Both the position numbers and the translations under genes were made by a program. A stretch of DNA of 64,000 nucleotides from Podarcis vaucheri (Eukaryota), in the NCBI GenBank assembly GCA_965113315.1, contig OZ220364.1; one strand, given 5' to 3'. Below the pieces are notes generated by a model that was not told where the DNA came from, searched no databases, and worked only from the letters and a program-made list of their open reading frames with translations. Below are positions 1-64,000 of this stretch, piece after piece. Each line of letters starts with the position of its first letter. Within the stretch, counting starts at the first letter, position 1.

Positions 1-1190
1 GCAGGGTTTTCTTAAAAATACTAGCCCCCCCATACACAGGGCTCTCTATACAGATTTGTGGAGGTTGAATCTCACTTTCAGCTAGCTCTCTCAGTGGCAG
101 TTGTCAGAGGTCACTAAGTACTTGTGGAATCTCCATAACTCCAATGACTCGCCATGATCTGAGACTGCTGGGTTGTTTAGTGATTCTAGTTGGTTAGCTG
201 CAGTCCTCAGATGATCTCTGTCTTCTCTAGAATGCCCAGTCCCCCAGAAAGGGCTGTCTTTCCCTTCCTGGTTGCTTGGGGATTCCAGATGGATCCCTGT
301 GCTTGCCCCTCTCTTTGCTAGATTGTGGGAAACCAATGTAAGGGAGAAATCTCTGAAGAGGAGCCATTTTTTCTTGCCGTTCTGCAGAATGTCTCTTTTC
401 CCTACGACTTTTGATGGTATTCTGCATACTTTTTGACCTTTGCCAATGAAGCCGGTCTCTAGTTACTGGGCAGTGTAGAGGCTGAGGTTGCACTAACTGA
501 GCCAGCTAAACCTACTTGTGGCTTGTGAGAAATTCTGTCTACTCCCTTCGTTTGAAGCATTTCTGCCTTTTTCCTGTTTTGTGTTGTCTGACGTGACCCC
601 TTGAAGATGCATCTGCAGACCTTCAATTATGATTTCCATCTCTCTGTGTGTTCAGAAGCCTAACAATAATAGCATATATGAATTGTTCCATGGATGATAA
701 TTTTAGCAAGAAAAACCTCCTGTTGTGGGACTGTGGGCAATGCTTGGGATGGGATGAATCTGCTCTCAGTTGCCATTATCATCTTGTTTAAGTGAAAAGG
801 TTTTCTGTGAGGGGGAGAGAGAGAGAGAAGGGCCACAGCCCGGTGGCAAAGTTCTGCTTACAAAAAGTCCCAGGCTCAATTCTAATATTTCCACACAAGG
901 GCTGAGATTGATTCTTGTCTGAACCCCTAGAGAGATGCTGCCAGTTGTGTAGACCAGGGGTGCAGTGTTTAAAATAAGCCAGGCACCAGGCGCGTTTTGC
1001 TACTGACACAGGTCCACTTGCAGCGGTGTGGAGATTTCTGGGCATCAGGTTGGCAATCACAGTTGAAAAATCTCTGCCTTACTCCATAGTTAGTACCATT
1101 TCCCTTTCCACTGTGTATGTTTCTTCTTGCATACTGGGACAAGTGAATTGTTGTAAGAGCAAGCTACAGTCAAGCAATGTAGTTGAGATA

Positions 1191-1256
1191 ATAGAATCAT
1201 AGAACTGTGGCATTGGAAGGGATTCTGGGGGTCATTTAGTCTAATCCCCTGGCAAA
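1191..1256 (-). mobile_element. CR1 LINE-type 3' end fragment
   Basis: atagaatcatagaactgtggcattggaagggat...gtcatttagtctaatcccct, the reverse complement of a CR1 terminus. Confidence 0.6.
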
Positions 1257-1848
1257 TAGACATTCTGTTGTGGCGACCACAACCTAGATTCAAGATGTCA
1301 TTTGGTGCCTAGTTTTATATACCTGGGTTTTTAACAGTGCGCATGTGGCCCTCCAGATGTTGCTGGGCTCCAACTCCCATAATTCCTGACCACTGGCCAT
1401 TGTGGCTGCATCATGGGAGTTGGGTGTCCACCAGTATTAGCCTGTCCTTCCTGGTGTGGACAGTAGGGAGCCATATAAACCAATAGTTTGACTTCGTATA
1501 AGTCAGCTTTGTATGAGCAAAACACTGCTTTGGGGGTGCAATGGAGATTGTAAAAGCAAAAGATACAAGTTCAGTCCAAATCCTTTATCCTGGAGCAAGA
1601 GCTAAGCATGACTATAACACATAAGAGGTGATTTTTGAGCTCGTGGCATGATGGTAATAGTTGTTTCCTCGTTGTTGTTGTTGTTGTTGTTGTCCTTGCA
1701 CCAGGTTGAGCGTACATGGGAGCTTTTGTTTAGCTGTTGTGACCAGTAACCTTTGCTAGATCTGTTCTTCACAGCCTGGGCATTGCTTTGTTGTTTCTAC
1801 AGCTGTGCAATGGCATGCTCTAACCAAGCTCTTTCTCTTTCCCTACAG

Positions 1849-1930
1849 CCATACAGTGCTTGGATGGTGACAAGCCCTGCGAGAATGGTGGGAGCTGTGT
1901 TGTTTACTCCAACGGGATAGCTGCCTGCAT
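1849..1930 (+). CDS. NOTCH3: exon 2 (EGF1)
   Basis: ccctacag|CC...GCAT|gtaagt; [26 protein letters not shown]; 82 nt; not in ORF track. Confidence 0.9.
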
Positions 1931-4900
1931 GTAAGTGACACCCTTGCACAACTTTGCCCATGGGTTCAACAACAGCCAGTGCGTCAAACCATCTTGGGGG
2001 TTTGTAGGGTTGGGCTACTGCCTTCAAAGGGCAGACTAGTAGTGTAATTTGGGAGCTGTAAAGTTGTCATTGTGAAAAATGGCTGCTTGGCTTGAAGTGG
2101 GAGAGCAGCGAGCTCTGTTGACAGGATGCAGTATAGTTTAGGAAATATGGGGCCTGGAAATGCTTCAAAAGTCATGACATGACGTGCATCGTTCTCAGTG
2201 GCTTTGCATTAGGTCTGTAGGAACTAATGACTGGTGCAGATTGGCTTCCACTGCATACTTTGACTATTCTTCAGCTGGGATTCTGTTTGCCATGGGACAC
2301 TGGAATAATTTGGTCTCAATATCCATTTAGAGACATACACTTGTTGGAGTGGATAGCATATTGGACTTAATTTAAGGAAACTTGAGTTTGATTTCCTGCT
2401 AACCAGGGAAGCACTAAAGACAGGAGATCTTGGGCCAATTCTTATTTATCTACCTAAACTACCTCATAGGGGTGGTGTTTTGTTTTGTTAAGATAAAATA
2501 TGATAACCCTCCCCCACCCGCCCCCAATGTAAGGCACCCTAAGTTCCTGGGAAGAAGAGTGGAATAAAAATGTGGTAAACAAACATCTTACAAGGAGGAA
2601 AAAAGAGGGAAGAAGAACCGGTTTTCTGGTTACCGCAACAATTATATTAATATGAATCTACAAAGGAGCTAAGGGCCCAAACAGATGATATGAAGAAGAT
2701 CTGGATCTGAATTGAGCAGCTGCAATGGGTGTGTGTATTTAGGGCAGTGTTAGGAAACCTCTGACCTGCCAAATGTTGTCATTGGACTCCAGGTCCCATC
2801 AGTCCCCAGCAGTGTGGCTGGTGGCCAGGGGTGATGGGAGTTGTGGTCAAACAACTTCTGCAGGACCACAGGTTCCCTGCCCTGGTCTAGGATTTAACAC
2901 TTCCCCTCCATTTCTGAATCTCAATTCCTGTCCATGTAGTTGCTATTAATCCCACAGCAGAAAACATACACATGATGGTGGGATGGCTCAAGGTGTTAAA
3001 GGAAGACCCCTTTGATCAAATTTGGAACACCTCACACAACTGTTTTAGGTTGAAATCAGAATTTATGAAGCCTTGATCACAAATCTTCCACTGTCTCATT
3101 TCTTTTGACCCTAAATTATGATAATTTATTATGGAAAAGGAGGACAAGATCCCAGATAAAGGGAGGATAGATTACATTATGGGCCCTAGCAATTTTGAAT
3201 ATAATCACATGGGCTCTTATAAAGGAAGAAAGGCATAAAGTGAACAAATTTGAACAGGAATGGGAACTCTTTAAGAAGTTTTGGAATGCTAAACAAAGTA
3301 TGGTATGCGGTAATCCTTTCTATTGGAATTTAAGACAATACTTCAGATATGCAAATCTCAAGCATTTTTTTATTAACAAAATTAAAGTTGTAATGTCTTT
3401 ATGTTTTAATGCGTAATCTAATAAACTAAAACTTTTGTGAATTGCTAAAATGTTTTGCAGGTGTTTGGGTTGTGTTTTTTTTTTTTGATGTTTTGATATG
3501 ATCTTACAACATAATCCTATGCATGCCTACTTGGAAGTAAGCTTTATTATATATGCTCAGAGAAATATTTTATCAGATTAAAAGATTTCTACATTATAAA
3601 TACAGTGGTACCTCGGGTTACAGATGCTTCAGGTTACGTTATTTCGGGTTGCGCACTGTGCCGAACCCAGAAATACCAGAACAGGTTACTTCTGGGCTAT
3701 GGCGTTCGCGCATGAGCAGAAGCGCTAAATCACACTTTGCGCATGTGCAGAAGACCAAATCGCAACCCACACATGCGCAGATGCCGCGCTGCTGGTTGCG
3801 AACAGTGCTGGTTGCGAACGTGCCTCCCGCACGGATCATGTTCGCAACCCGAGGTTCCACTGCACATCTTAATAGTGTTTTAAGTGTTTATAGTGCTTAA
3901 AATTTTAATATACCGTATTTTTCGCTCTATAACACGCACCAGACCATAACACGCACGTAGTTTTTAGAGGAGGAAAACAAGAAAAAAAATATTCTAAACA
4001 AAATAGTGGATATATGATTTTTGTGGTTCATGCTGTGGCCACAGACATGTGATCTGACAGTGAGTTTGGAGTAGCCGAATGCAAAAATCCTGAGGATCCA
4101 TGTGGATCCATGCTTTGTAACCACGGAGGAGGGAAGGAAGGGGAACCATGGATCCTCTGCTCACAACTGCAGCAGATCCCCCCCCCCACCCGCAGCATTC
4201 GCTCCATAACACGCACAGACATTTCCCCTTACTTTTTAGGAGGAAAAAAGTGAGTGTTATGGTGCAAAAAATACGGTATGTGATAATTCTTTGTGTTTGT
4301 TTTATGTCCTGAGAATTAATTGCCTTAATGGAATTTAGAATTTTGAAGTGTCATAACGTCTCTATATTTCTGTTTCATGAATTTATTAGGCTAAGTATGT
4401 ATTTCTAATCTTCATAGTATGTTACAATTATGACAAAGCTTGGTTTATTTTTTAAAAAAGATCATTTATCAGACAAAGAATGTCTCTTGTTGGAACGTTG
4501 TAATGGGGATCTGTCAGTACAGATGCCTGTTGTTTTTATAGGTTTGAAAGCTGCTGCTAGACTGTCCTCCTCTTCTTTTGATCTTGAGCTTGTGTTTTAA
4601 CAGGCGCCCTGCTAAAGGGTGGGAGAGTACCCTTGCTTCTAAGGGCATCGCTGATGCTGCCGGTAGTGTCCAGGGCTGACTTTATATTGCCGTGTGATGC
4701 AGTTGCTTTTCTGTAACAGGGGTTCCATACTGTGGTGTTAAAGCTCGAAAGGGGGAGACCAAGGATGTGTGGATGACATAGTTATTGGGATTTCAGCGTA
4801 GTTCTTTGTTGTGTTAGCCAAGCCACGTGGTCCCTGTGGTCATATGCCCTTGTGCTTTCCTGGCAATGGATGGTCCAGATGTACGGACCTTGATTTAGCC

Positions 4901-7900
4901 GGGCCAGGGATGCTTACTCGCCCTCCTTCCTTTAGTTGCTTCTCGTAGTGGCAGGTGTTTGAGCAAATTCTGTGAGCTCCTAGCTTAGTATGGTGTTGCC
5001 TGTGTTGGAATCCAGGACAGGTGGATCTGCCTGAAGCTGGCACGCCCAGAACAGGTGAATCACTGGGAGGCTCGAAGCCCGGCCTGGATCCCTGGATGGG
5101 ATGATAGGACAAGAAAATACTACCAGTCACCTGTAAGTCCTGTTCAGAACGCAGCTGTCCCACCAAGGAGATTGGGCACTTAACCAAGGCTTTTTTGGGG
5201 GGTGGGGGGTTTGGAATTGTGGGGAAATCTAAGGAAAGCTGGATATGTTCCTCTGGGGGCTCAGGAGAGAGGAAGAAAAAGGAAGGTTGCTCTTGGCATC
5301 ATGGTCTGAAACCTGTCGGACAGGTTGGGTGGGGAGGCCTGGGAGTGCCCAGTGCTGAAGGGAAAACACTCCTCCTCCTCCTCCCCTCCTCCTCTCCCCC
5401 CTCCCCCACTAAACACCTGCAGAGAGGCCTCTTAAAGGGGCGGTCACCATTTGGTTCCTTCAGGCCTGGCAATGCCAAATTGGAGGAGGTGGACAATGGG
5501 TGGTTCTCAGGATAGTTTTGCTTCTCTCTTGAATCCACCCCCCTCCTCAAATCTTGAAGAAGGTGGGGCTTGGCTGAGGGCTGTCATAGACACTTCACAT
5601 GAATGTGAAAACAGGCTTTCTTAGGAGATTTCTTAGGCAGGTGCAGCTACTAAGAAGAGCAGTGGAAGGAAACGGAATGTTTCTGGAGCTGGGAATGGGG
5701 AAGCCCAAGGCAGCAGGAGTGGTCTAGAATGGAAGTGGAATCAGAATGGGTCCTGGTGAAAGAAATCGGGTGGCTGGGGCACTGAAAATGTGCGCAGCAA
5801 TGAAATCTGTATCACTGTTTTTAATGCTGAGGTTAATAGTCACCACAGATTCCTGGTTTTCATTTTTAAGAGAAATTAACACTAAAATGTAAGGGCAATT
5901 GGAGGAGGTTCTGTACTCGGTACAGCTTCTGTTTGCCTTTACTGCTTGTTCATGTGTCCCTTTTCCCTCATATCTGTTCTTTTTTTGCAGAGAATTTGAA
6001 CATTGATGGGGGTCAATGTTCCTTTTCCTTTTTGGGGGGAGGTGGGGAGGGAATTAGCAGACAGTACAAGCATAGTATTACAAAAATCAGAGGATCTAGA
6101 CCAGGGCCTTGTTGGTCTGTTTGATAATCTGGTCCTGGACAAAGCGACCACTAGTTCTGTTGTTGGGGAAAAGTAAACCAAGTGCAGGGCCTAGTCGTCT
6201 TTGTCTTCTTCTTCTTCTTCTTCTTCTTCTTCTTCTTCTTCTTCTTCGATCACTTGTAGGCGAGTAGAATTGTCTTCCATAAACACAGATTTAACAATGA
6301 GTCCGTAAGTGACTGTGGAGCCCAATTCTGGATCCACACATCCTTCCACAGTGGGGACATTGGTTTCCTAGTGCATTGCCTTTCTGTGCACCACCAGAAT
6401 GAACTTATGCTGCCCCTTTTAATGTTAAAATAAGATCTCCTCACCCCTTGCTTTATACATGAATAAGAAGACACATTAAAGTAAACACGTGTCAGACACT
6501 GCAGTGTCTAGTTCAACCTTTAGCATGACATTAGAATCCCAGACCAGTTACACATATGGCAGAACTCTTTTATGTCAGAAATCTTGCATCTTTTGGGCAG
6601 TTCTTTGCTCTTTGATCCTGCAGTATATACCATAAATTCTCTATACTATACCATACAGTGCAGTGTATAGCTTGCCATAAGGTGACAGATTACAGAGCAA
6701 ATGGAAGCATATAGGCAAATTGCCCCATGGTATATGACAGGGGTCAGCAACCTTTTTCAGCCATGAGCCGGTCCACCGTCCCTCAGACCATGTGGTGGGC
6801 TGGACTATATATTTTTTTTGGGGGGGGAATGAACGAATTCCTATGCCCCACAAATAACCCAGAGATGCATTGCAAATAAAAGCACATGTTCTACTCATGT
6901 AAAACACCAGGCAGGCCCCAGAGATGCATTTTAAATAAAAGAACACATTCTACTCATGTAAAAACACACTGATTCCCAGACCGTCTGTGGGCTGGATTGA
7001 GAAGGCAATTGGGCCGCATCTGGCCCACGGGCCTTCGGTTGCCTACCCTTGGTATATGAATTTGGAGTCCAAAGAAGGGTTATGACAGCTGGCAGTACAG
7101 AGCAACTCCCATGAATGATCTCATTTGCAAGTACTGTAATGTTAATCCAAACCATGGCTTGGCTTGGCAGGAGCAAGCAAATGGGCAGGTCCCCAGAGCA
7201 AAGATTGCAACTACAGTACTCTTCCTTGGATCTGCTGTGTTACTTGGGGTCAAGCCATTGGGTCAAAACCTGGTTTTGTGGTTTGTTTCTCTCCATAAAA
7301 AGCACAAGCTGAACCCAGTATTCTTGTTTGACCACATGGGGATTACCTAGGGAGGTAGACCACAAGCTCAGTTTCGGATGTAATGCTGAGCTAAACCATG
7401 GCTTACCTCTGGGTAGTGCAGGAGCAGCAGGACTAGGGGAGTAGTGCTGTGGCCACAGTCTTTGCTCATTCACTCTAACCCATGGTTTGGCTTTAGCACT
7501 GCGTGCAAATTGAGCCAGTTATTTAGAAGCACTGACAGAGGATGAATGGAGTCCCTTGCTCATCTTCTTGCTTGTGCCTCCTGTGTAACATGCAGGGAGG
7601 AAAATGGCTCCTCTCCACCATGGTGAGAAGTGTGAGCTCTACATGCATGTGGACCTCACATGTCTTAATGCATACAAGGGAGATATGCATCTTCCCAAAC
7701 ATGAATGGACACTAAAAAGAGGGTGCTCAAGTTGCTTCCTTTGCTATGTTCTACAAGAGAAGGTCACATTATTTTAATGATTTATAGGCTAACCTTCAAC
7801 AGCAGTATTCTCAGGGCAGCTTACAGATAAATAAAATGGAGTTGCCCCTAGTTTATTTGCTTGCTCCCAATTACTTGAGTAGAACGTTTTTGAAAGCACC

Positions 7901-8317
7901 ATGGTACTAATGATTGGTACTGGGTTTTTTAGTCCCCCAAAACAGGAATTTTGAGTTTGTGACTCCCCAACTCCACATCCATGCTGATGGAGTCCCAGCA
8001 CTGCCTCACAGTTGATGGGATAAAGGCTATAGTGCCAGAACAGCAGTAGTAATCAATCTCACTGTTCTTGATTCCAGTGCTATGAGTTTCTACAGCTGGC
8101 CTTAGAATGGGGAGCAGGAGAAAGGGACACAGCAGTGCCCACCCAGCACCCTGCAGCTATTTGATCTGTTTCTCCATTGGGGCTCGGACAGTTCCAACCC
8201 CCTCCAGTAAGGAGTTGGCACTACTTGCTACTGGTTTTCTTTTTCCTCTTTGTAATCCATTTTAGTTTTGTGGGGGCAAATTGCCATTGTAACCCTTGCC
8301 AGTAGGGATTATGATTT

Positions 8318-8363
<46 letters not shown>

Positions 8364-11300
8364 ATGTATGTTTGGTTCTTGTTGATGGCTTTGTGAGGGT
8401 CAGAGCTGATTGTCAGCTCCTGGTCTCCCTCTACTTGCAAGATATAAGCATTTTCTCTAGTCCGTGCTTTGAAGCTTTCTGTGGCAGTACTTGCAAAGGA
8501 ACTAGAAACTGTTGCTGACCTTGTGCAAGTTGTTGGTTTTCTTCCAGTGAGTGGGGTGGGAACAGTGGTGGGGTTTATATTATTTTTTTGCCTGGATGGA
8601 TGTGTGAAGGGTTCTGCCTGCAGTGCCCCCAAGCAGCCCTCGGTCTTTCAATTTTGGCACAGGGCTGCAGGCCTGCTACTGCCGCCTGCGCAGCCCTGGG
8701 GTAAGGGCTGAGTCAGAGAGTGTTGAGCGACATGTGCAGACACAGTTGGTGAATCACAGCCCCAGGGAGAGCTATAAAAAACCAGCTCAACTCCCCGGAT
8801 GTGAGCAGGTAGGGACATGGTGCCAAGGCTTGGTTCCCTGTGCTGAAAGAAGAGGCTTTCTTCTTTGGGGCACCTAGCCACCCTCAACTGGTAAGTGAGA
8901 TTGCCCTTGTACTGGCCTGGGGCAAGAGGGAGTGCTCAGTAAATAAACAAGGCCCTGCTTGTTGGCGCAGAGCATAGTTTTGCTGGAGACCTGTTTGTTT
9001 CCCTCTGTGCCTTAGGAGGGTGCAAAGACTCTCAAACTGCCCAACTTTTTCACATTCAAATCCAGGACACGTGTCTTCCGGGACATGCTCCTGGGCGAGT
9101 CATGTGACCTGCACCTCGCCCTGAAGAAAGCGCTTTTTGGGGGGCGAGAGCGCAGTGCAAGAGCAAGTCAAAATGGCCGCTGAAACCTCGCACCGACAAG
9201 CGGAATGTCCTATTTGGGGTGGGGGGGTACTTGGCAAGTGTGGACTCTGTGCATCAGCAACTATAGCCCATTGTCACAAAGGGCGAAACTAAACAATAAA
9301 TTAAATGCATATGTGCCTTTTGAAAAAACAACGTGGGAATTGGTGGGAATATTTTGTGTGTTCTTGATCACTTTTGCTGTGGTCTCAGTGAAAATTGCCT
9401 TCCTATTAAACCTGCTATTTATCCTGGACCACAGGCTGTAATTGGTGCCAGTGGCACCTTCCTTCCTAAGGGAAATAGCAACTTCAAGAAGCAATTTTCA
9501 CTGGGACTAAAGTTCAAGGGGAAAGGGTTAAATCTCCTGCTGCTGTTTTATTTTTAAAGTTAAGTAAACACAAAGCACACTCATATTTTAATGTATTGCC
9601 TACTTTGGCCCAAATACACACTTGGCCAAATAGATTCATGTTTGCTTATTCTGAGATTTATATAACTGACTCACACCTGGTTTGTCTGCCTTGACTTCGG
9701 GTCACTCATCTCTTTTACTATGAGTGTGGTTTTCCTCTTTCGTGGCAACAGAATTATGGCCACAGCTTTTGCCACAAGGTAAGGCCATTCGTCTTTCAGC
9801 ACACCTAGGGATGTCTTGCAGTAATGTGCCTATAGAGCAAATATTTATTTATTTCTAAAATTTATACCCCTCCCTTCAGTGGCCAGTTGGCATTCCTGCC
9901 TTACAAAACAACTTTGCAAAGCAAATAGCTATGGATGGCTTGAACAAATGAACCAAACCACATTTCAAGAGGAAGTCATATCTTCCTCCCTTCCAATCTG
10001 GCTTGTGGATGTGCTTCCCTGGCTTTAAATACAGTGATCAGTTGGGGCAGAGGTTTCCACCCTTTTTAAATCCATGGCTCACTTGACCAACTACATTCTT
10101 TCTGCAGCACCCCTGTGGGGCTCAGGAGCCCAGTTATGTCACCCCTTGCCTGAAGATCTGGCAGCCTTTTACCCTTTTTCGAACACCCTCCCTTGTGGAG
10201 TGTTCCCTCAGCCTCCTCTCCTCTCTCCAGGGCAGTTGCAGCTGCCGCCCCGGTCTCTGAGTTACCCCCCCCCCAAGAGAGATGCCTCCTCAAACTGCCC
10301 CACAGGGGCTTGGGAACCAACCTCTGGCCAGCCCCAGAGGCACCATACAAGCCTGGGGACCTTGTAGCAAGGACTTTTGCAACAAACAGCTGTGCAAGCC
10401 TTTGGGAGGCAGAGACACAAGAGGGCATCAGGAGGGAGGGAAGGAAAGAGGGACAGAGGCCAGTGTTGCCTGCAGTACCCCTGGCTATTGTTCAAGGCAC
10501 CCCAGGGTGCCATGGCACACTTGTTGAAAACCACTGAGTTGGGGGATTATTCTCAGAACACTCAGTCTTCCCAAGGGCAATTTTTCCTCTCTCCAAAGGC
10601 TGCAAAGATCTATGCCAACTATCTTTGGTCTTACATCTTCCACAGTAGTAAACAGCATAACCTACAATCTAGAAACACCGTACCTTCTTTTGAAGACTAC
10701 ATTCTTAGGAGCTGGAAGCGGGAAGTATACAGGCCCTGCTATAACTCAGTGAACAAGCCAATAAATTGGTTCTTCTGCCTCCTAACCCATCAGCATATAG
10801 GTGCACCTATGTTCAGTCAGCCTGTAGGTTGTTTGAAAGAGAAGGTCACACTTCAGTTTATTTGGGCTGGAGGCTAATAGGACACTTAGGATGGCCTGCT
10901 TTGGGGGGGCCAGGATCAACTCTGGTTGACTTTCTGAGCTCAATTGAATATTGAAGGGAGGGTGGGAAGCTTACTTGGGACTTGGTCATCTCATGACATT
11001 GGTATCCGACTGGGTAAGTAAATACTGTTAAAGCTTAGTGATGCTGAGTGGAGCAGCTGAACTTGCTTGGAAAACAGGCCCACAGTGGGGATGGTTTGCT
11101 GAAAAGACACATGTAGTATTTTGTTTACAACGCTTCCTTGGATGGGTATTTGAACCCTCACTGCATGGATTTCAACCAGAGTGGTATTCAATTTTGCTTA
11201 GAGAGACAAGCTTTAGATTTATGATGGAAAGTTAAACTTCGGTGAGCAAGTAATTTGATTGCTAAACAACAGATAACTTGCATGTTTTTGCTGTTATTAA

Positions 11301-14300
11301 ATCTAAACTACTGCTGCTAGCTAACTGATTTTACACAACAAATGCATACAAATCGGACAATACCACCCCAGTTTCCCCCAATTTCTTTACAGTTTACACA
11401 CAGTTGTTTTACAGCCTTAAAAGTTGCTGGCAGCCTTCCTCTCAGACGCCAGTCCTTTCGTGGACAGTGTCCACTTTCCTCTTTGGACCTGCTGGGCCTT
11501 CCCCCTCTCATCTCCCTGCCCTGCTTGTTCAGGAGGCTGTGATTTCCCTCCACTGAAGCAGAACCCGCCTCCTCCATTTTCAGGCTGGATCTTCCCAATT
11601 TTCAGACTGAGCCCCTTGCAGGTTTCAGACAGATCTTTCCGCAGCTTGCAGTTTTCAATTATCCCATTTTCCCTCCGAGTTCCTGAGTTCCCATGGCAAC
11701 TGGAACTACTCAGCAGCCAGCCTTTCACCCTGGGTTAACTTTTAGTTGGCTACCACTCACACAAAATTCACCACTACATATGCTCTAGATTTGTTCTGCA
11801 GAGAAACAGCTTTGGTCAATTGACATATCCCACAGTATGGCTGTTTCCGTTTTCTTATTCTTTTTTGCCCAGTGGCGGTGGGGGGAGGCATGTAGTTTGC
11901 TCAGACATTCCTTTTCCTTGTCCAATTCCTCTTTGGGCTGTAAGGCCCTGACTGTTGTCTCAGCCAGTGTCCAGGACTTGCTGTTCAGGCTGGGCAGAAA
12001 AGCAAACAGCTTTCTGTGTTGTCATGGCAGTGGCAGGCCGGAGGGCTCAGGGAGGCTGCATTTACAGGGAAGGCTTGTGGAGCTTGGATTGGGAACCCCC
12101 TTTTGAAGACTCCAGGACGGCCAGGAATTAGGAAAGGGAGCTATGTGCTGCTTATGCCACCCCTTTACCTTTACCTATGCCACCCATTGCTATCTTGTCC
12201 CTCTTGGGGTGGGCAGAGAGCCTTTGAATGGATGGACAGAACTGCTTGTGGCAATCTGCTGGATCCTGCAAATGAGAATGTGATGTGAAAGCCCAGGGAA
12301 ATTGAGGGATGAGTTCCCTACCCCGTGGGTATCAATTCATTATAGTTTATATTGTCCTTCCCTCAGTCCTCAGTGGCCACTTGTTCTTGTTTCCTTAGCA
12401 TGTTCACTTTGTGTGGGCCAATGCAAAGTTCTCCCCATCTGTCCATCAGGATATAGGGAGTTGACAGAGATTAGGCTGGAGCAAATGGAAACTGTGCCCC
12501 TATGTGGACGGGGATAACCTAATTTCTCTTGTCTATGCTCTGGTAACCTATAGGTTAGATTACTCCAATGTGTTGTACATTGGGCTGCCTCTGAAGACAG
12601 TTCAGAAACTTCAGCTGGTGCAGAATTCAGCTTATTACACTGATCCTGACCTGATTGCACTGGCTGCCAATTAGGTTTGGGCCCAATTCAAAGTGCTGGT
12701 TTTGACCTATAAAGGCTCATGACCGCCATATCTCAAAGACTGCCTGTGATCACGATTTGAAACTCTTCTAAGTGTGCCTCCTTCATGAGAGGTCCAGAGG
12801 GTGGCAACATGAAACGAATGCTCTCTCCAGGGAGGCTCGCCTGCTGCCTTCGTTACATAGGCGCCAGGCAAAAACTTTTCATTATAACCAGGCCTTTGGC
12901 TGATTAATGTGTTTGTGGAAGAGGGGTGGTATTAGGTTTTGTTTTATTAAGTATTTTGTGTTTTTATTTTGTATTTTTATGTTGTGAATCACCCTGTGAT
13001 CTTTGGATGAAGTGAAGTGTACAAATTTAATACATAAAATAGAATAAATAAACTTCAGGCCACCAGAGGGATGTCCCCAAGCTGTCAGGATTGCCCAGCT
13101 TCCAAGCCCAGGGAACCAGGAATTTTGTTAGGCCTAAGCTAATACAAAAATTCCACTAGAGCTGTCTAACCAGACCTGCAAAAATTAAAGACTATCACCA
13201 CACCTCAATGCATATCCCTGAAGAGTCAGACAGATAACAGCTAAAGGTTCACTCTCTGCCATCTGAGTCTTGGGCAGAAATATTGTGCAGTAACAGTTGA
13301 CCAAGAAGGCTACATCACTGGGCTTAGGTTTCTAGGCATTCCAGAATAAAGAACACTAGAAAATTGAGTGAGGTAGTTTCTGTACAATGCATATAAATAA
13401 TATATAAGAGAGAACCTGTAAAAAGTAGAGATAAAAGAATACTGTAGACATGGGAAAAATGCAAGGCAGCATAAAACAACAAAACTATCTAACCTAGTCT
13501 AGTATAAACCCACTTGACCTCACACCACAGGAACAAACATCACAAACATGTGCTCAGGCACCAGGAAAAGGTGTGAGGCATGGACTAAAGGAATAACCCA
13601 AACATCTAGCAAATAACATAGCAACCAGACCAGAAGTTCCCAGCCAATCAGAGCTTAGCTGGCCAGAACCTTCCAGTGCTTGAATATGTGCGTTCCCACA
13701 GAGGCACAGTTGCTGTTAATTAAGCAGGCTGCCATATTGGCCTTGAGCTATCAGCCTCAGTTAGATAACACAATTTCATCCTCCTTAACGAGAGCTACAT
13801 TTCTCACCAGAAACAAGATTGTCCAGTTACCCAGGGAGGGGGGCAGGTGGCTGCAGAAAGTAAACTTTGATCAATGCCTAAGCAAAATAAAAGCTTTTCT
13901 GGACGCTACCCAGTTTGCTTCTAGGCATTGCTGGACAGGTGTGGATTCTTGGACCTTGTTGATCATTAATTTTACATAGTTTGCCTGGGCTTCCTGAGTT
14001 GGACTAAAATATTTTTGTCTGGTACTAGAAGATGAATCAGGATGTTAAGGAATCTCGTGGGAGTAATATTTGGATAAAGTCAGAAACTACCAGGGACTTT
14101 GCCGAATTTAAAGTCTCATTCTTCTAACTACTTGAGACTCCAGTTTTCTGAGTTAGAATACATTATTTATCCTTTTCACTACTGTAGATAATCAGGCATC
14201 TTTAATATACCATTAAATGTGAGATTATTAAGATTCTGCTGGAGTTGCTTGATTGGGTATTTGCATACAAGTTTTGGACTTCTCCTTCAACCTTTGATCT

Positions 14301-17300
14301 AGCCTTCTGTTCTGCTTTTGGACAATACTATATATTACAAAAGAGGGTGTCCAAACCATCAGGTGATAAGTTAGGAACCACAGCCATCTGGACCATAGCT
14401 GTGCCCCGAGGTTGTATGAATTACTCTCAACATAACAGCTCTGCTTGAGGGTACAGAACTGACTTGAATGCCATCTGTATAAACATTGTCCCGTCCTTAT
14501 TTCCCTCGATGTTTTGCAGTGAGACCTGCTGACAAAATCTTACGTAGGGAGGGGGAAAGACTTTTCTTAGATCTGCCCGGAATTTAGTGGTAAGAGGAAA
14601 TGGTTGGTTGGAACCTGACAGAAGGCCAATGTTTAAGATATCTATTTTCAGCTTGGCAAAGGGTAAGTGTGGGCAGTTAGCAGAATCTGCAGATGACACA
14701 CACTGATGGAGTAGTTTAGTGTGAGCAACAGGAAGTTGTCTTCAGTGAATTGTTGCTCAATAGAGGAAAAAGACATGCTTGTGCTAAGTCACTTTGCAGA
14801 TTCCTGTGTTGTTTTGTTGTGGCTCCCAATTCCTTGGTGAAATGGCAGAAAGGGGTATGATAAAAGGTGGGTCTAACTGCTTGTTGAATTAGTCCGTTAC
14901 TAGTCCATTGAGCACCAGAATAGCACTTGTGTACATTAGGGATAGCATGAGTGGCAGATGTCATCTAGTAAACTCTGTCTGTCTGTCTCTGCTAGATGCC
15001 AGCCTGGACTGATTGGAGAGCACTGCCAGTTTCAAGACCCTTGCCATCAGTCACCTTGCGCTAATGGGGGATCATGTGAGAGCACTCTGCGAGATGGCAC
15101 TGTGCACTACCAGTGCACCTGTCCCAAGGGCTTTCGAGGTAAGAATAAGCAATGTGGTGAGATGCAGCGTGTGTTTTTCTGCTCCACAGGCGTTTCATAT
15201 TCCTGATAAGGATTGCTTTGCTGGGAGATGGGAATGCACATTCTCCAGGGAGGATGGGTCCAGATTGTAGGTGAGAAAACTGGCCTTCTGGGGAAGAAAT
15301 AACCTTCTAGGTCACCTGGTACATCATCTTCCATTTAGGTCAAGACTGCTCTCTGTTTGATGCCTGTGCCAGCAAGCCGTGTGTCAATGGTGGCCGCTGC
15401 ACCAACTGGAATGGCCGCTACAACTGTACATGCCCATCAGGGTACCAGGGCCGCAACTGCCGGAGTGACGTGGATGAATGTCGGGTGCCTGGCCTATGCC
15501 AGCATGGGGGTACCTGTATCAACACACCTGGCTCCTTCCACTGCCAGTGTCAAGCTGGCTACACAGGGCAGCAGTGTGAGAGCATCTCCACACCTTGCGC
15601 TCCCTCTCAGTGTCTCAACGGCGGCACTTGCCGTCAGACAGGGGAACTCAGCTACGAGTGTGCTTGCTTACCTGGTGAGTGAACAATTTGCAAGGTGTAG
15701 CTTTGCTTGTACCTTCTGTAAGGGAGTGGGATGGAGTACTAAGCAGGTAGATTTTAGAGTGGGACAATCCCTCAGGGCAGCTGGGCGTAGAGTTACACTT
15801 GGGACTCAAGCTTGACCCTTTTCTCTGGCTACACCGTGGCATGCTTCACTATTCTCCTGTCAGGAAGCTCATGGGAAGCTGTTGAGTGCTTTGGTGGAGC
15901 AGGAAGGAAACAATCTAGGCAGTGGGAGGAGGCGGGGGAACTTGGCAGCCAGCACATGTGGCTTTGACTGCAGGAGCCAGAGTGTAGTGGAAGGCTCAGC
16001 TAATTCTTCTTCCTTGTTCTAGTCAGAGATTTGGAACAAGAGTAGAGCTTAGAATAGAGGAGGGGCGCTGCATTGCTCAGGGGCTCAGTGTGACTCTGTG
16101 GTGTTTACCAAGCCTTGTCAAGCTTGAAACTGTCCCCCTGTGGCCAATGGAATTGACACCTAGGAAAGTGTGCAAAAGATTACAACCCATAGTTGCACAT
16201 TAGGGATGGAATGGTGGGTTGTTGGGAGGATTTTTCTTTCTCTACTCGCAACAGTTTTTCCACAGTTACTGGCTGGGCTAAAATCTCCCTTTCTTCCTTT
16301 TCAGGCTTCAAGGGACACAACTGTGAGATTAACATAGATGATTGCCCAGGCCACATGTGCATGAATGGAGGCACTTGTGTGGATGGCGTCAACACTTACA
16401 ACTGCCAGTGTCCCCCAGAGTGGACAGGTACTGCGTTGTTATTGGTCCAGGAACCAGAATGTGATTGGAACAGCCTAGGATTTTAAGGGCCTTAATGGGA
16501 AATGTAGGGAGCTATCTAGGATTTGGGCAGAGGTGGGAAATGTTCTTTGCTTCTCTATACAGCGTTAACTTAATATTAGCCTCTAAGTCAGGAAGGCCAA
16601 CTGTTTTAGAGAATGAGTTGAGAAATATTACCTTATTGTAGTTTGGGAAAACACTGGCTTTAATCTGGCTTGGTGCATGGTGGGCAAAGGAAAGGGCAAC
16701 TCAGGGCTGTGAGTGTGGAGGTATTGGGGTGCATGGGGGAAGGAGAGGTGGTGCTGCAGCTGTTAGGCCATCCCTGATGAGAAGGTCTTTTAGTGAACTA
16801 AGCCCCACCTTCTTTGCATTGTAGGCCAGCACTGCAATGAGGATGTGGATGAATGCCAGCTGCAACCCAACGCCTGCCACAATGGAGGCACTTGCTTCAA
16901 TACCAATGGGGGGCATTCATGCGTTTGCGTCAACGGCTGGACAGGGGAGAGCTGCAGTGAGAACATTGATGACTGTCAGACAGCAGTCTGCTTCCATGGT
17001 GCTACCTGCCATGACCGTGTGGCTTCCTTCTACTGCGCATGTCCTATGGGCAAGACAGGTAACTGGCTCCTAGCTTGCATAATGTGTCCATGTCATATGT
17101 TTTTTTTCTGGCTAACTGGTTTGGGCAGAATTTTTGAAGGGTTTGGTCAGTGTAAAAAGAATGGAGTGGATTAAAGGGATATTGGATAACAAGGATAGGG
17201 TGTTAATCAGAAATGGAAGGACATTGCTGAACATGAACAACATATGGAAATCGATACCCCTTGTCCATAAATTCCATCCCATTCCCTACACTCCTCCTGT

Positions 17301-20300
17301 TTTGCTGTCAAGTGATTGCCTTTCATGGCCCTTTCTCTTCCAGGCCTTCTTTGCCACTTGGACGATGCCTGTGTCAGTAACCCTTGCCATGAGGATGCCA
17401 TTTGTGATACCAACCCAATGAATGGCCGTGCCATCTGCACATGCCCACCAGGTTTTACCGGAGGGGCCTGCGACCAGGATGTGGATGAGTGCTCCATTGG
17501 TAAGACAGCTGCACCCTTCTTTCGCAATTCCAAAATGTGGAAGAAGGAGGACTGCCTCTCTAGCATGTGAGAGGGGTCACTGAAATGGACTTTTGCCAGC
17601 TTTTTGGGTTGGGCTATTGACAAGTAAAGCACTTATGAGAAGGATCAGTTTCTGCTGGCATGCCCTTCTCGTTCCTTGTCTGGATTTATGCCTTAAGTCA
17701 GGGGTGCACAACCTGCAGCCCTCCACATGTTGTTAGACTACACCTCCCATTATCCCTGATCACTTGCTATGTTGGCTGGGGCTGATGGGAGTTATAGTCC
17801 AAAAACATTTGGAGGTCCGCAGGTTATGCACCCCTGCCTTAAGTGAAGGCAGAGAAGAAGTAATTTTGAACCAGCCATGTTCACTTCATGCGCATTTCCC
17901 TTCTCCAGGAGCCAATCCATGTGAGCATTTCGGAAAGTGTGTGAACACGCAAGGCTCCTTCCGGTGTGAGTGTGGACGTGGCTACACAGGTCCCCGCTGT
18001 GAGACAGACATCAACGAGTGCCTCTCCATGCCTTGCCAGAATGATGCTACCTGCCTTGATCGCATTGGCGAGTTTACCTGCATCTGCATGTCAGGTGAGT
18101 TTCCTGGCTCTGGGGAGCAGAGTGCCCATCCTATCCAGGACTGTATCTTGGGTAGCATGAGATGTGGGGAGAGAATAGGTAGGCGACTGGATATGCACAA
18201 ATTGAGGTAAAATTCCCTGCTAAGTCCAGGCTCCCTGAGTGGGCCTAGATAAGTCACTTCCTTATTTCAATTTGCTTTTAAAAGTGAAAATGTCAGTGAC
18301 CTGTTTCAGAGCTGTTGTTAAGCTCTGTGTAAAGTGTAGATCATTCAAAAAATATTATGTGAATGATTGTAGAGCAGCCTCTGCTCTTGGGCTCCCAGAA
18401 GCTTCCTGTCCCAAGTACAGGGGTACCTCGGGTTAAGAACTTAATTCGTTCTGGAGGTCTGTTCTTAACCTGAAACTGTTCTTAACCTGAAGCACCACTT
18501 TAGCTAATGGGCCTCCTGCTGTCGCTGTGCTGCCACTGCACGATTTCTGTTCTCATCCTGAAGCAAAGTTCTTAACCCGAGGTACTATTTCTGGGTTAGC
18601 AGACTCTGTAACATGAAGCGTCTGTAACCCGAGGTACCACGCTATCTTGTCTGCCAGGTGTTAGCATACCTGACTGATCTACACTGAGGCTCTGTGGAGT
18701 GGCTTTCTTTTTGCTCTTCACATGTTCTAAACACTTGAGACAGGAGGTGCCTCTCAGACTATGACACTTCCATGTCTCGTTGGCTGTGCCTGTTCTTTTT
18801 TGAGTATATCAGCAGGACGTTTCTTTCACACTGCCTGCTCCTCTTAGGCCTGGATTCTTCAGTGTGTGGGTGGTATTCTCCAAACTAAGAGATGCGCGTG
18901 GGCAGGGGGGATACAATAGTTAGATTGGTATGAGACTGTTGTGGGGATAGCCACAAGGTATAGCAGTCTAACCTGCACCTTTCCCTGGTAGATTCCAGGC
19001 TTTGTGTTCCCCGCAGTTACAAAGCAAGAACATGTTTGGTTTGTACTTTCAGTAGAGCTGGCAAATACCGATTCAGGAGAAGGGCCCAGAAAGGTGCAGG
19101 AAGCAAGATATTATTGTGAATAGTGGAGGCTTCGTCCAGGGTCCCTGGAGGAGTATTCTGCTGTTTCATCCCCCCCCCTGCCCCCTGCCCCCAAATGGCA
19201 TTGCAATTCTGTGGGCTTGGGATGAGGAACAAGCCGAGATCCTTAGAAGCGGTTTGGTGGCTGAAGAAAGCATATACATATGGAGGAATCCCTGGAAAGT
19301 GAGGGATGACTATACAGCTGTCCCTCCTCCCATTGTGGCAGAGCTATAGGACTGGGGTGCTGGGTAAAGTGATACAATGTTCATAGAGACAGTGGGAGTG
19401 CAGCATTGTGCTTGGAATATTAATGGTGGGGCCGGCCTGGCGGGTGATGTGAATTGACTGTGCTTTGTGTTTCCGTTACCCCATATAGGGAGGAACATTC
19501 TCCTTGCTTGCTCACTCATTGGTTAATGCTGGCTTTTTGTAAAAAAAAAAAAAAATCAAAAAAATCTGGGGGAGGGGTGGGTCCTGCTAGCTGAGAATGG
19601 CTTTGGTCTAGGGGCTAGAGAACTTTGTTTTAGTGTTGCACTACTGCGCTTAACCCAGTATAGCTGCATTCTGGAATCATTTCCCCCAGGATCAGAATGG
19701 AGCAAGAGGTTTGACGTATCGCCTAGATATTTGGCAAGCAGCTCCAAAAATTAGGAGCCCAGCACAAAGTGGAGTGCCTCTGCTACAAAATCACCCTCCC
19801 AAAGCAGAAACAGGAAACCTTTAAAAGTTTTTAACTGGGACGTGGAGTGTTAGTTGGAATGCTGCTGCTTGGTTGGAAAACAGTTCTGGAAACCAAGTTT
19901 TTTTGTGTGTAGCCCCAGTTCTTGAAACCCAAATCAGCATTTGCACTAGGGCGTCATCTCTGACTCCTGTTACTCCTCCAGTCCTCACAGTTCTTGAAAC
20001 TCCGCTCCCCTCCCTACTGCTAGCCTCACATCTTCAGTTCCGTTCATTGAGACAAAGTGTTGCACCAGACACATGTGATCAAACTGTTCCAAGCATAGCT
20101 GTCAACTTTTCCCTTTTCTTGCGAGGAATCCTATTCAGAATAAGGGAATTTCCTTTAAAAAAGGGAAACATTGACAGCTATGGTTCCAAGCTCCTCCACA
20201 TAGCCTCAGCTCTCCTCCTTTTTTATGGTGTAAGCTCCAGAGCTACATCACCCTCCCATTCCTTTTATGTCACTGGAACTTCCTCTCACAATTCCCAGCT

Positions 20301-23300
20301 TTGTTTATTTTATCTGTTAAGAGAAGCAGAGTATTCAATTCTCCCCCCCACTGTTCTCTCCCTCTTTCTTTTCCATCCCGTCATTTCCTGCCAAGGCGCT
20401 TCTTACTTTCCCATTCCTTTTTCCCAATGTGGATGGAATAAGCAAGGCTTGTGGGCATATCTTTTATATCAGAGTTGCCTACCCTGTAGCTTTCCAGGTG
20501 TTGTTGTATTCTAACTCTCTTCAGCACCAGCCAGGATGGGCCATGGTAAGAGATTATGGGAGTTGCAGTCCAGCAACATCTGGAAGACCAAAGGTTCTCC
20601 ACACTTCCTTTCTACACAGTATCAAAGGCAAGAAGATTCTCTGCCTCAAGGATACTTGGAGGAAGTGGGCTATGTAGGGTTATTGAGTCACCACCATTTT
20701 AGGTTTTTCTCTACTACCCCCAAGGGTTTGGGAAACCTGGCTCTGATGAGCTAGAACTACGAGATTAGAAGTTGCCTTCACTCTTGGGATTTCCCCCTTG
20801 CATAGAGATTTCTCTCCAAATTGGAAACAGGAGTTTCCTCCCACAAAACGCTGCATTCTCTTACCACCCCCTCAGAGATGAAGATACAGGCAAACTCCTG
20901 GAGACAGTTCCCATTAAAAAGGTTCATATGGAGACAAATTTAAGTGCCTTCTTACGTGAGAAAATTCTGCTCCTCCTGTCTCCCCTTTGGCAGGAAGAGT
21001 AGCTTAAGGGGGTGGAGATGGCGTCTCAGCCAGGAGTTGAGACTGATACTATAAGGCTGTAGCAGCTCAGACCCTCTATGAGTAGTCAAGGAAAGTGGGG
21101 GTGGGCCTTGATTATTTCCTCAGTGCTGCTTGCCAGCAAACTATTCATCGGAGAAGCAGACTTCACTGTTTTTATTACAGTGGCGAAGGGCTGGGAATAG
21201 CAAAGCCTGGAGGGTTAGTCATGCAATTCTGTGCCTTTATAGCTGCAAGGATTCCTTGGAGCATGTGTACACAGACCAGCAGTTGGGCAAATTCAGGATG
21301 GTCATTCCTCTATTGACCAGAGCCTGCTTAACCCCCTTGCCTAGAGAATCAGGATACTGTTGTGCTAACCTTATGCATGGCATGTCCAGTGCCCCACTTT
21401 TGCTCCTTTCTGTTATGGCTGCCTTTCTCACCTCCACAGCTAGATGGAGGACTCATACCTCAGCGGTAGAACACATTCTTTGCAGAAGTGTTCAGTCTTT
21501 GGTTAATAGACAGTCTTGGTCAAAAGAGCAGTCCCTAAACACCTTAGAAAGTGCGGCTAGTCAGAGTAGATACTGGGTTAGATGAACCTACAGCCTCACT
21601 TGGTATAAGATAGCTCCGCATGTGTATTTTTACACCCATAATTTCTGTGTGCATTAACTGCTTTATTTATTTTGTAATTGCATATTTTATTGTTGTTAAC
21701 CTACCCTGGGAACTTTAGATAAAGAGCAGGTAATAAATTTAATAAAATAAATCAATAATAATGTGCCTGGTGTACTCCCTCCCCCCCAAAAAAATCCTTT
21801 TTGATTTCCTTTTCTACCACTGGTTCCAGCTGCTGGCTGTATTTTCATCTGTTCTTTGTGTTCCTGCAGTTCTCTTATCAGGAACACGTAAGCAACTTGA
21901 CTGTCGAGCCAAGTATTATCTACTCTTAAGTGGAAGCAGGGTTTTTAGGCAGTCTTTCACATCCCCTGCTTCCTGATTCTTTTAACCTGAAGATGCCAGG
22001 GGTTGATCCTGGGATCTTCAGCATGCAAAACATGTGGCCCATCACTGAGCTGTCGTGACACGGAAGGAGTGGGAACAGAACTTCTGCTTAATTGAAAATG
22101 GAATAAGCTCAGCAGTTGCACAGATTATATAAACATTGCTTTGGATTAGTAGAACTAACACATGATCAAGTTTGATGCATGGAATGCTTACTCCACCATT
22201 AGTAAACTTAAGACAGTTGCGTTAGGATAGGTGCTGTATGTACCATGATGGTTAAGTGGGGATGTGGGGAAATAATGGAGAGGAAGGAATGGGATGCAGG
22301 GAGACTTGTAGAGACAGCAAAGATGGAGTTGGAGTTTTGGGGGAATCCCCCCCCTTCTTACTACTAGATAGGCCTTAAACTGTCTGTCTGATCATTTTCA
22401 CCTCTTAAAGTTAGTAACTATAAGGAACCAGCTTTAAAATTAGGGATTTTGTTTTTAATGCCTTGTATTTGAAGCGAAACGCTGTTATTTATTGTGCACC
22501 TTTGCCATGTAATAATAAGCTAGTATTCCTAGGTGTGAGCTTGCCAGGATGAGATGGACCCCCTTGCCTCACTGTGGTTGTGGTGCTACAGTGATGGACA
22601 CATGGGTGAGTCTAATCATTGTAATAACAAATGGTTCCTCTTGGTTGCAGGTTTCAGTGGCACTTACTGTGAGATCAACATCAACGAGTGTGAGAGTAAT
22701 CCCTGTGTCAATGGTGGCGTCTGTAAGGATATTGTCAATGGATTCAGCTGTACCTGTCCCTCCGGTAAGCCAAGGGCTTTTTTCAGCAAGGAGATAAATG
22801 GCACTGCATCGTTCGCTTACCTGTCCTCCCTGCCTGGCATAGCACAGGTGAACTTGAGCCTGTTCCCCCACAGGGCTCGTTCTCTGACTTAAAACAGTCT
22901 GCATGTTTGTGTGTATCTGAAACCTGCCCAGACCTTACTTTGATAAAGCTGGTGAGCATCTGCCCTGTTTTTAAGGAGCCTTGCTTTCATCCCTTCTCCT
23001 GATGTTAGGAAATGTCTGCCCCTTGTGTGAATTCAGCTGAATTTGAGTCTCTTAAGTTGAGCTGTGCTGTAGCTTTTCATGAGCTCACACTGCCCCTTGT
23101 GCTTCCTCTCATCCCTTGCACTGTGGTACAGTTTGTATAAGTTTTCTTTGCTGAGCTAGGAGTCCAGCTTGGGGAATTCTTTGTCAGTGTATGGGATGCA
23201 ACTGTAGCCCTAAGGAGAGTGTGTTCAGCTCATTCCCCAGGACTTGCTCCGCTTTTCTGCTACCAAGCGGGTGCGGGGCCCTGTCCTCCATTCAGTTGCT

Positions 23301-26300
23301 TCCAGGGCTGATTGACAGACAGGCCTATAGCTTGCTGTGTGGGAGCTGGGACAATGGCATCTTTGTTCCCCCAGCCTGTCGCACAGGCCCCTGAACCCAA
23401 TTTACATGTGGGGCAGACACCGCAAAGCCCCCTGTGGAGAGGAGGGGGAGAGAACATTGAGAGCCTTTGCTATAGGCCTCTGGTGGTAGGGCTGTGCTGT
23501 GCAACCAGGATGAAGTTTGAGGACTCCTGTCCCACATAATTTTTCCTCCCAATGCGAACCTGTTTTCTCTTTATCTGGAGCTTTCAGTCCAAACTATCAT
23601 TTTATTCGAGGCTTGCTCTAGCTGTGTACCCACTTCAGACACTTAGCTTGAGAACGAGTATACACTCAATTCTTTTGCCAGCCTAGCTTGTGCCCTTTTC
23701 AGACATACTTGTAAAGTCCTCTGTTACCTCTAACAGCTGGGAACTTCCAAGTACACAAGCTTTTTTCACTCAGCTCTATGTGAAACCCAGCTAGGGAACA
23801 AGAGGTGCTCTACATATAGTGCCTCCACTCTTCCACTGCAGCACTGAGTGTCCATTTCCCTGCTCCTTTTTTTATATAGCGCAGATGTTAGTGTAAGATT
23901 CTCATCCATCAGAGTGGATAACAACAAGTGTTCTTTCTGTGTGTGTTGTTTGGATCTTCTCTTGTATATATTGGGTGAAATGCAACACGTATGTTAATGT
24001 TGCCAGATTGAGTGCATGTTCCTCATTTTGTTGGTCCATCTGGTTTGTTTGACTACTTTTTCTTTCTGGGTTCAGGCTTCTCAGGCTCCATGTGCCAGAT
24101 TGACATCGATGAGTGTGCCAGCACACCATGCCAGAATGGTGCAAAGTGTGTGGACCGGCCCAATGCCTACGAGTGCCGTTGTACAGAAGGTAATTGCACT
24201 CTGCAATGAGTTATTGCCTTTCATGCTCTTCTGTGCTGCTGGAGAGGGAATTGTTTCAAATTATGAGGATGTTGTGATGACGACTGCACAAGGATTATTA
24301 GAATCTGATGCAGTCGAGAGAAAATTTTCCCCAAAACATCCTTTACACCTGCCTTTCATGGGTGCCATTTTTGAAAAGCCTTGGCTGGGTGTGTTGTGAG
24401 CTTTCTCTTCCCAATCCATGGTCCTTCATCTTTGAGCATCTTTTAGGGGAGGTGTCAAATCACTTTCTAACTTTGGTATCAAACCTTCAGCAAAGTAACT
24501 TCTCTATTCTTGATTCCCAGATAGTTGTGAAAGATCAAGATCAAATTGATGCTTGCGGGGGTTCTGTTTTATTTCCTTTTAGATGACTTCGGTTTAAAGA
24601 TTAGCACAGAATTTAACACCATGAAATTCCCAAGGAAGATTATTGTGTTCTGAAACCTAGTGGTGCACAGTGCATGCCACAACACATCATAAAGAGAACT
24701 AATATTCCCATGAAGTAAAGGAAATGGACTTGGGAGAGTAGGATTTTTTTTTAACAGACTGCAAGAAACTCCTACACAGAACGGCTTTTAGGGGGAAGGA
24801 AGCCAAATTAGTGCACACAGTTCATTCACATTGTGGAATGGAGAAAGGAGGGTTAGGTTACTCCTCATTTTTTGTTGAGTTTCTTAATTGATGTATCTAA
24901 CTTGCTTGATAAACATGAAGTGACATCCCTTCTCAGTTGCTCAGACACTTAAAAAAGGACAGTAGATGCATATCTGATTGGCTTACAAAACAATGACTCT
25001 CAGTTTGAAAATTACAGTGTTTTTAACACAAGCAGTTTTAAGTAAAGGTAAAACAGAGAACTAACAGTTGTGGAAAAAAAATAAATGTTTTGCTTGCTAC
25101 ATTTGGGTCTTTGGATGCATCTTTTCAGATAAATAGTAGTTTAGGAAACACTGGGCTTTTCTAACATATTAGATAAATGTATCTGGATGGACCTAAAAGT
25201 TATGAAAATGGAAGGGAGGGGGAAACCTTTTCCCCAGTCTGCTGTGTGCATGAATTGCTATGATGCTGATGCTGATTTCCCCTTTCACTTACAGGTTTTG
25301 AGGGGCCTTTGTGTGAAAGGAACATTGACGACTGCTTTCCAGATCCCTGCCACCATGGCACTTGTGTGGATGGCATTGCTAGTTTCACCTGCACTTGTGC
25401 AGCTGGTTACACTGGATACCGCTGTGAGAACCAGATCAATGAGTGCCACAGCAATCCCTGTCAGCATGGCGGCAAGTGCATTGACCTGGTGAATAAGTAC
25501 CTGTGCCACTGCTTGCAGGGGACCTCAGGTAGGGCATCCCTCCTCGCTCTCTTTCTCTGCTTGCTCTCATTCCTTACATCTCCCAGTCCTATCCAAAATG
25601 TATAGACTGTTTAATCAGAAAACCCTCGTAAGTTGTATATATAATAAAGTTATCAATAAAAACACAAGATAAAAATCAGCAAAGTAAAACACACACACAC
25701 ACAACTAAACGAATGCCTGGGAAAACTTGCTGCAATAAAAAAGAACAATATAATGAAGGCACCTGTCTGGTGTCAATAGGCAGGGAATTCGAAAGCACAG
25801 GTGCTGCCATACTAAAAGAGAGATCCACAAATGCAGAGTAAACATTACATGTCACTTATAAAACTCAAGTTTTGCAGATCAAAGCAGCAAAATAGGCATG
25901 TATGGTGCAAATCAATCCCCCCAACAAACTAGATATAAGCTGTTAAGGGCTTTTTATATGTGAATACTAAGCTTATTTTAAGCTGTCTGCTTTGCGTGCA
26001 TCTAGTTTGTGTGATGTCAGCTGGCCGGCTGCCAAGCACGTAAAGCTGCAATCGCACAAGTTAAATGTGTGCAAATTGTGAGTCTCCTGTGCTGCTGTTG
26101 CCAAGCTATCCTGGTCCAGTTACGGGTCACAGCTGTTTCACCAGCAGAAGCTGGGAAAAGGCTCTCTTAGCCACTGAGCACACCTGGACCTCCAGTGACA
26201 AAACTGGATTCAGAAGCACCTCCAGGCTGTGTACCTGCTACGCTGGAGTGCAGGAAACCCTCTCCAGGGCAGGAAAGGAGATCAAGAAGAAGGAGCAAGG

Positions 26301-29300
26301 TTGCACTCTTGATCAAAATCATCCCATCAGGCCAGCCACAGCTGGAACGGGTCTCGATAATCTGTACTTGCCACAACCTTCTTGACCACCTTCCCCCCAA
26401 AAAGTGAGTGCCTGCAACTGGTCAGTAGTTAGTCCAAACTAAAGAGTCAGCTTCTTTGGGAGTGGCCATACCCCTGCCTCTTTCAAGGTGGTAGGGACCA
26501 TCTCCTTATGCAGCGAAGGATTAACCATTTACATAGCTATTGGGCAGAATCCATTGATTATGCATAGGAAGCTATAACAATTTCCATTTCATTGCATCTG
26601 AACCTACTTGCACCAGTTCTTTCCACTCTATACATGTCACTCAGCCAAGACAGGAAAAAAATTCCAAGCTTGCTGTGGGTCCATTCGATGTAGGGCGATA
26701 GCATCTTTCTTCAGGCCTGTGATATATCCTTTTCTCCAAGGTGCCAATTGTGAGATCAACTTCGATGACTGTGCCAGCAACCCCTGTGATTATGGCATCT
26801 GCCGCGATGGCATCAATCGTTATGACTGCATCTGCAAACCTGGCTTCACAGGTGATGGCTGGGAGAATGAATTGCTGGTCGGGAATGGGGCAGAAGTAGG
26901 GGAAATTGAAGAGGGTCATAGTCAACAGCTACAGCTTTAATCAAGAGAGAATACCATGGCAGAATCTACAAGTGTTTGGCTTTGCAGGCAGAGCTTGAGG
27001 TAGCACTGCTCAATAGATGCTATAGGATTTAATCCATGCCTGGTGAAGGGGACAAAGCTGGATGAAAGCAGCAAGAAGTTTATTCTTGGCCACTCTGTTG
27101 CTGAGCAGTCCTTTCTCCCACTTAGGTCCCCTGTGCAACGTGGAGATTAATGAATGCGCCTCCAACCCCTGTAAGAATGGTGGCACCTGTGTGGATGGTG
27201 AAGACGGCTTCTCTTGCCTTTGCCCCGAGGGATTCCATGATCCACATTGCTATTCAGAAGTGGACGAGTGCAGCAGCAGCCCATGTGTGCATGGCACATG
27301 TCACGACAACATCAATGGGTGAGAACTGATTACCCCAGTGCATGAGCTGCTGCAGCAGGAGTAGGCAGGCTTTGCTCCTGTTGTTCCCATGAGGTGGCTC
27401 TGAAGACAGGAGTGGATTAAGTCACTTCCTACAGGCCAGTCAAATGGGCTAACAATGGGTGGTGCTTCTTGGAGGGTGTAAGAAAGCTTTCCCTCTTCAT
27501 CCTTTCTTTCCCCCCTTCTTTCCTCTGCAGGTACCAGTGTAAGTGTGAGCCAGGCTGGGCTGGCACCAACTGTGATGTGAACCACAACGAGTGTGAATCC
27601 AACCCATGCCAGCATGGAGGGACGTGCACTGACTATGTCAATGGCTATCGTTGCAAGTGCAAAGAAGGCTTTCAGGGTATGCGTCTCTATAGCTTCCTTG
27701 CCTTGCTTTTGTTGCCCGAACTTTACACCATGCTCAACCTCTGTCTAGCTCTTCTGTAGCCCAAGATACATATCTCACCCACATACTGTTTTTCATCTCT
27801 TGCCATCTCTGGATAATACTCTGCCTGTTGTCCAAAGTTATGCCTTCTATGTAACCTTCAGTGTTTGAGCCATCTAGATCTATGAGGGATTTGTAGGTAT
27901 CTGAACCCAGCTTCCCCCCAGTTCCATTTTCTGGTCCTTCATGGGAGCTGATGTTGGTTGGTGGCATTACAAGTGGGAGAAAGATTCATCTTCAGGGATA
28001 TCTGTGTTCATGGGGGACCTTAATACTTATCTGGTTCTTCTGCAGGGACCTACTGCCAGACCAACATAAATGACTGTGCCTCCAACCCTTGCCTCAACCA
28101 GGGCACCTGCACTGATGGCATTGCCAGCTATACCTGTATCTGTGACTTGCCTTACACTGGTGAGCTTTGTGGGCAGTGGGGAACACCTGAACATCTTCTG
28201 CAAAACTTAATTCTTGTTAAGGGACTTGATCTAGTGAAGGGACTTGATGGCAAACTCCATGCCAGGATTTCAGTTGGGAAGGGAGGGATTAATAAGCAGT
28301 AATTGTTTGTACATGTTAGAAATTCATATTGCCATGTTAGAAATTCATATTCTGCATTTTAGCCATTCATGGATAAGTAATGCCGATAATGACTAAAGGA
28401 CAATGGTGTGATAGTTAGGCCACAAATAATGGATGGAGAATATTGCATGTGTCTGTTTCTTCCTCCTTAAAAGATAATACAGTCGTACCTCGGAAGTCCA
28501 ACGGAATTCATTCCGGAAGTCGTTCGACTTCCAAAACATTCGGAAACCAAGGCACAGCTTCCTATTGGCTGCAGGAAGCTCTTGCAGCCGATCGGAAGCC
28601 ACGGAAGCTGTGTTGGATGTTGAGGTTCTGAAGAACGTTTGCAAACCAGAACACTCACTTCTGGGTTTGTAGCATTCGGGAGCCAAAACGTTCGACTTGC
28701 AAGGCGTTTGGGATCCAAGGTACGACTGTATGTACTTGGGTGCTCTAAAGGGAGAGTGCTTGGAGAGCTGAAATAGATGTGTGTGGTGTGAGAGAGAGAA
28801 AGAAAAAGAGAGACTGAGAAACAAAATAAATGATAAGGGATGACATGTTGCCTTTACTATGTTTAGTTCTTGGGAATTGCCACTGTGCATGCTGAGTTCA
28901 GGCGACAATGTCACAACATGGGTAGGGAGAAGGATCTGAGTCACTCATCATTTGGTGATGTCACAGGCATTATCCAATAGATGCCTTTGGTATTTGTGCA
29001 ACTTCCATTCTACAAGTCACTTTAAATTGCAACAGCATCTGCTTTCTGCAAACCACATTTTTAAAGCAGCAATATGTCATGGTTAGGGAGCCTGGAGATG
29101 GGTATAAACAAAAGTGCTTCCTCAAAGAAAGACATCTGGATCCATGCAACAAATGACTGGCAGCTAAACATTTGTTACTCTATAAACTGACAAACTGGGA
29201 AAGCTCTTGAATTAACTTTATTATATATACCTTATGTATAAAATATAATTCCCACTGACATTACTTTGTGGCTAGACATTTGGTCTCTGAACTTGATTTG

Positions 29301-32300
29301 TATTCCTGTTGAGTTCAAGACATACATGTTATATAGTTCAGAATAAGATGGCTATTAGGCCAGTGGAAATCCAAACAAGTACCCTTATCTATTTCCCTCC
29401 CCACAGGCCGGAATTGTGAGAATGTGCTGGCTCCCTGTTTCCCCAATCCATGTAAGAACAATGGTGTCTGTGACCACACACCGGACTATGAGAGCTTTAC
29501 CTGTGGTTGTGCACCAGGCTGGCAAGGTACTCAGACTCATGAGCCACATTCTTCCTGTACTTTTCTGAATATTGTGGCATCTAATCCTATGAGCCTATGT
29601 GCCAGTTTTATATTTTAATTTGTTTTAATTTTGGGGTGGTTTTTAAATATAAAGGCATTTTTACTAATTTGAGTTTGTATGGCTCACTTTCCTGAGTGTC
29701 TTTGGATGGATGTGAAAAAGAAATTTCAGAAGTAAAATTAAATATTTTTACTTGGTTTGACATTCTTGTACTGATTTTACTTCACAAATACCTTTACCAG
29801 AAGATCTGCCATTCTAATGTGGCATATTTAGCAATATTCCTGATGGTAATTGTGACTGGATAATCTAATAATTTTCTTATATCTATGCATTCTGTGTGAT
29901 TGATTATTTGATAGTAGACACATGCTTGGGATATTGTTTTGTTGTTTCCTTCATTGTTGTTGGATTTTTGCTTCTCCACATAGTGGATGCAGCAATATGA
30001 AAAAGTCAATAGAAGTGGATGGGGGGGGAGGGGGGAAAACAAACAGTAACCATATTTTCTTATCCCCATAGGGCAGCAATGCCAGATTGACATTAATGAA
30101 TGTGACCAGGACCCATGTCGAAATAGGGGCACCTGCACCAACACACATGGCAGTTACAGGTGTGCCTGCCGTCCCGGCTACACTGGTACCAACTGTGAGC
30201 TGGATATTGATGACTGCAAACCAAGTGAGTTCATTGAGCACATGGGACAACAGGAAAGAACAACCAAGAATCGGAGATCTTGCTAACTATGTTGGTGAGG
30301 CAGTATAGCAAAAAGAACTGGGTGAAAGTTCTAGGAAGAAGGAGCACTGGTAGGACAGGAAACCTAATAAAGAACTGGAAACTGGGCAAAAAGGTCATTA
30401 GGGGACATCTGCCTTTCCAGGCAGGCTTCCAAGTTCACATTTTGGGAAGTGGCTGTGCCTTGTCATTTGGCTTATGTCTAGAGAATTAAAATGCTAAGAC
30501 AATTAAATGGTACAGACTAGATGATTTAAGCAAATTTGCTTTCTTTTACCTAAGCATAATCTGTGTTGCATCACGATTGCTAATTGCAAACTCAGAACTT
30601 TGAGTGCCAGTGCTTATGTAGCCAAGACAGAACCCTCCATGCATATGAGAGAGGTGTCGGCAGGTCTGGGTGAACCCCAAGTTTTTCACAGGACTACAAG
30701 AAGTTTTGAAGGGGAAACACTCCTCTTAAACAGTCCAACAAGACAGAGTAAGCTTACTGACCATGGAATGTTGACGGATTGTTGTGGGTGGGGTGGGTGG
30801 GGGAAACTGGCAGGGGGAACAGGAATGCTTAACATAGCAACAATTGCTTGCAGGTTCCATTTGTACTTCAGACTTTTAAACTTTGCAGAACTTGGATTTC
30901 TTTGGCTAGGTATAGAATTGTAGAGTTGGAAGGGACCATGAGGGTCATCTAATCCAACCCTATGCAATGCAGGAATCTTTTGCCCAACGTGGGGCTTGAA
31001 CCCAGAACCCTGAGATTAAGAGTCTCATGCTCTACCGACTGAGCTATTCCAATATAGGCTAGAGCAGTACTAAGAGTAGGCTGTGGACTGTGACTGCAAC
31101 TGATATTCAGACAGAACTAGATCTTATTTGGATGGAGATGTTTGAATGTAACATTAACTCCTGTTAATGCCAGTGAAAATTCAACATGCCTGTGTCTCTC
31201 CTGGATTATGTCCGTGACTCTGCATGTGTGAAGTTAAACATGACAAAAGATCTTAGTCTTTTTGTATTGGAGGATGTCGTAGTGAAAGAGTTGAGAGCTT
31301 GTCTTGATCCCTCTGAGTATTCCTATCCCTGCCAACAGATCCTTGCCTGAATGGTGGCTCCTGCCAAGATGGCATCAGTACTTTCATGTGCACCTGCCTG
31401 CCAGGCTTCACAGGCATACACTGTGCAACTGAGACCAATGAGTGCCTGAGCAACCCCTGCCGCAATGGCGCCACCTGCACAGACTACGTCAACAGCTACA
31501 CCTGTACTTGTGCGCCAGGCTGGGCTGGCCTACACTGTGAGCAGAATGTTCAGGAATGCACCGACAGGTGAGCTGATAGTTTGTCATGAGGAACAGTGAC
31601 TTATGTCTGCCTATCTTTTAACTCGTATTACTCAGAGGGCACATTTTGCAGAATGGATAAAGGTAAAGGGACCCCTGACCATTAGGTCCAGTCGTGGCCA
31701 ACTCTGGGGTTGCGGCGCTCATCTCGCTTTATTAGCTGAGGGAGACAGCGTACAGCTTCTGGGTCATGTGGCCAGCATGACTAAGCTGCTTCTGGTGAAC
31801 CAGAGCAGCGCATGGAAACGCCATTTACCTTCCCGCCAGAGCTGTACCTATTTATCTACTTGCACTTTGATGTGCTTTCGAACTGCTAGGTTGGCAGGAG
31901 CAGGGACCAAGCAACGGGAGCTCACCCCATCACGGGGATTCGAACCACTGACCTTCTGATTGGCAAGTCCTAGGCTCTGTGGTTTAACCCACAGCACCAC
32001 CCCGGCCCCATTCATATGAACATAGCCAAACAGCACTATATGATAGGAGTTAGTCAAGAGGGATGGCTTACTGCTGTACAGTTCACATGTTTTATATATT
32101 CGAGCTAGTTCCCCACTGTTTCATGTTTAATAAGGACCCAGAGCTTTCTTCTCTGATTTTTAGAACAAAGTGACTGTCTTATTCTAGTAGCAATGTGCGG
32201 AAAGGGCTCTGTTCTAGAAAACTCTAGATGGACGAATGGTTCAGAAGTAGGTAGGATCCTGTTTAAAAGGAGACAGTGTACTCCTGTCCCCTCTTTGCTC

Positions 32301-35300
32301 CTAACTCCTCTGTCAGTAAAAACTGATAATTAGTTATTCATATGAACACAAGACTAAGCCTGGGGTTAAGTGCTGGATGCTATTGGGTGACAAGAACAAG
32401 ATCTGAAGTTCCCCTGGTTGTCAGTTACAGGCAAATCCAATCCAGTTGTAAAGAATGGTCTAATACTGAGCAAGGAGGGAGGCTTATCACACAGCTGCAT
32501 TTTTCACTTAGAACAGAAACTTCTGTGTAAGGCAGATGCAAGCCAGCACAACTAGCCAAGTGTTAGCGGGTGGGGTAGGCCTAGCCTATGCTGGGTGTCT
32601 CTTGGGGTAGATAACCTCCTTCCTTCCTCCTTCCTTTATTCCTGACTCCTGTACTTTTGTTCCGGCAGCTCCTGCTTCAATGGTGGCACATGCTTGGATG
32701 GAGTGAATTCGTACACATGCCACTGCCGGGCTGGCTTCAAAGGATCCCACTGCCAGCATGAGATTGATGAGTGCCAGTCACAGCCCTGCCTCAATGGTGG
32801 CGTATGCCAGGATGGTGTGCAGTCCTACCGCTGTACCTGTCCTAAGGGCTACACAGGTTCTCAGTGCCAGGTAATCCACCCCAGGCCTCTGTCGAAAGGG
32901 AATAAGGTGGTTCAGGCTTTCTCTTGTTTAAGCCTGAGCCGCTAAGTTTGGGTGGAGTTTACATCTTTTCTATAAAAACCCAGTACATATGCCTTGCAAG
33001 CAGGCCCCTAGAGAGGTTGCAGTATGGAGACACCTAATGGAGATGGATTGGGAAGGCGCCTGGGTTTCGTCATCGTTGGTGGGAGCTGGGTGCTTTTATT
33101 TTGCCACAAAATCTCTTGCCTTGTCATGCCCCCTCTAGACCCTGCTGGATTTGTGTAGTCGCTCCCCCTGTCAGAATGGTGGCCGCTGTATGCAAACAGG
33201 CACTACCTTATCCTGTTCCTGCCCTGGAGGTTGGACTGGGCGTTACTGCGACATCCCCAATGTTTCTTGTGAAGTGGTGGCCAGGAACCGAGGTAAGGAA
33301 ACATGCTCCAGGGGCAGTGAAACGGAAGCCCTTCTTCCTCATTTACTCTGCTATCTGCTTCCTCAGTGACCTTGATGACGCATGTTTGTCATCCAGGCTC
33401 CCCGGCATTATCAGCTTATGCTCACTGGCAAAGCTGATACAGGACTTCCAGAGTTGACACAGAGAATGTTACTTGCCTTCCGTGATGCGGGGACAATGCC
33501 CTTGGGTTCACTGGTGCTCCAATCAATATTTCAGACGGCTATTCCCAGTGGCATTGGAAACTAAAAATGCTCAACGTTTGAAGTCAATTTTTCCATGCTT
33601 CTAGGGGGCAGAATAAAAGCTGCAAATGTTGTTGCAGAAGTGGTAGTTCTGTATATGAAACTCTGTAATAATTTCAAAATGGTGTGATAATGGCTGAGGG
33701 CAATGGAGAGTTGGTCTGGATTCCCTGGTCCTGCTATGGTACTGGAGCACGTTGCATGTTCTGTCACAATTTAACCTCTATTATCAAGACTCTAAAGAGG
33801 CTTTTTTTTTTTTTTACATTTTACAGAAATGTAAATTAAAATCTGACTTACGAAACATTGGGATATGTTGTGCTTCCCCAATAAAGTGTCCTTTAAATTG
33901 AGGTGGGCAATAAAGTTTAGTGCTTGGAGGAAGCCCTTGGGTTCTGTTCTTATGACCAACTTGCTTGTACAATGTTGCTTCAGTCTTCACTTACCCTGCT
34001 TTTAGTCACTTTGTCTAATCATCCTTTGGAAGCAGGAGGGCAGAATATGTGGCAGTACACAATGTGTAATTTGCTTTTCCGTACAATAGGTGTGACCAAA
34101 GAGCAAGTGTGTCATTATGGCGGCCGTTGCGTGGATGCTGGCAATACTCACTACTGCATTTGCAAAAAAAGCTACACCGGCAGCTACTGTGAGAGTGAAG
34201 TGGACCACTGCCAGTACAACCTGTGTCGAAATGGGGGTACCTGTCGCAGTTTTGTGGGAGACTACGTCTGTGAGGTGAGGGAGTCCTTGCAGCCAGGAAC
34301 AGGCCAGGGTTCCTGGTGTCTCTTCAGAACTCTGGGAAACCTGGTAACATTTAATGATGAGTTGTTGAATGTCCAGTGAACAATTGTAAAATAAGATAAG
34401 AAAATGGCACAAATCTGCAACTTATTTTCCCAGTAATTAAAAAAAAAACAACAACCACGAAAACCCCTCTATTTTCTTCCAAAGTTTTATTTCGTTGAAA
34501 TATCGATATGGATTATAATTGTTTTCCCACTACTGCAACCTTCCTTACTTTTGGTGTCAATTCCTATTTGATGGCTGGTCAGATTGGTTGAACTTCCGCC
34601 ATGCCTTACAAAATCCATACATCTTTAGTTTTATTCTTTGCCGCATCATTGTTGCATATCAGCAATGAAGTCCATTGTGTTGTTTCTCAAATTCTCTGTA
34701 AGAGTTTTTTCTCATCACGCCAGGCACAGCCAAACCCATATTTATATGCCCTTGTGGGGGATGCAGAGAGTTGTGTTATGTGTAGAAAACAGCCTGCCCT
34801 ACAAAGTAAAATTTACGGTCATTGCTCCACCCATTTTTGCCTCTGTGGCTCCACCCACCACATGACTACTGGAAGGGAGTATAGCCATCAGAAGGGAATG
34901 TAGCCATCAGACTGGAGAAGGTTCACTATCTATGGTCTAGAGACGTTGAAGAAGTACAGCATTACACAGGAACCAAACAGAAATGATACACATTTTTTGT
35001 TCATCCACAAGAGCTGCAGTGTTTTCTAACAACATATGTCAGCCATGATCTTGTGATACAGTTTCATAATTATGTTTAATGTTTGTTCTTGCTATGTATT
35101 TTCCTTCCTTTTTATGAAGCCAGACTGATCTATTTGTATAAATCTTGGAATAATTTGCCATAGTCTATTTGCTCAAAGTCCCATTGAAGTTTAATAATCT
35201 TAATTTGGACAAGAAAGAGGATGGTGCAACTTGAAGGATCTTTCCCTTCCTTATGAAATTGTACTAGTTTTACTTGATTTTACACATCAATAATAGTACA

Positions 35301-38300
35301 GTTTAACAAACAAAACATAAATTTTAATGGAACCAAGAGCAGGAAACCTTTTCAAGGACGCAAGACTTCAGCCTTTCTGGCCCCTTTGTGCTCATTGCTG
35401 TTTTTTCTTGTTTGCTTCTCCTCTACTCCAGTGCCCGCTAGGGTTCGAGGGGAAAAACTGTGAGTATGACATTGATGAGTGTCAGTCACACCCCTGCCAG
35501 AATGGAGGGACTTGCATTGATCTTGTTGGCCGCTACATTTGCTCCTGTCCACCTGGAACTCTGGGTAAGTGCTCCTGGGTAAAGGGAGACCTTTACCAAT
35601 ATTACCTGTCGGAGGAAAGTAGCAGACTGGGGAAAGGATTTAAGTTCTTATGGCACAGGTTTTTATTGTTGGATTTGCAGTTTTGTTGAAGAATAGTGAA
35701 AGGGAGCTCTGAATTTCCCCTTAGGGCACAGGATGGAGAACATGGGCTCAGAGTTCTCCCAGGCCTCTTTTTGAGGGAGGACAGCTTTAGCAACAGTGCC
35801 CAGGGCAATGGATGGATGGATGGATGTTGACTCACTGTTGGGCACCATAAAGGGCGAGGAATCTTGTTTTTTCCACAGAGACAATGCAAGGATTGTGAGA
35901 AGGAGGAAGAGGTTTGTCTTCCCTGAGTCTGGATGTTTAATGTGATTGCGTGTTTGTCATCTCTCTAGGTGTCTTGTGTGAAATAAATGAAGATGATTGT
36001 GCTATGAATCCTGGCTCCCGGGTCCCCAAATGCCTCAACAATGGGACATGTGTGGACAGAGTTGGTGGCTACCGATGCAGCTGCCCACCAGGTTTCACAG
36101 GCGAGCGCTGTGAGGGAGACATCAATGAGTGCCAGTCCAACCATTGCCACCCACGCAACACACTTGATTGCGTCCAGGAAGCCAGTGACTACCACTGCAT
36201 TTGCAAGCCAGGCTACACTGGTGAGTGACAGTGTGTTCTTTTTTCATGTGGCTGATGTGTGCAAGGAGCAAGGGAGAGTGTGCCCAAAGCGGACCCCAGT
36301 GATGTGTAGAGGAGCCAGGCTCAAGGGCTGCAAGTAGGAAGACTCTCCCCTGTAAAGAAGTTAGGAGTTCATCTTCAACCAAGTGGGTGGAGGGGAATCC
36401 AGCTGTGCAGCTAAATGCATATTTGTGATCTAAAACAAAGATTGGAATGGTGACTGGATGAGATGGGCCTCTTTGGCCATTTCAGTGAGCAAATATGAGC
36501 TTTGAGAACTAGTGCTAAGATGCAAGGCCAAATATAGCAGGGTGGTGGTCTTTGGGGGTAGGTTCTGTTGGAATCCATCAGTAATACTCTTGTTTTTCAT
36601 ATCCTCAGGCCGCCATTGCAAGAACATTGTGAATGCATGTGACTCTCAACCTTGCCAGAATGGTGGGAAGTGTAATCCGGCAGTCAACCTGCCTCTAGGC
36701 TACACCTGCCACTGTCCCCGGGTGAGTCCCCTACAACACAGCTGCTTACAGCAAGTGGCTAATGCAACTCCTATACACAAACATTGCAAGGGGCTAGGCG
36801 AGGGAGAGAAAGGAAGACTGCGGTTGGGAGGATTAGGTGGGGGAACCGTTAGGTTGACATGTTGGTGCTGTGCTATGAATGAGTTTCAGTACCTGTTAGG
36901 ACAAGGTTTCTGTCTGGGAGGCTTTTTGGAGGTAGAGAGTTTAGTGTCCTCCAATGCAACGCTTGTCATGGAAGGAGTTTCTATTTGGGAGTGGCAGGAA
37001 ACAATTCTGCCGTGTGATCTTGTGGGAATTCTGGTTGTGAAACCTGCAAGAGAAGTTTGATGCAGTGCCATAACACAATGCAGAAGTCTAATATTGGGTA
37101 ATAAGGGGAGATGGTGTTGGTGAATGGTGCCCAGTACTGGAGGATGTGGGGTGTGGGAAGGTACTTCTTGAGGGCAGGTTATGGGTGCTGGGCCTTGAGA
37201 TTTGTGGAGGGAAGAATTTACTCACCAAGCTGAGCGCTTGTAAGAGAGCAGCTATGGTGCCAGAGGCTTTCTGTTGTAAGGCCAGCAGTTGGAGCGATTT
37301 GAGGGCTTGGCCGGCTTTCCAATCCTAACTCTGCTTGTTATTCTTTTCCAGGGTTATTCAGGCATCCGCTGTGAGCGCATGCTCTCCTGCCGGGAACTCT
37401 CCTGCTTCAATGGTGGCAGCTGCCGGACCACAGCGCTGGGTCCTCGCTGCTCCTGCCTGCCTGGGTGGGCTGGACCGGAATGCCGCCTGCATGCCAACAG
37501 CAGCTGTGCCAGCATGCCCTGCCACAATGGGGGTGCTTGCCATGAGACTGCTGACCCCCCTTATTTTCAGTGCCTTTGTCTTGGTGACTACACGGGGTTT
37601 CGCTGCCAGACCCGCACTCTGAAGCTCCCTGAGGTCCACTGCCCGCTGAAGGAGTGTGCTGCAAAGGCTGGGGATTTCTACTGTGACAAGATGTGCAACA
37701 GTCCAGCCTGCCACTGGGATGGCGGTGACTGTTCCCTGCGAGTCGATGATCCCTGGAAGCAGTGCGAGAGCCCCCTGTGCTTGCAGCTCTTCAACAACAG
37801 CCAGTGTGATGAGATGTGCAACACTGCCGAGTGCCTTTATGACAACTTTGACTGCAAGAGCCATGAGTCCAGCTGCAAGTGAGTCCTGCCACTGCCTCTT
37901 GAGTAGGGGAGACATCTAGTTGTGTATACTGTACCAGAGACCCCTGGAATCAAGGGCCACCCCAACTAAATGAGGAACCAAGACTTATTTTAGGCAGCGT
38001 AGGGGTGCTTTGCACAAACACGGGTGCTTCCACTGAGACCTATGAATTTATATCTGTCCCTTTGTCCGACACCAAACATGGCAGAGTCTTGGTATTATTT
38101 GCATGGATTCCTTCTATGTGTTCCACTTGACTAGCTCTGAGACTTGGCCATGTTAGCTGTGGGGTGTAGGAATCCGCTGCAGACCCATAATGCCTTGTGC
38201 CCTTTCCTCCTTAGGGCTTAACAAGGCACCAGTGAGCTGTATTGGCACAGGGTTGGTTATGACAGGCATGACTCAGTTCCTTCTCCTCCTCCTTCTTCCA

Positions 38301-41300
38301 CAGCCCTGTCTATGAGAAATACTGCTCAGATCACTTTGCTGATGGGCACTGTGACCAGGGCTGCAACAACGAAGAGTGTGGCTGGGATGGGCTGGACTGT
38401 GCACTGGAGGTGCCTGAGCGCTTGGCGGACGGCGTTCTGGTCATCACTGTGCTGCTACACCCTGACGAATTGCTCCGCACAAGCACCATCTTCCTGCAGA
38501 AGCTGAGTTCCATTTTGAGAACCTCCTTGCGCTTCCGCCGTGACAAGGACGGTAACTTCATGATCAAGCCATATTACGGGTCTGGCAGTCGGACGCCGTA
38601 TTATGGATCTGGCGGTCGGCAACGCAGGGAACTGGAACAAGAGATTATTGGGTGAGTCACACAGAGTTGCTGAAGAAAAGCAAGGAACTTTGGGGGTTCA
38701 GAGAGCTGCTTGGTGGTGGTGGTGGTGGTGGTGGTGGGGTTATAGGACCCAGGCCTCAAGGAACATGGAGGGAGGGATATAAGAAGGTTCTGAATTGGAA
38801 GGAGAGGTAGTTGGGCCCAGAGGCTCAGCTAAACTACTTCCAACAGCCTTCACAGAATAGGGCAGCTGTGAAAAACAACAACTGTAGAACTGGCATACAA
38901 ATCTGAGGGTTCTGAGGAAATACTAACAAATCCACAAAAACTGTTTTGGAGCTGATAACAGGATTATTTAGTGATAGATTTCCATAACTAGACGGGAGTT
39001 CGTTCAAGCGTTTTTAGATAACTTTATTATATTATTCAAGAACCGCTTCTGATGTCTAACTGCTTTCTTAGCCAAAGTACCAGAAGGTGGCTAATGAAAT
39101 AAAAGAAGCAAGTGAGTGTCTGAGATAGTGGTGGATCTCTGGAAGCTTTAGGCTAATGCCAAGCAAGTGGGTTGCATGCATCGTTAAGAACAAACGGGGT
39201 AAATGTGATTTGCTTAGGAAGAGTCAGCCTGCATTTTGTAGGAAGAGATTGTGCTCCACAAATACATTAGGATTATTAAAGCTGCTGATAGGATCTTGGG
39301 TGGTCTTTTCCTTGATGTGTGTATTTGGAAGTGCCCATTCTAAAATTCAGTGTGTAAAAAGCAACAGACCTTGTTTCCTGCCCCAAAGGATGAATGGGGA
39401 GCAGGACCTTTTGTGGAGCTGGCTGACTTGCCTTGTCCTAGGATTGTGTGTGCTACTAGATAAGGAGTTCTAGGCCCTCGTAACACTTGCTTCTTCCTCC
39501 AGGTCTGAGGTCACTCTTGAGATTGATAACCGACTCTGCTACCAGGCTTCAGACAAGTGCTTTCCTGATGCAGATAGTGCTGCAGACTACCTGGCTGCCC
39601 TGTCAGCGGTGGAGCGCCTGGAGTTCCCATACCCCCTCAAGGCTGTGCGAGGTGAGGGCAGCAGAGGAGTCATTTGCCGGAAGCAGAATTTGACTGGGTT
39701 TGGACTTTACAGGAAGGTCATGACAGGGTCTCCTAATAGGGCGGTATTGTTTCTACAGGTGAAAAGATCAAAGAGGAAGGCGAACTTAAGCTGGTGCCAT
39801 TGCTGGTGGTGGCATGCCTGATTCTGCTGGTGATCCTGGTGCTGGGTGTGCTAGTGGCACGGCGCAAAAGAGAGCACAGCACCCTCTGGTTCCCTGAAGG
39901 CTTCAGTCTGAAGAAAGAGAGCAGCAATAAGAACCGGCGTGAGCCTGTGGGTCAGGATGCCCTAGGCATGAAGTAAGAGCCTTTCATTCACCCAGAATGA
40001 AACCCCAGTTCCTGCAGCAGGTTTCAGCTTCTGCAGGAGATGGTCAGCTATCTGTGGCTTGTACTTGCTCCCAATTGTGCTTTAGTTAGCTGATGGAGAA
40101 CTTTTCCTTCATTTTGTGGTGTGATGTGGGAAAGAGCAAGAGGGTGTAAGCCCATAGCCTTGGTGTTTGCCCTGCACTACTGCTTGACTTCACTGTGTAT
40201 CTTTCCCCCTGCTGCAGGAATATTGGCAAAGGAGAGAGCCTAATACCAGACAGCTCAGAAGACTGGCTGGAAGAATGCCCAGAGGCCAAGCGACTAAAGG
40301 TATTCCTTTTGAGACTTTGCCTGGCTTAAGAAAGGGGATTCCAGCTCCTCACAAGAGCTACCCCACTGCCTCCCCCGCCCTCTCTCTTGGTGTCCGCAGG
40401 TATTACTCCCTGCATCAGACTACTGTGGGCCTGACTCATTAGTGTTTGCAAGCAGCAATGAAGTAGTTTGATGCACTAGGTGAATAGGCGCATATTATGT
40501 CTTTCCATAATAGCTACAGGCCCGTGTTCATCCTTGCCAGGTGGAGGAGCCAGCCATAGATCGTGAAGATCCTGTGGACTGCCGTCAATGGACACAGCAT
40601 CACTTGGTGGCAGCAGACATCCGCATGCCACCATCTATGGCCCTGACGCCACCCCAGGGTGAATTTGATACTGACTGCATGGACGTCAATGTCCGTGGAC
40701 CAGGTAATTGGGAATAAGGGCAGCGAGTTGGGTCTGTGAGCGCTCATACGGAGCTTTTGCAGACAGTGTCTGATGAACAGAATAGATCTGTTACTTCCTG
40801 TCTTCTGTAACAAGTCCCAACATGTTTTGTTCTAATCCAGTATGTGGCACATGGGAGAGGAGAAACAGAGCAAATCTTTTAACAAAAGCCAAACACAACA
40901 GCAACAACCCTTGTTGGGATCTCCTTACAGATGGTTTCACTCCACTTATGTTGGCCTCCTTCCGTGGTGGTGGTGAAATGGAGACTGAACTGGCTGAGGA
41001 AGAGGAAGCAGATGACTCCTCTGCCAACATAATCTCGGACCTAATCTGCCAGGGGGCTAACCTGAGTGCCCAGACAGACCGCACAGGGGAAACTGCCCTG
41101 CATTTGGCTGCCAGATATGCACGGGCAGATGCTACCAAGCGCTTGCTGGATGCTGGTGCTGATACCAATGCACAAGACAACACAGGGCGCACACCACTTC
41201 ATGCTGCCGTGACTGCTGATGCCCAGGGAGTCTTCCAGGTGGGTCTCACCCAATGGACTAGTGTGGCCTTTTAAATCCTGGACATAAATCCCCTTCCTCT

Positions 41301-44300
41301 GCCTTGCCCATGTTAACAGCATGCTCCAGTTCCCTTTTTAAGTGGAGAGCCACTGTGATGGTTACCACCTGGAAGTTATGAGTGTTATCCACCCATTACC
41401 TCTCTGGGGACACGATGAAAAGTTAGTTAGCCTGGCTGTACTTTGCATTGATAAGAGTGAATGGGAACCTAAGAACTGTACTTGAGGCGATAGTGTTACT
41501 GTGCACACGCTGCCTTGGATGGTGTGTGTTTTTGGCACCAACCTAACACACCAACATGTTCTGTTGCTAGATCCTGATCCGGAATCGATCTACAGACTTG
41601 GATGCCCGAATGGGGGATGGTTCAACAGCACTGATCCTAGCAGCCAGGCTGGCTGTTGAGGGCATGGTGGAGGAGCTGATTGTCTGCCACGCTGATGTCA
41701 ATGCTGTGGATGAGATGGGTACGTAACCCCCAGAGAGGCTGCGGGGCTGAGTTCTTTTACTTGGCTAGTCTGCATTATGCTAGACTTCAGCGGGAGGCCT
41801 CCTCAGAACTACAACATGCATTGCAAATGTATTCCAAATTAATGCCGCAAATGCACTGGCTGAACCTCCAGTCTGGTTGCCCTGGGCATTTCTCAGGCAT
41901 CAGCAAATCACTTGGCCATTCTCCTGACTCCTGCTTCCCTCTCTAAGCTCCTTAGATGCATTCTGATGAGGCTCTGCAAGGCAAGAGCCACTGCCATCAT
42001 AGAGCCCTGAGTGCCAGAGGTGGAGGGAGCAAAAGGATGGACTACACACATGATAAGGGAGTGTGGGATTATTATTTCTCTCTCTCTCTCGTCACATTCT
42101 TGAGAGTCAATAGGACCGCCCCCCACTCTCTCTGCTACCTATTTTTTACTGGCTCTTCTTTTTTCAGTCTGCCTACTGAACTGCTGGAAAGGGGACAGAA
42201 AAATCTTGCCAGAACTGATTGGGTGCAGAGGATTTCCCTCTCCAAGCATCCATTGCTGATGTCCCTCTTCCCATATCTCGCCCCCAGCCAGAGCTCTAAA
42301 CTATTTGCTTGCAGAGGGCATCCCCTGCCCTTCCATCATTCCACCCATTTTGCCTTTTCCCATTCCAATCCACCACCCTGCCCTCCTTTCTCCCTATCCC
42401 ACTCGCATGAAAATAAGCCAAGATCCATGTGTGGCCCTCGTTCCTGATGTATGGAGACAATGCCTTACTGTATGGAGGCATATTAAGAGAGTAGGGCATG
42501 GTCTTGGTGTGCAGGGTCGAAATGACAGAAGACCTTCTGGGGAACCTGCTGGTGATTCTGGGGACCCTGTAGCTACTTGACTCTTGCATGGACATGCATC
42601 TCCATAACAAAGCAGCTGACTCGCTGAGAGGACAAATCCAGAGTCTACAGAAGGTCCAGCATTAAAGCACAGAATGAGCAGCAACAGGCGAGGATGGTAA
42701 CGAGGAGCAAGGTGGTAGCTTTAGATTGAGGAGAGTTAGGGGAGCTGATGCAGCAGAATACTTCTAGTGGGATCTGAGACTCTGATACTGAGAACTTACA
42801 GTAATCCTCATGGTGTCATTCCTCTCAGGTAAATCAGCCCTGCACTGGGCAGCAGCTGTCAACAATGTAGAGGCCACGATTGCGCTGCTGAAGAATGGAG
42901 CCAACAAGGACATGCAGGACAGCAAAGTAAGTTCTTTATTGCATTTGTTTTTCATGTGATGCTTTAAGTTTCATGTGTCCCCATAACTTGGCAGAATCAC
43001 ATCCGTTGCTGTAGGCTCCTTCTGACAGGAGCAGCTCTTTCCATCCCTGTAAATGTCTTTAAGCTAGTTCTGGTGACTCCCCTGCCTGTATATGGTGGGG
43101 AGGTTTACAGGGAGGCAAGAAGCTCATGGCTCCTTTTCTAGAACGCTTTGTAGTATGTGCTCTTCATCACCCTGTCCTCTCTGCGGCAGGAGGAGACACC
43201 GCTGTTCCTGGCAGCCCGGGAAGGCAGTTATGAGGCAGCCAAAATCCTGCTGGATCACTTTGCCAACCGCGAAATCACAGACCACATGGATCGCCTGCCA
43301 CGCGACGTGGCTCAGGAGCGCTTGCACCACGACATTGTCCGGCTTCTGGACGACTACAACACCGTGCGCAGCCCACAGGGGGCGTTGCCCGCCGGCCACT
43401 CCCTCTCCCCTCTCATGTGCCCTCCCAATAGCTTCTTGCCCAGCTTGAAGCCCACGCCACAGGGCAAGAAGAGCCGGCGCCCTAGCACCAAGAACGCGAC
43501 GGCAGGCAGCAGCGCCAGCCTGGCAAGGGAGAGCAAAGAGGCCAAGGCACGTGCCAAGAAGCTCAACCTGGAGTGCCAAGGCTCTCTCCTGGAGAGCTCT
43601 GTCACCCTGTCTCCCGTTGACTCACTGGACTCCCCCTATGTGCCCAACCCTGCCTCGCCAGGGGTCTTCCACCCAGCCAACTCCTCCCTGTCAGTGCCCT
43701 CCACTCCCATGGTCCATGGCATGATGGAGGCGCCCTTTGCTGTCAGTCTGGCACGCCTGAGCGACCTGGGGGATGGCACCCTCCTCTCCATGAACCGCCT
43801 CTCAGTGCCACCAGGCCGCATGGGGCTCAGCCTGGGCATGGTGAGCCCCGTGGCCATGCCCTTTGATTGGCATGCCCGTGTCCCCACTTCCCAGTGCCAG
43901 CCAATCATAGGGGTTGTGCACCCTGCCGCCTCCCATCCCAACCTGCACCAATCAGGCCAGGCTTTCCCACCAGGGCTGCTTCTGCCCAGCCACATGGCCA
44001 TGGGGCACAGCTCCCAGGGTCTGCCCAACTCAGCTCCTCCACAGGCCAAGGAGGCAGCCCAGCCCATGCCCCCGCCAGCTACCACCATGAGAACCAACCA
44101 GCCTGTCTCGCCCCAGGAGGCCCAGGGGGCGCCCCGTGCAGGGCCCCCACAGTACCTAAAGCCCGCAGGGGTGGAGGATTACCCGACACCCCCTTCTCAA
44201 CACAGCTACACACAGGGGCAGGACGCGACCCCCAAGCACTTCCTCCATCCGCCCAGCGAGCACCCCTACCTGACTCCTTCGCCAGAGTCCCCAGAGCAGT

Positions 44301-44428
44301 GGAGCAGCCCCTCGCCCCACTCCTTGTCCGACTGGTCTGAATCTACTCCCAGCCCGACTGTCCTGGGGCCCAGCCACACCCAGCTGCCTTCGGTGGAGCC
44401 ATCCGCTAAGATGCAGGTGTTTGCGTGA
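1849..44428 (+). CDS. NOTCH3: Notch receptor 3, spliced CDS (exons 2-34; exon 1 upstream of window)
   Basis: 33 GT-AG exons join in frame: 35 EGF, 3 LNR, HD, TM, RAM (WFP), ANK, PEST. NOTCH3-type segments: [75 protein letters not shown], and a 143-nt exon 3 (fused EGF2/3 architecture). Confidence 0.96.
2345..2585 (+). mobile_element. degraded MIR/CORE-like SINE
   Basis: tRNA-like head, core-like ctacctcataggggtggtg...aagataaaat, L2-like tail. Confidence 0.45.
2745..2884. mobile_element. ~140-bp palindromic hAT-type MITE
   Basis: Same family as 17699-17836 (ctcccatca...tgatgggagttg); other degraded copies near 1335-1443, 20480-20605, 50750-50893, 52300-52410, 61883-62020. Confidence 0.6.
3040..3600 (+). 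mobile_element. degraded L1-like 3' fragment
   Basis: [13 protein letters not shown] resembles an L1 ORF2 C-terminus, followed by an AT-rich UTR; boundaries approximate. Confidence 0.35.
3603..3862. mobile_element. Tc1/mariner (Tigger-like) MITE
   Basis: TIRs CAGTGGTACCTCGGGTT / AACCCGAGGTTCCACTG; TA on the left; CpG-rich. Confidence 0.85.
3913..4276. mobile_element. Tc1/mariner (Tc2-like) MITE
   Basis: TIRs CCGTATTTTTCGC / GCAAAAAATACGG; TA on both sides; internal ATAACACGCAC repeats. Confidence 0.85.
6204..6400 (-). mobile_element. RTE-clade LINE 3' end with (GAA)n tail
   Basis: Minus strand encodes [22 protein letters not shown] (terminal C2H2), then a short UTR and the (CTT)n tract at 6204-6247. 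Confidence 0.75.
6738..7051. mobile_element. hAT MITE
   Basis: TIRs CAGGGGTCAGCAAC / GTTGCCTACCCTTG; perfect 8-bp TSD GTATATGA. Confidence 0.9.
8320..8357. repeat. (CT)n microsatellite
   Basis: Directly visible. Confidence 0.95.
8550..9680. promoter_or_regulatory. candidate intron-2 enhancer with RBPJ sites
   Basis: CGTGGGAA 9332-9339, GTGGGAA 9343-9349 and 8556-8562; AP-1, FOX, E-box, YY1, TEAD and CArG-like motifs; local CpG enrichment 9060-9210. Confidence 0.5.
10048..10536. mobile_element. hAT MITE
   Basis: TIRs CAGAGGTTTCCAC / GTTGAAAACCACTG; perfect 8-bp TSD AGTTGGGG. Confidence 0.85.
12535..13052 (+). mobile_element. L2-clade LINE 3' fragment
   Basis: Encodes [26 protein letters not shown] (L2 post-RT motif) with an aataaataaa tail; a related fragment lies at about 62395-62590. 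Confidence 0.75.
13126..13770. mobile_element. putative solo LTR
   Basis: TGTTA...TAACA termini; flanks GAATTT / CAATTT (5/6 TSD match); internal AATAAA and CCAAT. Confidence 0.45.
14996..15138 (+). CDS. NOTCH3: exon 3 (end EGF1, EGF2)
   Basis: gctag|A...CGAG|gtaaga; 143 nt; [10 protein letters not shown]...CPKGFR. Confidence 0.95.
15339..15674 (+). CDS. NOTCH3: exon 4 (EGF3-5)
   Basis: tttag|GT...CCTG|gtgagt; 336 nt. Confidence 0.95.
16305..16427 (+). CDS. NOTCH3: exon 5 (EGF6)
   Basis: ttcag|GC...ACAG|gtactg; 123 nt. Confidence 0.95.
16825..17058 (+). CDS. NOTCH3: exon 6 (EGF7-8)
   Basis: tgtag|GC...ACAG|gtaact; 234 nt. Confidence 0.95.
17344..17499 (+). CDS. NOTCH3: exon 7 (EGF9, start EGF10)
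   Basis: tccag|GC...ATTG|gtaaga; 156 nt. Confidence 0.95.
17699..17836. mobile_element. ~140-bp palindromic hAT MITE in intron 7
   Basis: TIRs CAGGGGTGCACAACCT / AGGTTATGCACCCCTG; perfect 8-bp TSD CCTTAAGT. Confidence 0.9.
17909..18094 (+). CDS. NOTCH3: exon 8 (EGF10-11, ligand-binding core)
   Basis: tccag|GA...TCAG|gtgagt; 186 nt; [14 protein letters not shown]. Confidence 0.95.
18418..18640. mobile_element. Tigger-like MITE (family A)
   Basis: TA-CAGGGGTACCTCGGGTTAAG...AACCCGAGGTACCAC; similar to the copies at 45982 and 48579. Confidence 0.85.
21452..21622 (+). mobile_element. degraded Squam3-like tRNA SINE
   Basis: Head ctcagcggtaga, tail agtcagagtagatactgggttagatgaacc...ggtataagatagct; an opposite-strand head lies at about 21975-22035. 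Confidence 0.45.
22651..22764 (+). CDS. NOTCH3: exon 9 (EGF12)
   Basis: tgcag|GT...TCCG|gtaagc; 114 nt. Confidence 0.95.
24076..24189 (+). CDS. NOTCH3: exon 10 (EGF13)
   Basis: ttcag|GC...GAAG|gtaatt; 114 nt. Confidence 0.95.
25295..25528 (+). CDS. NOTCH3: exon 11 (EGF14-15)
   Basis: tacag|GT...TCAG|gtaggg; 234 nt. Confidence 0.95.
26741..26851 (+). CDS. NOTCH3: exon 12 (EGF16)
   Basis: ccaag|GT...ACAG|gtgatg; 111 nt. Confidence 0.93.
27126..27318 (+). CDS. NOTCH3: exon 13 (EGF17, part EGF18)
   Basis: cttag|GT...ATGG|gtgaga; 193 nt. Confidence 0.95.
27531..27676 (+). CDS. NOTCH3: exon 14 (end EGF18, EGF19)
   Basis: tgcag|G...CAGG|gtatgc; 146 nt. Confidence 0.95.
28046..28159 (+). CDS. 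NOTCH3: exon 15 (EGF20; NOTCH1-EGF21-equivalent exon absent from mammalian NOTCH3)
   Basis: ttcttctgcag|GG...ACTG|gtgagc; 114 nt, phase 1-1; [37 protein letters not shown]; not in ORF track. Confidence 0.92.
28480..28728. mobile_element. Tigger-like MITE (family B)
   Basis: TIRs CAGTCGTACCTCGGA / TCCAAGGTACGACTG; TA on both sides. Confidence 0.88.
29407..29526 (+). CDS. NOTCH3: exon 16 (EGF21)
   Basis: cacag|GC...CAAG|gtactc; 120 nt. Confidence 0.95.
30072..30224 (+). CDS. NOTCH3: exon 17 (EGF22, start EGF23)
   Basis: catag|GG...CCAA|gtgagt; 153 nt; [21 protein letters not shown]. Confidence 0.93.
30912..31050 (-). mobile_element. tRNA-Lys(CTT)-derived SINE with CR1 tail
   Basis: Minus strand TAGCTCAGTCGGTAGAGCATGAGACTCTTAATCTCAGGGTTCTGGGTTCAAGCCCCACGTTGGGC followed by a CR1-like ...GGTCCCTTCCAACTCTACAATTCTA. 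Confidence 0.85.
31339..31567 (+). CDS. NOTCH3: exon 18 (EGF23-24)
   Basis: aacag|AT...ACAG|gtgagc; 229 nt. Confidence 0.95.
31658..32009 (-). mobile_element. Sauria/Squam1-type SINE, near full length
   Basis: Minus strand GGTGGTGCTGTGGGTTAAACCACAGAGCCTAGGACTTGCCAATCAGAAGGTCAGTGGTTCGAATCCCC... with (ACCTTT)-type tail. Confidence 0.85.
32669..32870 (+). CDS. NOTCH3: exon 19 (EGF25-26)
   Basis: ggcag|C...CCAG|gtaatc; 202 nt. Confidence 0.95.
33139..33292 (+). CDS. NOTCH3: exon 20 (EGF27, start EGF28)
   Basis: tctag|ACC...CGAG|gtaagg; 154 nt. Confidence 0.95.
34090..34274 (+). CDS. NOTCH3: exon 21 (EGF28-29)
   Basis: aatag|GT...TGAG|gtgagg; 185 nt. Confidence 0.94.
35432..35564 (+). CDS. NOTCH3: exon 22 (EGF30)
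   Basis: tccag|TGC...CTGG|gtaagt; 133 nt. Confidence 0.95.
35969..36220 (+). CDS. NOTCH3: exon 23 (EGF31-32)
   Basis: tctag|GT...ACTG|gtgagt; 252 nt. Confidence 0.95.
36609..36721 (+). CDS. NOTCH3: exon 24 (EGF33)
   Basis: ctcag|GC...CCGG|gtgagt; 113 nt. Confidence 0.95.
37352..37878 (+). CDS. NOTCH3: exon 25 (EGF34-35, LNR-A, LNR-B)
   Basis: tccag|GGT...GCAA|gtgagt; 527 nt; [21 protein letters not shown]. Confidence 0.95.
38304..38651 (+). CDS. NOTCH3: exon 26 (LNR-C, HD-N, S1 furin site RQRR)
   Basis: cacag|C...TTGG|gtgagt; 348 nt; [14 protein letters not shown]. Confidence 0.95.
39503..39651 (+). CDS. NOTCH3: exon 27 (HD-C, S2 site)
   Basis: tccag|G...CGAG|gtgagg; 149 nt; LEIDNRLC...[13 protein letters not shown]. 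Confidence 0.95.
39759..39972 (+). CDS. NOTCH3: exon 28 (TM, RAM)
   Basis: tacag|GT...TGAA|gtaaga; 214 nt; [27 protein letters not shown]. Confidence 0.96.
40218..40299 (+). CDS. NOTCH3: exon 29 (NLS region)
   Basis: tgcag|G...AAAG|gtattc; 82 nt; NIGKGESL...ECPEAKRLK. Confidence 0.93.
40541..40703 (+). CDS. NOTCH3: exon 30
   Basis: gccag|GTG...CCAG|gtaatt; 163 nt; [10 protein letters not shown]...MDVNVRGP. Confidence 0.95.
40931..41238 (+). CDS. NOTCH3: exon 31 (ANK)
   Basis: tacag|AT...CCAG|gtgggt; 308 nt; [16 protein letters not shown]. Confidence 0.96.
41571..41718 (+). CDS. NOTCH3: exon 32 (ANK)
   Basis: gctag|ATC...ATGG|gtacgt; 148 nt; [27 protein letters not shown]. Confidence 0.95.
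42829..42926 (+). CDS. NOTCH3: exon 33 (ANK)
   Basis: ctcag|GT...CAAA|gtaagt; 98 nt; [15 protein letters not shown]. Confidence 0.95.
43190..44428 (+). CDS. NOTCH3: exon 34 coding part (last ANK, NLS, C-terminal region, PEST)
   Basis: ggcag|GAG; [13 protein letters not shown]...MQVFA*; TGA at 44426-44428. Confidence 0.96.
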   Translation, partial: EETPLFLAAREGSYEAAKILLDHFANREITDHMDRLPRDVAQERLHHDIVRLLDDYNTVRSPQGALPAGHSLSPLMCPPNSFLPSLKPTPQGKKSRRPSTKNATAGSSASLARESKEAKARAKKLNLECQGSLLESSVTLSPVDSLDSPYVPNPASPGVFHPANSSLSVPSTPMVHGMMEAPFAVSLARLSDLGDGTLLSMNRLSVPPGRMGLSLGMVSPVAMPFDWHARVPTSQCQPIIGVVHPAASHPNLHQSGQAFPPGLLLPSHMAMGHSSQGLPNSAPPQAKEAAQPMPPPATTMRTNQPVSPQEAQGAPRAGPPQYLKPAGVEDYPTPPSQHSYTQGQDATPKHFLHPPSEHPYLTPSPESPEQWSSPSPHSLSDWSESTPSPTVLGPSHTQLPSVEPSAKMQVFA

Positions 44429-45082
44429 GGAGGCGGGTGGTGGAGCAGATCCCAGAGGCCTGTGTCCCTCTGTGGCCCCCATTGGGGCCTGCACTTGCCT
44501 CAGGGGCTCCTGTCGTCGTTTCCCCTGACTGTGTTTTTATAAGAGAAAAACTCAAGTGTAAAAAGGTTTTTTTAAAAAATAAAATAAAATATGCCTGGTC
44601 TTGGAGGGGGAAGGCATGGCCTCCCCCCCGTTCCCTCACTGCCACAGAGCCCAGGCTGGCCCTCTCCCTCCCCCTCCCCTGTAACCATGGCAATGAGGTT
44701 TCAGGGGAGGATTTTTTTTTTTAAAAAAAGAAATAAACTTTTTTTTTTTGTATAAACACTGCATTTACTCCAAACGCTTTATTTTTTACAATGTATGCAA
44801 TGTCAGAACCCCTGTCTTGCCACTCTTCTTCCTATGGGTCTTGAGCTGTGAGGAATGGAGAGGAAACTGTGCCCCTTGCTCCCCCCCCTCTGCATGGCAC
44901 TGTCTCTCGGGTCGAGCACCCACCTCCCCTCCCACCATGTTGGGGCGGGATTCTGCTCACTGTATTTGTGTACTGGGTACGCAGCATTAGCCCAGACTGG
45001 CATTGCTATGCAGAGGGTCGAGCCCCAAACCTGCCCGCTGTCCCGCAGGAAACTAAGCCCCATAGCCCCCCCCCAAACTTGG

Positions 45083-45099
45083 CACTTCTTCACATTCCA
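45083..45099 (+). promoter_or_regulatory. miR-1/miR-206 8mer site with extended 3' pairing
   Basis: CACTTCTTCACATTCCA; further sites ACATTCC 45295-45301 and ACATTCCA 45560-45567. Confidence 0.75.
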
Positions 45100-45870
45100 G
45101 GTTAATTTATTCATCTTAAATTCTACAGCATTCCCACCCTGTCCCCCACAAAATCCCCCTTGACTTTCCAAATTGCTTCAGCTAACGCTAGCCATGGTCA
45201 TGGGGATTTTTTCAGTCTCCAGAGTATTCTGAGCCACTCTTGTTTTCCCCTTTTTATTATTATATTTTATTATTATTATTCCCGGCCTTTACTAACATTC
45301 CTCCCATCTGGTCCAAGGCCGCCTTCGGCCTACATCGGCAAGTTACATGTTCCCTGTACGACGAGTTCCTTGCCCCTGCGGTACTGCGTGGGAATCTTGG
45401 GGGCAGCCCCAGACACTAAAAAGAGTTTCACTCTGTCGTGAAAGGTACTGAGATAGAACACAAAAGGCTTCTTCTGTTTCTCCTCAGAAACATCTGGCCC
45501 CAGCAGCCAACTACCTACACTTTCCTCACTCCCTGACCCCCCTCCCCTTCGCACTCTGTACATTCCAGCTATCCCTGGCTGTAAATACTGCTGGTGGGAG
45601 CAGGGGCCCAGGCAGGACCTTGGTCCGGTGGGGACCGCTGCTTCCTTCCCACCCCACCCCCTTCCCTTCCCATGCTCTGTAGCAATAGTGGGGGAATGGC
45701 CCTGCGCAAGTCAGACCTCTCTTGTCATAGAAGGACCATTTCTAGCTCATTTAAATAAATAAACAAAAAAACTTTTTTAAAAAAACAAATTAAAAAAAAA
45801 ATCCAGTGTAAACCAAGTAGCTTTAAAGCAGCTGGGTGCTTTGTGTACAGAGCGGCTTGAGCCGCGGCAT

Positions 45871-45876
45871 AATAAA
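45871..45876 (+). terminator. distal poly(A) signal AATAAA
   Basis: Upstream TGTA (~45844), downstream ctgtgtgtcttttgtttcg; other AATAAA at 44578, 44583, 44732, 45754. Confidence 0.65.
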
Positions 45877-45981
45877 CATAGCTAATAAGGAAATCGCCTC
45901 TGCTTCCTCTGTGTGTCTTTTGTTTCGTAGTTGCAAGTTCCGGCTGTGTAGCAAGCTACTACATATTTACATATATCTATA

Positions 45982-46213
45982 CAGTGGTACCTCGGGTTAA
46001 GAACTTAATTTGTTCCGGAGGTCCGCTCTTAACCTGAAACTGTTCTTAACCTGAAGCACCACTTTAGCTAATGGGGCCACCATGCCGCCGGAGCACGATT
46101 TCTGTTCTCATCCTGAAGCAAAGTTCTTAACCTGAGGTAATATTTCTGGGTTAGTGGAGTCTATAACCTGAAGCATATGTAACCTGAAGCGTTTGTAACC
46201 CGAGGTACCGCTG
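45982..46213. mobile_element. Tigger-like MITE (family A)
   Basis: TIRs CAGTGGTACCTCGGGTTA / TAACCCGAGGTACCGCTG; TA TSD. Confidence 0.88.
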
Positions 46214-46281
46214 TAGTCTACTACAAATAGATTCAATAGGTTTTGTCTTGTTTTCCTTCCATTCTGGGTCACTATGGAATA

Positions 46282-46530
46282 CAGCCGTACCTTGGGTCTC
46301 GAACGCCTTGTGACTCAAACGTTTTGGCTCCCGAACGCCACAAACCCGGAAGTGAGTGTTCCAGTCTGCGAACGTTCTTTGGAACCCGAACGTCCCGCTG
46401 CTTCTGCAGCTTCCGATTGAGTGCAGGAAGCTCCTGCAGCCAATTGGGAGCCACGCCTTGCTTTTGGAACGTTTTCAGAAGTCAAACGGACTTCTGGAAT
46501 GGATTCTGTTTGAGAACCAAGGTACGACTC
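46282..46530. mobile_element. Tigger-like MITE (family B, inverted relative to 28480)
   Basis: TIRs CAGCCGTACCTTGG / CCAAGGTACGACTC; TA TSD. Confidence 0.85.
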
Positions 46531-47092
46531 TACTATCAAAGGTTCTTCCACCAGCACCCTTTCAAATGCCTGCTCTCTGTGACTTCTCCAGTGTTGTAGC
46601 ATTTGAAAGAAGGTTGCTGGCTTTCAAGAGCGTTGCTGTGACCGATGTGCTTAGAAGCACAGGTCCATAGGCTTTCCATTATTGGATTTTGAACTTCCTA
46701 CCATAAGGGGATCCTTTTGACGTTCATTATTCTGCCACGGAAATATGGAACTGTTTTAGGGCTCACCCTTGATTCGATATGGGGCACTGGCCATGTCTTT
46801 TGGGCTTCACTGTTGCTGCACATGAACTGAGGACACGCACAATGCTTCCTGGCAGCTGCACATTGTAGGAGCAGTGGCTAAGCTGTCTTTCAGCAAATCA
46901 TCTAATGGAAGAACCTCTGATAAACCCCACAGTTTTAGAAAACAAAAACACTTTTTACAAGCAGAAATGCCTTTAAAAAGGTTACGTCGCCATCACAACA
47001 GAGAAAAATAAATACATACTTTCCTCGCAAACTTCCATTTCTTTAGCAGGGTCTTAATGCTTTTTCTTGCCTCGGATTTCACCTGAGGTTTA

Positions 47093-47200
47093 TGTTTGCT
47101 GAGTCATCAAAGCAATATGACGTCACAGCATTCCAAACATGATTTGCAAATGAACAATCAATGGTGTTCTGTTTGGTTTCCCCAGAGCGGGGGCGGGAAA
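47093..47200. promoter_or_regulatory. candidate downstream enhancer (dense TF motif cluster)
   Basis: FOX, AP-1, TCF/LEF, CRE, TEAD, SOX and GC-box motifs within about 110 bp. Confidence 0.4.
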
Positions 47201-48404
47201 TCTATTGCTTCCTAAACTGAAGCTGGCTTGCGCTTGCAAGTTGCCAGGATTAATCTTAATCTATGTGCATGTAATGCTTTCTCATCTGTGGCAGCACAAT
47301 GCAGAGACAGGAACTGATACAACCTTGGAAGTTTCACTGCTAAAAATATCTGTGCTGAAAAGAAGTTGGGATACATTACTTTGGTTTCCCACATACGAAG
47401 CAGTCTATGGAGAGAAACATTGCCTTAACCAGAGAATCTAACCTTGTGGTGTGTTTGGGTATGGTGGTTGATGGGACGTCCCAGTTTTTCCCATGCAAGC
47501 ATATTGAAGACTTCTGAAGAAGGAGCACAGAGTGAAATACCCAACAGAAGCAGCAAGCAACAGATAGTGGACACAGGAATCAACAACCATATATGAAACC
47601 TTGTCTTTTCTTGGGGGTAAATCATGAGCTGTTTCATAGACACTGAAAAAGCTGCCCCTTGAATAGCTAATACAGTAAGAAGATTTAAGAACTCACCTTC
47701 CTGAGATCATATTTTAATACAGTACTTCATCCAATAAAGGATGTGACTGACTAACGATAGAACTCCGCTGCCCAGAGAGGCTGGGGAAACCCAGCCAGAT
47801 GGGTGGGGTAGAAATAATAAATTATTATTGTTAAAATTACTATTATATCTCCCAGGAATGTCCAGGAAACTGCCTTGAGAAGGCATGTTTCATTTTTACT
47901 TTAGGTTGGCAAGTATCATCAAGCTCCACAAGGCCTGCAATATTCTACCTCCCCGTTAGGCCCCCTAATAGTTCTGTTCAGTTATTCCCTGTGTAGTCTG
48001 TCCCTCCTCTTTTTAAACATTTTCAGTCTTATTGCTATAGCAGTTGCTCACCACTGTGTGGCAGCAGAGATGGTAAAGCTGCCAACTCATGCTGGGCCGT
48101 TCTAAAGGACTGCGTTTTCTACTACGAGTTTATTGCACACATAAATAAAATACAAATAGTAGTATCCTTTAATAATTTAGAGTTTCCTGGCACCCTAAGA
48201 ACAAAAAAAAATTATTGGGCTTCAGATTTTTGTGAGTGTGAACCCATTTTATCAGACCTGTGAAGAAGAAGGTTCAGCCTCCCCACCCCCCTCCACCAAC
48301 CTGGTGCCCTTGAGACATTTTGGGCTACAACTTCCATAAAATGCTGTCCTGTTTGGTTATTAAGGAAGAAAGCCACTTCACTTACCTGCTCAAATGGCTC
48401 TTGC

Positions 48405-48495
48405 CCACAGACATTTATGCCACAATAAATTTGTTAGGTCTTTAAAGTATCCCAAGGTTCTGGTCTTGTTTTGCTGCGGCAGCCTAATATGGCCT
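48405..48495. mobile_element. Penelope-like terminal fragment
   Basis: ttatgccacaataaatttgttaggtctttaaag...; related pieces at about 48175-48265 (opposite strand) and 50565-50645. Confidence 0.45.
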
Positions 48496-48578
48496 CTGAA
48501 AACCAAAGTTTTGCAGCCCCGAATCAGTGAAAATGTCAGAGATCCTGCGTATGGGAAAGTGCCTATAGGAACCAAGTA

Positions 48579-48820
48579 CAGTGGTACCTCAGGTTAAGTA
48601 CTTAATTCGTTCTGGAGGTCCGTTCTTAACCTGAAACTGTTCTTAACCTGAAGCACCACTTTAGCTAATGGGGCCTCCCGCTGCTGCCGCGCCGCCGGAG
48701 CACAATTTCTGTTCTCATCCTGAAGCAAAGTTCTTAACCCGAGGTACTGTTTCTGGGTTAGCGGAGTCTGTAACCTGAAGCATATGTAACCTGAAGCGTA
48801 TGTAACCCGAAGTGCCACTG
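48579..48820. mobile_element. Tigger-like MITE (family A)
   Basis: TIRs CAGTGGTACCTCAGGTTA / TAACCCGAAGTGCCACTG; TA TSD. Confidence 0.88.
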
Positions 48821-50094
48821 TACTGGTATTACAAATTGCAGCTGGGATGCTACCCTGAAAAATGAAGGTGTTAAGTGTGATGAGCCTGATTTAAATCACT
48901 TCACAGGGTGGGCCTGCACACAGAATAATTTACACTGGGCCACCATAACGTAAGCTATATAGTTTGTGGTGACACAGTGAGTGTCACTCCGTCCACGTTA
49001 GAAGCTACTATCAGGCGTAGACATCATATGTTTTCTGAGGGCCATGCTTCAGCTAGAGGCCCACTGCCACCCCTTAAACCCCCTGGCCCTGATCTTCCTC
49101 TTCCTTGTTCTGCTACTGCCTGTTCACCTGCCCGCTTGGAGTGAGCAAGAAGGGACTAGTCTGCTTACTGGTGCACCTCCTGATATATGTGCAGGCTGCA
49201 CCCAGATAAATAGGGAAAGCAAAACGGGTGGCAGTGACAGTCGTAAAGGGGTGGTGGATCCACTAAGACCATCTTGCTCAAGGCCCTCTCAAAAACTGAC
49301 TGCTATGAATGAGCAGCTCCCCAGAGGAAAGTGTTGCCTTTAATACAATCCTTAGTTTCCGTCTTTTGCTACAGGCAAGATGGTCTTTTAGATGCAGCCA
49401 TTAGTATTGCTTTAGGCTGGCCATGTTCTTGCTGATTTTGGCAGGTGTGATGGAGGTTTTCAGGCAAGGAACAAACCTAGACACTGGGAACTGTGATAGT
49501 TTTCTAGACCAATAGCTTTTGGGGGTGAGGGAGATAAGTGGAGAGACGGGGGGGGGGAGGCACTGAACTATTCTATCTTTAGCTAATAACTAGGCTCTTC
49601 CTTCCATTCTTTTTTTTTTTTTTAAAGCACAGTACAAGAAAACAAGGGGAAACATGCAAGTCTAGGGCACACGAGTGCATCAAAATTTAAAGTCTTGGGT
49701 CAATCTAATCCTATGCCCGTTTTCTTAGGAGTAAGCCTTATTTATCTCAATGAAACTATTGAGTCAACAGGTTGCAAAACCCACAAAAACCACTAGGTGG
49801 AGGTTGTTGTAAATCTCCCAGCCTGACGAGTCTCCCTGTAGTGAAATGCTACTTTCCAGGATGTTGAGAATTTCCTTAACCACCTGCATTGGGTTGTTTT
49901 CTTCACATCACTGCAGGGCTCCTCTATGAAAGGATGCGCTGTGTTGTGGATATTTCCTGAACTAAGGATTAGTTACTAAGGATAACAAAGGATTCTATGG
50001 TTCTAGGATACTAAGTTAACTAAGGATAATGTAGACTCTACTTCACTGGAGAAAGAGACATTGGCCAGCCTTCTGTCCAGATTTCTTTAGTTGT

Positions 50095-50163
50095 GATTCC
50101 TGCATTGCACAGAGTGAAGTAGATGGCCCTTGGGTCCCTTCCAACTCTACAGTTCTACTATTC
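50095..50163 (+). mobile_element. CR1-type 3' end (same tail as the tRNA-Lys SINE)
   Basis: gattcctgcattgcac...ggtcccttccaactctacagttcta. Confidence 0.6.
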
Positions 50164-52775
50164 CACCGCACATTGGAAGAATATAAGGCAATGCCTGACT
50201 GCATGGTGACAGCTGTCCTGGGGAATGCTTTAAGGAGGCCCCTGACTTCCTTCCCATTTATGTATTCATGTTTTACACTGTTGATCGGCACCAGAGATAG
50301 ACAAAGTAAATCTCAGTTGGGTGTGTTGATCTCTTAATTTCCTGTCACATCGGATCTTATTTTTATTTTATGTAGAAGGATTTACAGATCACAACATTCT
50401 CGAAATGGTGTACAGTATATGTCTGTAAGCGGCATACATACATCTTAGCAGGGTGATTCTAACATCCAAAGATAAGTGCCTATATTAGGTGAAGTCTGAG
50501 TCCAGGTCTAAGGAACAAATGAGGTAAGACTTCCTGCATTGAATTAAGCCATGAAAGATGACGTCATAATAAACTTGTTATTATTTAAAGTGCCACAAGA
50601 CCCTGTTATTTTTGCTGCAAGAGACAGCACAGCTACCACTGTGGAATACGTTTCTGTTACTGATGGCAGTCAAAGACCAGCAGGGAGACCTTCCCCCACA
50701 CCTCCACCTGCAGATAGCAACAGGGCAAAATTCTAGCAGGACACCCTCTAGCACAGTATCCCTCAAACCTTGGAGTCCCACATGCTGTTGAGCTAGAACT
50801 CCCATCATCCCTGACCATTGGCTAAGCTGGGTGAGGATGATGGAGTACAACGGCATCAAGGTGGAAGAGCAGTGCTGCAGAAGCATCCCCCTGCAAGGTT
50901 CAACCTGTCTGAACACCCACACCCCTGTGGTGGAATAAGATTTGAACTTCAGCCTTCTGTTGATGCCCTCAGAAGACTGTTCTCAATCCTAAATGCCCTG
51001 GAGAGGGGGAAAGGGGAAGCTATTGGCAGGATGGGGAGATCCCATGGGTCAGAAGTTCCCCACTCCTACTCTAGCTCTGTATTGCCTTGAAAACAGAGGT
51101 GTGTGTCTTTGTGTGTCAAAATCTATGCACTGGGCTCTGTTCTACTAGCTAGAGAGAGTACCTGCAGCCCTCTACTAGACTTTCCCATCCCTATGCTTTC
51201 CCTGCTCACAGAGCTTTAATTGGACATGTCTGGGCCACTTAATCCTCTTACTTTCTAGACCAGGGCGTGCACATCACATGGTTGGTACAAAGTCTCTGGG
51301 GAATGTGAACCCCATGCCAGGGGATTAACCTTTTCTGGCCCCAGCAGATTGCATGCCTACAGGGACTCCATGTGCAAATTCAGAAGGGCAAGGTAATGCA
51401 AAGCCCTCTCTCCCTCCTAGAATTGGCTGAGCTCAGTGGGCTGGATGGGCAGACCTAAGGTAGGGCCCTGGGACAGATGCCAACCACATCTTTGCAACCA
51501 TATAATGCCAACATACCCCCCATATGGTAATGCTGCTGCTGCTGTAGCAGCTAAGGACTGAGCAGGCACAATGAAGGATGCTTTTTAAATTATGTTTTGA
51601 GTGTTTGCATTGCAGGTCATCTAAGGATGCTGGATGGGGCCATGCCTCTGCAGTACCGCCCTATTGGACAGCAGTGACATACCTCCAGAATCTGGCTGTT
51701 GGGAGGTGCAGAAGGAGATGGAGCAGGCAGGAGGCCCCCAGGAGACAGGTTTCAGGAATCAAGCCAAGGGTGTGCCAACGTGCATTTCTGGGATGGGATA
51801 AATGCCAGCAGCCAGGGCTTGCTGGGGCCTGCATGGCTCTGGCGCCTGCACCTGGGGATGTGCCTGAAAGTGCCAGGGTGGAGTCAGACCGCACGTGTTG
51901 GCAAGTGTGCCATGTGGTAAAAAGCATTCCTGATCACAGCAGTGTTGCCAGGGGCCTTCATTTTAAGGGGGGCATTTCTTCAGAATCTCCGCTGAGCTCA
52001 TGCAGCAGAGACCCGGGGCGGCAGAGCTGCGCACTGAGCCCCATTTACCGACTCAGGAAATAGCACTGCATGCGGATCAGGGCCCTTCTCCATAGCTTGC
52101 TGTGTAAGACAGAATTGGAACAAGGCAAAGCAACAGTGGGCTTCCTAATGGACACGTCGGTCAACTGAAAACACATTTAGGCTGTGGTTTCTCTTTGCTG
52201 GCACCTAGCTGGCTGAACTTTGTCTAGATTTCAAGTCAGTTTTCAAAATTCTGCTTTAAGTGGCCTGTCTAAGAGAGCTCAGGTGTGCTCTAGAACGCAG
52301 GTAGACAATGTGGTCCCCCCAATACCCATTCAACTCTCATCAGCCCCAACCAACACAGCCAGTAGTCAGGGATAGTGGGAGCTGCACTCCAAAAACATCT
52401 TCCAAGCTACACTGCTAGACTCTATCCTGAGTCTAAAGGAAGCTGGAAAAACAACAACTGTGCATGTGAGCGGTCTATTTATGTGGGAGGTTAATACCAG
52501 AGGAGGGGATTTGTGTGTGACCATGATAATTAGAAAATATTTTGTGTTTTACTGAATGTACAAAAGGGAATCAGCTATGAATCAGAGTGGGGAGAGAAAG
52601 AAGGAACTGGTATATGCTCAATTCTTCTTCCCACTCGCCTACACACAGTCAATTCATGGATGGAACATGGAGGGGGGGATGTTGTCCCAGGAGCAGCTTC
52701 TGGCCAACATGTCTCCCACAGACATCAGAAAGCAAGGAAGAGAAAAACCCAAAGAGGAGGGGATCCCACCCTGTC

Positions 52776-52817
52776 CCATTTCTGAATATGCAGAAATTTC
52801 TGAATATTCAGAAATGG
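52776..52817. repeat. 42-bp near-perfect nested palindrome
   Basis: CCATTTCTGAATATGCAGAAA|TTTCTGAATATTCAGAAATGG, one mismatch. Confidence 0.9.
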
Positions 52818-55171
52818 AAAGAAGAAGATTATCCAGAGTTAGTGATGTCAATCAATCAATATCACAGGTGCAGGTTTGTAAAAAGGAAAAGAAGAAGTTA
52901 GGGTAGTGTATGTTAACAGCTTTCCATTCTTCATACCGCTTAGGGTTGAGTTAGAGAAATCAATTTCTTCCCTCATAACAAACTGATTTAGAACACCTTT
53001 AGTATTAAAGCTTTCAAGAAACAAAACATTTTCTTCTGTTTGAAATTTCTCTTGGGAAGGCTGACCAGGAAACTGGGAAATTTCCCAGAACAAATGAGGA
53101 CACTGAAAAATGATTAGAAAGATGGAAAAGTTGAAGGAGAGAGAGAAGGGGAGAGGGAGAGGTTTTTGCTGTCTCCATGATGGCAAATAAATCCACGTAT
53201 TGAGAGAGGGAACATACTCCCATTGCTCATTCCCCCCCAAATGGAGATTTGTACTTTTCTTAAAATGGAACTTAATCACGTCAAACAAATGTAGGTCATG
53301 TTCATCTCAGACTAGTCTTGGGCTCAGTGGGTCAGTGGAACTCAAGCCAGACAAGAGTGGCATATTCACTAAAATAATTTTAATCAGCTTAAAACCAGCT
53401 TGTTTTTTTTTTTAATCAGCACTGGGTGGGTGGTATCCCAGAAGACAGGACAAGTTTAAAAGATGGAACCAAGTTGACTTTTATTTTTTTAAGAAACACA
53501 AAAGGATCAGTTAATGTCATTGTTTATTGGGAGGCTGGTTCCATCCTGCCCCTGAATCTTTTATTTCCTACACTGGAGTTTTACCTGTGCTTATTTCAGA
53601 ACACTTTAGCCCTGAGATTCTTTCCCTTCTTCTTTTGAAAGACATACCATAAGATGGTACAGGAAATGGTTAACTGCAGCTGAAGTTGTAAGGCTCTAGT
53701 GTGCTTCTCTTCTCCTGAAATGAGTGCAGACCAAGTTCAGGACCAACGTGGCTTGTGATGAGGAGTCACCCTGAACATACAGTCATCAAAACAGCCCCTG
53801 CACAGATGGATCCTTTTAAGACCCTACGTTTCAAGCAAGAACTGTTGCGCTGTCGCTTTTCTGCTTGAACTGCTCAGACAGCGTTGACCTTCTCTGTCTT
53901 TATTCATGTGCTAAGCAGGGCTCTGCATTAAACATGAACTAAGACACTTCTCTGTCCTCGAGTCCAGAACACCAGGAAAACAGCAGCGCAGCTAGGATTT
54001 CCACACCGCCTGCAAATAGCCCAGCCAAAGATCTCGCCCACCCATCCTCTCTCTTCCTGCCACCCCTTTTCAATCAGCTGCGAGAGGCACATCTGTTTGC
54101 TATTCCCTAGTCATGGAGGCCCTCGGCTGCTCCCACAGAAATGTAACTTGGGTGTGTTGCATTAATGATACATACGGTTGTAAGAGTGTCCTGGGAAGTC
54201 GTCACAGCAGAGATGCATGATGGTTGGCAGATGTGCTGAACTGGAGGGAAAGCACTGGGGGGGTGTGTGTGCAAGAAATGGAAACCTCCTTTCTTAGCTG
54301 AGCTATGGAAACAGCCGCTGCATTTCAGCTTCTGCGGGAAACTTGGTTTAAGGGGCTGCGGCTTGTGGAACAGTCTGGACACAGATGCATGTGGTCATTT
54401 TGTCAATGAATCCCAACCCCGTTAACCTTCCTTTTCATAGCATATATTCATTAATACACACCCTTTCAATTTATTTTAAACATTGTTTACGTGTTTGTTA
54501 CTATGTGGCATCAGCTTCTTCCCAACCTGCAGCGTAAGCTAAATAAGCCTCTCTCTCGCTCACACTCAAGCACTGTACATCATGCAAGCCAGTTTCATGT
54601 CTCTTAGTCCTTCCTTCTAAGCTGGCCTGAGTGAGCTCTGCTTGCAACTTCTCTTTAGGCATCAGAAAAGCGACATCAAGCCTTCTAAGCAACAAGCAAT
54701 TGCTCTTGATCTGCAGCCAGCACTGTCTCGTCTCCTTTGTAACAGCAGAGAGAAAGCTCCAAGAGGCAAGCCCCTTCCATTAGGGATCTGTCCAAAATAT
54801 GACGTGTTCCTTGGAGCCATGAATACAACTAATTTGAGACCACCAAACCATTGCACCAACTAGCTTCAAAGAAGGATTTAAAAAAAAAAAGAAGTTTCAA
54901 AGCAACAATTGTTTGGGGAACATCTTTTTACCCTACTGGTTTATGCTTCTTCTTTCCTGGGCCATTTTAAAAAAGAACAACAACTATGATTTTTGGTTAT
55001 ACATTTCAGTAGTCTTACAATCATTCTAACATTTCAAAACTCAACGTCCTTTCTCCAATTTCTGTGGCTCCTTAAATTTGGTTTTTTTATTTTTTTACAT
55101 TTCCTGCATATTCTATATTAACTTACTATTTTATTCATCTACTTTAAACAAAATGAAACTGTAGGTTATTA

Positions 55172-55412
55172 CAGTGGTACCTCGGTTGAAGAACAGTCCA
55201 ATTTAAAAACAATTTGGTTTACAAACTCCGCAAAACTGGAAATGGTATCTTGGTTTGAGAACTTTACTTTGGTCTAAGAACAGAATCCAAACAGTGGAAG
55301 GGCACTGGCGGCAAAAGGCCTCATTAGGGAAAGCGCACCTTGGTTTAAGAATGGTTTTGGTTTAAGAACAGACTTCCGGAATGTATTAAGTTCATAAACC
55401 AAGGTACCACTG
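55172..55412. mobile_element. Tigger-like MITE (family A relative, inverted)
   Basis: TIRs CAGTGGTACCTCGGTT / AACCAAGGTACCACTG; TA TSD. Confidence 0.85.
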
Positions 55413-56013
55413 TACAATAATCCTGCCATGATGCCATACTGTTTTTCTTTTCTATCCCAGTCCCCCAATGTAAAACACAGTTCCTTTCCTACCCAAGCCT
55501 ACCTACAGGATGGGAGGCACCCCAGCTTAGAGGGTCATCCATCAGGAATGTCCAGGCTTGCAACGTGACTCTCCCACCCCACCACTGGAACAAAGGAAGA
55601 AACCTCTTTGCACCTCAACAACAAAGTGCCTGTTGGCATAACTTGCCTTGGATGACGTGCACTCTCGCCCATGAAAGTTTTATGACATAATAAATTTGTT
55701 AGGGTTATGCTAAATGTGTTGCTCATAAAGGCTTTTCGAAATATTTCAAACACCAATTTAGGCCTCTCCCAAGGTTCCGTTACACACAACACAAAGGGAA
55801 TACATTTCAGGCAGCTCCCCTTCCTTCGTTTCATCTGCTCCGGGGGGTTGGAGACCTTCATGAGCAGATTCAGGGGAGGCACAGGGACTATAGGGTGGGG
55901 TGGTTTCTGCAACCATTGGACGCAATAGTAGGCTACAATTCACTTGGAAGAAATCAGCCTTGCACTATATTGAACATTTCATCAGGGCCAGCTTTAAAAT
56001 TTCCAAGACAGAA

Positions 56014-56199
56014 TAGGGTTGCCATACATCCAGGAAATCCCTGACATGTCCTACGGGGGGATTTTTACAATTGTAAGCAAATGTCCGGGTTTGAGGGGGG
56101 TTCAGGATTGGGCTCTGGTGCAGGCAGCTCTGGCTCTGTTTCAGGCTCAGCGGTAGCCCCCCCAAAAGCTCAACAACCTCTGGATATACGGCAACCCTA
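56014..56199. mobile_element. hAT (Blackjack-like) MITE
   Basis: TIRs TAGGGTTGCCATA / TACGGCAACCCTA; flanks AGACAGAA / AGATAGAG (6/8). Confidence 0.7.
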
Positions 56200-57973
56200 A
56201 GATAGAGCAATCCCCTTGCACCCCCACCAATGCATGTTTCTGGGGGTTTCCCAACCCACCCAGAGCCAATTTCAGAGGGCGTGTAGGGCACAGGAGGAGG
56301 AGGGGGCGGGAAAACATTGCACCAGGGCTTCTGCTGACAAGACTCTTTAGGCTGCTTACGCATCTTATATTTAAAGCACATTCTGCTCCCCAGAGAATCC
56401 TAGGAACTGTAGTTTAAGGATGCTGGGGATTGTACAGTAGCTCTGTGAGCAGTAAACTACAGTTCCCACAGATGTGTGTGTGTGTGTGTGTAATGTGCTT
56501 TAACTCTTGAATGTGTACACAGCTTTTGTTTGTTTTGCAACTGTTCTGTCTAGTTACAGTTCACAACTTGCCTCTGCCCAGAGCAGAATGCACCAGGTGG
56601 AGGGCTGATTTGCCTAGGCACCCATCGTCATGCCACCCACACTGGAGGACTGCGTTCTGCTTCTAACTGTTATCTTGCCTTGCCTAGGTATTAATTCATT
56701 TGCAAAATGAGCTTGTAGCCATTTAACGCTCCTTCGACTTGCAGAACAAGACCTTAATCAGAACTTTATAAGCAGGTAAATCACAAAGCAACTGTGAACA
56801 TTATGAAAACTGCTCTGGTGAGTTGCACAAACAGGTAGGCCAGCACAGAGTTTCAGTCTCGGCAAGGAATATGCTACCATGGAGAACTTCTCTTTAAACT
56901 CAGGCACCTCGGAAGCCCTGGACAAATCCCATAGGAGGTGTTTCCCTGCATGATCTAAAGGCAAAACTTTGTCCCTAGAGATTGTTGGGGCCTTCCAGGT
57001 TTAAAATCCAGCAAATGTGCAAAAGTTGTTGCTCATTTCTTGTGTGGGATCTAGCCTTTCCCTAATAGGGGGACTTTTGCTTGGAGTGGAGAGAGTATCA
57101 TGTTTTCTTAGCTTGCAAAGCACAACACACTATCTCTGGAAAAAATTTATTCTTCCTCCTATTCTGGGCCACATCGTGGTCAAATATCGGCAGTCCGTCT
57201 ATAAGCAGGGACTTGACCTAAACTTGCACGCAAGGTGAAACTGACAAAGTGCTTCTCCACACATCGCCCTGAGACTAGTCAGTTTCAACTTCCATGTGAA
57301 TCCTGTCATCGGAAGTAGAGAGACACTCCCTATCTCATATCACTGTCGTGATTTTCATCATCCAGACTTTGAGAATAGGAACACCCCTCCTTAAGCAAGG
57401 CTACCACCCATCCCATCCATTTTGTGTGGAATGCATATCATGTTACTGCTTTTGAAATGTGACTTGCAGGACTACGTTGCAAAACCCAGAGTGCAGATGG
57501 GGCGTATTTTGGACTGACTCTGTCTGGATCAGCCTAAGCAGATTGAAAACAATTGAATCCTATACTGTCGTGATGCTGAGTGGTTAGGGAGCTGCTCTGT
57601 GGTGTTGGCATTGCAGTTTCAAGGTCCTGGGAGCTCCCTGCCTTTCACCCCTAACATATCTTTTTAGGGTATGTGTATGTAAAGGTCATGCATGCAAAAG
57701 GTAAGTGGGGCCATGTTACTGCCTTCCCCTCGTTGAGGCTTGAGCTCCTCTCTCCTGCTTCCTAACCTCCTTCCCTATGGAGTGAGCCCTTGGAGGTGGC
57801 CACTACCAACGTGTCTCTGTGGCTGCCTTTGTTGCATGTCTTGGCCACTCCCTCCATCTGCTTTGCAAGAGGCTGCTTCGCTTCCCTCCCTGGGTGATCC
57901 TCAGGTTACTATTGTCCCAGAAGGGCCGTGTGTGTCTTTGCAGCTGTGCTGTGGGAGTCATCCTCCTATCCTC

Positions 57974-57975
<2 letters not shown>

Positions 57976-58017
<42 letters not shown>
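57976..58017. repeat. (TG)21 microsatellite
   Basis: Directly visible. Confidence 0.95.
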
Positions 58018-58018
<1 letters not shown>

Positions 58019-59582
58019 ATGTGCGTGCGTTGTGCTCCAGAATGTTGACTGTGAGGACTATAAGGAGATTTACACTCCTGGCTGCAGGCTATCTGGGACT
58101 GGCCACAACAGGGGCACTGCTGGGTCAGCCCCAGTGCTATATGGATTGGGGTACCCTGGCATTGCTGTCTGTGTTGTGATGCAGGGAGCACATCACTGTG
58201 AGCTCATTGGCTCCTTCCATGTTTGGGTGGCATGTGAACATCGCCATTTGGCTTTGCCCCCAAATCAGTGGGTTGTGTTTCCAGGGCTGCTGGAGTGTGT
58301 GTGTGTTATTTTTTAACCCTACTGTGGCATTTCATGTGTGTTTACTTTCCCTTCCCCTCCTAAGCCGAACATGTACAGAGCTCAGTAGCCATTCTGCCGG
58401 CATATCAGTGGAACCCGTCTTCCTCCCACTGGCAAAAGTTTCCTCTGTCATACAGGTATCTAATACTCCCCACATTCTGGGTTGGACAAATTCCCATGCC
58501 AAACCACATTTGCTCACCTCTCCCCGAACAAACTATCCATTGTTCACCCTCTTATTCCCTTTTGCATGAAATGTTTTGGTTCAATGCTGCAGATGAGTGT
58601 ATGTGTGTGTATTGTGTGTGTGTGTGTATATGTATGCAAACACATGCACAGCTACACAGGCAAATTGCAGTGGAACTGATGGAACGGAAGATGGAGTCTG
58701 GAACTGCCATTTAACACGTTGGCTCTTCTCTGAGCCACAGACTTCTAAGTGCATCAGAATCTCACTCGGGTTAGGATATGACAAGCCTTATTTACTCTCT
58801 GTCTGCACGACTACACTGGCTCTTTATAGATCTCTCAGTAGTAACTGATTAGCGTAGGTGCACACCATACATTTAAAGCACATTTATTGCACCTTTAAAG
58901 CTCACAGCTCTCTCAAATAATATTGGGAACTGCAGTTTGTTAAGGGTGCCAGGAATGCCAGGATTATTTGGGAGAGTTCATGTTCTTTAAATGTGCATTG
59001 AATGTGATTAAAATGTAGGGTGTGGATCTGCCCTCAATGTTGCATTTGTTCCTATACTTCCTGATGTTGATGGCTCTCCTACCATTCCTTGCTTGAGGGA
59101 GAAAGAAATTAAAGAGAAAGCAGGCTTTGACAGCTTGCTTCTTTCCTGCTGGGTGGCTGGTTCCTTGTGCAGCTTGAATGGGAGGGTATCTCAGCCTTGA
59201 GGCCGGTCTTGAGCAGGTGGGTTTCATGACCCACAGCAATGGGGATGCAAAGTTACCCAGAGCTGGTCATGCTACTGGTACCAAGGCCATCTTAGGAGAA
59301 AGAGAAGAGAGAAGAGAAAAGATTGGTGAGAGAAGAAAGACAAGGAGGAGAGGAAAGAGACTGCAGGAGAGATGTACAGCATGATCCAATGGATGTTTAC
59401 TCAGAAGTCATGTTGAGTTCAAGGTAACTTACTCCCAGATAGGTGTGTGTAGCGTGGCAACCTTGGATAATGATAAAAATAATAAATAATGCCATCAGTT
59501 TGTGTCTTGTTGCATATGGGTGCTTAATTATGGTATTCACTCTCCACTCTTACATTGAAAAGTTCATAGCAGGCTAATCATG

Positions 59583-59583
59583 G

Positions 59584-59624
<41 letters not shown>

Positions 59625-59648
59625 CATAACAACAACAACAACAACAAC
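59583..59648. repeat. (GTT)14-CAT-(AAC)7 inverted microsatellite
   Basis: Directly visible. Confidence 0.95.
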
Positions 59649-59818
59649 AATAATAATAGAACCATTCTTTCAAAGTGCCCAAAGCACTTCATATGAAATA
59701 TCTAGTTGTCCACCTTACAGAACAACCTTGTAAGATAAGTCTGAATTATTATCCCTTAATATTGCAGAAATGAGGACCATGAGACAGTGCCTAGATGGGT
59801 GGGGTATAACTAAATAAA

Positions 59819-59849
<31 letters not shown>

Positions 59850-62609
59850 TAATAATTATCATCATCATCATCATGACAGAGGTAAGTTCTGAACCAGGGA
59901 CTTCCTGATCTACAGCTTAATTTATTACCTGCTACACTATACCAGCTCTTGTGTGGTTCCTAGGCAATATCTTGTTGAGGTGATTTATGAAGCCAGACTT
60001 CTTTATCTTCAACAGTAGACCTACCTCATGGCTTTTCAGACCAGATCTTGGACCTCAGAATGTTAAAGGTCTACCTCTGCTCTTGCATCCAAGAGGCAAG
60101 GAGTTCAAGTAACTCAATTACCTCCTGCTGTTGACCTCAGTTGCAAGTTGAGTCTGAAGCAGGAAATAAATAATCAGTGCTGGATAAAGCAGAATTAGCC
60201 AAACTCATCAGCGAAATATTGATCATAGGGGAAATTTAGGTCAGGCAATGGTGGGACTCATGGGAGGCATTTCAGTGGCTACTAAACCGCTTCAGTTGTG
60301 ATAAATCAACAGTACAGGCACACACTGTCATTCAAAAAACTGGGGTGGGGAAGGAAAGAGCTGGAGTTGTACTAGAAATTACAGGGGGGGAAACATTTCC
60401 CTCTCTTCCTCTGTTCTGTCACCCTTGAGCTAAAAGAGCATTCTTTCCATTCTTTAAGGTGTAACTGCTGTGCAGCTGCTCAGCTATAACTAATGGCACA
60501 ATGTAATGATTTCAGACGGGCAGACCTTGGCATGTTGTATTTGCTTTTGCACAGAGCTAGTCGTCTTTCATGAGCTGGTTTCACAGCAGATATTGGGATA
60601 AACAGCTTCATGTCTGAGCTGGTATGAAGTGAGTAAGACAGCAAGGTATTTCAGTCCCCAGGGGGCACTCTTCTCTCAGGTTCCACTGAGTTCAGTCCAG
60701 CTTTCCCCCAGGTAAGCATGGGCAGAATTGTAGCCAATGTGAGAAGAATCCAGAGGACTTTACCAACAATAGCATGGGTGGAGATAAGGCTGAGGTGACC
60801 CTGAGATGGGATGGTAGCACAGAGACTTGCTGGGGATGTCGGTTAGATTTGGGGTGGGGAAGTCAGGGACCTGGCATTCCTTGTTCTTTGAAACTGCATC
60901 CAAATCTCCTTCGGTTCTCATTCGCTTAGTGAGGGGAAATTTGTGAAAAACAATAGCTTTCAAAGGGAGTGCTGGAACTATGATGATACAGAAGCAAAAA
61001 TACTAATTCTAATAATACTAACAATAAAGTTTCTGCATTCAAATAATGTAATCACTAACCTTTTTCCTACCAAGGCCTTAGCAAAGCATGGAAGATGGCT
61101 TTCTCCATTTACTGGAGGAATGGTGACTTATCCTAAAGTTTGTAAATGCACCTGTGAGAGAGACCCTAGAAACCAGACTCAATCACTCTGGAGAGCTCTG
61201 GAGTTTGCTTTGACTGCCTTCACATAATGATTAACAGTGGGAAGCTTTGCAACTGCATTCCCTTACTGAAATAATGCCAGACTTTGCCCTGCATATGAGG
61301 GCCTCTGCTTTTCGGATTCAACTGGTGGAGTACATGAGGCTGTTTCCAAAGGAAGCAGAACATCTGGGTTCACGTATCTACAATGTCAAACCCATGAAAT
61401 AGGGGTAGCATCGTTCTTCGTGTTAGTGGCTGGGCCTTCAAAGAATTATGAGATCAAACCTATGTAAGGGCTATAGAAATAAATTTAAAACAGGAACTAA
61501 ACATCCTGGCATATATTCTCAGCCCTTGGCAAATGGAGCATAATCTAATTGGTTGACGCAAGGTGGACAAGTCCTTGATTTGTTTGATTCCTGGCTCAGC
61601 TTCTGTATCTTATCTGAATTAGATTTTTCAAACTGATGCAACTATACAGTTTCCCTGCTCTCTTATCAATGGTGTTATCCCGTGAAACGGACTGGCAGTA
61701 GATCCAAGCTCCAAATTCTAGTTTGTTAAGAAGGGGGGGGGGAATGGGATGGGTGTCGAGGAATATGACGAGAGGCAATGAGGAAGGACTACTGTCGTCA
61801 TGCCCTGCTAATGAGCTTTCCACAAAGGATGCTGTATTAGATGGAATCTTGTTCTCCGTTAGGGAAATTTTTTTGCATGTATCAGGTGTGGGGAACCTTT
61901 GGACCGCCAGATTTTGCTGAACTGCAACTCCCACCATCTCTGGCCAGTGACCATGCTTGCTAAGGCTGATGGGAATTGTAGTTCAGCAATGTCTAAAAGG
62001 CCAATCATTCTGCACTCCTGGCATCTCTATCTCTATCTCTGAATTCTTCTCCACTCCAGCAGTCTATCTGAGCAGGTAATTTATTATTCACGCAAGAGCT
62101 CACAATCCACCCATTTGAAAATTCATTGAAACTAACCTGGCCTCTTTGTTAACGATTTTATTTAAAGTGTTGGAAGTCTCTGTTAGAAACCACACATTAT
62201 CTCATTATTTCCTGGGATCAAACTGATGCTTTATCCAGGCAAGATGGAGGTTCTGCTGCTTGAAAAAATGGTTAACCCAAGAATAGCAGATTTGCAGTTT
62301 GGAAGTGCTTTTAAGATTTGGCTTTGCTTCTACATAAATAAGTAGAATGCTTGTGCACACTTTATTCTAGGGCACCAGCTTGCTTTAGTTCTGCATGCTT
62401 TTGTTACATCCAGGTTAGGCTACTGTAATATGGTCAATGTGAAGCTGCCTATGAAAACCGTTCAGAAATTTCCAGCGGTGTAGAAGTCTGTTTTTGTGAT
62501 TGCATCAGGATTGTACCAACAGGAATTGTCTCTCAGTTGGCATCTGGGCTGAATTCAAAGCGCTAAATCTCAAATGATTTGGGACCTCAGAACTGAAGGG
62601 CAATTGAGG

Positions 62610-63002
62610 TTCTACAGAGGAAGTGAAAGGTGAGATACTGTAATGAGTAAAATGTAAAATCCTTGGCCTAAGACAAAGGTGGGGAACATGCTAAGATAAC
62701 TTAATTGGAAAAACTTGCAAATATCAGACAGGCTTAGGATTTAATTATGTGATGTTAGAGAATAATATGTTTAAAGTCAAAATGAAAACAAAGTAAGATG
62801 TTAAGTGATTAAGTTAATTTTATGAGAAAATTGGTTTTGGAAAACTGTTACAATGATATACTTTGAAATTCAGCCAGGGGGATTTGAGGAAGTCACTTAA
62901 CAATGTTACTAAAATTGGATCAAGTACAGTTAAGATGTTTGTGATGTTTGTTTGTCTGTTCAAAATTTTTGGAAAACCAATAAAAAATTTTTAGAAAAAA
63001 AA
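62610..63002 (+). mobile_element. L1-like 3' UTR with poly(A) signal and A-tail
   Basis: AT-rich tract ending gaaaaccaataaaaaatttttagaaaaaaaa; 5' boundary approximate. Confidence 0.45.
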
Positions 63003-63643
63003 GTATATCAGAAGACTGCTACATATGCTACATTAAATGTTTCTGTATAGGAAAGTATGGCACATTATTGCTTATACTGATTGCATATATTTCTAGGTAC
63101 TGGTGGAGAAATTGGCACCAAAGGCATTAATTTAGTGTGCATGCAGCAAAATGCCCATGATGGTACATGCAGATGGCATTTTATTTCCTATGTAAAAAAA
63201 GTGTAAAATTGTAAGTCATTTAAAATTTGGGGTTACCTCCATCCACCACATCCATCATCATCAGTGCCAGGGCTCAGCCCTGGAACAAGTGAGGGAGAGG
63301 CAATATTGATCAGTGCCTCTGAGCCTGGGTAGAGTAGTCAAATGGCCACTACTTAACCCCACACACCTGGAACTAGGAAGAAGCACATCTAAGCACATCT
63401 GTCTAACTCTGCTGGGGACCCTGATAGACCACAACTAACTAGATGGTTTAGGGATGCACTGATGCATCCAGTGCTGCTGAAATGTCCTTATAAGCAACTG
63501 CTCAGCTTATTAGAAAATGTGTGATATTCTTTTGTTGTAGCATAGTGGAAGAAATTGCTATCAGAGGGTATAGTGAAAGAGTTTTGAACATGTGCATGTA
63601 ACATTTTCAGGTCTGATTTACCTGCTTGAGTGTATGTGTAGAT

Positions 63644-63849
63644 CAAAGCTTTCCAAACTGTGTGTCACGACACGTCTCTGTGTTGGCTGCAGTGTGTAGG
63701 TGTGTTGCGCAAATGCTCCCCTCACACCTCCCTGGTCTGGAAAGGGGTTAGTTCAACCTCTGGTTTGCTATTAAAACTGAATTACTGTGTCCCAAAATGA
63801 TGCATGTCTAAAAAGTGTGTCACCAACATGTTAAGTTTGGAAAGCTCTG
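63644..63849. mobile_element. hAT MITE
   Basis: TIRs CAAAGCTTTCCAAACT / AGTTTGGAAAGCTCTG; TSD GTGTAGAT / CTGTAGAT (7/8). Confidence 0.85.
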
Positions 63850-64000
63850 CTGTAGATAGATCTTAGCTTGTGTATTCATTATCTTGCTCCACATCACACA
63901 TCTAAATAAAGGCACACCTCCTCCACTCCTTCTTCCTCTCCACCATCTTGCCTGAAGCTCAGTGGGGCTTAGCAACCCACCCTGATTATCGCAGGATAAC

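Follow-up and report, generated by a model that had tools for sequence, protein, structure and literature searches.

An EGF repeat lacking in placental NOTCH3 is encoded by a spliced exon in a reptile and probably belongs to the ancestral jawed-vertebrate receptor

We have found that the NOTCH3 gene in a window of 64,000 nucleotides from Podarcis vaucheri (the whole stretch of DNA analyzed here) encodes 35 EGF repeats, one more than the placental receptor. The additional repeat comes from exon 15, and we give a probability of about 0.9 to the reading that this exon is a normally spliced part of reptile NOTCH3, that it represents the ancestral state of jawed vertebrates and that the placental receptor of 34 repeats arose by its later loss. 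An initial annotation, made from the letters alone, had marked a clean exon of 114 nt and phase 1-1 at 28046..28159, and so it proved to be: its borders are AG/GT (AG/GGACC...ACTG/GT), it is free of stops and in phase 1 at both ends, and junction reads cover both sides. The features of the gene are the following.

Candidate exon 1, G000:C10:46922658 (L007 8658-8754), about 11 kb upstream of the window; intron 1 would measure about 13 kb.
NOTCH3 exons 2-34, 1849..44428, plus strand: 35 EGF repeats, 3 LNR, NOD/NODP, transmembrane segment, RAM, ankyrin and PEST regions.
Exon 2, 1849-1930, plus strand: first exon within the window.
Exon 3, 14996..15138, plus strand: 143 nt, a single fused repeat corresponding to NOTCH1 EGF2/3 (gene model, no RNA).
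Exon 14, 27531..27676, plus strand: 146 nt, end of EGF18 and the larger part of EGF19, the counterpart of NOTCH1 EGF20.
Exon 15, 28046..28159, plus strand: 114 nt, phase 1-1, Cys6 of EGF19 and Cys1-5 of EGF20.
Exon 16, 29407..29526, plus strand: 120 nt, Cys6 of EGF20 and most of EGF21.
Exon 34, 43190-44428, plus strand: last exon, ending with the stop.

The 33 exons in the window, all with AG/GT borders, join into one open frame of 2366 aa, and the 210 cysteines ahead of the first LNR make 35 regular EGF repeats in the gene model. Ahead of the window, over a distance of 20 kb, only one candidate for exon 1 passed our filter, with 97 coding nt, a signal-peptide-like product, a GTAAG donor and phase 1, located in a CpG island. 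Counting this candidate makes a total of 34 exons, in agreement with the 34 exons and 35 repeats put forward in the initial annotation. The sizes given there for the neighboring exons (146, 120, 153, 229, 154, 113 and 149 nt) were also correct. Our RNA check covered exons 13-17 only, and exons 1, 3 and the remainder are gene model. The architecture is that of a Notch receptor, with LNR and NOD recognized by Pfam and RAM, ankyrin and PEST by alignment to named Notch proteins.

Within exon 15, the residues TYCQ, which precede the peptide quoted in the initial annotation, supply the sixth cysteine of EGF19; that of EGF20 is encoded by exon 16. The completed repeat has six cysteines in EGF spacing and the calcium consensus D/N-x-D/N-D/E ... 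D/N ... Y/F in a pattern scan. The O-glucose and O-fucose consensus are likewise present by pattern, so that the three kinds of consensus residues listed beforehand are all there. Pfam scored the repeat as EGF above its cut-off (E=2.4e-9), and this value, together with the spliced reads at both junctions, indicates that the exon is not a product of chance. The next repeat, EGF21 of exon 16, is of the non-calcium-binding kind and is the counterpart of NOTCH1 EGF22.

Other parts of the window showed some peculiarities. Exon 26 contains a near-tandem duplication of about nine codons (38567-38625, PYYGSG twice) directly before the furin-type cleavage site, in a place where the turtle protein has one short stretch. 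In exon 31 (41134-41136) there is a threonine in the first ankyrin region where 7/7 homologues have alanine (ADAAKRLL), which may be a lineage change, an allele or an assembly error. We recognized no second protein-coding gene downstream, at 44429-64000, and whale ILVBL, which we take to be the expected neighbor on that side of NOTCH3, gave no tblastn match within the window.

We have examined the splicing of region 27100-30300 in two stranded RNA runs of one study (X23 and X24), of which about 12% each was read. The joint 27676-28046 was crossed by 20 and 23 reads and the joint 28159-29407 by 16 and 50, respectively, always on the strand of the gene. The neighboring joints had comparable numbers (26-32 and 24-30 reads), and the read depth over exon 15 equalled that of its neighbors. 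Contigs from two other studies (X5 and X7, presumed to be RNA) carry exons 13-17 in order. The joint that would skip from exon 14 to exon 16, 27676-29407, was absent from 4/4 runs among joints with at least 3 reads; at this threshold and with the low RNA depth, skipping below roughly 10% could escape detection. The comparison of inclusion with skipping reads that the initial annotation had proposed gave 20 and 23 reads in X23 and X24 for the first and no listed joint for the second. Loose ends behind 27677, 5 reads in X23 (of mixed consensus) and 6 in X24 (starting with exon 15 letters), were not taken as skipping. A further loose end at 27564, in the X5 and X7 contigs, leads into exon 18 and seems to be a mis-match from repeat to repeat. 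Intron 15 contains at 28490-28730 an interspersed repeat that attracts reads and contigs from other sites of the genome, and similar stretches are found near 3540-3900, 46150-46670 and 48600-48890.

These data bear on the possibility that exon 15 is an alternatively spliced cassette, i.e., that reptiles make receptors of both 35 and 34 repeats and mammals fixed the skipped form. The exon is certainly symmetric, and its removal from the gene model keeps the frame and leaves 204 cysteines; yet nine other EGF exons are equally skippable (10/23 tested give a clean in-frame skip). Skippability is therefore a permissive condition and no evidence of a switch. The donor of exon 15 fits the consensus at only 6/9 positions, but several of those other exons have weaker matches. 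One carp-family model (P0163) does join the flanking exons directly, although the join leaves five cysteines and looks like a prediction error. With inclusion joints in 4/4 runs, the skip joint in 0/4 and an even depth over the exon, we consider a cassette improbable and a constitutive exon the better description.

The repeat could be placed by comparison with NOTCH1, whose EGF20-24 and EGF21-23 have been reported as crystal structures for the human protein (PMC12979247). The exon 15 peptide matched both PDB 9B3N and 9B3G, with 54.8 bits to the second repeat of 9B3N and 16-29 bits to the other four. When rodent NOTCH1 was counted from the N-terminus, the repeat matching exon 15 was number 21, and the flanking exons 14 and 16 matched NOTCH1 EGF20 and EGF22. 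By sequence, then, the repeat is the counterpart of NOTCH1 EGF21, the resemblance already seen in the initial annotation.

We have compared NOTCH3 models across vertebrates, reading the presence of the repeat from the best identity over 39 residues and from printed alignment regions. It was found in 38/48 models from non-mammals. Of the named non-mammal species, which range from ray to turtle, 25/29 have at least one model with the complete repeat: turtles (3/3), the tuatara, frogs (4/4), a lungfish, a stingray and teleosts (15/19). Two of the remaining teleosts have half of the repeat and two (Sphaeramia and Scleropages) have none, in models that are garbled at the site or lack adjacent exons as well. 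The repeat is incomplete or absent in 10/48 non-mammal models, and those viewed miss neighboring exons too. Garbling is frequent in the public models. There may be a few losses among teleosts. In placentals the repeat was present in 0/14 models from 7 taxa (tenrec, three rodents, two cattle and donkey); two partial tamarin proteins that do not span the site were dropped from the original 16. The flanking repeats are joined directly in 6/14, three of which show in the alignment a gap of 38 residues at the exon borders, and the other 8/14 are garbled or miss further exons at the site. In 6/6 placental models the repeat before the gap is identical to EGF19 of the window gene at 15-18/29 positions vs 10-12/29 for EGF20, and this closer resemblance to EGF19 indicates that the missing piece is exon 15. 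The lack of the repeat that had been attributed to mammals is thereby borne out, for placentals only. Marsupial, monotreme, xenarthran and crocodilian NOTCH3 were outside the sample, the sole bird protein was too short, and nothing like a marsupial NOTCH3 was recognized among the proteins compared. The reptile is the ordinary case, and the 34-repeat placental NOTCH3 is likely the derived form.

A different origin, by which the exon would have been gained or replaced in this lineage with NOTCH1 or NOTCH2 as the donor, by copying or by gene conversion, appears very improbable. It could be suspected because the repeat is identical to EGF21 of mammal and bird NOTCH1 at 29-30/39 positions and to frog NOTCH3 at 24-27/39, and because the exon sizes are those of NOTCH1. 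However, the NOTCH3 of tuatara (35/39), turtles (31-34/39) and lungfish (33/39) are closer to it than the NOTCH1 copy of its own genome (72%), the NOTCH3-type motif DG[IV]AS is common to the window, ray, lungfish and teleost NOTCH3, and a repeat present in all non-mammal groups requires no gain.

The identity of the gene as NOTCH3 is supported by a tree of 25 Notch proteins, a quick search rooted at the midpoint that included neither NOTCH4 nor an invertebrate outgroup. NOTCH1, NOTCH2 and NOTCH3 were split with support of 98-100, and the part of the window protein after the EGF repeats grouped inside NOTCH3 (SH-aLRT 100) with the tuatara as sister. The gene also has the EGF2/3 fusion, with 33 cysteines before the shared EGF6/7 anchor vs 39-40 in complete NOTCH1/2. 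NOTCH1 is present in the same genome as a second gene, which has a copy of the exon too (97.6% identity with the one in a lacertid lizard protein), and the sizes of exons 13-16 (193, 146, 114 and 120 nt) are the same in both genes. That the window gene is a copy of NOTCH1 or NOTCH2, or the exon a silent relic, has practically no probability left: NOTCH1-like exon sizes around the site and public fish NOTCH3 models labelled 'notch 2-like' could suggest it, but the position in the tree and the EGF2/3 fusion, on the one hand, and the spliced reads, on the other, refute it. With the exon in transcripts, the gene grouping with NOTCH3 and a clean gap of 38 residues in placentals, none of the three opposite outcomes foreseen in the initial annotation occurred. 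Five of the fish proteins named 'notch homolog protein 2-like' (P0158, P0163, P0172, P0176 and P0188) are NOTCH3 by intracellular identity, with 72-73% to the window protein vs 57-62% for NOTCH2 entries. A search with an ankyrin exon returned generic ankyrin proteins, with no Notch among the 120 matches listed, and was not used.

A NOTCH3 gene that retains exon 15 in most vertebrates leads to a history in two steps. The organization of 36 repeats is common to NOTCH1, NOTCH2 and Drosophila Notch (PMC12979247), and the starting point would be a Notch gene of this kind. The EGF2/3 fusion is common to ray, lungfish, teleost, frog, turtle and placental NOTCH3, and an additional repeat is found at that place in NOTCH1/NOTCH2; by contrast, among the NOTCH3 groups compared, only placentals lack the EGF21-type repeat. 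Since the fusion is shared from ray to mammals while the repeat was lost in placentals only, these would be two separate losses, with the fusion first. EGF2/3 would have fused inside exon 3 before the split of rays and bony fishes, leaving 35 repeats, and exon 15 would have been lost on the line to placentals, leaving 34, after the split of reptiles and mammals and before tenrecs parted from rodents and ungulates. The two independent losses and their order, as proposed in the initial annotation, are supported by this distribution; the second is dated only to the interval between the amniote and placental ancestors, as the sample has no sequence over the repeat from marsupials, monotremes, birds or crocodilians. 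The end state of this history fits the human receptor, for which 33 exons and 34 repeats (PMC7372551) and the lack of EGF21 and of parts of EGF2 and 3 (PMC7603621) are reported.

The loss would have been tolerable, as a phase 1-1 exon with exactly six cysteines was removed and Cys1-5 of EGF19 could pair with the first cysteine of the next exon. The initial annotation was right in that skipping gives an in-frame, cysteine-balanced protein; it would not be a mammal-like receptor, because the flanking placental repeats have been remodelled as well. The two repeats before the gap lack the calcium consensus in placental NOTCH3 and have small insertions or deletions, and no other NOTCH3 branch of the tree is as long as the placental stem (0.55 vs 0.05-0.06 for reptile stems, with frogs at 0.41), although the placental composition is atypical. 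These lost calcium sites, nearby indels and long stem make the exon loss look like part of a wider remodelling of placental NOTCH3.

The exon itself is already annotated, in the RefSeq frog model XP_075063078.1 and in several UniProt models, as had been suspected for non-mammals. In the open literature we found no statement or dating of a 35-repeat NOTCH3, older cloning and comparative papers, figures and supplements being beyond reach. The point may already have been made in the paper of 1994 on mouse Notch3 or in those of 1997 and 2001 on zebrafish Notch genes. Two things may be under-described, the history in two steps and the tie between this repeat and the weakly calcium-binding EGF21 of NOTCH1; the history would be tidy and mildly useful to a Notch specialist, not surprising. 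In the parts available, the '35 EGF-like' of PMC11120892 refers to human NOTCH2, the text of PMC3759344 on zebrafish notch3 gives no repeat total, and PMC7649014 draws no comparison between NOTCH3 orthologues as to the number of repeats. The textbook description '34 repeats, no EGF21' applies to placental NOTCH3 only, with 35 in most vertebrates, so that after EGF19 and exon 14 the numbering of repeats and exons differs by one. Zebrafish, a model for NOTCH3 disease, probably has 35 repeats, given that teleost models carry the repeat (the full-length zebrafish protein was outside the sample). In addition, the loss sets a precedent from evolution: a symmetric exon of NOTCH3 can be taken out and the receptor stays intact.

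As to function, the ligand-binding repeats of NOTCH3 are EGF10-11 (PMC7372551), and the exon 15 repeat, in the stalk that leads from them to the negative regulatory region, is predicted to act as a link that is glycosylated and binds calcium. In human NOTCH1, EGF21 binds calcium unusually weakly (KD about 1.3 mM, with an occupancy of about one half in the extracellular space), which makes the EGF20-21 joint flexible, and the authors propose that it may serve in cis/trans docking or in mechanics, NOTCH3 being unmentioned in the parts available (PMC12979247). By analogy, the exon 15 repeat would bind calcium weakly and form a calcium-dependent flexible joint with the preceding repeat. Such a joint is plausible in reptile NOTCH3, since the repeat and its upstream neighbor are close to the NOTCH1 pair. 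We put forward as a rather doubtful extension that placental NOTCH3, by deleting this hinge-type repeat and dropping the two preceding calcium sites, replaced a calcium-switched joint by a calcium-free segment. If so, fish, frog and reptile NOTCH3 would be mechanically unlike the human receptor in cis/trans ligand handling, in ligand-independent activation or in aggregation, and this difference would matter for zebrafish models of CADASIL. Frogs dropped the same two sites but kept the exon, which argues against over-reading the loss of a hinge, and the link of the EGF21 loss to properties of NOTCH3 is hypothetical.

Among known systems, the closest are other non-mammal NOTCH3 models, which have the same repeat in the same place with 24-35 of 39 residues identical (tuatara A0A8D0G7V2, lungfish, the stingray Hemitrygon, the frog Mixophyes, XP_075063078.1 or P0470, and the turtles Carettochelys, Chelydra and Pelusios). 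They share the EGF2/3 fusion where covered and show no difference of kind from the window gene. Frog NOTCH3 lacks the calcium consensus in the two repeats preceding the EGF21-type repeat, whereas the window gene retains both; in P0470, P0185 and P0184 these two losses are apparently independent of those in placentals, with the repeat retained. Placental NOTCH3, human included, is an orthologue with the EGF2/3 fusion and the same domain order, but without exon 15 and with the repeat after the gap two residues shorter.

The best structural relative of the exon 15 peptide is human NOTCH1 EGF21 (PDB 9B3N and 9B3G), which likewise lies between EGF20 and EGF22 and has calcium, O-glucose and O-fucose consensus. 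In the NOTCH1 of the same genome EGF21 is also encoded by a 114-nt exon. NOTCH1 is, however, a paralogue with 36 repeats vs 35 in the window NOTCH3, and weak calcium binding and a flexible EGF20-21 joint have been measured for NOTCH1 alone. Finally, a natural case of exon 9 skipping in a CADASIL family takes out a symmetric exon and leaves a fusion repeat with six well-spaced cysteines, and the logic of this 'cysteine correction' is that of the evolutionary loss of exon 15. The two differ in that exon 9 touches the ligand-binding repeats and its removal impairs signalling (PMC7372551), whereas exon 15 encodes a part of the stalk and has become fixed as lost in the course of evolution.
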